From Phyllobates terribilis (lineage: Eukaryota), in NCBI RefSeq assembly GCF_046119375.1, contig NW_027362773.1, positions 160,270,001 through 160,334,000 of the forward strand: a stretch of 64,000 nucleotides of DNA, read 5' to 3'. Below are positions 1-64,000 of the stretch, piece after piece. A program made the position numbers and the translations under genes. Every line of letters starts with the position of its first letter. Position 1 is the stretch's first letter. The notes beneath the pieces are model-generated. The model was not told the origin of the DNA and did no database searches. It saw only the letters and a program-made list of their open reading frames with translations.

Positions 1-960
1 ACTACGGAGACGTAGGCGGTAAAGCGAGGAGGCAGCACACACACTACACCACATAGATCGCACATACGTCACCACTGGCGGCTCCCGCCGGTACAAGCCC
101 CGGGATTAGTCACCTCTCGGGCGGCGCAGGCCTCGCTGGCTCCGGCCTGGCTGATGGGGCTGAGTCCTGGGCCCGGCCGGCCGCTCCTGTCCCGGGCCGC
201 GCTACACGGAGGATTCCGGGTCTCACACTGACAGCGGAGAGTGACAGAAGATCGTTATCAACAGACAGGTCCGGCGATCAGCGACCATCCGGGACAATGG
301 CGGCCGCCAGACCGGAGTAGCTGCCAGCCGAGATCACCGGATGCCAGAGCGAATCGATGTGGAAAGCCAACTAGGATCGAAGTGAGCCAATCAGAGGGCG
401 GCGTCTGCGGCAGGCGCGGGGAATCGAGCGCGGAGAGCGCTGTCAGCAGCTGCAGGCGGACTAATGGAGCGCAGAGCGGTGGAGTGGCCGATTTTTGGGG
501 ATTGTTGACTTGAAGTTTTTCTGGGAAGTTTCTGAAAGTCTGGAATAGACATGGTGCGGTGACTCCATTATTAATGGCGCTGCGATTGGAATTTAATTAG
601 TATTTTGGACTACGCAATGTAAGTCGCATGCGATGACGACTCGCCTACCTCCGCCGCCGCCATCCGGGTGTTTTTCCTTTAGGTCGCTGACTTCTCTCGT
701 GCTTCAATCCATCCGCGCACCTCGTCTGTGCGACTATTTTACATCCGTAAAAAAAAAGGGACAAATGGCGAATATAAGACGTCACAACGGAGGCGCAACT
801 TTGTGACCAGAATCCGACTGTGGCCGAGTCCAGACGTCCACGTGTGACGGTCCAGACCGGCCGGAGGTCAACCGTCACATGAGACCCGCGACAGTCGCAG
901 TCCGGACCGCTGCACACAAACGTCTGACCTGGCGGAGGCTCGATGTCGCTGCGTGGACCT
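1..960 (-). promoter_or_regulatory. CpG-rich promoter region / probable non-coding 5' end of the upstream neighbour gene (AMBRA1 by synteny)
   Basis: Very GC/CpG-rich. CCAAT motifs (~386, ~585), a YY1-like ATGGCGGCGG on the minus strand (~655-664) and a candidate minus-strand donor GAG|gtaggc (~648). No coding sequence recognised. Identity is inferred only from the vertebrate order AMBRA1(-) HARBI1(-) ATG13(+) ARHGAP1(-). Confidence 0.45.
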
Positions 961-1180
961 CACCTCTACTTACCGGGATGGCTTATATACTATTTTTGAT
1001 CAAAAACAGTGTTACTAAGAACCCTATGTTATTTAAATGCACTTGCTTTTTATTTATTTACAGCAGGGTTTTTGTTCATTTTGCTTCTTGTAGGTTTTTC
1101 TGATTCATGGCCATTGTGAAACATGCATTTATGTGCTGCATGTATACCAACTTAAACCAAGCTCAAATTTTGTGTTTTTT

Positions 1181-1385
1181 CAATGAATGGAGCGGTGGCC
1201 GTACATGTGCCCCAGCAGTCTCATAGATAATGAATGGAGCGATGTCCGGACATGTGTCCCAGCAGTCCCATAGACAATGAATGGAGCAGTAGCAGGACAT
1301 GTGCCCCAGCAGTCCCATAGACAATGAATGGAGCGGGATCTGGACATGTGTCCCAGCAGTCCCATAGACAATGGAGTGGTGGTGC
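1181..1385. repeat. 47-bp minisatellite, ~4.3 copies
   Basis: Units start at 1181, 1228, 1275, 1322 and 1369. Core catgtgycccagcagtcccatagacaatgaatggagc with a ~10-bp variable part. The same core recurs dispersed at ~12279-12300. Confidence 0.9.
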
Positions 1386-1574
1386 GCATGTTCCACCTCT
1401 TCTTCGCACTGGATTCTATGGAGCCCCAGTCTCAGGATCAGTCGGACCCCAGCCAATCAACAACTGATAGGTGATAACTTATCAAATTAGGAATTACCCT
1501 TTATAGTGAATGATTCATCAGAACACGACCTATAGTTTACATCAGGCTTCTGGGATAAATGTGTTTATTAAAAT

Positions 1575-2190
1575 ATTTGAGCTGTGACATCACCTATTTT
1601 GTATGGTGGATCCTGTGTCATCTACTGTATATAGAGGTGTTATCAGTCATTGTACAGGAGGAGGTGAGCTGTGATATCACCCATTGTGAATGGTGGATGC
1701 TATGTTATCAGCTGTATATAGAGGTGTTATCAATCATTGTACTGGAGGAGGAGAGCTGTGCCATCACCTATTGTGAATGGTGGATGCTGTGTTATCAGCT
1801 GTATATAGAGGTGTTATCAGTTATTGTACAGGAGGAAGTGAGCTTTGACATCACCTATTGTGAATGGTGGATGCTGTGTTATCAGCTGTATATAGAGGTG
1901 TTATCAGTCACTGCACAGGAGGAGGAGGTGAGCTGTGACATCACCTATTGTTAATGGTGGATCCTTTGTTATCTACTGTATATGGAGGTGTTATCAGTCA
2001 TTGTACAGGAGGAGGAGGTGAGCTGTGACATCACCTATATTGTGAATGGTGGATCCTGTGTTATCTACTGTATATAGATGGGTTTTCATTGTACAGGAGG
2101 AGGAGGTGGTGAGCTGTGACATCATCTATTGTTAATGGTGGATCCTGTGTTATCTACTGTATATGAAGGTGCTATCAGTCACTGTACAGC
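1575..2190. repeat. ~87-90-bp tandem repeat, ~7 copies
   Basis: Repeated unit gagctgtgacatcacctattgtgaatggtggat(g/c)ctgtgttatc...gtcattgtacaggaggaggt. It explains the repetitive ORF 1559..1954. Confidence 0.9.
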
Positions 2191-2363
2191 ACTGATATTA
2201 ATATCTACTCACAGGATGCACAGAATGACCATATGCTGGGCAAATGCCTGACAGGACATGAAGTGTTGCCATGGGGAAAATAAAGAAGAGGAGCCGCAGA
2301 TTTCCATAGGTAAAGGTGTATTTTAATGCAATGTTTCTCCTTTGATCGGATTTGTGCTCCTCT

Positions 2364-5300
2364 CTAGGTGAAATGGTTTAGGACTAGTTCATGTCTCATT
2401 CGATGAGCCTCCGTCTCCTCGGCCTCCATGTTATTACAGTCGTCTTCAGTCTCCATGGAGCAAGGTCCAGGATCACACCAGATATCTAGGCCGTGCTGAA
2501 GCGCGATGTTGTGCAGGATGCAGCAGGCCAGGATGATCTGCGACGACTTCTCGGGGGAGTACTGCAAGGTGGCGCGCGATCCATCCAGGCAGCGGAAGCG
2601 GTGACGGAGCGCCTGCTGCGCGCGCTCCATGACGTTGTGAGTGTTGGAGTGCGCCATGTTGTATCTGTACTCCTGGGGGCTCTCAGGGATTTGCACCGGA
2701 GTCATCAGCCAAGGCCGGAGGTGGAAAGCGCTGTCCGCTGATAGAGACAAAACACGAGAAGAACGTTATCCCCCCAGAATATATCGAAGACTCAATTATT
2801 TATACGGAGGGGTCGATTGTGGCCGAACAGCCAGATGCAAAGATGTCCGGCGTCTACGGCCCATCAGAGACTGCGGCACAAAGTGTAAAACCGATCCGGT
2901 GCAAACAACTGATGAATAGGAGCATTCCCATAGAAAGCTATGGGACCGGTGTCCCGAGCGCCTAGTCCCCCTGCGCAGACCCTATACCTCGCTGGAAGGA
3001 ATAAAGCGACGTGTGGAAACCAGGACTAAACACTTGCACTGCGCTCTCTCTCTCTATATATAGGCTTTCATTAACCACTTTGTGTCTGGAGGTTTTGGGG
3101 TTTTTTGCACTTTTTTTTCCTTCTTTTTGAAGAGCCATAACCATTTTTTTTGCACCTCCACATCCGTATGAGGACCTGTTATTTGCAGGACGAGTTGTAG
3201 TTTTGGATCCCCCCCCCATTCGCTTTACCCTATAATGTACTGAAGAACGAGAAATCAATGAGAGAAATGAAATGGTGGAAAAAAAAGCAATTCTGAGACT
3301 GTTTTTTGGGGGAGTTTTGTGGCATTTGTTGTACGGTAAAAATGACCCGGCGATACAAAACTTGTATAGTTTATTTTATTATCTTAATGGTTGAAAAAAA
3401 GATTCAGAAGTTTGTAAAAAAAAAAAACAAAAACAAACGCGGTTTGTTTCTCCATTTTCTGAGACCCGTAACATTTCTTTTTCTGCCGAAGGAGCGGTGA
3501 GCGCTCGCACTATTTGTATGGACAGCTGACTTTTTTTTCTTCCATACCGACGTTTTGATCGCTTTTTATTGCCTTTGTGTGGAAATGCGGCTGACAAAAA
3601 AAAACACCCCAAAAGACTAAAATATGGCGTCTATCAAAGAGTTTAACTGATTTTACAGCTGCGGTGTGCTTTATAATTTCTTCAAGTTATCCTGAGAAAA
3701 GGGGGTCGACTAAAACATACATCTTTTTTTTACTACATATATATGTAAAATAGAAAAAAAAATGTAATATATATTTTATATTAGTCACAAAAAATGATAT
3801 ATATGTGTAATTTATTTATTAATTTTACTTCATTAGGGAACCTGATCTTGACATTGTCTAATTGCAGTCAGTAAATACAGTTGTGCTCAAAAGTTTACAT
3901 ACCCCGGCAGAATTTTTCCTTTCTTGGTCTTGTTTCAGAGAATATGAATGATAACAAAAAAACTTTTTCTCCACTCATGGTTATTGGTTGGGTGAAGCCA
4001 TTTATTGTCAAACTACTGTGTTTTCTCTTTTTAAATCTTAATGACAACCAAAAACATCCAAATGACCCTGATCAAAAGTTCACATACCCTGGTGATTTTG
4101 GCCTGATAACATGCACAGAATGTGACACAAATGGGTTTGAATGGCTACTAAAGGTAAGATCCTCACCGGTGTGCATAAAAGCTGAGTGAGTTTCTGGGAT
4201 CCAGACAAACTCTTGCATCTTTCATCCAGCCACTGACGTTTCTGGATTGTGAGTCATGGGGAAAGCAAAAGAATTGTCAACAGATCTACAAACTGTATAA
4301 CACAGGAAAGGGATACAAAAAGATATTGATAATGCCAGTCGGCAGCGTTCAAATTGTGATTAACAAATGGAAAATCAGGGGCTCTGTAAAAACCAAACCA
4401 CGGTCAGGTAGACCAACAAAAATTTTGACCACAACTGGCAAGAAAATTGTTCGGGATGCAAAGAAAAACCCACAAATCACATCAGCTGAAATTCAGGACT
4501 CTCTGAAAACTAGCGGTGTGGCTGTTTCAAGATGCACAATAAGGAGGCACTTGAAGAAAAATGGGCTGCATGGTCGAGTCGCCAGAAGAAAGCCATAACT
4601 GCGCAAATGCCACAAAGTATCTCACCTACAATATGTCAAACAGCACAGAGACAAGCCTCAAAACTTCTGGAACAAGGTAATTTGGAGTGATGAGACCAAA
4701 ATTGAACTTTTTGGCCACAACCGTAAACGTTACATTTGGAGAGAGGTCAGCAAGGCCTATGATGAAAGGAACACCATTCCTACAGTAAAGCACGGAGGTG
4801 GATCGCTGATGTTTTGGGGATGTGTGAGCTACAAAGGCACAGGAAACTTTGTAAAAGTTGAAGGAAAGATGAATTCAGCACGTTATCAGCTAATACTGGA
4901 GGCAAATTTGCACTCATCAGCCCGGAAGCTGCGCATGGGACGTACTGGGATGTTCCAACATGACAACGATCTAAAACACAAGGCCAAGTCGACCTGTCAT
5001 TGGCTACAGCAGCACAAAGTGAAGGTTCTGGAGTGGCCATCTCAGTCTCCTGACCTCAATATCATTGAGCCACTCTGGGGAGATCTCAAGCGCGCAGTTC
5101 ATGCGAGACAGCCCAGGAATTTACAGGAACTGGAGGCTTTTTGCCAAGAAGAATGGGCAGCTTTACCATCTGAGAAAATAAAGAACCTCATCCACAACTA
5201 CCACAAAAGACTTCAAGCTGTCATTGATGTTAGAGGGGGCAATACACGGTATTAAGAACTGGGGTATGTGAACTTTTGATCAGGGTCATTTGGATGTTTT

Positions 5301-6520
5301 TGGTTGTCATTAAGATATAAAAAGAGAAAACACAGTAGTTTGACAATAAATGGCTTCACCCAACCAATAACCATGAGTGGAGAAAAAGGGTTTTTTGTTA
5401 TCATTCATATTCTCTGAAACAAGACCAAGAAAGGAAAAATTCTGCGGATGTATGTAAACTTTTGAGCACAACTGTAGTTAAATTAACGTTTTCCTATGTA
5501 ATCCAGGCAGGCTGGGCATCATAGAGGGGCCAATAGAGCAGCTATGGGGGCACCAGCTAGCTCTCAGCGGCTATTGTAACCCACCGGCACCAGTAATTGC
5601 TCTGTGTGCACCAGCTATTGTGACATTTAGGGATTAAACAGCAGCGATCAGAGCTGGGTCGCTGCTGTTACAGGCAGATGTCGGCTGGGTTATGCAGCTC
5701 TGCACCCTATGACATACAGTTGTATGAGGGAGAGCAAAGGGGATAACATGGGATCCTATAGGCAGCTGTGTGACTACACTGTGGCATAAGTAGGAGCTAT
5801 TAGTCCTGGGGTATATAACGTATAGCTGCAGACACGTGATGGGAACATACCCAGCATCCAACCTTCTTTGTGCATTTTCGTCTCAAACAGACAGGAAAGG
5901 TTGGACTGGTGGAGAACCAGATCATCCTGGGCGCTGCCGGGTCGGTGGGTTTCGGCCCAGAGAAGGACCCCCTGAGTGTCACATACCAGAAGGCAATTTA
6001 AAGAGTGCAAGCCCTTCCTGTTTATATATGACAAGTCCTCAGCATTGGGGGCTTTAATGGTCACATGCATGCAGTCCACCACTCCCAGCACACCCGGGAC
6101 CCCCGCCAGGCCGTAGAAGTCATCCTTCAGCTTCTGCACCGACACTTCCTCCTGGGGAAAACAGATGAACTGCGAGGCTCTCTCCACCAGGGCGTCGGTG
6201 ACATTGGTCACACATCGACTCATGGAAGCCTGGCTGATCCCAATCGTGTCTCCCATGCGGGTCTGGAATGAACCGGAGGTGTAAAATCCTAGAGCCGCCA
6301 TGATCTGAGTCTCAGGGCTGATGGCACGGGATCGCTGAGTCGGCCGGGATAGGCTGGCACCCAAAAGTTCAACCAGGTAGTCGATGAATGGCCGGGGGAA
6401 GCCATATGTAGTAACCAAGTACTCATTGGAAACGTCATCCAGGCGAAATCGGTCCAAGGTGCGGTGTCCGCGGCCGTAAAGCAGGAGGTCACAATCCAGG
6501 ACAGTTATAGGAATAGCCAT
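2364..6520 (-). CDS. HARBI1: Harbinger transposase-derived 1 (putative nuclease HARBI1), 347 aa
   Basis: Coding exons (minus): 6520..5851 ([28 protein letters not shown]...MHKEGWML, donor gtatgt, phase 1) and 2737..2364 (acceptor ctctatcag, (A)[13 protein letters not shown]...[10 protein letters not shown]). 670+374=1044 nt, in frame. The exon 2 acceptor is at 6583 (ttctttcag). Colinear with recalled vertebrate HARBI1; D149, D225 and E261 are present. Confidence 0.97.
3878..5474 (+). mobile_element. Tc1-like DNA transposon (IR/DR type), defective transposase, in the HARBI1 coding intron
   Basis: TA flanks at 3876-77 and 5475-76. ~212-bp inverted repeats 3878..4089 and 5262..5474 beginning cagttgtgctcaaaagtttacatac. 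Transposase fragments 4326..4598 (ends at a premature TAA after RVARRKP) and 4809..5255 (HDNDLKH...NIIEPLW, DD34E). The 5' end of the ORF is disrupted. Confidence 0.95.
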
Positions 6521-8716
6521 AGCCAAGCTACAAAGACCATCAGATGTCACGGGTATCCTGGGCTACGACATAGGGAGGCTACCTGAAAGAAGAAGAGAAA
6601 GACGACGGTCATAAGAAAGCATTCACCTGCGATTTACATCTAATGATGAACGTGGTCGAGACGTAACGCAACAATGCCGGCAAAGCAAAGTTAGAATCCA
6701 GCTTCATACCAGGCAGGTACTGGCTGCGTTACACAGCTGACATCCACCTATCACTGCAGCAACAGGAGTGCCCTCCGATCACTGCGGATCAACCAATTAA
6801 ATATTAAATAACACCATTGGCACGATTATAAAGAACCGATGGGTTACCATGGCGTAGCTGCCATCTTGGTCCTCCCATGAAGTAGAGCCACAGGCTGGGC
6901 TCCATATGAGAACCGCGATTTCCCTGTATGCTGCAGTATATAGTAAAGGTTGTTAAATCGCAGGTTTCCACTAGAAGGACTAAAATAAAGTAAAAATTAA
7001 AGAAAAATGTTTTAAAAAATATAAACGGTTTTAATCATCTCTCACTTCAACAATAACGAAAGGAAAAAAAAAATCATATCTAGCATCGTCGCGTCCAAAA
7101 AAAACATCAAAATCTAAAATGATTGAAAACATAAGTTAAAAAAATTCTATTTATTCATCGCCAAACAAAATTACGATACAAATGTCCTATGTACCCCAAA
7201 ATCTGTATCAATAAACCTTACTAATCTCAGAAAATGGCGACACAATTTTCTTTTCTGAATATTTTCTCACCCCAAAAATATTTACCACCCAATGAATGTT
7301 GTAAAAATGGGAATTTCGCAATTTCATCGCACTTGGAAAGTGAATGGGGTCATATTGTGACCCGAAAGGACCCATGACAAGCAAATCGCAAACAGTTGGA
7401 ACCACTTGGATTTTTCTGACTTGCTTCTCACAGTATCTTGGGGATCACCTTGTGACCCCAATCGCTTGCACCATGCTGCCGAAAAGTTGGATAAATTTTA
7501 AGACAAAATGCACAACAATTTTTCGTCATGTGACTTGATGCCGCGTGAACAACGTCGCTGCGCCGTCCTTGTCGCACCCAGCGATTCCCCTGTGATAATG
7601 CTGCCAGCCATAGGATACGGTCAGAGACCCTTCCCTTCTGCTCTTAGTGTCCACAGACGCCTCAGACTTGATATATTAAATGTGATCGATCTTTGTGATC
7701 GTGGGTCGAATGCAGCAGACGCTTTTATGTCTTTTTTCCCTCAGCGCCTGTTATTGACATATAAATTAAGGCGAGATTTAGAGAGAGAAACATATCCGAT
7801 CACTGACAGGGGTGGAAATCCAATGACGGTCTACTATTTCCATGGCCGATATATCGCCACCATTTTGCCAGGCGAAATACCATATAATAACCACATCACA
7901 CCGGTCAGGCCCCGCGCTCTGTCCCTGGGCTGCATGTAGGAGATATTACTTCCATAACATGAAATGGAACAATAATAGCCCCTATACGCCTCCCAGGACA
8001 GGGCTACCATAAGTTCACATGGGTTAGTGGGGCTCTTTGCCACCTTTAAAGCAAGGACTGGAGCCAATTCCAAAAATGGGGCCTTGCTGAGGATAGTGGT
8101 GGTGTTTTATGCAAGATTTGTAGAGAAGATCTATAAAATGTCCAGCGCCCTTCCTCAGCTAATTTCGCAACTGCCATAAAAGTGAATGGAAAGCGATAGG
8201 TGCAGGTCCCAGGGGTGGGAGGTAAGGAATTTCATTGCCGGAGGATTGAGAGAGATGGGGGGTGCTCTACGAGAAGCTATTAGGAAATATGGGGTCCATT
8301 TACTGTCCAGTCATTTCTGGTATTTGCACCTGATGCCTTTGTATAAGTTTAAGCTGCAAGGAGAAATGCAAAAGTTCTATCCTCCCTGCAGCCGCTCGCT
8401 TCCAGTCATCGGGGCAGAGCGGTTACAGTCGCCAATCACTATACAATGTGATCTCCTCAGCACATTGACTGACAGCAACGCTCCAATATCTGGAAGTCAG
8501 TGGCTGCAGAGAGAATAAAACTTCATTTTCTCCCTGTAGCTGCTCCTCCAGTAAGGCAGGCATGATATAAATGCTATTAACCGGCAGATTATCACTATGT
8601 ATGCAGGTAAATAGTGTTTTTTGTAGGTGATAGATTCCTTTTAAATTGGAGTTGAGCAAAAAGATTTGCATTTCACTGGTCCGGTGTCCAGTGTGGTCCT
8701 CCATATGTGGCTGGAC

Positions 8717-9057
8717 CAGGGCTGTGGAGTAGGAGTCCATTTTGGTGGAGTCAGAATCGGAGTCGGTATAAAACCTAAACTCCTAAAATAAATAATAAAT
8801 TGGGTACAGTAGTTCAATGCAGTTTGTGGGGAATATTTTTTTCATAAGAATTTGGGAAAGTTATGAAATGTCCTATAAAAATGTCTGTCCTATTCCTGAT
8901 CTCAGGGTCTAGACTTTTAGCTGAGATGAATCTGTGCTACAGTAAATTTATCACTTAAAACATGAGCCGTGTATGAGGGAGTCGGAGTCGTGGAGTCAGA
9001 GTTGGTGTCAAGGAAATTGAGGAGTCGGAAGTTTGGCTTACCAACTCTACAGCCCTG
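8717..9057. mobile_element. Non-autonomous hAT element (MITE)
   Basis: TIRs cagggctgtggagt / actctacagccctg. Perfect 8-bp TSD ggctggac at 8709-8716 and 9058-9065. Internal ggagtc repeats. Confidence 0.9.
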
Positions 9058-10639
9058 GGCTGGACTGCCCTGCATCCGCCATCCTGGGTACCTCTTGTGC
9101 TTACTTGGCCCCATGATGTTATGACGTCGCTGGTCACAGAAGTTACGTCTGCCCTAGTCTGGATGCCAAGGAGGCCCGGTCTGGACAGTGAAGCACAAAT
9201 GTCTTTGCTCAACTCAAATTTAGGTAAAAAAATATATCTACCACCAGGGTCCCACAGAGAATGAATGAAGCAACAATGGTCATGATCAACTTTCACTCCA
9301 TTCATCAGTGGTGGTCTCAGTGGATGGCCCCCCCCACCAATCTAATACTTATTACCTGTTCTTCTTACCAGAATACCCTTTCTAAGCGTTTTTCAGCAGC
9401 GCAGGCGTGGGTTGCTAGCACCAGAGGAAAACCAATTTTTCGCACTTCTCACCCGTGGACCATTAGATATAAAACTTAAAAAGTTATACGTTGTTAAATA
9501 CACTTTCTATTATTTTTAAATATTTTATTATCCTAGCCCTAAACCCAACCCTAACAATAGCACGATCCCTAACCTTAACCATTACTCCTCAGCCTAGATA
9601 GGATTAGAAAAATTATGTAAAAACCTAAAGTTCGTTTTTGTTTGCATTTTTTTTTTGCACAGGGGACACTTTTTTTTTTTTACATTTGGGGCAGCTATTT
9701 TTCTCTTCTCTCAAAAAATGACAAATAGGAGGAGACACAGGGGAAGCACAGGATAACCTTTGTCATCTGAGTCGCTGCCTATGCAGAGCGCAGCAATCAA
9801 GGGTGAGTTTGTCATCAGTTGTTGTGCTCTGCATAGACAGTTACATAGGATGCGAAAATTGTTATCTAGGTCGCTACCTATGCACAGCGCAACAGCCGAT
9901 GACAAACTCACCTGCGCTCTGCATAGGAACCTGTGGCACTGACCTGAATGTTAAAGCTCATCAAGATCGTCAGCTGTTTGTCGTATCTTTACTGCACCCC
10001 TCCTAGAAGAAGTGGCGGTGGGTGACGGGGCAAAATTTTGCAGCCCCAGAGAATTCAGCAATCCCCCCTCCATGGTACTCCACTTCTATCAATGTCTGCC
10101 AGGTTGCACACCTCATCCGCAGGTATCTTAATAAATGGTCACGTGACATTTGTGCAGGTACGTGGGACGCGACATCATCGAAGTCCATCACTTCTGCATA
10201 GAGAGGTTACCGATGCTGATGACGTTGCATCCCCACGACCTCGGCCAAAGCCCTGCAGGTGTCCCGCACACTCCTGAGCAGATATGCCAGGACGCAACGT
10301 CATCAGTGGCACTAAGCTCCGTGGAATCACGTTTTCCCGGCTATCACTACATTAGATAGTAAAGTGAATTGTATCATTCACAACTGCAACTCCTGCCGTA
10401 AAAACAAGCCCCAATGTTGATGGAAATATTAAAAAGTTACGACTCCTGGAAGAAGAGGAGGAAAAAATGAAAATTAGCCGCAGAGGGAAGCGCAAAAGAA
10501 AGATTGTGCTGTTGCCATTAGCAACCAATTAGGTTGCAGCTTTCATTCTCCATAAAGCCTCTGAAAAATAGAAGCTGGATTGTGATTGGTTGCTGTGCAT
10601 TATTCCTTCCCAGGTCTCTAGTTTTATATAAATTCCCCA

Positions 10640-11120
10640 CAGAAGCTATGTAGCTGAGCAGAGCAGCCGCCTCCGGTGAAGCAGGAGCCCCGGGTCCCCA
10701 GAGAATCAGGCATTTACCGAATTTCGTGCTTTCCGTACCTCAGCGCTCAGTGCAGACTGTGCAGTCAGTCTTGTTGTTGGCGGCTGCAGATTCCACATCC
10801 CCAGAACATGACGCAGCCAGAAAAAAAAAAATATCTTCATTCCTGGTGAAAATTAGGCTGTCGTAAGATGGTGCTGCCGGGGTGAGGGGGAATTGGGTTG
10901 TAGGGGGTGGGTTTTTCTGTGTGTGGAATGTGCGGCTGAGAAATCGCAGATGAGCTCTCCGCGCAGACAGAGCAAAACACAAACAGTAATGGCGGCTCCG
11001 AGCGTCGGACCGGGGACGTGAGGGAAGGGGAGAAGGAGAGCCGGGACCGGGGACAGAAGGGGCTGGAGCTGTCCTCATAGAAGAAGCGTCAGCCGGAGGT
11101 GAGCAGGGGGTGAGCTGACC
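10640..11120. promoter_or_regulatory. Probable bidirectional promoter / first non-coding exons of HARBI1 (-) and ATG13 (+)
   Basis: GC-rich island between the two divergent CDSs. Minus-strand donor AG|gtacgg at 10738. Plus-strand donor-like sites ggg|gtgagg (~10881) and gag|gtgagc (~11099). YY1-like aagatggtg at ~10866. Neither gene has its first exon adjacent to its CDS, since both start-codon exons have acceptors. Confidence 0.6.
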
Positions 11121-11154
11121 ATAAATGACCATTAAAGGGGAAAGCTACAAAGTG

Positions 11155-11156
<2 letters not shown>

Positions 11157-11202
<46 letters not shown>
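11157..11202. repeat. (AT)n microsatellite, ~23 units
   Basis: Pure AT dinucleotide run followed by a short (GT)n. Confidence 0.95.
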
Positions 11203-11212
<10 letters not shown>

Positions 11213-11419
11213 ATGTCATAGTGATTATATTAGAGGGATCCTCCACCTTGTGATCAGGTTTCCTCATCGTTATTACGGCCTCACTCAGATTTTTCCATAA
11301 TGTAATATATAATATCTGCTGTGATCCGCCGTCAGACCGAGACAAAACGGACTAGAGACGGTCCGACTGTGTGAATCAGCCCGACACGGGGACTTGGTGA
11401 TGTTTCTGGGGGGAGCAGG

Positions 11420-11570
11420 GTTGAATGGCCGCTTTCTTTCAAGAACTGCGCCACCCGTGGCTGTAGGTCGGGTCTGGTATCACAGCTCAGCTCTGGTGAA
11501 CTGAAAAGGGTTGAGCTGTAACACCAGACACAACCTGTAGGCAGGGGTGGCGCTATTTGTGGATGAAAGA
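11420..11570. mobile_element. Palindromic non-autonomous element (family also at 49784, 54135, 56971)
   Basis: Imperfect inverted arms around ...cagctcagc / gagctg..., shared with three other copies in the window. Confidence 0.65.
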
Positions 11571-11764
11571 AGCCTTTTTTTTTATTTTGAGCAACCACTT
11601 TTATTCATGCATCCCTCCCTTATTTTCGTCTTATACTGTTCAGCCTCGTAAGTCAGTGCTGATTATTTTGAAAGGTTATTGCTTAAAAAAAAAAGAATAA
11701 TTTGCTACTTGCTGGAGGCCGATCACTGGGACCCGTAGCGATCCTGCGCTCAGAGTCCTGAATG

Positions 11765-12075
11765 CAGCACGGTGGATCAGTGGTTAGCACTGTATGGTGG
11801 CTCAGTGGTTAGCATTGCAGCCTTGCAGCGCTGGGGTCCTGGGTTCAAATCCCACCAAGGACTACATCTGCAAGGAGTTTGTATGTTCTCCCCGTGTTTG
11901 CGTGGGTTTCCTCTTGGTTCTCCGGTTTCCTCCCACACTCCAAAGACTGATAGGGAATCTAGATTGTGAGCCCCAAATGGGGACAGAGCCCATAATGTCT
12001 GCCTGTAAATTGTCTGAATTGTAAAGCGCTGCGGAATATGTTGGCGCTATATAAATAAAAAGATTATTATTATAA
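11765..12075 (+). mobile_element. tRNA-derived SINE (V-SINE-like)
   Basis: A-box TGGCTCAGTGG (partly duplicated) and B-box GGTTCAAATCC. Central tgttctccccgtgtttgcgtgggtttcctc core and an AT-rich (atta)n tail. A homologous copy lies at 45980. Confidence 0.85.
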
Positions 12076-12407
12076 TCATCGTCTATGAGACTGCAGGGAA
12101 TAGCGGAGCAAGCGCTGCACTCGCCTTACAACACTCCCATAGATTTTGTAAACCTGCCTGAAGAAGGAGCTTCTGTGCTCTGAAAGCTGCAAACATAATT
12201 CTTCTGGTTAGTCAATAAAGGTTTCACTCCTAGAATACTTTTGTCATTTTTGGGCATAAAAGTATTTACATCGATAATCCCATAGACAATGAATGGAGCA
12301 GAGGTCGAGCATGGGCACCTACACAGCATTCAAGACTATGCTGCAGAGCTCAGGATCGCCGGGGGTCTGATTGATGAGATCAACAGCAATCAGTAAGTTA
12401 TCCCCTA

Positions 12408-14045
<1,638 letters not shown>

Positions 14046-14264
14046 TATATGATGGATGGGAATAACATGTTTTTTGGGGAATATTCCTTTGAAGGGATAA
14101 TACAGTGCTGATCACTTCCGCAAGCATGAGCAGATGCCAGGTCGCTGGTACAGCTCACCTCCTAAAGTAGAAGTGAGAGACACTGGATTACACTTTTAAG
14201 ATCTGCTGTGATCTGTTGCAAAGCAATCACATATTGGGTGACATCAAAAGTTCAACATGGTCCT

Positions 14265-14425
14265 GCTGGATGGCCATGGCCCTGCCCGATCGTCATGCTC
14301 CTCCTGGATGGCCATGGCCCTGCCCGATCGTCATGCTCCTCCTGGATGGCCATGGCCCTGCCCGATCGTCGTGCTCCTCCTGGATGGCCATGGCTCTGCC
14401 CGATCGTCGTGATTCTCCTGGATGG
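14265..14425. repeat. 38-bp minisatellite, ~4 copies
   Basis: Unit ctggatggccatggccctgcccgatcgtcatgctcctc. Confidence 0.85.
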
Positions 14426-14429
14426 CCAC

Positions 14430-14940
14430 ATCCCTGCCCCATTTTTCATGGTCATTTTGGACCACCGCAGCCTTCTTGAATTACCGTCAGCCACAGATCT
14501 TCCAGGCAATTCCTTCTGTACATGAGGTTCCAGTATCAAAATTACTCAAATGCACACCACAGGGGTCTTTCCTCCCTCGGAGCAGCAGCTGTCTATATGG
14601 ATGGTCCATTAGCAGAAGTTTTTTACCCAGTCCTGGATAGACCTTTATCAATACATCTTTGGGGTCCTTCCCTTGTCTTTTAGTAATAGTTGTTTGGTGT
14701 TGCAGACAACAACCAAGTATCAAGACTGATGCTACAAAATGTACCGAGTGGCTTCTAATTACCATGAAGGGCATAGCCCATGCTGGAGCACCTCCACCCT
14801 CTGAACAGCTCATTGGTAGCGCTGCTGGGAGGTACACACCAACTGGTCTGATATTGGGATAGACAAGTCCCAGATAATGTTTTCACGGGAAATAGGAGAA
14901 CTAACCAGATGTATCGCTTGGTGATAACTGCAAATTGCAC
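14430..14940 (-). pseudogene. Possible degraded hAT transposase C-terminal fragment
   Basis: Minus-strand CVPPSSATNELF resembles the hAT dimerisation motif xPxSSxxxERxFS. Frameshifted, and a single motif only. Confidence 0.25.
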
Positions 14941-15042
14941 TGGTCAGGGGGCCATTGTAATGAGGGTTTAGGCTTTATTCACACTTCCGATTTTCTCCTG
15001 CATCGTTTTTCAACGATAAAACATGTACCAGTAATAGTCTTA

Positions 15043-15230
15043 GGCCACGGCTCCACTATCAGTATTCGGTCAGTATTTTTTCTCAGGAGTGGGAGCCAAA
15101 ACCAGGTGAGAAACAGAGAAAAGGTATAATAGAAACAAGTCACCAATTCTGCATTTATCACCCACTCCTGGTTTTGGCTCCCACTCCTGAGAGAAAATAC
15201 TGACCGAATACTGATAATGGGGCCGTGGCC
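15043..15230. mobile_element. MITE with ~64-bp near-perfect TIRs
   Basis: ggccacggctccactatcagtattcggtcagtatt...aaaaccagg and its reverse complement at the right end. Flanks tta / taa. Confidence 0.88.
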
Positions 15231-17265
15231 TAAGGAGCAAAATTTCCAAATATGACATATACTACGGCTACCAATACAGAGTCCATACTGCTGCTCATCA
15301 TTGATCTGGGGATGTTCATACAGAGGGTTTTTTATGAGGATTTTGGAGCTGATTTCTGCACAAAAACCTCTGAATAATCTTTAAATTAGCTTCCTATTTT
15401 TAAATGGGAGATGCTTGAAAAAAAAAAAAATTGGGGAGATGAAAACTGCACCTTTTGGGGACTTTTTCCCATTGAGATCATTAAAGAGTATCTGAAGTGG
15501 TTCTTGATGCAGATTTTGGAGCTGAATCTGCTTTAGATGCAGAAAGAAATTCTTTTAAAATAGTACAATTTGGTGCAGAGCTGATCGTCTGTGGGTGCAG
15601 CCTGTACGGCCTCCGGATATAGGTGAAGTTTTAAGTGCTGCAAGTACAGGGGATTCATAAGCATTCATTAATTTGTCAGGTGCCTTCCGGGAGATGACTT
15701 TGAGCTTATATAACTGAATATTCAGATTCTGCTGCTCCCCAGGGGTACACTGCAAGAAACTGCTGAGGATGGCACAGATGGCTTCAAAAAGCTGAGCATG
15801 GCATCGTAAATCCCCCCTCAGAAGGAAAGCGTCTGCCTTTGAGCTGTAGTCTTGTTATTAGTCCCTCCGTGTAATGCTCTAGTTAGTGCGGATCATGAAA
15901 AGTGACCCTTAGGCGCCACTTAGCTTTAATTAGTGACTACAGACACCCCCTGCCCCCAAGTCTGCTCTGCCTAGCCTCTCAATCCTTCATCCTGATAAGA
16001 ACATCAGGAATCCCTTTTTTTTTTTACCAGTTTTTCATCACGTGGAGCAGATATGGGCGCCCTGTGGTTACTTTCTACCAGGGTGGTAGGTTTGCCAGTG
16101 CTTTCCCTGGAAATGGGTAGAGATGCAGTGACTTCCGGCTTTTGCTCCTTGCAGTGCCTTCTGTTCTTGGATGTCTCCTTGATGGGTGCCTCTATAGATG
16201 ATGGGTTGCAGGGGGTTGTGCTCTGCTGGACCTCTCTGTCTTCCTAATTTAGGGCAGTTTGGTTCGGCCTCCTCTGAGTGGGATATTGGGGAGATCATGT
16301 CAGCCCTAAAGGGAAAGAAAGGTAATAAAATCCTAGTTGGGCCGGCTAAGCAGGGCGGTCTGCCTCCTACAGACGCTGAGCTAAGACTGATTAGCTTCAT
16401 GCCTGCAGGAAGGGTATGGCTGGGTGGAGGAGTTAACAATCTTTATGTTTAACATCTACCTGCTAATGGTAGCACCATTGACCCTATGGTCATCTGTGTG
16501 AAGGATGAGAAAAAAGTGTGCTTAGGACATTAAGGCCATGTTCCCATGTAGTGTAAATGCTGCGGTTTTTTTTTCCATTGCATTTCTTTTTTTTTGTGCA
16601 AAAAAAAAAAAAAAATTGCTTCGCGCAAAGTGGACGTGATTTAGTGAAATCTCTTTGCTGCTGTGAACTGCGTTTAAAGATGCTTCTATGAGGAACCTGG
16701 AAACAAAATGCATGTAATAAACACAATTGCTTCTTAAAGAGAAGAATCCCAGCGTTTCTGCACTAAAATATGCATCAAAAAGGGAAAAATGCAGGTGTCG
16801 GCACCTGCAGAAAAAATGCAGAGTTGTTGCAGATGGGATTGTGGCCTCAAGGTTTTTCCAAAGTGACCATTTTTTCCCCAAATCCCCCAGTTATTATTAC
16901 TGCAAGACCTGATATCACTTTTGTTGTCTTTGGTCTGACAGGAAAAAAAAAAAAGGGCTTGCGGCCCCCATTGTAGTGATTTCTGGGGCCCCCAGACTTT
17001 TCTCTTGTGCCCTGTGGATAGGTGATAAAATACTGCTTGTGAGAAAATCTTTACCCCATGAGGACTTTGCTTGTTTTCCTTTCTCATCAACCAGAAAATT
17101 GGAATTTTTGGTGTTAGATTCTGTGAAATGATTAATCTTGCATGAAGTGACGGAGCCATGATGCCGCGCGGCACCGGTCAGACCCGACATCTCTCGTCGT
17201 CTTCTGCTTTTCTTCCTCACACACTATTAATCATTTATTCTCGTTTCTACAGGTCTCCAGACACA

Positions 17266-20200
17266 ATGGATTCCGACCTCAGCCCTCAGGACCGGAAGGA
17301 CTTGGACAAGTTTGTCAAATTCTTTGCATTAAAGGTAGAAAACGAAACAAAACAGGGGAGCTTTACGCTGATGAATGGCCCAGAATTTTGGGATAAAAAC
17401 CCCCAAAACCTGACGTTCCTTGCCCTACCTTTGTTTAGTGTTTGACACTTTTTTTTTTTGGTTGGTATAGTCTTGAAATATGGCTTCAAATAGGACGGCT
17501 TAACATTGTCCCAAATTTTTGTTGCAGAATAAGCCGACGATGGGTGATGTAACCTTGCATTTACACTAAACGATCGTGGCCATTAAATGCACATACATAC
17601 ATACATACGATTGTTGTGTGCACATAACATACCATAGTCCTCGGCAGCACATGCTGTTTACACAGAGTGATGTGCTGCTGAGATCGTTGGTCTTTAAACA
17701 AACTTAATAATTTCACCTGACAAGCATTTGGGTTGATCGTCGGGTGAGTGACAGCCTTGGGAGACTGCCCTTTTTTTTTTGTTTTTTTTTTACTTTACGT
17801 CCTTCACAGTGTTGGTTAATTAATTTGATGTTTTTAGAGATCAAACTTTTATGGACGTGGTAATATTACATGTGTTTGTTTTTTTTAATCCATTTTTGCA
17901 TTTGGGAGAAAGTGGGTGGATCAAACTTTTATGTGTTGTTTTTTTTTTTTTTAATTTGTGACTATTTTGTACCTTTTAGTTTGTAGTCTTCCCAGGGAAC
18001 TTGAACCTGCTATGCCATAGTGCAATACATCAATATATAGGGAAATTAATGATCTCGTTTGAAGCTTAACCACAGGCTGATAGTCGTACAAATACAATGA
18101 TGAAGGGTTAAAGGGGTTAAAGGTGTTGAAATAGATTTTCCTGGTCTCTCACAGATCCCCATGTGCACCACAATCATACAGATCCTCAAATCTATACAAT
18201 CTCCTCTGTTTTCCAGATCTCTTTGGATCTGATCGTAGATGGAAATGTTAATAAAAGTGAAAGGTTCTGTTCGCTGTGTAACATATAGTGGGAAATGTCA
18301 TCTTCACTTTTCTTGCTGCAGCGTTCATTAGCAATGTCTTCATTCACAGGCAGTGCAGGTCATCGTACAAGCCCGGCTTGGAGATAAGATTTGCACTCGT
18401 TCGTCTTCCTCTCCGACAGGTTCAGACTGGGTAAGTGCTTTTTTTTTTTTTTTTTTTTTTACTGCGGCGTCTCGTCACATACATATTTTATACGTGAATG
18501 TGCATTAACTGTCCTGATTTTTGCAGTTTAATTTGGCGATAAAAGACATCCCCGAGGTGACGCAAGAAGCCAAGAAAGCGCTTTCAGGCCAGCTGCCAGC
18601 CGTGGGGCGCTCCATGTGTGTGGAGATCTCCCTGAAGACCTCCGAGGTAGGAGACTAATGTGTATGAGGCACAAGGGACGGCTTCATCCAAGCGAAAATT
18701 AATAAAACTGAACATTCTCTTTTAGCCTTTTAATTGTTTTTACTGTCTGATGGCACATATTCAGTATATGTCATAGAGGTTCAGATCCCACTTACGGGAC
18801 CACCACTACATGTCTTATCAGATGGGAAAATCCTGCCCCCAAAATAAGTGCCAGATCAGGTGTTTGATATTTACAGGTATTTGTTTCTGAGATAAGAAAA
18901 TCCCTGTAATTATACCTCCAAATGTCTCATCTGACAGGTTTATACTAACAAGAAGTTTGGGGGAGCAAAGAAAAAAAAATTGCCCCTACTCTTATTCTTC
19001 TCTCCACTGTTACATAAAGGGGTGAGAACCCATCCATAGTATAGGTGATAACTTCTAGATAAGTGGGGAGTTAACCGCTGAGCCCCCCTGAGCTTCTGTC
19101 CTCTGCTTGAATGGAACGGAGGTCAAACATATAGAGAATGACCTGAGTGTCACTGCGGACCCTCAACCTCTGCTCCATTCATACAGGCCGCAATCTGTGG
19201 AGATCGGACCATCGGTGATCTGGAACCTATCACCTGTCCTGTGGACAGTTGATACCACCTTCTTACAGGAATACCCTTGAAAGTTTAGCTCACAAGAAAC
19301 CTCATAACCGAGCGCTTGCTACTGTGCATCCAGTAAAGCCAGAACCCGTCATCTGTACTAATCCTCCGTCCTGCTGAGGGTTTGTTGTAATGTACCGGCC
19401 TGAAGTCCTCGCTGTCTAGGGGACATGATAGTCCAGACTGGATGCAAACCCTCCCAGCAGTGCAGGGGTTCAGGCCTGTCCCCTTTCCGCGCTCACATCT
19501 GACTTTTATTTTGCAGGGAGACTCCATGGAGCTGGAAGTTTGGTGTCTGGAAATGAACGAAAAGTTAGTGTAAACCTTTTTAATTTTTCCTGTTCTTGAG
19601 AAGTGAGAAAATGTATTCCTCTACTAAAGAATTTGCTCCACTTATTTTTTTTATTTTATTTTATATACCAGAACCAGATCTTTATCATTTAGCTCAGTGT
19701 TTGTGCATGGGAAAAATAAAATTGCTCCTATTCCTGTGACGATGTGCAGTATTATTAGATATGACTAGTCCTCAGCAGATGGCTCAGTGAGACAATATCA
19801 TGTGTCATATCCTCACTGTATGTAGGGTTTATTTGCATCTATAGGGGGAGGTGATTGATTGCAGTATCGCGGTGAAGCAGATGTGCACAGATAAAATCAT
19901 TGAAGTAGAACGTTCTCATCGGGTACATAGACCAAGCACTAGCAGTAACCTTGTTTTTCTGTGATCTGTCTTGCTTTAATTTGCAAAATATATATTTCTT
20001 TTTTCTATCTTGGTTGTAGGTGTGACCGGGACATCAAAGTCTCCTATACTGTATATAATCGGCTGTCATTACTACTGAAGTCATTACTTGCAGTCACTCG
20101 GGTGACCCCCGCTTACAGGCTGTCCAGGAAGCAAGGACATGAATATGTCATTCTCTACAGGTCTGTACCTCACATCTATTACACTTTTTAGATTATTAGA

Positions 20201-23200
20201 CTTTTTTTTGAATGCTTGATAATATATTCTTCTTAGAGGTAACTTGTTAGTATGATTTTACCATTGGAAACTAGTTGGTATAGTTTGTATAGGTCCTAGT
20301 ACAACAATAAAAAGGATACCTGTCTAGTAATGATCCGTTGTGTCAGAGCTATAAAATCAAGATTTGAAGCCACATGCAAATTAGCCTGGAAGTGCATTGG
20401 GGGTGTGTCCATGTGATCAATGTATCACGCCCCTAATGCATTTCCAGACCACTTCTCAGCTGCAAATTTAGCTAGCAGCGACATCCATCTGGACCTCCCC
20501 GTCTATCCACCCAATGGCACTGTGTAGTTTTTCTTATATTTCAAGTGTTTAACATATTTTTCTTTTAATCCTTTTAGGATTTATTTTGGAGACGTTCAGC
20601 TCTTAGGACTTAAAGAAGGTAATCTATCCGCTGCTGTGTAGCTGTGGCAAGTGCCGACTTTCGAGCAGATCTGGTCAATCATTCCCTCTTTGTATGATTG
20701 CCCGTTTCATTCACAGTGAAGCTGGGTCACTTGTTTTAAAGGATTAATAAATACAAAATAGTCACTTGGGGGCAGATTCATTGTTATTGTCCCAAATTAG
20801 ACCAGACGCCAAATTTATCACACTGGCACTTCTCACCTCCTTATACCACCCCTTGGTTGGCTTACTTTGTGCTCATATCTTGTGCCAAAACTTTGGCTGC
20901 AGAAAGTGATGCTCCAGCTATTTTCCAAAATAAAATAGTAAGCTTTATTCTAACATCTTAAAATCGTGACATTCTCAGGTGTATCCAAAAAATATTTAAT
21001 CCTTTTTCCTACAATGCTTCAGACCATATCCAGGAAACTTTTGCCGCAGGATGGTGAAATTTTGAGCTACTCTCTATTTTACTGCAAAAAAATGATGAAG
21101 TTAAATGAGCAAGTTATGCAACGTACCTTTTGTGTGCATTTACACCGGCCGATTATCGTTTTTTAAAACGCTCGTTTCCTGATTATCGGGCAATATAAAT
21201 AAGCTGCCAATCACCTGACGATTAAACAACATTTAATTGGATGAAATTCTTCATCATCCGCTCACTTGGGTCTCAGCAGATCCTCGTCCGGTTTCTGTCC
21301 AGCACTAGACAGCGTTTCCTATAATGGCATGTGACTGGAGCTGTATGTAAAGGGGGCTGGCTGCTTATTTGGATAGCTAAGCCCCTTTTCTGTCTAGTTG
21401 TGATTTAGCTGTTTTCTATGATCATCCAAGGTATGTAATCATAAGCGCGATCATTCCTCATTTCTGTGTGCCTTTTGCAGGGTTTCAGGCAGTACGTGTC
21501 GGCACGGTGGGGACGCCCATAGGGACGCTCACTTTGACTTGTGCTTACAGAACCAATCTGGCCTTCATGTCCACTCGGTAAGCCTGAGCACCAAAGGTGT
21601 GGAGTTATCCAGAGGCATTATTCACAGATACACTTATAAACCAGCTCAGTGCACTGTCATACACCTCGATCACACTTTCATTATTCTGATTACTATACCA
21701 ATACCCCAATGAACACATCCTCTAGGACACCTAGGCCCAGCAGCTCAATAACATCAATGTGTTTGTTGCATTGCAGGCAGTATGAAAGGACCCAGCCCAT
21801 CATGGGGATTATTATTGATCATTTTGTTGACCGACCTTTCCCCAGCACCTCACACATGCATCCCTGCAACTACAGGTGAGGACACAGGCAGCATGCACAC
21901 ACCGTCCATAGCCACACAGGACATCAGCTCAGTCTCTGCAGATGACACACATCTTGTGAACACGCGATAACCATTAGGACATGTGTTGTGATTCACGCTA
22001 ACTTTCCTGAACTTTCATACTAACTTTCCTGAACTTTCATACTAACTTTCCTGATAGAGCCTTCAATTTGTCTCTACTGAAACATTCAAATGCCAGTCAT
22101 TTTTATTCGGATGGAAATATGTGCGTGTCTCTTTAAAATCGGGATCTCTGTTACTAGATTGACTTTTATCTTTGCCCTGCATAAATAAATGGAAGGTTTG
22201 TCCCTGATTGTGAGGTCTGCTCTGTTAATATACTTGTATCAAGGCTTCATCAGGGGTTCTATGTATTTTGGGAACCTGTCACAAAAGCTTGGCTTGGGAT
22301 TAGTTTACCAGCTTACGCCTACGGGCATCAGATCCAGTTTATATATAATATATTATACTCTTTTATATAGGCAAAAAATGTGATCAGATGCTCTCAGGAG
22401 AAAGCTGGTACACTAAACCCAAGATAGTATTCACACTCCCAGGTCCTTCATTCTAGTGAGATGGCTGCAGCTGCAATATTGAATGACTGATATCTGCACT
22501 GTTCTCTCCATTCACTTCTATGAGAGTTAGAAAACATGCCTGTTCCTAAGACTTCCATAGAAGTGAATGAGGGGAGCTCTGCCCATCCGCGGCCACCTCT
22601 TCATGCTCCAGCTGACAAGCATGTGACTGGGTATACAGGACCGATGACTTCAGGAGCCTGCACCGATCAGTCATATGAAGTATATCTCATCATAAATGGC
22701 TAAGACTGGTCAACCCCCTACCGAAGCTGCAGATCCATTCAATGATCTTCGTCTAGGTCCTCCATATCTTCTACCCTTCCGTATCTGCCCCCATGTTTGA
22801 GGCATCGCTGTCTTCGCACACGTCTTGTTGATAGGTGAAGCACTGTATACTGCTCTGTGATCATTCTTTTGCATGGGTTTTGTTTTAATATTTCCTTACA
22901 GGGCAACGGAGGAGCCAGGAGCTGTATACCCACATGTGGAGGATTCCCAGGATGTCTGTGCCACGTCCTTCTCTACCTCCCCCCCATCACAGGTAAGCAC
23001 ACGTTGCTCCGCACCACGGCCAGGTGCTCATTATACCATTGCATCACCCACAAAACAAAGGAGAAGACTTAATTTCACTGTGATAAATGGTGTCTTGTTA
23101 ATATGTATATTTATACAGGGAGGTGTTTTAAGCCAACGTGGAGAAGTGAATGTCCAACTTTCAGCATGATTTATCTAAATAGGTTCAAAATTCTGTTCTA

Positions 23201-26200
23201 AACTAATTTCTTAATATATCTTGGTTGTAGTCGGAGCTCAGTTTTCCTGATACAGAGCTCTAAATCCCCTGTATGGACATAGATTTAAAGGAGATGTCCA
23301 GGACTTTGATGATTGTTCGTCAATAGTAGACCAGTGGGGGTCTGACACTCGGCATCTCCACCGATAAACTGTTAACAGGGTCCTCGGTGGATGAGCTCCA
23401 TACATTGTGTTGTGGCCGTTCTCGGTACTGCCGCTCAGATCACATTCACTTTAATAGGAGATGAGCTGCAGTACCGAAGACGGCCACTACACAGTGCGCG
23501 AAGCTGTACTCTGTACACAGCACAGCTGATCAGTGAGGGGGGGGGGGTGCCTGGTGTCGGCCCCCCACCAATCTGATATTAACAACCTATCGTAAGGATT
23601 GGGTAGGATAGGTCATCAGTATATAAGTCGTGGACAACCCCTTTAAGGATGACATGCTGACTTCCAGCAGGCACCACTAGGGGCAGCTTACTGCATAATG
23701 TTTTATATATTGCACAATGTACAGGGAGCTCCCTCTATTGGTGGCTGCAGCAGCCAAAATGTTTATTAAAACTAAATATATGCAGGAGATTAGGAGCTCT
23801 GCATCAGAAAAATGGAGTGTCGAATGCAGTGAAGATGTATATAAAAAATAATCACCATGGGGTTTTGGACCTAAAAATGTTATGTTAAAAGGCAGGATCA
23901 TTAAAATGAAGCCTGATATCTGCAGTCCAGTCTCACCTGTCTGCTCTCTCTTTCTGTCTGTCTGTTTCTCTCTGGCTCATTGTGCATAGTGTGTGTTCAC
24001 GCTCAGTAAGGCACAGTGTCAGACAGCCACCCCTGTGGTCACGGACTCCCACAGGGTCCTGACGGTGGGACTGACGTTCCCTCACCAAGTGAGTCCCATA
24101 TAGGCATGTGTATTGTGTGAGCCTGTGTGTCAGTAACGGGCAGGAGGAAAAGGGGAAATAATAACCCGAGGTCGAGCTATATCAGAATAAAAAAGGGGTA
24201 AAAGTAATGACGACTGCCCATAGGGATGGAGATCTGGCCCCAGCACCAGTCACTAACATGAATGGGCCCATTGCACATTACCGAGCACATTGCTCCTTCA
24301 TCTCATATCTCACATTTACCTGCAGACGATCGATAAATCTGTTGCAGCAGGTCATGCATGCGTCTCGCCGCGCCATTCAAGTCTTTGACACTGACAAAGA
24401 TGGCCGATCACCCTGTTCAGTGTCATAGGCATGAACAACACGGGCACAAGTTGCCACAACGTTCAACTCCTCCTAAGTCTCCGACCCATTGCCATAACAA
24501 GGACACAAGTCCTATGTTCGGGGGATCTGTAGGGGGCTGGGGTGTAGGACCCGCGCCGATCTAACATCCCCCACTTCTGTTTCTGTAATTTGAGAGTCCT
24601 ACCCACAATCGCTGCCTATATCCGAGCTAATGGAGGGTGATAATTGCTTATTAATCTTGCTTTTCCTTTCTTCCGTTTCTTACCTTCTCTCGCTTTCCAG
24701 CTGTACAGCTCTCGCCTTTCTTACCAGCCAGCTGTCCTTGGAGCTGGATCCTCAGACCTGGGCTACCCTGTGGCCTTGGCGGCTGGAGCGAGTGCTGCCC
24801 TCCCTCATCAGGTACTCCTCCGCGCAGGAGGAGCGGGCGTAATGCACAGGAGTAGGACTTGTGGATGCTCGGCCTCGCAGGTTTATAGGGAGGATGGGAA
24901 TCCGATGGGGGTAACTGTATTAAATGGAGGCCAATACTCTTCGAAATCCAAATCTGGGGGATAATACATTTCTATGGGAACTTTGTATTGATTCTGGATT
25001 TGCGCTGCGGTTGGAAGCCGACAGATGTATCAACAGCCCAAGTGCAGAAAGATAAGTAGTAAGCTGGGTAGACTGGACCCGAGATGCTTTACTATCCTAA
25101 CGCCCCCCAGGGTCATGTGATTAATTAGTGGAATAACCATTCTCCTCCTATACAATCCCCGTGACTTTTCCCTGGCCATATAGAGAGGTGGCTTTTCACC
25201 TCTGTCACCGGCTACTTTCTGTCTGTCCCTGCTTGATGAGTAGATAGTGCAGATGTAGGGGTCTAGTAACCCTCTTTGGCCGATTCCCAGGGGTCCCCAT
25301 CCTCTATATACGTCAGTGGAGTGGTTCGCGGTTGTTCACTATGGTAAGAGCTGAGGATGTGACGCCAACGTCCTGGTATTTAACTCTGATGTTGATTCTC
25401 TTAATAGATGATGGTGCCGGGAAAGGACGGGGGGTTGCCCAATATTACGGCCCATCCTGCACACGGCACCCAAGCCGATCACGACAGAGCGCCTCTGACC
25501 TCTCCATCACACGTACCTGGCACCACCTCCAGCAGGTAGGTCCTCGGCCTGTATGTCCACTGGCCTTCCTACCCCAACGTGCCCGATTTCACATTAATTC
25601 TTCTACGCAGTGAGGAAGCCGACATCCCGTCCGGCAGCAGCACCGCGGGGAGGAGCGCCTCCCCAAATATCCTATTCACACGCAAAGTTGGGGCCTTCGT
25701 GGACAAACCTTCCCCTCAGGTGAGTGAGCGCAGTTTTAATAGATGGAGTATGTGCTGGTCTTAAAGGGTTTGTCCAGTATATGAATTTTTTTTTTCCAAA
25801 AGGAATCATCCCCTTTCAGCCGCCACGGCTCTAGTGCATGGGTTTCTTCCTTTACTTCCTAGCAACCTTAATATGCCTAAGCACATGACCTCTCTGAGCA
25901 GAGATTGGCTGCAGCGGTCAGGTGCCTAGACATCTTGTGATCGGCTGCCCGGAAGTAAACGAGACCAGCAGGGCCCAGGACAGCTGCTTAAAGGGGCGAG
26001 TATTAGTCATACAGACAATCCCTGTAGATCACACGCCGTCGCTGTAATGAGACATGAACTTCTTTGGTCTATTCGCAGGTCACGTACGCCAGCACAGATA
26101 TACCATTTGCTGTATTTGCACCCAGACAGACAGATGTAGAGGACACCGACCCCATGGTACGTCCGGATCACTGACCCGTGTCACTTAGTGCTACCAGTAT

Positions 26201-28597
26201 GTCACTTGATGAGGATGGGTGTACATGTTTTCTCCTGATGCAATAGGTGTTTCCGTTCCAGGTGGTCTGTCCTGAGACGCCGGTGGAGGTTTCGCCAGAT
26301 GCCCGCAGCCTGCTGAGCTCCTGCTCCAGCAACGACGTGCCCCAGGATGATTTCGTCATGGTGGACTTTGTAAGTGGCCCTTGCCTGACAAGCAAAAGTA
26401 AACCAATGCAAGTCATCCGTGAGTCCATATTCTTTTGTGGCTTCTTGTAACCGGCTCACATCTGTTATTACCTACTTCACTACTGGTTGATCTTGGCACC
26501 ACCATTCCGTACACTGCGCGCCCGCTGCCATGTGCTGCTCCTTGTATCTACTCCCTGCCGCACAGTAAATTATAATGTCAGATGAATATTTAATATTTCT
26601 TCCCGTACTGTGATATTAGTGACTTACCCTTAGGGCGCAGTCAGACGACCGTATAGATCGGACCATAGTGCACAGACTGTCCGGCAGACATATATTTCTA
26701 TGAAGCTGTCACGCTCGGGTTCGGAGACCCGCCGGCCAATCCGTGCATTGCGGTCTGATTTATACGGTCGTCTGACTGCGCCCTGAGGATAGGTCATCAC
26801 TGCCAGATCGGTGGGGGTCCGACAACCAATATCCCCACCCTCAGCAGCCAGATGTAGACAATATACAACTCCTTATACTGTGTAGCAGCCATGACACGGT
26901 GTGAGCAGCTGTGCTGTTCTGCCTGCTAACTGTGGGGCCGCTGGGTGTCGGACGCCAACCGATCTGATGTTGATGACATCCTAAGTTCTTATCTGTCATT
27001 AGAATAGTGGATATCTTGCAAATCACTGAAGGTCCGATCCGCTGGGATCCCATTGATTACTGGCTGTGTTGATCTTTGAATAGACCAATGACACTGTGCC
27101 GTCAATCATCTCACTACAATAGTGCACTTAGCACTCCCATACCAGTGATCGTTAGGGCCCAAGATATTTGTCCTCTGTCCAGTGGATCTACTGTAAGAAA
27201 TTTCATTTATGATAATGCAAATTCTTTGTTTTTTTGCAGCGACCGGCCTTTTCTAAAGATGATCTTCCAATGGACGTGGGGACCTTCTACCGCGAGTTTC
27301 AGAACCCCCCTCAGCTGAGCAGCCTCTCTATCGACATTGCCATCCAGTCCATGGCCGAAGACTTGGTGAGAAATGGTTTTATTAAGGTTATGCATGTTAG
27401 ATAGAGGACTGTTTCCTCCTGATACTCGGCTGTCAGAGTTGTCAGGATCTAATTTCTGGGCCGGCGGGGTCGCTCCCGAGTCTGAGGGCATCTCTTGCGC
27501 CCCGCACCGCAGCATCGAGGACACCCAGCGCAGACTTACCGATCGAAGGCACATTGTGAATCGGCTTTTATTAGTGTCATCACGTATCAGATGTAACTGC
27601 TGGTACAATTTATTGAGTGGTGTTCGTCTTACACGGTCCTTATCTCCACGATGATTTAACATATGGTGTTACTTTTACTATAGGGCAGACCTCACCAGCA
27701 ACTGATCACAAGCGATGCACAAGTAAGGCCCTGTTCCTACTCACGTTTTTACCCATGTAGGACATACATTGTCCCCATGGGCTTCTCTGAGACAGACGTA
27801 TGCCAAAAAATGTAAACTTAGAAGGTTACTAAAAAAGCAGAGGTGACTCCACATATGAGGGCACTTACACCGACCTGATCCGCCAACATGTCCACTATGT
27901 ACTGGTGGCAAATAGATTTCATCCCTGGAATCACACACCATTTTTGTTGTAGTTTATGTGTTGTTGTTTTTTTTTTTGAGCCTGTAGAGGCAAAAAAAAA
28001 TAAGAAAAGGACTATTGCGTTTCCATCTTGCGGGATCCACGTGTGGCTTTGGCGTAAATAATTGCATTAAACACTGCATGTGTCAGATTGCATCACGGAC
28101 AGAGTTGCAAATAAAAGTGGCGTAAAACGGACAGAACTGGCGCAGGCTGTGAATATTTTTTCGATAATCTATGTGAGAAATCGCTCGTGCACTTTCATTC
28201 AGAGCGATCATGGACTATAAACAGACTGGAAATACATCGGTGTGAATGCTGCCGTGTGCCGCAATCAGACATTTGCGACTTGGCAACGGCGTTACATGCA
28301 GCCATTTTACAAAGGGTTAATGTGAAGTTTTATTAGGCAAAAACATGAGGGGAGCTTAGCCTCGAAGGATTAGAAAGTAATCTGGGATCCACTAGAGCCA
28401 TCGTCCTCTTGTTTGCTTTGTTTGTTTTTTTTTTACATTAAAAAGGGGCATAAAATAAAAAATTGTCTACTAATCCCTTTGCCAGTCCCCTAAATCTCCC
28501 CTCTGTCTCCTCTCCATAGGATTCTCTGCCGGAAAAGTTGGCCATGCATGAAAAAAACATGGAGGAGTTTGATGCCTTCGTTGAATCCCTGCAGTAA
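17266..28597 (+). CDS. ATG13: Autophagy-related protein 13 (HORMA domain, LIR, C-terminal ULK1-binding region), ~545 aa
   Basis: Coding exons: 17266-17334, 18350-18430, 18527-18646, 19517-19563, 20020-20160, 20578-20618, 21481-21577, 21777-21875, 22902-22992, 23990-24088 (alternative), 24701-24811, 25408-25535, 25611-25719, 26079-26156, 26247(or 26262)-26369, 27240-27365, 28520-28597. All GT-AG, phases consistent, total 1638 nt. Reads [23 protein letters not shown]...DDFVMV (LIR)...[11 protein letters not shown]. Confidence 0.97.
23289..23642. mobile_element. T2-family (Kolobok-type) MITE
   Basis: TTAA at 23285-88 and 23643-46. Ends aggagatgtcca / tggacaacccct with internal palindromic segments. 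Confidence 0.8.
26633..26783. mobile_element. 151-bp MITE with perfect 23-bp TIRs
   Basis: gggcgcagtcagacgaccgtata / tatacggtcgtctgactgcgccc. Flanks tta / tga. Confidence 0.88.
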
Positions 28598-29779
28598 GAC
28601 GCCGGAGGACTCTGCCTGGAGGATTCGGAGGGTCTCCAGTTCGCCCAGTCCTGCTCTTTCCAAACTCAGGCCATTTTTTTTTGTTTTTTTGTTTTTGTTG
28701 TGACCCTACTCGTAATTCTCATTTCCAGAAGCAGTCTGTCTGCGGACTTCTGTCAGGCACTCCTGTAGAGCAGCTTGCTATCTGTACAGGACCTTTGGGA
28801 TGATGGATGTGGTTGTCCTATGATCAGGGACTTGGATTTATACTCGTGGACTTGAACGTCTCTGAGAACGATGGTAAAGCGAGGTGTCGAGAATGACTGT
28901 AAATATAATGCTGTATATCAGGATAGAGACTGCCCGGCTACCCTGCACCTTACATGCCCCATGTGGGCCACGTGCGTTCGTAAGCTCAGCGCCGCTGTCA
29001 TACGGTTACCCCCGCACGTCTTACCTGTCACCAACTCATGGGGTTTCTTTTACGTTATTCTGTGGCCGCCATTGTCTAATGGTCACAAATGTTCCTAGAC
29101 ATCACGTGGCCTCCGATCAACCGTCCTCTGAATACGCGGCCTCTGATCGCCCAGCCTAGCCTCTGATCAGCCGGCCTACAATTACGCGGTCTCTGATCAG
29201 CCGGCCTCTGATCACGCGGGCTCCGACCACCAAGCCCTCGCGCTCTCTTAACTCACTGCTGCCCCTGATTAGTAAAAAGGTGTAATTACCGCAGAACTAT
29301 GATCCGCTTCTATCTGTATGGGCTCTGCAGACGGCTCCGACCTGCTCCTCAACATGTTCTAACACTAGGCAGGGCGCTTCATATCTTCATAGTAGGAGGC
29401 TCGCGGGTTCTCCGTAGGCAATGGCTACAAAGCGTTAGGCGATGATGTCTACTAATAGTCTGCGGAGGGTTTATTGCTGCTACCCCACCCCCTCCCAGTT
29501 CGTCCCCCAGAAGGAAATCCAGCACTAATGAAAGATGAGATCCAGATGTGTATTATAAAATATATGTATTTCCAAGGACGGCGCTGTCTTTGTGTTTTGT
29601 CGGTCACTTCATCTTTTTCTGTTTCGGCCTTTCCAGGAGAGCTCGGAGGAGGCGAAGAACTAATCCGACATAAGAGATTGGTTCACAACGTTATTGTCTT
29701 TGGTCGATTATTGAGCAGAAGTGACGCAGTCAGTCTTGCTTTGTGTGAATTGCAGTCAGGGGAGATTTATTGCATCTTG

Positions 29780-30330
29780 GTTTGCAAGATATATTTCCAA
29801 GGGCCACAGACCGTTCATCAGACGACCCCCAAACTCTGCATTCAGCCACAGTACACCCTGCAGACAGTGAAGCATGGTGGTGAAGCATCATGATATGGGC
29901 ATGTTCCTCTTACTATGGTGCCGGACCTATTTACTGCATACCAGGGATCATGGACCAGTTTGCATATATTAAAATACTTGAAGAGGTCATGTTGCCTTAC
30001 GCTGAAGAGGATATGCCCTTGAAATGGGTGTTACAACAAGACAACGACCCTAAACACACCAGTAAACGAGCAAAATCTTGGTTTCAGTCCAACAAAATTA
30101 AGGTTATGGAGCGGCCATCACAATCCCCGGACCTTAATCCGATAGGACACTTGTGGGGTGACATCAAAAATGCCGTTTCTGAGGCAAAGCCAACAAATGC
30201 CCAAAAAATTGTGGGATGTAGTCAAAGCATCCTGGGCTGGAATAACAGTGATAGGTGCCAGAAGTTGGTTGACTCTATGCAACGTAGATGTGAAGCAGTT
30301 CTAAAAAACTGTGGGTAACCACTAAATACT
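29780..30330 (+). pseudogene. Tc1 transposase remnant (3' half)
   Basis: [25 protein letters not shown] and SPDLNPIGHLW (catalytic E lost), frameshifted. No intact TIR pair found. Confidence 0.85.
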
Positions 30331-32571
30331 AGGTTAGTGATTCACAGGAATGCTAAATCCTCAAAAAAAGAGACATATTGTGAGTTTGTAAAGACAATTG
30401 CAGACACTGCTATTTTTTATGTGCTGTCTCTTGAGCCGCTTCCACACAGGGCAGGAGCCGGCTGTGTTATACAGTCAGCAGCTAGGAAAGCTATTTAATT
30501 ATTTAAATGCCAATGTCAGTCTGATAACGACATTTAAGCCTCACAGTTATGGTGCGGCATCCATTCGGGCACCCATCAATCTTCTCGCACAATTGTGCAG
30601 AGTGGTTACCATTGCAGTCAGAGAGCTGCAAAGACCCCAATCGCCACCATCTTTGTGTTTTTGCCATAAACTGCTATATTGAAATATTGCAGCATATGCG
30701 ACAAACGATCATAGGCTACAAAATAATATATTAAAGTTGGAGTCGCCTCCTACTCCACATCCAAAAAACGAAATCTATTCTAAAAAAAAAAAAAAAAAAA
30801 AAACAATTATCACTGCGTCTGTAAAAAGTCTTGACTTTTGAAAATATAAAATGAACTTATGAGATAAACGCCGCAGAGAAATATAAAATCAAAATTCTAG
30901 AGTTGTCATTTTTTCAGTCATCAAAACAATAAAAAGTGATCAAAATGTTGTAAGTGCCACAAAATGGTACCAATAAAAACTGCAGCTCAGCGCGCAAGCG
31001 TCCTCACACTGCTGCATCAAGGGGAAAAAATACAGAAAATGGCGAAACAAACCTAATTATTAATTTTTTTAGTGGATGGGCCAACGCTGGGGCTTCTCCT
31101 TGATAGCGGAGATGGAACATAAAGCACAAGGGAGGGGTTGTAGTTGTGCGACGGCTCCTCCGTAGGGTGCTCACGTGTTGGTGCCTGTGTACTAATGCCC
31201 ACGCAGGTGGTATATGAGGGTAAGGAGGGAAAGTGGCACTATACACTGATGCATTTTGGACCTTTGCTTGCTCCATTCTCTACGGGTAAAAGCTTAGCAC
31301 TGCCCTTATGTCTCTACAGGTGGTGCTACCTGCATGCTTCACTAGGACACTTAGTTACTTGCAAATTAATATTCATGACTTCTGCACCATCAGCTACATG
31401 CACCACGGCCATAAAACACGTGGCCACATCACAGGCTGTCCCTGTAACATTACAGATGTATGTGCTGTGGTTTATGTATGTGCTGCGGTTTATGTAGAAG
31501 ATCTCTATTGGTGGGAAAAGGTTTGACATCTGGATGGAGACCTGTGCAAATGTGTTCTGTAATAAAGGGGTCCTAGCAGTAGGTCGGCCGCTGTTTGCAA
31601 GCTATTCAGCACTTGGATATTTTACACGCTGCGTCTTCGGAGTTGTATGTTTGCTGCTCAGTGTCTGGTTTCTATCAGGGTCGGGCAAACACTTCAAGGA
31701 CCTGAGACGAACCTGCCCCACCCCCGACTATAATGGATTACTATATTAGCGCCACTCATTCCATATTATACCGTCCACAGTGCCCATAGTACTGCCATGA
31801 TGCCATAGTCATAGCAGCAGTATCATAATGACATGATGGTGGCAAACAGCGTGATGTGTAGAGGCGCTGAATGATCACTCACTTTGGGGGGCACCACCAC
31901 AGGCGGATGTGCGTGTCGTCTTCTCTCTGCCCTATAAGGGGGTATACGAACACCCGAATTCTGTGACCGGAGGGAGAAGATGGTTGTATTAAACTGCCCT
32001 CAGCCGTATCGTCAGTCTCTGTCCTCTCCATCAGTATAAAACCATTGGCACAACTATTCCAGCACAACTTATTGTGTGCGAGACTTTGCACTTACGGATT
32101 GTGATCACATGAAGGCACAGACAAGGCGCGCAATTATATCTGCAACTTGTTGCGTTGAAGTCACAGGACTGTTTTAGTCGCACAAAGTTGCATTAGATTT
32201 AAGGCCCTAATGTCGTCCCCATCCATGACTTTGGCTGACACTGTGTGTATGGTTAAACCAGCCGACTGACCATTGGGGGAGATGTCAATCGGACTATTGG
32301 GCTGCTGATCGCATTGTTCATCAGACCGAGATGGCGGCTTTATCACAGAGAAATCCGGGTCTCGCCGCCCCAGTAATCGCACCGCCCTGTGGATGGGAGT
32401 CGATGGCTGTCAGCCGAGCGATTGGCCCGAAGCATTGACTGTCCGCTGTGCATCGCCCCCGGCTTTGGAGTTCGCAGCATCCATTGGACATTAACGAAAA
32501 AAAGCCTAAAACGATGCAAGTGAGTCCATGCTGAGCAAGACTAAGGCTCTGTGAATTACGCCCCTGTAAAA

Positions 32572-32690
32572 GGTCCTGTTCACACTGCGCTTCTGCAAGT
32601 GCATACAGGGATCCCACCTGAATCCCTCTATAAAAATGGGTTTCAGACAGAACCACGGATGCACTGCAGAAACGCAGTGTGAACAGGACC
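32572..32690. mobile_element. Small MITE with 18-bp TIRs
   Basis: ggtcctgttcacactgcg / cgcagtgtgaacaggacc. TSD not clear. Confidence 0.65.
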
Positions 32691-33460
32691 TACGTCTGCA
32701 ATTGACTCCCATTGTAAAAGAAATGTAAATCTGCGCAATGTAAATCTTATGTGGCTCTTTGTGAGGAAACCTTAGTAGATTCCCCTTTTACTGTCCCAGT
32801 GGATCCCTCGTGTGCAGGGCAGTGGATGGACACTTCGGAGGTCACACATCAGGGTCGTCCCCCTATTTGTAACCCCCTGAATCGGCCTCACGTTATGCTC
32901 CGTGCTGGAGACATTTGCAATCTACGACCATAAACCAGAGGATTCGGATGTTTTCGCGTTCACGATCCCTACTCGCCATGTGACCGTAGTCGCCACCTAG
33001 CTCCCGGAACAAAGCCTTTATATTAGCGGAGGCTGGTTTTGCCTCCATGTACACGTATCAGGCTGTAGAGCTGGAGCGCCCCTGTAAAGGTCCTGTAATT
33101 TGAGGATTGTGCTCTATGTTTAGAAAGCAGCATGTGTTCCCATGTAAAAGCGGGGGAGGACTAAACCAGGCCTGGGTGTAATCCTGTGCTCTGTGTGCTG
33201 CAGGAGAGGAAGGGTTAATCTTAGCAATACGAGGTGTAGGCAGGTTCCTCTCCAGATGGTGCTCCAAGGGTTAAAGGGACAATGCCCCAGGGAGTGTCTG
33301 CGTGTTGTTTTCAGAAGCTGCAGCCAATCATAGAGCTGCCTTTTGAGGGGCTGGAATCCATATCTCCTTCCTATTGGTGGAGTCAGAAACGCCTCCGGGA
33401 GTGATGGGCGCAACTTTCGAGAAAAACAAAGAAGCAGAAACTGTTATTGGAGCAAGGACC

Positions 33461-36400
33461 ATGAGAGGTGGACGAGGCCGGGCGCACACGGACACCAGGT
33501 GAGGAGGTCACCTGCGCAGGTGTAGAGATGCCTGGACGCTGAGATCTGGGGGCTGTTTGCTTCTTCTCTCTCACATTTTGGTGGCTACAAGGACAGATAA
33601 GACTGCGCCATCCGTCGCATTATGACATCACATCTAACCATTCCCTATGGTGTCCCATTGCGACTTCCTGCAGCCCAGTCGCATTGTTTCCGTGTGTTGG
33701 ATTTTCAGTTGCTGGTGGCGAGTGGCGCGCATGTTTCCTGCCGTAGACCTCGGTGCAAGTGACTGCGACTTGTCCGAGATCCGCCATTATTTTACTATAA
33801 AATTGCAACTCTAATACTGGGGATAGCCAGAGACTTTTGCCGCTGCTACATCGTGGCGTAATGCGGGTGAATGGCGTCGCACTGCGACCGCGACAAGCAA
33901 GTGGCGAAGAGTCCGAACTAATTAGATTTTTGGTGACTTGTCGCAGTACCAAGCAGGTTGCAATGTGACGGGACTCGCCTGCATGGCACTATGTGGTAGC
34001 AGCGGCGGTGGCACAATGCGACCTGTATTGTGCCCACAGTTGCAGCCTTACATGGTCACACAACAGCAGATCGCGTGTGACAAGTCCCTGTGAAGCCCCA
34101 ACCTAAAACACCTGTGTGTATAAAGGAGACCCTATATCTCAGTGTCCGAGACCCCCTGTGACTGCGATATCAAAAAGGGAGAGGAGGGTTTAAGGGTGAT
34201 TCCAATTCTAACAATATAGGTGATGACTACTAAATCAGGGCAGGTCTGGTCAGTAAGACCCCAAATGATCACCAGGGCTGCACCCACGTATCTCCGACAG
34301 TCCGAGCTGCAGGTCACCGCAGCTTTCAAATGGGGGCACAAGTCGACCGTTCCGCCATCAGTGGGGGGCTCGGCTATCTGATAGTGATCACCTGTCCACT
34401 TATAACTCAAATGCCCCTTTATATATTTTGTTTGTGATTGTAGGGCCGGGCCGGTGATGCCCCCCATGCCATGCGGCTTTGTGAAGGAAAACTGGCTGTG
34501 GGACGCAAATGACCTGTGCCCATCAGTGAAGCTGTCACATAGTCGGAAAGAAGTGTATTTCCACACGGATCCTGTCTCGGAGAGTGGCGGTACCGCTGGA
34601 GTACGGGGGGATGCAGGTGAGAGGAAGCACCAGGATACCCGACTTCCATTGTTAATACCCCATGCATGTAGGATAGATGTCCTCTATCTTTTCCAACCTC
34701 CCCAAACACCTGAACTTTCAGCTCGGCCGAACACTCGTGTGTCCTCGGCAAGGAGAAGAGCGTACGCCCCTTACAGACTCCTCCGGCATCGGCTGGTATG
34801 ATCGCAGGGAGACGGCGGGTTGTGATGGCAGGTGGGAGCCCACTGAAGACCCCCATTATCCTCCTATGTAGCTGAGCCTGTGGTATTGCTGTGTATGAAA
34901 CAAGCAGTAAAACCATCGCAGGTTCATGTGACTAAGTGAAAAATAGTGAAAAATTTAAACAAAAAAAAAAGTTAAGCGAAAAAAAACTCCAAACTAAATA
35001 TCACTGCACAACTGTAAGCAAAAGGAGGAGGGGTGAGGGGTCTGCTGGGGACCCTTTAATATCTCTCATCCCCAGACATCGAGTGTCCGACCCTGATGAT
35101 GACCAATGACGTCAGTCAGCGGTTCTCCTCGGCAGGATCTCACTGATCCAATCAGTAAGAGGTCTCCATATTCCCTTTTGTCTTGTATCTTTTGTCTTGC
35201 TCTGTATTGTCTTTTATACCTTCTCTTTATTCCACCATTGTTGTAATTTGTAAGTTCTGTACTATTGTGTATGCCAGTAACAATAAACCAACAAAAAGGA
35301 GAACAAAATTCTGTCAAAGAAACATTGTATGTTAACCCCCAAAAAAATGATACTTATTCCTTGCTACTCTAAACGTACCCACAACCTCAAAGAGGGAAAG
35401 TTTTTAGCCGAAATGTGTTACTCTGTGATTTCTGGACGAGTATATATAATATATGATATTATATTCTAATATAAAAGTGATTCACCACTCTTTTCCCAAC
35501 TGAAAACTTAAGAACTTTAGCAAAACAATAAAAAAAAAAAATTGGGTATCGCCGCGTCTGCAACACGGTCAAAATGTAAAATTATTTAACCTTATTGGCA
35601 ACGTCATTTTTACTGCACAATGAACACAGAAAAAATGAAAGCCAAATACCAAAGGTGGAATTGTATTTTTGTTTTCACTCTCTTGTGGGTACGTTGACAG
35701 AAAAATAAAACGTTATGGTTCTTGGAAGAAGGAAAGGAAAAAAAAAAACTGTGAAAAATTAGGAATTGACAGTAGACAGCACAAGCCGCTGAGCTCACTG
35801 ATTGGCTGCAGCGCTGTTGATGTGAGGTCAGCGCTGCAGACAATAACAGACATCTGGAGCAGCGGAGGAGACTCAGCCTTGGACCCGGGAGGGTGGGTGA
35901 GGCACAGATTTTTGGGGGTTTTGAACATCAAACTGGGCCAGAGGACACGTTTTCTGAAAACAGACGTCTCCTTTCAGCGACACGTGGCCGATCGTCTGAT
36001 CAGTGGAATTGTGCAAGGTCATTTCTAGGTTTCGCTGCTTTATCGCTCCCTCATGTGTCTGAGTCTTTGATCACTGTCACCCGTTTTCTTACGCTTTTCT
36101 CTACCCCTTGTCCAGGCTTCCTACAAGGAGAACATTACTGGGAGATTGAATTCCTGGAGCCGCCGTCTGGACTTTCCGTCATGGTCGGTGTTGGCACCAG
36201 CAGAGCCGCTCTATGTGCCGGCAGCTTCCAGTATCTCAACTTACTGGGTAAGATGGGGCCCATCCTAAGTCCAGAGAGCCAACAAAACTCTCAGGACCCC
36301 CGGCCATCGGTAATAGCAGAGGGGTCCCCATGTTACAAGGTCGGGGGGCTCCTACCAGTGAGACCATTGTAAGATCTCCTCCCATTCCCACCACTAATGA

Positions 36401-37738
36401 TCCATGTGACTATTTCCAGGCCTGGATGCCGACAGCTGGGGTCTGTCCTATAAAGGCAACATCTGGCACGGGGGCAGCAGCAGGCAGTACACCGAACCCT
36501 TCTATGAGGAGGGGACGCTGATCGGCCTGCACCTGAACATGGGGGACGGGACGCTGACGTTTTACAAAGACCGGCAGAGTCTGGGGGTGGCCTTCACCGG
36601 ACTCCACAAGGTAATGTCACGGGTCACCGTATAGAGTGTAAATATATAATATACGCAGAGCATCGCAGCTGTGGTAGGAGTCAGAACATGCAGAGCCTCA
36701 CAGTTGTAATAGAAAGGGGTCAGAACATGCAGAGCATCGCAGCTTTGCTAGAAAGGAGTGAGGACACGCAGAGCATCGCAGCTATGAGATAAAGGAGTGA
36801 GGACAATCAGAGCAGTACTGCTTGATAGAAAGGTGTCAGGACACGCAGAGCATTGCAGCTGTGATAGAAAGGTGTCAGAACACGCAGAGCATCGCAGCTG
36901 TGATAGAAAAGGGTTAAGACACGCAGAGCATCACAGCTGTGATAGAAATGGGTCAGGACACGCAGAGCATCGCAGCAGTGATAGAAATGGGTCAGGAGAC
37001 TCACAGCTGTGATAAAAAGCGGTCAGGATATGCAGAGCATCACAGCTGTAATAAAGGCGTCAGGACACGCAGAGCATTGCAGCTTTGATAGAAAGGTGTC
37101 AAGATAGACAGAGCTTTGCAGCTGTAATAGAAAGGCGTCAGGACACTCAGAGCATTGCAGCTATGATAGGAAGGAGTCAGGATACGAAGAGCATCTCAGC
37201 TCTGCTAGAAAGCTGTCAGGACATGCAGAGCATCGCAGCTCTGCTAGAAAGCTGTCAGGACATGCAGAGCATCGCAGCTCTGCTAGAAAGCTGTCAGGAC
37301 ATGCAGAGCATCGCAGCTCTGCTAGAAAGCTGTCAGGACATGCAGAGCATCGCAGCTCTGCTAGAAAGCTGTCAGGACATGCAGAGCATCGCAGCTATGA
37401 TAGAAAGGAGTTAGGATACGAAGAGCATCGCAGCTATGATAGAAAGGAGTCAGGATACGAAGAGCATCGCAGCTGTGATAGATAGGAGTCCGGACATGAT
37501 TGTACTATGGTGTGTGACCATTGTCCTCACCTCTCAGGTGCAGCTGCCATTATTTCCCATGGCGTCTTCCACCAGCCCTGGCACAGAGTTGGCCCTGGGA
37601 CTTCGCTGCTGCACTTTGCCATCTCTGGAGGAGCGATGCCTCAGTACGTTGGCTCGTAACCTGACAAGGAAAGACTCCGCTGATCTGCTCCCTCTGCCGG
37701 CAGTTGTCAGGTGGAAGCTGAAGAGCTGGAAGAATTGA
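33461..37738 (+). CDS. SPRY domain + SOCS box protein (SPSB3-like paralog), 244 aa
   Basis: Exons 33461-33498 (ggaccATG, phase 2), 34444-34616, 36116-36247, 36420-36610 and 37538-37738. All GT-AG, 735 nt in frame. SPRY motifs ENWLWD, GTAGVRG, GEHYWEI, MVGVGT, SWGLSYKG, IGLHLNMGDGTLTFYK. SOCS box SLEERCLSTL (BC box) and LLPLP (cullin box). Confidence 0.92.
36660..37500. repeat. 39-bp minisatellite, ~21 copies, in the last intron of the SPSB3-like gene
   Basis: Unit caggacatgcagagcatcgcagctctgctagaaagctgt. Homogeneous block at 37201-37400 with diverged flanking copies. Confidence 0.92.
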
Positions 37739-38557
37739 GACGCTCTGAGCCATGGGCTGTAATGTACGAAGCCACGGGTAGACACTGAATACCCACGAGG
37801 CTGAGACCATCCTTGTATGACCCGTCCGGAATCACCGGCTTGAAGACCCCAGGAGGAGCCGTCGGGTAGAAGGGTAAAGCGTATGGACAGTGAAGTCCAC
37901 CCAACGTCTCAGAAGAGTCCAACCTGGCAGCGATGGACACCACGGTACATATTGCAAAATGCCAGGATGGGGGGTAAAGGGTGTAGACCCCCAGCAGGGC
38001 ACAGAGACAATGTGGAAAGGGAACAGACAGGAAGGTATCATGGCCGCCCACAGTCGGGGAGCAGTGCCTCTAGGGGCGTGCAATTTGGGATTTGCTCTGA
38101 ACACCGTCCTCCACTATTTTGCTTCCAGACTTTTGAGTTTTGAACCAAGAGACTGAATTGAGGTGTTGCCCATCGCAACCAACTAGATTGTGTATTAATT
38201 GTACAACCAATCTCGGCAGATTCCCGGGGATTGGTCCTGTGTTAGAGATGAGACTGTGACCTTCTTATCCTCAAACACTTCTGTATTACATGGGAGTCTT
38301 CTTATAGGTTCTTGTTCAGTACTTTTGGTCTCAGTAATTCCAGACCACATACCCTGCAGGGGTTAATACAGTCTGGTATGACTGCAGGGCATTGGTCCTA
38401 ACCTTCCAGTGTCAGGGCATGATGGGAGTTGTAGTTTTGCTTCATCTAGAGAGCTACAAGCCGGGACCACTGTAATACAACCTGTGTCTTTCCAACTACC
38501 ACTCCCATCATGCCCTGAAAGTCCTAGACGATCCTTACTGCGAACAACCCTGAGTTA

Positions 38558-39259
38558 GGCTATGTGCCCACGTTGCGGACCTGAAGCATATTTTTTACGC
38601 TTCTCCCTGGCGGGAAAATCGCATGCGGATATTACATGCGGTTTTCCCGCCAGGTAGAAGCGTTTGTGAGGCGTCTTTGCATGCATTTCCGCATGCGGGT
38701 TATCAAGCACTTCTCCAAGCATCACTTGGAAAAGTGCTTGACAACTTGTTCAGAATGGTAAAAAATAAAAAAATAAACTTTATACTCACCTTCTGATGCA
38801 TTCTCTGCCCCGTCCGGAGGCTTGAGCGGCTCACGCTGTTGTGTGCAGGACCTGCGGTGACGTCATTGAGTCATGTGGTGGGTCACATGACTCAATGACG
38901 TGGCAGGCCCTTCAGACAACAGCGCGACGGAGGGAAAACATCAGAAGATAAGTATAAACTTTATTTTTTTCTTTTTTTTACAGGTTCTTTGGTACCCAGG
39001 TCTGGAGGAGAGTCTCCTGTCCTCCACACCCGGGTACCATCCGCACATTGATTCCGCTGCGCTTCCGCAAAATTAATGAACATGCTGCGGATTTTTGACC
39101 GCAGCATATACGCTGCGGAAAAATCCGCAGCATGGGCATTGACATTGCGGAATGCCATTGGGGACCATGGGGTGCGGATATACATGCGTTTTTCAAGCGT
39201 TTACGCTGCGGAAATTCCGCAGCATATACGCTTGAAAAACGCTACGTGGGCACACAGCC
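38558..39259. mobile_element. ~700-bp composite MITE with central perfect hairpin
   Basis: TIRs ggctatgtgcccacgt / acgtgggcacacagcc, flanks tta / taa. Internal perfect 18-bp-arm palindrome acgtcattgagtcatgtg-N6-cacatgactcaatgacgt (~38860-38902). Confidence 0.75.
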
Positions 39260-39641
39260 TAAAGGGGTCTCAACAGCCTCCAGAAGGCGCAGCGGAAGTG
39301 ACCCTGAAAGAGTTAACTCTTATCTATGCCCGTCATCTGCCATCTTTATTTTCATCCTGTTGCATCATTCTTTGCACAAGTCCTCCCTCCTTCCTGGGAT
39401 CCGTTCCCATATTTCTCTGTAGCCGCCTTAAGAGCGAAGTCGCAGGAAAACTTATGGCATTAGATGCGAGTGAAGAGAAGAAAACGGCCCAAATAATGCT
39501 GCGCCCCCAGCGTCCGGGGGTCATGGGACTAAAGGCCGAGTTCCCATAGGACCTTTCGGTTGTGGAAATCGACCAGATTTGCAACAGGTGCAACTGGCGG
39601 TAATATCCGCAGCGCCGACGTAAAGCGCGGGCGGGGGCTTC

Positions 39642-40420
39642 GCTAGTGTTATGGTCGGGGGCGTCTCTAGCGTTATGGGCGGGGGCGTCGCTAGCGTTAT
39701 GGGCGGGGGCGTCGCTAGCGTTATGGGCGGGGGCGTCGCTAGCGTTATGGGCGGGGGCGTCGCTAGCGTTATGGGCGGGGGCGTCGCTAGCGTTATGGGC
39801 GGGGGCGTCGCTAGCGTTATGGGCGGGAGAGTTGCTACCGTTATGGGCGGGGGCGTCGCTAGCGCTATGGGCGGGGGCGTCGCTAGCGGTATGGGCGGGG
39901 GCGTCGCTAGCGGTATGGGCGGGGGCGTCGCTAGCGTTATGGGCGGGGGCGTCGCTAGCGTTATGGGCGGGAGAGTTGCTACCGTTATGGGCGGGGGCGT
40001 CGCTAGCGCTATGGGCGGGGGCGTCGCTAGCGTTATGGGCGGGGGCGTCGCTAGCGTTATGGGCGGGGGCGTCGCTAGCGTTATGGGCGGGAGAGTTGCT
40101 ACCGTTATGGGCGGGGGCGTCGCTAGCGCTATGGGCGGGGGCGTCGCTAGCGGTATGGGCGGGGGCGTCGCTAGCGTTATGGGCGGGGGCGTCGCTAGCG
40201 TTATGGGCGGGGGCGTCGCTAGCGTTATGGGCGGGAGAGTCGCTAGCGTTATGGGCGGGGGCGTCGCTAGCGTTATGGGCGGGAGAGTTGCTAGCGTTAT
40301 GGGCGGGGGCGTCGCTAGCGTTATGGGCGGGGGCGTCGCTAGCGTTATGGGCGGGGGCGTCGCTAGCGTTATGGGCGGGAGAGTCGCTAGCGTTATGGGC
40401 GGGGGCGTCGCTAGTGTTAT
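39642..40420. repeat. 24-bp GC/CpG-rich minisatellite, ~32 copies
   Basis: Unit gcgggggcgtcgctagcgttatgg, with variant units (gggagagttgctaccg) recurring at 120-144-bp intervals. Confidence 0.95.
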
Positions 40421-40655
40421 GACCTGTCTATAATGGTGGCATGTTGCCAGAGATGCGGCGTCATTATATATGGCGGCGTCAGCAATAGTCGGTCGAATTT
40501 CGAGTTCATGAACATTATCGTTTCCACGATTAAACCTCATTGCAATTGCTTGATATATATCTCTAGTATTTTGTATGAATCACTCAAAACTATCACAGAC
40601 AAAAAAATTTACAAAAATTTGTTGTACAATGTTACCTGAACTGATCCCATTAATA

Positions 40656-43600
40656 CAGGGATGTCAAACGCAAATACAGAGAGGACCTCAGAATAAAAAG
40701 ATTGGACGAAGTCGCCGGCAAACTTGATATTTATTAAAACAATGTCTACAAATGAAGTTTTTTCCTCATCGAATATAATGATTAAACTTTTCATATGGAA
40801 ACAAACTTAAAGGAGTTGTGCCACAAAGTACATTTTAATTAATAGATCTTAGAATAAAGTCCTCCATACAGAATAATGGGCCCACATAGTCCTCCATACA
40901 GAATAATGGGCCCACATAGTCCTCCATACAGAATAATGGGCCCCACATAGTCCTCCATACAGTATAATGGGCTCCACATAGTCCTCCATACAGTATAATG
41001 GCCCCACATAGTCCTCCATACAGTATAATGGGCCCCACATAGTCCTCCATACAGTATAATAGGCCCCACATAGCCCTCCATACAGTATAATGGCCCCACA
41101 TAGTCCTCCATACAGTATAATGGGCCCCACATAGTCCTCCATACAGTATAATGGGCCCCACATAGTCCTCCATACAGTATAATGCCCCCACATGGTCTTC
41201 CATACAGAATAATGATCCCCACATAGTCCTCCATACAGTATAATGGCCCCACATAGTCCTCCATACAGTATAATGGGCCCCACATAGTCCTCCATACAGT
41301 ATAATAGGCCCCACATAGTCCTCCATACAGAATAATGGGCCCCACATAGTCCTCCATACAGTATAATGGGCTCCACATAGTCCTCCATACAGTATAATGG
41401 CCCCACATAGTCCTCCATACAGTATAATGGGCCCCACATAGTCCTCCATACAGTATAATAGGCCCCACATAGCCCTCCATACAGTATAATGGCCTCACAT
41501 AGCCCTCCATACAGAATAATGGGCTCCACATAGTCCTCCATACAGTATAATGGCCCCACATAGTCCTCCATACAGTATAATGGGCCCCACATAGTCCTCC
41601 ATACAGTATAATAGGCCCCACATAGCCCTCCATACAGTATAATGGCCCCACATAGTCCTCCATACAGTATAATGGGCCCCACATAGTCCTCCATACAGTA
41701 TAATGGGCCCCACATAGTCCTCCATACAGTATAATGCCCCCACATGGTCTTCCATACAGAATAATGATCCCCACATAGTCCTCCATACAGTATAATGACC
41801 CCACATAGTCCTCCATACAGTATAATGACCCCACATAGTCCTCCATACAGTATAATGGCCCCACATAGTCCTCCATACAGTATAATGGGCCGCACATAGT
41901 CCTCCATACAGTATAATGGCCCCACATAGTCCTCCATACAGCATAATGGGCCCCACATAGTCCTCCATACAGCATAATGGGCCCCACATAGTCCTCCATA
42001 CAGTATAATGGGCCCCACATAGTCCTCCATACAGTATAATGGGCCCCACATAGTCCTCCATACAGTATAATGGGCCCCACATAGTCCTCCATACAGTATA
42101 ATGGGCCCCACATAGTCCTCCATACAGTATAATGGGCCCCACATAGTCCTCCATACAGTATAATGGGCCCCACATAGTCCTCCATACAGTATAATGGGCC
42201 CCACATAGTCCTCCATACAGAATAATGGGCACCACATAGTCCCCCATACAGTATAAAGGCCCTACATAGTCCTCCATACAGTATAATGGGCCCCACATAG
42301 TCTTCCATACAGTATAATGGGCCCCACACAGTCCTCCATACAGTATAATGGGCCCCACACAGTCCTCCATACAGTATAATGGGCCCCACACAGTCCTCCA
42401 TACAGTATAATGGGCCCCACATAGTCCTCCATACAGTATAATGGGCCCCACATAGTCCTCCATACAGTATAATGGGCCCCACATAGTCCTCCATACAGTA
42501 TAATGGGCCCCACATAGTCCTCAATACAGAATAATGGGCACCACATAGTCCCCCATACAGTATAATGGCCTCACATAGTCCTCCATACAGAATAATGGGC
42601 TCCACATAGTCCTCCATACAGTATAATGGCCCCACATAGTCCTCCATACAGTATAATGGCCTCACATAGTCCTCCATACAGAATAATGGGCTCCACATAG
42701 TCCTCCATACAGTATAATGGCCCCACATAGTCCTCCATACAGTATAATGGGCCCCACATAGTCCTCCATACAGTATAATAGGCCCCACATAGCCCTCCAT
42801 ACAGTATAATGGCCCCACATAGTCCTCCATACAGTATAATGGGCCCCACATAGTCCTCCATACAGTATAATGGGCCCCACATAGTCCTCCATACAGTATA
42901 ATGCCCCCACATAGTCCTCCATACAGAATAATGATCCCCACATAGTCCTCCATACAGTATAATGGCCCCACATAGTCCTCCATACAGTATAATGACCCCA
43001 CATAGTCCTCCATACAGTATAATGACCCCACATAGTCCTCCATACAGTATAATGGGCCCCACATAGTCCTCCATACAGTATAATGGCCCCACATAGTCCT
43101 CCATACAGCATAATGGGCCCCACATAGTCCTCCATACAGCATAATGGGCCCCACATAGTCCTCCATACAGTATAATGGGCCCCACATAGTCCTCCATACA
43201 GTATAATGGGCCCCACATAGTCCTCCATACAGTATAATGGGCCCCACATAGTCCTCCATACAGTATAATGGGCCCCACATAGTCCTCCATACAGTATAAT
43301 GGGCCCCACATAGTCCTCCATACAGTATAATGGGCCCCACATAGTCCTCCATACAGTATAATGGGCCCCACATAGTCCTCCATACAGAATAATGGGCACC
43401 ACATAGTCCCCCATACAGTATAAAGGCCCTACACAGTCCTCCATACAGTATAATGGGCCCCACACAGTCTTCCATACAGTATAATGGGCCCCACACAGTC
43501 CTCCATACAGTATAATGGGCCCCACATAGTCCTCCATACAGTATAATGGGCCCCACATAGTCCTCCATACAGTATAATGGGCCCCACATAGTCCTCAATA

Positions 43601-43966
43601 CAGAATAATGGGCACCACATAGTCCCCCATACAGTATAAAGGCCCTACATAGTCCTCCATACAGTATAATGGGCCCCACATAGCCCTCCATACAATATAA
43701 TGGCCCCACATAGTCCTCCATACAGTATAATGGCCCCACATAGTCCTCCATACAGTATAATTGGCCCCACATAGTCCTCCATACAGTATAATTGGCCCCA
43801 CATAGTCCTCCATACAGTATAATTGGCCCCACATAGTCCTCCATACAGTATAATTGGCCCCACATAGTCCTCCATACAGTATAATTGGCCGGGCCCACAT
43901 AGTCCCTGGCATTGCGGGCCAAATATAATCACCCTGAGGCCCATGACCATGAGTTTGACATGTATG
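40656..43966. mobile_element. Non-autonomous hAT element inflated by an internal satellite
   Basis: Left TIR cagggatgtcaaac at 40656; right TIR gtttgacatgtatg ending at 43966. 8-bp flanks cattaata / cattaaaa (7/8 match). Subterminal gcgggcc motifs. Confidence 0.75.
40858..43900. repeat. 30/31-bp minisatellite, ~100 copies, ~3 kb
   Basis: Unit cc(c)cacatagtcctccatacagtataatgg(g). Source of the 1027-aa, 462-aa and 329-aa artefact ORFs. Confidence 0.97.
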
Positions 43967-44320
43967 CATTAAAAGGACTGTTGATCTTGTAAGGGCGAGT
44001 TCAGTACCGTGGTCGTGGTTCGGACCGTCCGCGAGACTCCTGACCCAAACTCTGCAGCCTCATCTATGCCCCCACGTTGTGTCAGGAGACTCCCGGCGGG
44101 TTTGTGCTCAGCGTTTCACAGACGTACGAGTTGGACCAATTTAGCAGCAGTGTCAGTAAGGCTCAGTTCCCACAGTGAGTATGTTCTGATTTTTTTACCT
44201 GCAGGTTTTCTGCTTAGTCCGCATCATAATACGCAATATTCTTCTTCTCTGATTATTGCATTTTGATGAATTACTTTGGCTGTGGTTTCCTTTTATACAA
44301 TGTGTTTTTGGTGCTGATTT

Positions 44321-44650
44321 GAAGCAGCATTGTTTATTGCCTTTTATGAAGCAGCATTGTTTATTGCATTTTATGAAGCAGCATTCATTGTTTATTGCAT
44401 TTTATGAAGCAGCATTGTTTATTGCATTTTATGAAGCAGCATTGTTTGTTGCCTTTTATGAAGCAGCATTGTTTATTGCCTTTTATCAAGCAGCATTGTT
44501 TGTTGCCTTTTATGAAGCAGCATTCATTGTTTGTTGCCTTTTATGAAGCAGCATTGTTTGTTGCCTTTTATGAAGCAGCATTGTTTATTGCCTTTTATGA
44601 AGCAGCATTGTTTATTGCCTTTTATGAAGCAGCATTGTTTATTGCATTTT
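44321..44650. repeat. 27-bp minisatellite, ~12 copies
   Basis: Unit gaagcagcattgtttattgccttttat. Confidence 0.92.
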
Positions 44651-45979
44651 ATTATTAAGATTTTATGATGCACTTAGGTTTTTTTTAAGTGCATTTTTTC
44701 AGGCTTATTATTGAAGCCAATGGAGTCCAGGAGTGCAAATAAAACATTAGGAAAACGTCCTCTTATTGATGGTCGTGTGTTGGTTACATGCATCTCCACG
44801 CAATAAAAAGCCACATGCACTTTTTTTTATCTGCGAATCTTCCGCGTCCCATTGAAGACTATGAGCAAAATTAGCAAAAAAAAATGCGTATTAACTGCCA
44901 AAAAAAATTGACATGCTGCAGATTTCCAAATTACACGGCGGGTCAGCGTCAGCAGCGTTAAAAGACAAAAGTGGGCAAAATCTAGAAATCTCCACTTTGC
45001 TTGACTGCTCATATATACCTATGAGGCGGCTGAGTTGTGTGCAGACTTGTGGTTGGTCTGTGATAAACATGTGTGAATGCGGCCTAAGTGCGTATTCACA
45101 CGTAGCCGCTGTGGTTTGGGTACAAATCCCCTAGATATGTATTATGGTGTCACGAAAGCCTCTCAAAACCTGCTTTATAGGCCGTTTTAGCAGCACCCAG
45201 GGGATTTGCCAACTCGGCTCGCGGTGAAAGTCCTCTGCAAGAGTTGGTAAGTAAGTACACCCTTAGGAAATATTCATAGGTGGCAGACGTGCAGAAATAC
45301 ATGTGCTTGTCTCTAAAACAACCCATCAGAGGTCTGGCACTAATCTCCAGCTGCATGTGAACATATCCCAAGCGGAGAAAATCAGCGGCTGCTCCTCTTC
45401 TCCATAGAATAAAATGGGAAAGAAAAATTGTAAATTTAGCGCAATTTTTTTCATTGTCACGGTCACCACGGGGCAAAATTTCTGAAAATTCTATCCTGAA
45501 GCGCGACATGAACATGTTGTTGGCAGCAGCGATTGTCCGGGGTGTGAACACTCAGCAACCTCCCGGCACTGAACGTTCTGTTTAGCTTCTTGTGAACTTT
45601 GCCCCGTGGCCTCCTGCCGAACCTATCAGGTGTGACCGCACCCGGACACGAGAGGTACGGGGAGAGGCTGCAGGTGACACATTCACACCTGAGGGGGGCG
45701 CCGCAGTGATACCTGGAGCTGGGAAAGCTGACAACAAATACGGCCGCACGGAATGGGATATATTTACAGGAGGTGCAAGTAAATAGCCAGAAAAAGCTGA
45801 ATTCTAAACGGCTGCAAAACGCTTATTATACAGGTAATGCAAATATGTGTAAAAAACTGCAAATCACAATGAAATAAAATGTATTTGTTTTCCAATCGCA
45901 GTTTTACCGCACCCTAAGGCCCATTTCAGACGTCTGCTTTTCACGTACATGTTCTAGTCGTGGTTTTCATGGATAGTAT

Positions 45980-46377
45980 GGGCGGCACAGTGGCTCGGTG
46001 GTTAGCACTGCATGGTGGCTCGGTGGTTAGCACTGCATGGTGGCTCGGTGGTTAGCACTGCATGGTGGCTCGGTGGTTAGCACTGCATGGTGGCTCGGTG
46101 GTTAGCACTGCATGGTGGCTCGGTGGTTAGCACTGCACGGTGGCTCGGTGGTTAGCACTGCAGCCCTGCAGTTCTGGGGTCCTGGGTTCAATCCCACCAA
46201 GGACAACATCTGCAAGGAGTAGCTTCTCCCGGTGTTTGTGTGGGTTTCCTCCAGGTTCTCCGGTTTCCTCCCACACTCCAAAGACTGATAGGAAATGTAG
46301 ATTGTGAGCCCCAATGGGGACAGAGGTTGTCTGTGAAGCGCTGTGGAATTAATGGCGTTATATAAGTAAAATAAATA
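45980..46377 (+). mobile_element. tRNA-derived SINE with 7x tandem A-box region
   Basis: Same family as 11765. The 25-bp unit cactgcatggtggctcggtggttag is repeated 7 times before the B-box ggttcaatccc. Confidence 0.88.
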
Positions 46378-46767
46378 TAGCAAACACAAATCCATTGTAA
46401 TCTACGGGGCTGTTCACATGTCCTGGTTTTTTGTGGACTGTGCGTTTCTGTAAAACTCATGGAAGGGTCCGATCTTGATCCGCGTCACAGATCAGAATTA
46501 CCCAAACAAATCTATGAGGGTCCCGACACAGCGCCCGGGCAACGTCAGTGGGCAATCTGTGATTTACATTGTAATGAACAGAAGATTTGTCATTAATTTA
46601 TTTATCCAGACAACGGACCAAACACTGATAACACTAGGGCTGGTTTTCTCAGGGGGCTTCATTGAGGGGATACAGGAATCTCTGCTGTTGAACTCAATGA
46701 TTCCTAGGGCTGCGGTAACACAGAAAAAGACTGAGGATTTTTTTTCTGCCTGAAAAATCCACATTTT

Positions 46768-46925
46768 TTTTTGTTATGCGGCATACGTGTGGACTTTTTT
46801 TTTGTTATGCGGCATACGTGTGGACTTTTTTTTTGTTATGCGGCATACGTGTGGACTTTTTTTTTGTTATGCGGCATACGTGTGGACTTTTTTTTTGTTA
46901 TGCGGCATACGTGTGGACTTTTTCT
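46768..46925. repeat. 31-bp minisatellite, 5 copies
   Basis: Unit T-run + gttatgcggcatacgtgtggac. Confidence 0.9.
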
Positions 46926-47216
46926 TATGTAAAGTGAAGCAAATACATTTTCTTTGCATTTTCAGCACTTGTGGGGGAAAAAAAAAAAACACAACGGCCC
47001 CAACTCATCAATTGCAAGGTTTTTTGTTTTTTTTAAAGTCACTTTTCTTTTTTTGTTGTGATATTACTTATCGAAAAATCAGCTTGTTAGTGGCGGCACA
47101 TTATGACAGCTTGTACCTACAGTTCTGTCATCGGACGCCTTTCAGTCGCTCTCGGATGTTGGGGCGGCTGCCAGCGAAAGTTTCCATCCCTCCATGGTGC
47201 TTTCTTCTAAGCTCAA

Positions 47217-47232
47217 TGTCGCCCCCTGCTGA
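47217..47232 (-). promoter_or_regulatory. Candidate CTCF site
   Basis: Minus strand reads TCAGCAGGGGGCGACA, close to the CTCF core CCASYAGRKGGCRS. Motif match only. Confidence 0.4.
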
Positions 47233-47575
47233 GTAGCAGTGGGTACAGCGTCACGTACATCAGCCTAGAAGTCCCCCGCACTGCTGATTTGCTGCATTTT
47301 TGAGCGACTTCAGAATCAGTCAGCGAGCGCATTGGGACGTTTGTAAATCTACGGACTCGATTCATTATTGCATTTGTGTTCAGTTTTTCAGCTGTTTTTT
47401 TTTTTATTTTTTGAGCCAACAGATTCCTCTTGTAACTTGCACATATTTTGAAGTCTATTTTCCACTGACTTGTAACTTTCTAAAAACTAAGTTTTCGCGC
47501 ACATATTCCCCACTTACCCCTGGAGTGATTTTTTTTTTTCTTGTACACCAGAAATTTTTGCACAAATGTTAAGAA

Positions 47576-47581
47576 TTTAAT
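47576..47581 (-). terminator. Candidate ARHGAP1 polyadenylation signal (ATTAAA), implying a ~3.1-kb 3' UTR
   Basis: ATTAAA on the minus strand at the end of a long A/T-tract-rich stretch downstream of the ARHGAP1 stop. No transcript evidence. Confidence 0.35.
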
Positions 47582-49783
47582 ACAACATTTTTAACAAATC
47601 ATGATACTATTTTCTCTTAAAAAAAAAAAAAAAAAAGTTGCAAAAAAATGATTTTTTTTTTGAACAAACTTAATGAAGCTGCATGCATTATTTTTGAAAA
47701 ATTTGGCACTAAAAACAGAAATGACTACAGAAGACAAAAAAAGAAAAAGTGACAAAAAAATGAGCAGATGCTGAATCTGTCTTTTTCTGAGCTCCTCCCA
47801 GCTGATTTATGACAACATCAAAGTATAGCTCAACCGTGATGTGGTTTTGTGGTCAAATGAGTTCAGCAGTGGTCAAATCAGTTCAGCAGGGCTCAGAAAA
47901 AGACTGAAAAAAATTCCTGTCAGAATGAACTCACTGGTGGATCTACAGTTACCTCATTTTGCATCCAAAACCAATGCAAAAATGGTTAGAAAACCCAAAT
48001 TGCAAAAATTATTTTAAACCCTAAATACATGCATTGAAAAATGAAGACCCTTTGGACCAAACAGAATTTTCACGTCTGAAACAAATCGAGCAGATAAATA
48101 AGACGCGGACACGAGTTACATCTCATCGACTGATTTTTTTTTTTTTTTTTCTCCTCTTCGAAATTGAAGTACAAAACATAAAATCACAAGCAGAGTAGAA
48201 ACGTGACGCGAGGCAGGAACCATCGGATCAGAACCACGACACCTGGGAACTAGAAAAGGAGGCAAATCCCCCCCGAGCGTCCAAAAACACGTTACATGGT
48301 GTCAGGTGAAAAATCACGGCGGTGTCCGGTCGTGGGGGTCGATCCCACCGGCAGCTCGTGTCCTGTGGGCAATGTAGGGAAAGGCCACGTCCATTTACAC
48401 AAAGCAGGAGACGACCGAAAACTATGGCTTCCCTTCTGATTAAGCAGGGGGGGGGAATGGACAAAAATGGCTGCCACAGACCCGACCGCATCAGGGAACG
48501 ATGTGATGCAGCAAGAAGGACTCGATTTTTGCTGCATTGCAAAGAGTGAATCTTCGGCGTAAATCGACATGTTGCAGACTGAGAAATGGCAGCGCTGTCA
48601 CTTTAACGTGCACTTATGTGTTACTCCCTTCCTTCTGCCCCTTATACCTGACTGCACAGGACTTTGTAACCATGGAGACACATGGGTCAGCATGGGAGCT
48701 GGATACCTAAAAATGATAGTGATGTATCTGTATGAGCACCTATCAGTAATATATTCCAATAGGGGCACAATGGATCTCGCCCCGGGGAGGACGCAATGAT
48801 CTGCAGCAGGTGTAGGATATGATGATGATGATGATGATGATTGATGATATTATTGGGGCTGAAAGATGAATCCTACTCGAGATGAGGGAATGGATTCTCA
48901 GGAATCTGGCCCGGCAGTCACGTCGTCACTAGTCCATGGCCGCCGGACAGTGTCCCTGCAACCCGCCTCTTACTTGCCGGCATCCGCAGAGTCTCCCGAT
49001 TTATAGGGTGGTCCGACGTCATGTTTTATCCACATCGCAACGATGAATCGGGAAGAGGAGACAACGATGAATGGGGAAGAGGAGACGTTCTGCGTTTCTT
49101 TGATGACCTCTAATCCTCACCTGAAGACGCCCATTGGACCCTCCCAAAAAAAAAAAAAGAAGCCGCTCACACGGAGGTAAAGCCATAATCATACATTAAA
49201 GCGTAGAAAACACATCCAAGAAGGCAAAAAAACATTTGGCAATAAAATATCATGAAAAGGTACAAAACCGTATTCATAAACGCACTTTATAAAGGACGGG
49301 ATTGTGCGAAGGGCAGGAACACGAAGTGCAGAACACCGAGGGGATGAAAGACGCCGTCGTGACAGTCACCTGCAAAATAATGACATATGGCACACAAAGC
49401 AACAGCCAGGACAGAGGTGGCACCGCCCGGCGCTGGCATCACTGCGGTGCCCCAACACCATCATATGTAGTGGCCTGATTTCTGATACAGAGCTCCAAAT
49501 CCCCAGCTTAGAGGAAGAACAATGCACGTTAATACTTGCAGCCTCCACTAGGGGGAGATAAAATGCTCAGGCTGGTTTTAGGCTCCCCCTAGTGGAGGTC
49601 AATCACTACTACTCCAGTGTCTGCAAGACTGGTGGCCGCGCACAGCAGTAGTGCCCCGGCATTACAGGGGGACACAGCACCCCTATTTATTTGGTTGTTG
49701 TGGTCCCACCAATCACAGATCAGTAGACAGGCGAGAAGTGCGAGGCACAGGCCAATCCTTAAACATTGGAGAAAAAAAAAAAC

Positions 49784-49945
49784 AAAACATGGCTGCTTCC
49801 TTCCAGAAACAGCGCCACACCTGTCCACAGTTTGTGAGCAGTATTGCAGCTCAGCCCTATTGAAATAAATGGAGCTGACCTGCAATACCACAGCCAACCT
49901 GTGGACAGATGTGGGGCTGTTTCATGAAGGAAGTGGCCATGTTTT
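49784..49945. mobile_element. Palindromic element in the presumed ARHGAP1 3' UTR
   Basis: ~70-bp imperfect inverted arms (aaacatggc...cagctcagc / gagctgacc...gccatgttt) around a short loop. Confidence 0.75.
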
Positions 49946-50642
49946 TCTGATGAAAATGATTCACTATGGGAACGGAAGGCATTTCTCCCCTTCGGAGTCG
50001 GATTTTACAAGCCGAATCTGGACTGTCACCTCCCCGGGATGTCGTCATTTATATACAGATATGTGACGGCTGTGGGTTTCTGTGCAGAGTGAGCGACGTG
50101 TATAAAAATATATTAATAAAAGAACATAAAAAACAACCACCGTAAGGGATAAAAGCGAGATAGGGGGGTGCGGTACAGATTCCGGAGCGCAGGAGTCGAA
50201 CTTTGTGCCAATATTCCAGAGTGAAAAACCAGATCGGCCACAAAGTCACCCGAAAAAAATTCCCAAAAAGTTCCTCCTGGGTGTCAGAGGAGCTACGGAT
50301 GGCGGTCGGGTCTCGTCCAGCCGTATATAGAGGAGCTCGGAGGAATGTGGAGGATAAGGACAGAAGCGTCGTACAGGGGATTCCCTCAATCACTTTGTGC
50401 ACCACCTCGCCCCCGACACGCCACACCGATCACACAGGAGAGCGCTGCTCTGCCTACCGGAGGCACCAGCTGTCGCCCCCATGTGGTGGTGTATTTGGCG
50501 CACACCCTGGTGCTACAAGCTGCATTGGAGATGCCGGCTCCAACGTGTCACGTACGGACGCAGGAGGGGCAGTGACGCGGTGGAGGGGCCGGGCAGCGCT
50601 CGGCTGGCAGTGGTGGGAGTGTCGCAGCGAGAGCATTCGGAT

Positions 50643-53600
50643 TTAGTGAATGTCCCCGAACAGCTCCTTCTGGCGGTCGAGCAGGAACTTGGTGAAGGTG
50701 TTGATGGGATTTATGGCTTTCAGGGTCATTGCCACGTCCTTTGCCCAGAGGAGGTTGGGGCCGAACACCACGGCCAGGTTGGCATTTGTCATCTTATTCT
50801 GGTCGCTCCGGGCGGATACCTGAAGAAGAGTCAGAGACCATCGGTGAGGAAGAGAATAGACTATTGCACCCGGCACATTGCTGAGGAGCCGCCATCTTAC
50901 CTCAACTAGAAAAGCGAGGAGGAAGCGCAGAACTTCATAATTCTCTTCAGGCAAAGTCTTCAGAGTCTCTCGAGTGGATTCCACCCGCGTCTCCGGCTCT
51001 AAATCTGCAAGAGATCCGTATGGGAAGAATGAAAGCCGGACTGCAGAACGGACGGTCGACTGGAGAAATCACCAAAGATGATGCTGGTGTGGCCATTAGA
51101 GACCCTCCACTCAGACTCAGGGGGGCCACCCTCTCCGCCGGTCTATGGCTGCCGCCCGATAGGCGATCACCAGCCTTAGTGGTGATGCTGAGGGTCGGAG
51201 CGTCGCACCTTCTGTATAACAGTTTAATAAAATCATTGCGGCTGATTGCTGGGAATATCCATCCGCAGCAGCCAACGCATCGCAGTGATCTCCCCGGCAT
51301 GGCAGCAGGGAGCGGGGCGGCGGCCGGGAAACGAGGCGGCGGCCGGGAAACGAGGCGGCCAGATTCTTATCTCTTTACTACATGGCCTTGAAAATGAAGG
51401 TCACAGATATATGATGGGATTTATCTGCCGGTTGTTTTGGATCATCTTTAATCAGAGGGCAAGAGTGACTTGTATAAAAGTGATGGCATGCTGCTTCACG
51501 ACTGGCAGAGATCGGATCCCCATATTCCTAAAGCAATGAATGTACCTGCTGAGCAGCGCTCCTACTCACTGAGCCATGCAGGGAACAGCAGCCGATGCAT
51601 GTGAATAGCGAGCAACAGAGACAACTCTGTGCAGAGATAAAAGGCCGCAGTGCTCGTCCATCTATGATCAGAGGGGTCTGACCTTTGGGACCCTGGTCTA
51701 GATTCTGGGCTACATCTTCATGTTTTTCCCTACACAGTGGTCTTTAGCCGCCCGTCTGTGCAGGGGGAAACCTCGGTGCAGCCCCTAAGTGTGCGGTGCA
51801 TGTTTTCTGCACAGTCGCTGTACAGGAAAATACTCAAATGAAAGCAGCGCCTTCACTTTTTCGCCCCTGCACAGCAGCACTCTGAAACGCGTTTTGCAGC
51901 ACAGCCTCATTCAAGTGCATGTGTTCGGCTATAGACCCCTGTGAACCGAGGAGGCCGGGAAAGCTCAGCAGTAAGTGATACCGGCCCGATCTACTTTATG
52001 AGATGGGATGACAAGAGTCACAGGACACCAGGAATAAAGGAAATCAACATGAAAGATTCGGGTGCAGCAACCAATCAGGTCTCGGCTTCTCTCCTCCATC
52101 TTTTCGCCATCGTCGGCTGTGATCTGATTGGTTGCGCCACAATCTTCACTTACTGGAGAATCCGACCACGTAGTTGTACAAGTTGAAGGTCAGCAGCGGG
52201 TCGGGGAGCTCCCGGAGGAAGGTCTTCAGGATGACCGCGGTCAGGTGGACGTCGTCGTACTGCTGGAAGTCCACGGGCGATCCTGGACAGAGAACGGACG
52301 CCATCATTAGTGCAGACCACGGTGCAATCTGTCACTTATCAGTGATTTATGACCAGAGGCTGTGAGACTACTACTCTCAGCATCCCATGACAGCGTCCGG
52401 CCTTCCTATTTCACACTGCATAAGATTTCACGCAGTTTTTTTGGGTGAAAGGACACAAAAAAAAGGTGGAACAATGAAGAAATGATTTGTGAGGGCGACA
52501 TTGACAGATTTACACCATCCACGAATAATCAGTGAATATGGGGGTGGGGGTTGTTAGGGCCTTATCTGCGAGCTGGAGGACCCAATGTCCGTATAGATAA
52601 TGGTGTAATACCTCATTTCCCCTGCGGTGGCGCTGCACAGACACTGAACACCCACGACCAGGTTCCTCAGTGGATCACAGCTGATCGCTCCGATCTCTTT
52701 AGAGCAGCTTCAATACTCACCAACATTATACTTCTGCTGAACTTCTCGCACCACCTGAGTGCTGGCCGACCTCCGGAATATGCCCTCCGTGCTCAACGCT
52801 GCAAGATCAAAGAGGTCACAGGTCAAGATCCTGCACAAGTCAGCGCGACCATACATGCTGCAGAGGCGCCATACTGCATGTGTGTGTACACAGGCCAAGA
52901 AGTCGTTACTGATGAGGAAGACGAGGTCCGAGCTGTCGGCACTGGACGGACAGTAACAGATTGTTTAGGGTATATAGGCGGTCATCGTTCTCGGCAGCGC
53001 AAGTCCTGTTTACACCAGACAATGTGCTGCTGAGAACCATGATCTTTTGTGAAGCACAGTTCACTGAAGAACAAACGTTTTCCTCATTCACTATAATCTT
53101 GTAGTCTCCCCCGACTGCCGCAGACCCTGTGAAACGGCCGCACATAGGAATGATCCTGGTAATCATGGAGTGTAAATGGACCTTAATAGAACTCGGCTAA
53201 ACTGCTGCGACATCGCCGTGCGCATCATCCCCGCACTGCGACGTCGCCGTGCGCATCATCCCCGCACTGCGACGTCGCCGTGCGCATCATCCCCGCACTG
53301 CGACGTCGCCGTGCGCATCATCCCCGCACTGCGACGTCGCCGTGCGCATCATCCCCGCACTGCGACGTCGCCGTGCGCATCATCCCCGCACTGCGACGTC
53401 GCCGTGTGCATTATCCCATTATGTTATTGCTTGTCAGTATGAGGACATCATGCGATATTCCCGACACTAACCGTTCATCCTCAGATAGGCCACGGTCTCT
53501 TGCACGACTTGGGGAATCTTCCGGTCGCTGTCGGAGCGTTTGTCTTTGAGTCTGCAGATAACACAAAGCGATTGTTTCGTTGCTTCTAAGAGGAAAAGCA

Positions 53601-56600
53601 AATAAAAGCGAACGCTGAAATACTCACTGCTGGAGGGAGACCCCGAACTGCTGGTTTGGCAGCGGAGGCCGTGGTGGGGTCGTCTTCTGGCCGGGCGGCG
53701 CAGTCTTTATCGTGGAGCGGATGAGCTCATCGTATCTATGGAGAAGAGGTCAGGTATTATAGGGCAGGAGCTCGCATGAAAGGGACGGCCTGAAAAAGTT
53801 TTAATTAGAACATTCCTCGCTACGGGCGAGCCGGCCTCACGCGGCGAGCCCCTCGCTACGGGCGAGCCGGCCGTGTAGAAATCCAAAGTGCCAGAGCTGA
53901 GAAACCAACATGCAAATTAGCCTGCCAGTGTATTGGGGATGGAAGGGGGGGGGGTCCATGAACTCAGTGTTTAGACACGCCTCCAATGCGCTTCCAGGCT
54001 AATTTGCATGTGGGATTACAAGAGCATCATCACTGTTACTGTAGTTCTAGGGCAGATACTGCCATAAAATCATCCCGATCAGTTCCCTTTAATTATTCTG
54101 TAGAATCATCACATACATTAAAGGGGTTATCAAAAAACATGGCTGCCTTCTTTCAAACACAGCGCCACCCCATTGCTTACAGGGTGTGTTTGGTATTGCA
54201 ATTCTGCACCAATCACTTCAACAAAGTTGAGCTGCAATACCAGACACAACCTGTAGATAGGGTGGCGCTGCTTCTGGGGGCTAACCATGTATTTGTAAAG
54301 CCTTGTTTTATGAGGATTACTTGAGGACTTGTTTCGGGATCCCCAGCTGATCCAGCTTCACAATCTCCTCCAATTCGCTCAGATAATTTGCGTAGAAAAT
54401 CTTCCGACCAAACTTGAAGCTGAAAAAATAAATAAATCAATTAATCACCGGATCGTCACTATCATTATCGATTTAACACAAAACTGCATTCATTTATCGG
54501 TCAGTAAAAACATCATCACTTAACCCCTTCCTGGCTCGCATTTTTTTTGCTTTCCCCCCCCCTTTCCACCATCCCAGACCCATCATTATTTTTATATCGA
54601 GACAGGGGCTTAAGGTTTATTGTTTTCAATTATTACAGTTAAAGTAAAACTACATTTACTTATTTTTCTGTATTAAATTTAAAAAAAATAAACGATTTTG
54701 ATTCATTTTGTGAGATTTTGAGCGGCTTTTAAACGTCCATGATGGGGGCTTCCTCCAATGGCACCTGCTGCAGGTTGGCGTCAGCTGTATACCACAGTCG
54801 GCACCGGCTCCGTACACTTGTGCCCAACATGTGACAGACACAAATGAGCATTTTGCTCGTTTATATGACTAGGAAATGGGTGATTTAATCCCCATTTAGA
54901 GGGGTTAAGGGGTTCGTCCTGCTCTTATCACTTCCATATTGTGAAGCGAGCGTGGTAGGTGACATCAGGTCTACACATGGCGGATGGGACACAAGAGCGG
55001 CGGGTATTGTCACCTCTACTGGCAGGTGTCAGCAGACATTGCATCACTTGCTCCATTCACCTCACTATATGGAGGGGATAGGAGCAGGACGGACCCCTTC
55101 ATACACATCAGTGGAGACGACAGCCCCCCCTCCCTGTTACCTTATTATAGGCTTGAATAGGATCAGTAAGGTCTTGATGAACATGGTGGGGTGCACAATG
55201 TACAAAGCCTTGATGTTCTTCTTGTACCTAAAAAGAAATTAGAAGACGTACAGTCACATAGGGGTTAAATCTGCACCTATAATAGTGTAAATGTGACATC
55301 ACAAAAGTATCACCAGTCCGGTAAGTTCTCCGCCATATACAACAGGGAGGGGGGGGGGCCACACGGCTAAATCTGCCGCCTCCCCCCGTATCCACGACCT
55401 CAATACAATGGCAGTTATGGTCTCCCTGCACCCGCCACACGACCAGCGCCGTCACCGGCTGCGGCCCCGCCACACGACCAGCGCCGTCACCGGCTGCGGC
55501 CCCGCCACACGACCAGCGCCGTCACCGGCTGCGGCCCCGCCACACGACCAGCGCCGTCACCGGCTGCGGCCCCGTGGTGACTTCTAGATCAGGCGCTCCT
55601 TACTGATTGCCGCCCGCAGGGACCGACCTATCAAAAGGCACCTAGGATGTCTGATAAAGCCAAGGACGATGCGATCTTACAGATATTTCCCTGGTCTGAT
55701 CAAAACCCAGGACACCAAAAAGCAAATGGTCACTGCCAATTACAGAGCGATAACGCCATCCGCATCCTGTGTGGCATCGGGGTCACGTTCAGACTGTGGG
55801 GTTTCCAGAGACGCTGAATTGTATCACATAGATGGAGATTATTGTATGTTTAAAAAAGTGGGTAAAGTGGCGTCGGGGGGACAGTGATAGACGGCGCACG
55901 CTCTTCTGGAATACTTTCCCTCCTGCAGACGTCAGCAGGATATATACAGATCGCGCAGAGCCGCGGTCGTGTTCCCTGCTGAGCTTCCTCCATGGACACG
56001 ATAAAGATCAAAGGCAGAAACTACTGGCAGCGATCTCCGCTATCCAGCCTGAGCGCAGCAGCATCCCCCCCAGCCCATCTGTTTAGGGGTCTCGTGCAGA
56101 ATATCCATAGACATCGCTCTGCTGATAGATTAGCACGGAGGCAGCCCCCCACCCCCGGATAAGACTCAGGGAGGGTGGGAGCAGCACATTCAGTGCTCTA
56201 TGTACGGAGCAGTGGAGAGCGAGCGTAGCCACAAGAGATGAGCGAGCTGATTCCCAGGACCCTGTGGCCGCCGGACAGGGACCCTGCGAGCCTCCTCCTA
56301 CCTGCTGTACCCCACGTGCCACTTCTGAGTTGTCGGCTCGATGCATCACGCTGGGTCTGGGACGCCAGTATTTAGGAGGAGGGTCGCAGAGCTCGGAGTA
56401 CAGACGTGGGCGCAGCAGAAATACTTATCTCTACGGACCACCTCTCCAATCATCGTCTCAGTGAGCCGTGGTCATACGTGCCCATTACTGCCCCTATAAA
56501 CCCACAGAAGTGAATGAAGCCGTGCACGCCAGCCATGCAGGATCGGTGGGCGTCCACCAATCATACATTTATCCGTTTCTCTTTGCAGTCACCAGTTTAC

Positions 56601-59600
56601 AGCGAGGTGCGCGCTCCTTTACTTCATGAATCAGTGTTTGCCTATAAAATGGCGACGGATAAGCCAGTAAATCCTCCCACCATGGACCTAACGATGCACG
56701 GGTGTCACCTCGGGTGGCGACATGACGCAGGCACTCACTTGCGGTCGAACTCTCGATAGGCGTCTCTCAGCCATCCCAGAGACGGCTTGTTGTCGCTGGT
56801 CAGGCCGTGGTGTAGGTAAACCAGCGTGTAATCGCTCTCCACGTACTGGTCCAGCGTGTGCTTCAGATACCTGCCGGAAAAACGGGGGAAAGAAGAGTCA
56901 CCGCAGATGGTTTCCAAATCATAAACATCGTCACAACCTGTGAGAGCGATGGGATCCTGCATCAGAGTAGAAAAACATGGCTGCATCTTACTACCTGTCC
57001 GTGATGAGCGTCTGCTACTGCAGCACGAAAAAAAAACGAGCTGCAATACCAGACACAGACAGTAGTGGCGCCGTTTCAGAAAGACTCTACGCCACTCACG
57101 GCCTCAGTATAAACAGGCAGTAGTCAGCTTGTGCATTAGCTGACAGTGGAGGGGGTGATGGACTTGAGCGCCCATTGAGCGCCCATTGGCTTCCCCATCG
57201 GATCAGTCCCACTAATATATAAGGGATCGGCACGCTGTCGATTTGCGGCACGCTGTCAGATTTGCGGCACGCTGTCGATTTGCGGCACGCTCCTTTCCAC
57301 CATGTCACATGACTGATTTCGTGGAAACGTGCCATGATGAACCTTTCTATAAAAGTTAGAATTTGGATTTGTCTGGAGCCAAAACACAGAAGGGGGTAAA
57401 ACACGGCTGGAAAAAGCAATAAAACGAGAAGGAATGCAGACGGCCAAGCACCAAATATGGAGAGAGGAGGAGAGCATCGGACGGCCCGGCCGCCTCCTGG
57501 CCTGAAATAAGGGGGCTGATTAATGGCGCAGGCAGTGGAGGGGGGATCCACAGACCACACAACACGCCGGGTTTACGACAGACACTTACTGCAGGAGTTT
57601 GACGTGGTCGAGCTGGTGACACGGGGGCAGGCGGCAGGCGCTGAACACAACAATCTTGCGTCCAAACTTGTCATCGCCTGTGAAGGAAAAGGCAAGACGT
57701 GAAACAAATGTAAAAAAATATATATAAAACATCCTAAATATATCGACAACTGCTGAGAAAAGGAGGCCCCCAACGCTCATCCTTTATTATACAGGAGGGA
57801 CCACGTCAGGAGAGATCCGCGCACATTTAGGGCAATTGAGGCGGCTCGGACACATCCGCAGAGAGATGGCCGCAGACCCGGGTTGTGCTGCAGAGTTCTC
57901 CTTTTGCAGATTGGTAAGTGAACGGCAACTGCAAAAAGCGATGGTGTGGATTCACCACTGTGGAAATTCTGCAGCAGAAATGTCCCGTGTGGACCCCAAT
58001 CACTTCATGTGGCCGTCGCTGGCTGCTCCCCTTCCTGATGCAAAGGCGAGCGGAGCCGGAGAAACCCTTTATATAGGCTGATTTATGAGACAGTAAATCT
58101 ATTCTGTGTCAGGTGATAATTGTGGCACAATCTCGGCCTCCTATGGAGGAACAAATAATGGGGGTCACAGTCCAGGAAAGTGAACGATGTAGATGAGAAT
58201 AATCCAGAAAACGTATAAAGAAGTGGTCGGCTGGTGAGCGATAGGAGCGAACAACGCCGACCTCCATGGTGTGAGCATCATTCGAAGGTCTAAAGCCGAG
58301 GTCGGCGCCCTGTGTCACCCATACTACAGAGGGTAAAGCCAAAGTGTGGTGGTGCACGGTGGCATGGGCCACATGCTCACGGGGTCGCCACCTTCTGGCC
58401 ATTGGCTGCAGGGACGCTGGCAACCTGTCATTTACACAATGACTACCTGCAAACTTCTACATTTTATACCCTGGGTATGCTCTGCCGCCCGCGTGGCCAC
58501 GACCACCCTCCTCTTCTGCCGCCCCCCAGGGGCCCCGACCACTTTCTGGGGTCACTTTCCGCGTTTGGAAAAACGCGATGACGCGGAGCAGCAGTGATGG
58601 ACGGGTCGTAAACGCACAAGACGCTGAATGGAGGGAAGTTTCGCAGGGACGGGCGCTATAGTTCAGCTTCTTAAAAAAACAGAGTCCTGATGAACGCTGA
58701 CAGCGGAGCGCGGCCGTGGGAAAGTCTGATCAGCCGTCCCCGGAGAGCAGAGAATAAACCGCCCGCTATTAATATCACACGCGACAATGACGCAAGAGCG
58801 GCTCCTGATCACACGGGATCCCACCGGGATAACATAGGAAAGGGGGTGTTCACTATAGCGGCTCTCTGGACCTCAAACTACGGATGCATCCGCTCTACTG
58901 GGCGGTATACAGCAGATCTGTCCCATGTAGTACAGTTAGATCCAAAAATATTTGGACAGTGACCGAATCTTCGTGATTTCAGCTCTGCAGGGAGCTCTTT
59001 TGGATTTAAAATAAACACCCGAAATGCGATTGAAGTGGAGACTTTCAGGTTTAATTAAAGAGGTTGAAACGTTTAGGAATTGCAGCCATTTTCCTACAAA
59101 TCCTCCTCATTTCAGGGGCTCAGTAGTAACTGGGCAAATTCACTTTCCCATAAATAAAATGTTGATATTTAACTCTTTGTAGAGAATCCTTTTTCCGCAA
59201 TGACGGCCTGAAGTCTGGAGGCCATGGATGTCACCATCGCTGGTCTCCTCCGATGTAAGACCACGGACATCACCATCGCTGGGGTCCTCCAGTGTGAGGC
59301 TTTGCAGCAATGACGGCCTGAAGTCTGGAGGCCATGGACGTCACCATCGCTGGTCTCCTCCGGTGGTGAGGCCATGGACGGTCACCATCGCTGGTCTCCT
59401 CCGGTGGTGAGGCCATGGAAGGTCACCATCGCTGGTCTCCTCCGGTGGTGAGGCCATGGAAGGTCACCATCGCTGGTCTCCTCCGGTGGTGAGGCCATGG
59501 AAGGTCACCATCGCTGGTCTCCTCCGGTGGTGAGGCCATGGACGGTCACCATCGCTGGTCTCCTCCGGTGGTGAGGCCATGGACGGTCACCATCGCTGGT

Positions 59601-62600
59601 CTCCTCCGGTGGGGAGGCCATGGACGGTCACCATCGCTGGTCTCCTCCGGTGTGAGGTTTTGCCTCCTTTTCTACAGCGACTTCAGTTCTCGCTTGTTTG
59701 TGGCTCTTTCTGCCCTCAGTTTTGTCTTCAGTCTGTGAAATGCGGCTCGATGGGCTGAGATCTGGTGAGGACTTGGCCATTGCAGAATATTCCACGTCTT
59801 TGCTTTCACAGGATGTTTGGGGTCATTGTCCATCTTTACTGCATTTGGTTGAATCTGAGTAGAAAGTCTCGCCCTGTACACACAGGATTCATCCAGCTTC
59901 TTCTGTCTTCAGACTCATCATCAATAACCACTACTGACCCAGCGGCATTGGTAGCCATGCATGCCGGCGCCATCGCCTCCACAGGATGTGCTGAGGATCA
60001 GGAGCCGCTCCAAGCCTTCTCCAGACTTTTTTCTTCTTCTAATCATTCTGGTGCAGGTTGATCTTAGTTTTGCTTTTCCAGAACTGGGTGGCTTTTTTTA
60101 TGTTTTTGGCAAAGTTTAATCTGTCCTTTCTATTTTCAGGCTGATTAATGGTTTGTACCTTGTGGTGAGGTGACCCCTCGGTATTTGCGCTCATGATGGC
60201 TTCTCTTTATGGTGGACTTAGATACGGAGACCCCGACTTCCTGGAGAGTCTTCACTTGGGGAATAATGTGAAGGGTATTTCTTCAATACAGGAAGATTTC
60301 TGCTATCATCCACCACTGGAGTCTTCCGGGGATGTCCAGACCTTTCTGAGTCCTCTGCTCACCAGTGTGCTCTCTTTTGCGGAATGTCCAAAGCTGTTGA
60401 TTTGGCCGCTCCTAATATTTCTGCTCTTTCTGATGGATTTCTTCTTCTGTTTTCAGGCTGATGATGGTCTTTTGCTCTTCCATGGAGAGCTCCATTGACC
60501 GCATGTTGTGGGTTCACAGCAACAGCTTCCAAATGCAAATGCTACACCTGGAATCAGCTCCAGACCTTTTACCTGCTTAATTGATAATAGATTAATGAGG
60601 GATAAACCCATGCCGCCCATTTAAGAGCTTCTGAAATAATTGTCCAAATACTTTTGGCCCCTTGAAAAAGAGGCAGTTACTTATTAAAGAGCTGTAATTC
60701 CTAAACCCTTCCCCCAATTAGGATGTGAATCCCTCAGAGTAAAGCTGAGAGTCGGCACTTTAAGCACAGATTGATTATAGAACTGGATCATCAATGTGTT
60801 TTGGCATTTTAGCTGTTTACCAAAACTTCTGTCACGGCCAAATATTTCTGGACCTCACTATATAATCGAATGACAAATGAACGTACAGACGAGGCTTCAG
60901 AACTGTTGCTCCATCAGACACGGTGGTGAATGTTCTGTGCGGAGATAATCATCAACTAGAAAACAGGGAGGGAGGAGCGAGAGTTTGCTTCTCTAACATC
61001 AGGATCCTCATGAGAAGAGCTGGAGGAATCCTGGGCTCTGCGGCCGGAGCAAACATGACGTGCCATGCAAACTATGCCAGAAATGTTCTGCAGAGCAAGA
61101 TAAGACAGAGAGTCTGAGAGCTGCTGCACATGATCCGCCGCCGCCTGAGGACACGGGGGCCCGAGCTGGGGGGTCCTGACATCCGCTCTGCAGGACAAGA
61201 ACCGGACCCGTCTGCTTCCCATTTTTATCATTTTACCAAATAAACAGCGCCACTCCAATCCTCAGGTTGTGCCAGGTATTGTGACAATATTGGACCCAGC
61301 CCAATAACAAGTCACCTATTCTATCCATCTGAAGCTCAGTGCACACGGAGGTTTTTGAAGTTGTTTTTTTCCCCCCACTAAGGTTTTGAAAAACTCTTGG
61401 TGAAAAATAAGAACGTGCCGGTCAGTTCTTTGAAGCGGCTCCTGATGGAAAATGCTGCAAACGCTGCACTGTCCAATCAGAAAGCTGCAAAAACTTCAAG
61501 AAGTTAAAAAAAAAAACTCTTCCAAAACAAGCAGCAAAACCTGAAACAGTTTCCATTAGAAAACGGTGAGATTTTTTTTTAAAAGCACAAGGAACAAGGT
61601 CCAACAGCCTCTTCCACCTCAGACCTCAAAGATCATCCACTCCATTCTCATTATGGTTAAGTGGACTTGCCGGCACTCATCTACAGGATCCGGTCTGCTG
61701 AACGCCTTGGAGCCGTCCCCCTGCGTGTTCTGCTCGCTGCACAGACCTGACAGTGGAATAACGCCATGGAAAACGGCGCGGGCAGAGGACGGCGGGGGGA
61801 CACGGCGCGGGCAGAGGACGGCGGGGGGACACTGTCTTACAGAAATCAGGAATTCTAGATGGCTTCTTGTGCATAAAGAGGGAAGACAAGAGGTGGAGAA
61901 TACGCAGTCATGGTGTGGACATAAAGGTAATGGTTATGGACCAAAATTCCCAGAAGAACGCTTCGGGCACCACGACAATAACTCATTTCTGGATGCCATC
62001 CTCCAAATTGGTAGGTATGGCATTACATTTCCCCCCGGAAGGCTGCAGCAATGCCGAGCTGTGCAACGACTCAATATTCCACAGCTTCATCCTATATTTT
62101 AGCTTTATGGATATGGGTTATTCTTACAGATGACTCGGAGCTGACGCAATGCGCTATGCCCTGAACTCCCCACGTTCACCATAATTAGCCCCGTATTCAG
62201 CTGACAGCCCCGAGAAAGTGAGGGGGCAACAGGCTGGGGCTACACAGTGAATTCATCTGCAACTGCAAGCCCCAAACCTGCAGGATTTTTCGGGACCTGT
62301 GTGGTGATGGCCAAAGTTAGCATTACCCCGGTGTAACGACAGCTATACACAGAGGAGGGCTGTAATACTGCAGATACGCTGTGTGTAACTTGCTCTTACA
62401 GATCCGCATCTACTGACTGACAATCACTAGATGCGATGTCACAGAACGACCGTCAGGTCGCCCAAACTCAGAGGTGAAATTGGGAGGTTAACGCTGTTGC
62501 GGTCAGAAATACATTTCAAATGACGAGAAGACACAAAATCGGCGCTGCCCACTGTCTACCCGTTATCAAAGCAAACCGCAACCCAAGTGTGAATAGGGCA

Positions 62601-63732
62601 GAATCAAGGACGTAACCCTGTCGTGGACTCGCCCCATATGTCCTCCTCTGTGCGGCTCCTTACCTGCCACCTCCACAATCTGGTGTCGGGCAATGTCGTA
62701 GTAAGGGTCATCCCAGCGCAGGTGAGTGAGGGGGTCCGGGGAGACTTTGGAGTCTTCTGCAATGGAGAAAAAAAAAAGTTTTTATTTATAAAGTCCCAGA
62801 ACCCCCCCAGCACATGGTCAGTGTTACACCCCCACAGGAAGGGATCGGGGGAGGGAGCAAACCACCCAAAAAGCTGAGACGCACCAGCCAATTCCTACAT
62901 GCAATGTGCCCGAGCCCCTGGAGTCACCGGAGCAGAAAACCCCCAGACTGTTCTTCACCTGCAGCTGTTAGGACATGCTGGGAGTTGTAGTCTTGCAAGG
63001 ACTGGAGACCACTGCTCTACAGAATAGTATAAAAGTAGGTGATAATTGTGATATACATAATATAGGGGTCAGGACCCTGCAGAAATCGCTGTATACGACC
63101 CCAAAGAACAGCACAAAGCTGGGGCTGTTCCTGTGCAGATGTGTGTAATGAGGGGCACGGGGTCACACGGGGGCATTTGTGCCGCTACAGAAATAACTTT
63201 CATGGTCTCTTATAACTGTATGAACAGAGTCTTGTTGGCACATTACGTCCCCCCCAAAGCTGCTGCAGAGAAGGGGCGGCTGCTCCATAGTCCTGCAATG
63301 GAGACCGAGCGGACTCATCCAGCAGATCTATTAGTTACATGGGACTGCTGGAGAGAACCCGTCACCCCCAGTGATCACTAAGCAGTGTTCTGCACCATAC
63401 GCAGCTTATTTCAGGCCGTGCAGGAGCAGTTTCCACCCGATCAGGGGGAGCGTCGGGTCTCGGATTCCACCAATCTCCTATTGACGACCTATCATTACAG
63501 ATGGGTCATTTATTGTTAGGTCCTGGAGAGCCCCTTTAATGACGAGGACCCTTCTAACAAGTAAGGATTGTCCGCAGCGGTGCTGGCCATCACCTGACTT
63601 GGGGAAGTCCTGCACGTCGTCAGAAGGCCAGTTCTTGTCATCCAGGGACGCCAGCTTCAGCTGATCCAGGGACTGAGTGGTTTCATCTCTCTCCAAGTCG
63701 TCCTGCAGATCTGACAAAGCTTCTGAAGTCAT
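50643..63732 (-). CDS. ARHGAP1: Rho GTPase-activating protein 1 (p50RhoGAP/Cdc42GAP; BCH/CRAL-TRIO + RhoGAP), 437 aa
   Basis: Coding exons (minus): 63732-63594, 62756-62664, 57677-57590, 56870-56739, 55227-55141, 54419-54321, 53735-53628, 53551-53472, 52798-52721, 52282-52154, 51004-50901, 50819-50643. Total 1314 nt in frame. Contains [28 protein letters not shown] (SH3 ligand), EGIFRRSA (arginine finger) and [12 protein letters not shown]. Confidence 0.97.
53214..53410. repeat. 31-bp CpG-rich minisatellite, ~6 copies
   Basis: Unit gtcgccgtgcgcatcatccccgcactgcgac, about 60 bp from the donor at 53471. Confidence 0.92.
54524..54904. mobile_element. piggyBac-like non-autonomous element
   Basis: TTAA|cccctt ... 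agagggg|TTAA. The internal sequence resembles other AT-rich dispersed fragments (2960-3840, 17760-18120). Confidence 0.6.
55436..55575. repeat. 35-bp minisatellite, 4 copies
   Basis: Unit cacacgaccagcgccgtcaccggctgcggccccgc. Confidence 0.92.
58933..60860 (-). mobile_element. Degraded Tc1-like transposon in an ARHGAP1 intron
   Basis: TA flanks at 58931-32 and 60861-62. TIRs cagttagatccaaaaatatttggacagtgac / gtcacggccaaatatttctggacctcacta. Minus-strand fragments [15 protein letters not shown] and [19 protein letters not shown]. Confidence 0.88.
59327..59655. repeat. 41-bp minisatellite, ~8 copies, derived from the Tc1 transposase 3' coding sequence
   Basis: Unit gaggccatggacggtcaccatcgctggtctcctccggtggt. 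Its core is the reverse complement of the codons around VTSMAS of the host transposase. Confidence 0.9.
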
Positions 63733-64000
63733 CACGTGCTCTGCAAAAACCAACGGAGCGGAGCATTAAGAAACGCTGCCAAATTACTGTCATCAATACC
63801 CCCATCAGCACCGCCAGACACGCTGGGAGTTGTAGTGACACAACTGTTGCACTACATGAACAACCTGTCGCGGGGGGGAGGATAACGGGCATCATTACAT
63901 CTCCCAAAGGCATTGACACCCAGCTCTTCCAGGCTCCTGGTTATGCATCAGTACATCTGAGAGAACTGAGGGATCAGATTACAGCCTACTATGAGAGGAG

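What the first reader, a model, noticed from the sequence alone, without database searches (positions are those of the whole stretch)
33461..37738. Intact SPRY-SOCS box gene (SPSB3-like) inserted in the ATG13-ARHGAP1 interval
Seen: five GT-AG exons splice into a stop-free 244-aa protein: MRGGRGRAHTDTRAGPVMPPMPCGFVKENWLWD...GEHYWEIEF...SWGLSYKG...PSLEERCLSTL...LLPLPAVVRWKLKSWKN. The ORF track shows it only as disconnected fragments. Known: SPSB proteins are Elongin B/C-Cullin5 E3 substrate adaptors, and SPSB3 targets include SNAIL and nuclear cGAS. As I recall, human ATG13 and ARHGAP1 are adjacent with no such gene, and the canonical SPSB3 lies elsewhere and has longer N- and C-terminal extensions. 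Inference: this is a fifth SPSB-type paralog, lost in mammals or gained in this lineage. Its divergent SPRY loops imply an unknown substrate. It sits next to an autophagy initiator gene.
Basis: partly seen in the sequence, partly recalled or inferred. Interest (0 to 1): 0.72.

Follow-up and report, generated by a model that had tools for sequence, protein, structure and literature searches.

The report
Ancient SPSB3-like ubiquitin-ligase adaptor gene
This is a real, spliced and expressed frog gene for a small SPRY-SOCS-box protein, a sister lineage of SPSB3 that has sat between ATG13 and ARHGAP1 since early bony vertebrates and is missing in amniotes; RefSeq already annotates it, but no one has studied its function.

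Summary
Five GT-AG exons (33461-33498, 34444-34616, 36116-36247, 36420-36610, 37538-37738) join in frame to 244 codons. Transcript contigs from four runs in three studies use exactly these junctions.

All exon peptides occur without a change in RefSeq XP_073514973.1, "SPSB3-like", Phyllobates terribilis, 263 aa. That model starts at an upstream in-frame ATG at 33404.

The gene is not the SPSB3 orthologue:
- It is 32% identical to a dendrobatid canonical SPSB3.
- Frogs, axolotl, coelacanth, chimaera and eel carry both genes.
- Trees separate the two clades at 100/99 support, and amphioxus and mollusc proteins fall on the short-form side.

The gene was not inserted. ATG13(+) - this gene(+) - ARHGAP1(-) is also the order in Xenopus tropicalis, spotted gar and milkfish. 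No amniote or euteleost protein of this clade was found, which points to loss.

dN/dS against Rhinoderma is 0.09. The BC box and the LPLP Cul5 box are invariant in 52 relatives. The fold model gives a SPRY sandwich plus three helices, closest to SPSB3-ELOBC.

It most likely works as a CRL5 substrate receptor with an unknown substrate. Only 3 of the 7 cGAS-contact residues of SPSB3 are kept.

Interest is moderate. The gene model is annotated, but the lineage is uncharacterised.

The parts
33320..33403 (+). Putative core promoter, with a CCAAT box at 33324-33328 and an inverted CCAAT (ATTGG) at 33373-33377
   Evidence: Read directly from the sequence. The longest transcript contig starts at 33404. 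That this stretch acts as a promoter is inference only.
33404..33498 (+). Exon 1. The exon ends in phase 2, before donor GT 33499-33500.
   Evidence: The X5 contig covers 33404-33496/8 and is joined to exon 2. P0394 residues 1-31 equal the translation of 33404-33496.
34444..34616 (+). Exon 2. It encodes the N-terminal part of the B30.2/SPRY domain, including the WxW motif and the S-x-GTAGVRG loop.
   Evidence: It is an exact match to P0394 residues 33-89. It aligns ungapped to the Rhinoderma exon.
36116..36247 (+). Exon 3, the SPRY core (GEHYWEIEF ... GVGT)
   Evidence: with junctions seen in all 4 runs. It matches P0394 residues 91-133. The exon limits are the same in Rhinoderma, Xenopus tropicalis and gar.
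36420..36610 (+). Exon 4, the SPRY core (SWGLSYKG and the YTEPFY loop)
   Evidence: Pfam SPRY scores E=1.1e-11 on this exon alone. The best PDB hit is SPSB3 chain 8okx_B at 1.4e-12. It matches P0394 residues 135-197.
37538..37738 (+). Exon 5 coding part. It holds the last SPRY strands and the SOCS box: a BC box of the S-L-x-x-x-C-x-x-x-L type, the LPLP Cul5 box, and the TGA stop at 37736-37738.
   Evidence: It matches P0394 residues 198-263. The motif columns are invariant in relatives. Three helices are predicted here in the proxy model.
37739..38582 (+). 3' UTR, with an approximate end
   Evidence: Contigs run without mismatch to 37900, the end of the stretch that was laid. They hold 512-684 further bases beyond it.
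36653..37496 (.). 39-bp tandem repeat of 22 copies filling intron 4
   Evidence: Tandem Repeats Finder. It is spliced out in all four runs.
28526..28597 (+). End of the last coding exon of ATG13, the upstream neighbour (stop at 28595-28597)
50643..50984 (-). Last coding exon of ARHGAP1, the downstream and convergent neighbour
   Evidence: Pfam RhoGAP. PDB ARHGAP1 hit at 3e-33.

Best explanation
The locus is a functional protein-coding gene. It is the golden-poison-frog copy of an old SPSB3-related lineage that RefSeq labels 'SPSB3-like'. The product is 244 or 263 aa long: a B30.2/SPRY domain followed directly by a SOCS box. It most likely acts as a substrate receptor of a Cullin5-RING ligase. 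In that model the SOCS box (BC box plus LPLP Cul5 box) docks on Elongin B/C-Cul5-Rbx2. The loop face of the SPRY domain binds a short motif in a still unknown substrate, which is then ubiquitylated.

Shown here:
- gene structure, splicing and expression;
- purifying selection;
- paralogy to canonical SPSB3;
- conserved position between ATG13 and ARHGAP1 in frogs, gar and milkfish;
- conservation of the SOCS-box motifs and of a clade-specific loop surface.

Inferred:
- Elongin B/C-Cul5 binding and E3 activity;
- a substrate different from that of SPSB3;
- loss in amniotes and euteleosts.
For: Gene model and transcripts. Exact splice junctions are seen in 4 runs from 3 studies, with exon depth about 80-200 against about 0-5 in most intron sequence. 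All exon peptides are identical to P0394, which is XP_073514973.1.

Selection and structure of the gene. Summed over per-exon counts, dN/dS is 0.09 against Rhinoderma (dS 0.70) and 0.14 against Xenopus tropicalis. Intron positions and phases are kept.

Domains. Pfam SPRY scores 1.7e-17 on P0394. The family profile aligns to SPSB3 chain 8okx_B over profile positions 18-230 of 234, through the SOCS box, at E=1.4e-59. The AlphaFold model of the 94%-identical proxy P0188 has pLDDT 84 and shows a beta sandwich plus 3 C-terminal helices. Its best Foldseek match is SPSB3-ELOBC, followed by SPSB1/2/4 and GUSTAVUS-EloBC. The BC-box L and C and the Cul5-box L-P-L-P are invariant or nearly so in 52 clade members and 20 canonical SPSB3.

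Paralogy. P0394 is 32% identical to Ranitomeya imitator SPSB3. Both genes occur in Xenopus tropicalis, Xenopus laevis, Discoglossus, axolotl, coelacanth, Callorhinchus, Anguilla and Xyrauchen. The canonical clade has 100/99 support. The short clade plus amphioxus and molluscs has 100/99 support.

Synteny. The same gene order is seen.
Against: - Pfam's SOCS_box model does not hit the frog protein, even at E<=10. It hits only 25 of 50 relatives. Exon 5 alone finds nothing in the PDB.
- No biochemical data exist for any member of this clade.
- The runs are coded and labelled only 'RNA?'. That they are RNA is deduced from the intron-less contigs.
- The fold model is of a 94%-identical proxy, not of the window's own product.
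- The trees are unrooted, because no SPSB1/2/4 outgroup could be fetched.
- Absence in amniotes and euteleosts rests on protein databases, not on genome searches.
Confidence: 0.8

Rival explanations
1. It is simply the frog orthologue of SPSB3, moved to another place and shortened.
For: Exon 4 is closest to SPSB3 among solved structures. RefSeq names several clade members plain 'SPSB3'.
Against: Frogs, including a dendrobatid, carry a separate canonical SPSB3 of 350-390 aa. Identity between the two is only 32%. The two clades are separated with 100/99 support. In Xenopus tropicalis the two genes lie on different chromosome-size records of 154.0 and 91.2 Mb.
Confidence: 0.02
2. It is a recent, lineage-specific insertion or gain between ATG13 and ARHGAP1.
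For: From memory, human ATG13 and ARHGAP1 are neighbours with no gene of this kind between them. This was not tested here.
Against: The same order and orientation are found in Xenopus tropicalis, spotted gar and milkfish. The gene has four introns at conserved positions, so it is not a retrocopy. The clade reaches sharks, amphioxus and molluscs.
Confidence: 0.02
3. The short clade and canonical SPSB3 are vertebrate whole-genome-duplication twins. Canonical SPSB3 would be the fast-changing copy, and its place outside the amphioxus/mollusc group would be a long-branch artefact.
For: The stem of the canonical clade is long (0.8-1.6 changes per column). The only clearly invertebrate sequence on the canonical side (Fopius) has a very long branch. 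P0015 and P0038 are of unknown origin. The trees are unrooted.
Against: The AU test rejects a tree that holds all vertebrate sequences together. It gives p=8e-6 without the two unknowns and p=0.015 with them. Amphioxus and molluscs join the short clade with 100/99 support.
Confidence: 0.2
4. The SOCS box has decayed in frogs. The protein would then act as a SPRY-only binder or decoy, without ligase recruitment.
For: The Pfam SOCS_box model gives no hit on the frog protein at E<=10. Exon 5 has no PDB hit of its own.
Against: The BC-box [ST]-L-x-x-x-C-x-x-x-[LIV] and LPLP are intact and invariant in 18 frog sequences. Exon 5 has dN/dS 0.06. Three helices are predicted. The profile aligns through the SOCS box of SPSB3 as seen bound to ELOBC.
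Confidence: 0.08
5. It is a transcribed pseudogene or a mere read-through product of ATG13.
For: It lies on the same strand as ATG13, 4.8 kb downstream of its stop codon.
Against: The frame is open and dN/dS is 0.09. The transcript contig starts at 33404, and CCAAT boxes lie just upstream. Independent gene models exist in dozens of species.
Confidence: 0.01

Closest known systems
SPSB3 (canonical; CRL5 receptor for nuclear cGAS, PMC10972748; PDB 8okx/8ol1)
   Same: Same architecture of a SPRY domain plus SOCS box. It is the closest solved structure by sequence (E=1.4e-59 for the family profile) and by fold. The BC box and LPLP are shared. The equivalents of Ser132, Tyr197 and Thr259 are kept.
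   Different: Identity is only 32-37%, and it forms a separate clade. It lacks the ~100-residue N-terminal extension and the Ser-rich, basic C-terminal tail. Arg213 is Pro in every clade member. Arg/Lys262 is Gly in amphibians and Glu in fishes. Tyr160 is Ser and Thr162 is Leu in frogs. The quadruple SPSB3 mutant Y160/T162/T259/R262 loses cGAS binding (PMC10972748), so cGAS recognition in the same way is unlikely. It also sits at a different genomic place.
SPSB1, SPSB2, SPSB4 and Drosophila GUSTAVUS
   Same: Same domain order and fold (Foldseek E about 1e-15, rmsd 2.1-2.6 A over about 190 columns). They are CRL5 receptors that read Asn-rich short motifs.
   Different: They are much more distant in sequence (profile E about 1e-21 to 1e-26, covering the SPRY part only). 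Their loop residues are different.
RefSeq 'SPSB3-like'/'SPSB3' models of the short clade (for example XP_073514973.1 Phyllobates terribilis, XP_002934145.1 Xenopus tropicalis, the axolotl, gar and amphioxus models)
   Same: The window's exon peptides are identical to XP_073514973.1. Length class (220-265 aa), intron positions and, in bony vertebrates, neighbours are the same.
   Different: There is no difference in kind. These are automatic annotations without functional study, and the name hides the fact that they are not SPSB3 orthologues.

Membership tests
SPSB family (SPRY domain + SOCS box proteins) | B30.2/SPRY domain | tested here: met
   Pfam PF00622 scores 1.1e-11 on exon 4 alone and 1.7e-17 on P0394. 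A beta sandwich is predicted at pLDDT above 90 over most of the domain in the proxy model, and it matches SPSB structures.
SPSB family (SPRY domain + SOCS box proteins) | C-terminal SOCS box with a BC box ([STP]-L-x-x-x-C-x-x-x-[LIV]) and a Cul5 box (LPxP) | tested here: met
   Both motifs can be read in exon 5. They are invariant in 18 frog and 34 other clade sequences. The family profile aligns through the SOCS box of SPSB3 chain 8okx_B, and three C-terminal helices are predicted. Caveat: Pfam PF07525 does not hit this protein even at E<=10, and it hits 25 of 50 relatives.
SPSB family (SPRY domain + SOCS box proteins) | Physical binding to Elongin B/C and Cullin 5, and E3 activity | not testable with these tools
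   This needs co-purification and ubiquitylation assays.
Canonical SPSB3 orthologue group | Groups with SPSB3 of other vertebrates in a tree | tested here: not met
   It falls in the other clade, and both clades have 100/99 support. Canonical SPSB3 is present separately in frogs.
Canonical SPSB3 orthologue group | Long N-terminal extension and Ser-rich, basic C-terminal tail | tested here: not met
   Alignment A1. The product ends 11 residues after the LPLP motif, and it has at most about 45 residues before the domain.
Canonical SPSB3 orthologue group | The seven cGAS-contact residues (Ser132, Tyr160, Thr162, Tyr197, Arg213, Thr259, Arg262; PMC10972748) | tested here: not met
   Three of the seven are kept in the frog protein (Ser, Tyr197, Thr259). 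The others are Ser, Leu, Pro and Gly.
Short 'SPSB3-like' clade (anamniote vertebrates, amphioxus, molluscs) | Sequence membership and clade-specific motifs (for example the YTEPFY loop and Pro at the Arg213 position) | tested here: met
   It is identical to XP_073514973.1 and lies inside the frog part of the clade. Y157, P160, F161 and Y162 are at least 90% conserved in alignment A2.
Short 'SPSB3-like' clade (anamniote vertebrates, amphioxus, molluscs) | Position between ATG13 and ARHGAP1, on the same strand as ATG13 (bony vertebrates) | tested here: met
   Window. Xenopus tropicalis, gar and milkfish. The order is not seen within 10 kb in Callorhinchus or amphioxus.

The most novel reading that the evidence does not exclude
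This is a fifth, pre-vertebrate SPSB lineage, sister to SPSB3 and closer to the invertebrate form. It has kept its own conserved substrate-binding surface from molluscs to frogs, so its substrate would be different and ancient. It has stayed next to ATG13 for over 400 million years, and it was lost independently in amniotes and euteleosts. Anamniotes would then have a CRL5 receptor, and a degradation target, for which mammals have no counterpart.
Probability: 0.55. Interest if true: 0.5.

Novelty: new member of a known kind. Interest (0 to 1): 0.35.

Why it matters
The literature treats the SPSB family as four members (for example PMC11383947). Work on SPSB3 and cGAS assumes one SPSB3 per vertebrate (PMC10972748). 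Here, frogs, salamanders, lungfish, coelacanth, cartilaginous fishes and many ray-finned fishes carry a second, well-conserved and expressed SPSB3-related gene. Databases label it 'SPSB3' in some species and 'SPSB3-like' in others. This has three consequences:
- Orthology tables and knock-down or knock-out designs in Xenopus and zebrafish-type fishes can hit the wrong gene.
- An uncharacterised CRL5 receptor with an unknown, probably ancient substrate is available for study in standard models.
- Its loss in amniotes is a clean case for asking what replaced it.

It is not a new kind of system, and the gene model itself is already in RefSeq.

Tried and rejected
Weak or empty searches:
- Pfam on exons 2, 3 and 5 alone gave nothing useful. 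The two weak hits on exon 5 (Imm31, TEP1_N, E=0.12) are noise.
- Exon 5 alone against the PDB gave no hit.
- The search of earlier findings by place and by words returned nothing.
- Paper searches for spsb3b, spsb3a, spsb3l and SPSB5, and for SPSB family papers, found no study of this lineage. Whether zebrafish 'spsb3b' is this clade was not settled.

Loci that could not be fetched or did not help:
- The gar isoform P0162 is not on record. P0180 was used instead.
- The Danio aesculapii locus was withheld.
- Within 10 kb, Callorhinchus has an SLC26-like neighbour and amphioxus has PICK1-like and GDPD neighbours. So the ATG13 linkage cannot be pushed beyond bony vertebrates with these data.

Limits of the analysis:
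- No SPSB1/2/4 sequence could be fetched as an outgroup, so the trees are unrooted.
- No canonical poly(A) signal was seen near the inferred 3' end.
- An N-myristoylation reading of the upstream start (M-G-A-T-F-E) was considered and dropped, because residue 6 does not fit.
- One human protein (P0326) appeared in a hit list and was not used in any alignment, tree or search.
Full report
**1. The observation**

- Each intron begins with GT and ends with AG.
- I translated each exon by reference in its own phase. This gives 12, 57, 43, 63 and 66 residues, plus three split codons (R, G, G) and a TGA. The total is 244 codons.
- All searches used exon references or database proteins.

**2. Transcripts**

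The look-up of sequencing runs found nine runs from three studies that hold parts of the stretch. I laid four of them.
- Each has one contig of 1355-1610 bases that lies on exons 2, 3, 4 and 5 with no mismatch.
- Each contig skips exactly the three predicted introns (GT..AG).
- The X5 contig also starts at 33404 and joins exon 1 to exon 2.
- Exon depth is about 80-200. Unique intron sequence is at about 0-5.
- The runs are labelled only 'RNA?', but intron-less contigs at this depth are transcripts.
- The contigs hold 512-684 more bases beyond 37900. The 3' UTR therefore probably ends near 38.58 kb, which is an inference.

**3. Identity of the product**

- Exon 4 alone reaches Pfam SPRY at 1.1e-11.
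- Among solved structures exon 4 is closest to SPSB3 (8okx_B, 1.4e-12). SPSB1 and SPSB4 are far behind, at about 1e-3.
- A search of 1.8 billion representatives with exon 4 led to a 241-aa axolotl protein, P0002.
- Searching with P0002 revealed a family of 220-265-aa proteins named 'SPSB3' or 'SPSB3-like'. It occurs in salamanders, many frogs, coelacanth, lungfish, sharks and a chimaera, gar, bowfin, sturgeon, bichir, eels and otocephalan teleosts. It also occurs in amphioxus (58% identical), molluscs and a sea urchin.
- Amniote proteins appear only at E about 1e-41 and about 42% identity. They are the 330-420-aa canonical SPSB3.
- The 90% cluster of the best frog hit contains XP_073514973.1 of Phyllobates terribilis (P0394, 263 aa). 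Every exon peptide of the window occurs in it exactly and in order: residues 1-31, 33-89, 91-133, 135-197 and 198-263.
- So the window is from that species or a near-identical one, and the gene model is already in RefSeq.
- RefSeq starts at the in-frame ATG at 33404. Which start is used remains open, because the longest contig begins exactly at 33404.

**4. Not the SPSB3 orthologue**

- A search with a canonical SPSB3 found 350-390-aa SPSB3 in Xenopus tropicalis, Xenopus laevis, Discoglossus, Ascaphus, Pelobates, Pyxicephalus, Aquarana, Gastrophryne and the dendrobatid Ranitomeya imitator. It also found it in axolotl, a caecilian, coelacanth and Callorhinchus.
- Many species therefore carry both genes.
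- P0394 is 32% identical to the Ranitomeya imitator SPSB3.
- Two maximum-likelihood trees give a canonical clade at 100/99. They also give a clade of the short vertebrate proteins plus amphioxus and molluscs at 100/99.
- A group of arthropod and sea-urchin proteins joins the short side.
- Forcing all vertebrate sequences into one clade is rejected. The AU test gives p=8e-6, or p=0.015 if two sequences of unknown origin are allowed in.
- The split is therefore probably older than vertebrates. The trees are unrooted and long branches are involved, so a 2R origin is not fully excluded.

**5. Not inserted**

In the window the order is:
- HARBI1-like (-);
- ATG13 (+, stop at 28595-28597);
- this gene (+, 33.4-38.6 kb);
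- about 5 kb of tandem repeats;
- ARHGAP1 (-, from 50643).

- The order ATG13(+) - gene(+) - ARHGAP1(-) is the same in Xenopus tropicalis, spotted gar and milkfish.
- It was not seen within 10 kb in Callorhinchus or amphioxus.
- Exon limits and intron phases are the same in Rhinoderma, Xenopus tropicalis and gar.
- The arrangement thus goes back at least to the common ancestor of bony vertebrates. The empty interval in mammals (from memory, not tested) is a loss.
- No amniote, euteleost or caecilian protein of the short clade appeared. This is database evidence only.

**6. Selection**

I summed per-exon Nei-Gojobori counts without joining sequences.
- Against Rhinoderma darwinii, dN/dS is 0.093 (dS 0.70).
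- Against Xenopus tropicalis, dN/dS is 0.14, with dS saturated.
- The N-terminal exon 2 is the least constrained (0.22). Exons 3-5 are at 0.03-0.08.

**7. Mechanism**

SOCS box:
- The family profile aligns to SPSB3 chain 8okx_B over nearly its whole length, through the SOCS box that binds Elongin B/C in that structure (E=1.4e-59).
- The BC-box Leu and Cys and the Cul5-box LPLP are invariant or nearly so in 52 short-clade sequences and 20 canonical ones.
- Pfam's SOCS_box model misses the frog protein and hits 25 of 50 relatives. The amphioxus orthologue passes the curated cut-off.

Fold:
- An AlphaFold model of the 94%-identical proxy P0188 has pLDDT 84. It shows a SPRY sandwich followed by three helices.
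- Foldseek ranks SPSB3-ELOBC first, then SPSB1/2/4 and GUSTAVUS.

Substrate face. The numbering is fixed by the construct 83-326 and the contacts listed in PMC10972748:
- Ser132, Tyr197 and Thr259 are kept.
- Arg213 is Pro in all 52 members.
- Arg/Lys262 is Gly in amphibians and Glu in fishes.
- Tyr160 and Thr162 are kept in most fishes but are Ser and Leu in frogs.
- The clade has its own strongly conserved loop residues, for example the YTEPFY loop.

I conclude that it is most likely a CRL5 substrate receptor with a substrate of its own. cGAS recognition in the SPSB3 manner is unlikely. That step is inference.

**8. Verdict**

It is partly wrong: the gene was not inserted or gained, and it is not unannotated. 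No paper on this lineage was found. It is an uncharacterised member of a well-known family, and interest is moderate.

Noticed in passing
window 36653-37496 (intron 4): A 39-bp tandem repeat of 22 copies fills most of intron 4. Its k-mers reach very high depth in the transcript contigs of some runs (up to about 8900 in X1 at 37304-37457). The unit must therefore also be part of abundant transcripts or repeats elsewhere in the genome.
   Followed up: partly
window 35764-35917 (intron 2): A short element with a 16-nt inverted repeat (35801-35816 / 35829-35844). It shows high contig depth (120-430) and 'opposite strands' joints in several runs. It looks like a dispersed, transcribed repeat such as a MITE.
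   Followed up: partly
window 39629-44652: Three large tandem arrays lie between this gene and ARHGAP1: a 24-bp unit x33 (39629-40421), a 31-bp unit x99 (40858-43890) and a 27-bp unit x12 (44320-44652). They create long spurious ORFs of up to 1027 aa on the minus strand.
   Followed up: no
window 12777-13826 (+): An uninterrupted 349-aa Tc1/mariner-type transposase ORF lies between HARBI1 and ATG13. It carries HTH_SB, HTH_Tnp_Tc3_2 and DDE_3 domains and is possibly a young or active copy. Broken relatives lie at 4326-5255 and 29890-30318.
   Followed up: partly
window 2364-6550 (-): A HARBI1-like gene in two coding blocks (DDE_Tnp_4 halves at 5774-6547 and 2367-2750) lies head-to-head with ATG13. 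From memory, this is the same arrangement as in mammals.
   Followed up: partly
window 37736-37738 versus L007 11481-11483: The dendrobatid stop codon TGA corresponds to TGG (Trp) in Rhinoderma, whose product runs on for 8 more residues. Eleutherodactylus and Engystomops also have the longer tail. The dendrobatid proteins are therefore truncated by one base change just after the SOCS box.
   Followed up: partly
database naming: RefSeq calls both paralogues 'SPRY domain-containing SOCS box protein 3' in Xenopus laevis, Xenopus tropicalis, Callorhinchus and Latimeria. In other species it calls the short one '-like'. Orthology by name is unreliable for this gene pair.
   Followed up: yes
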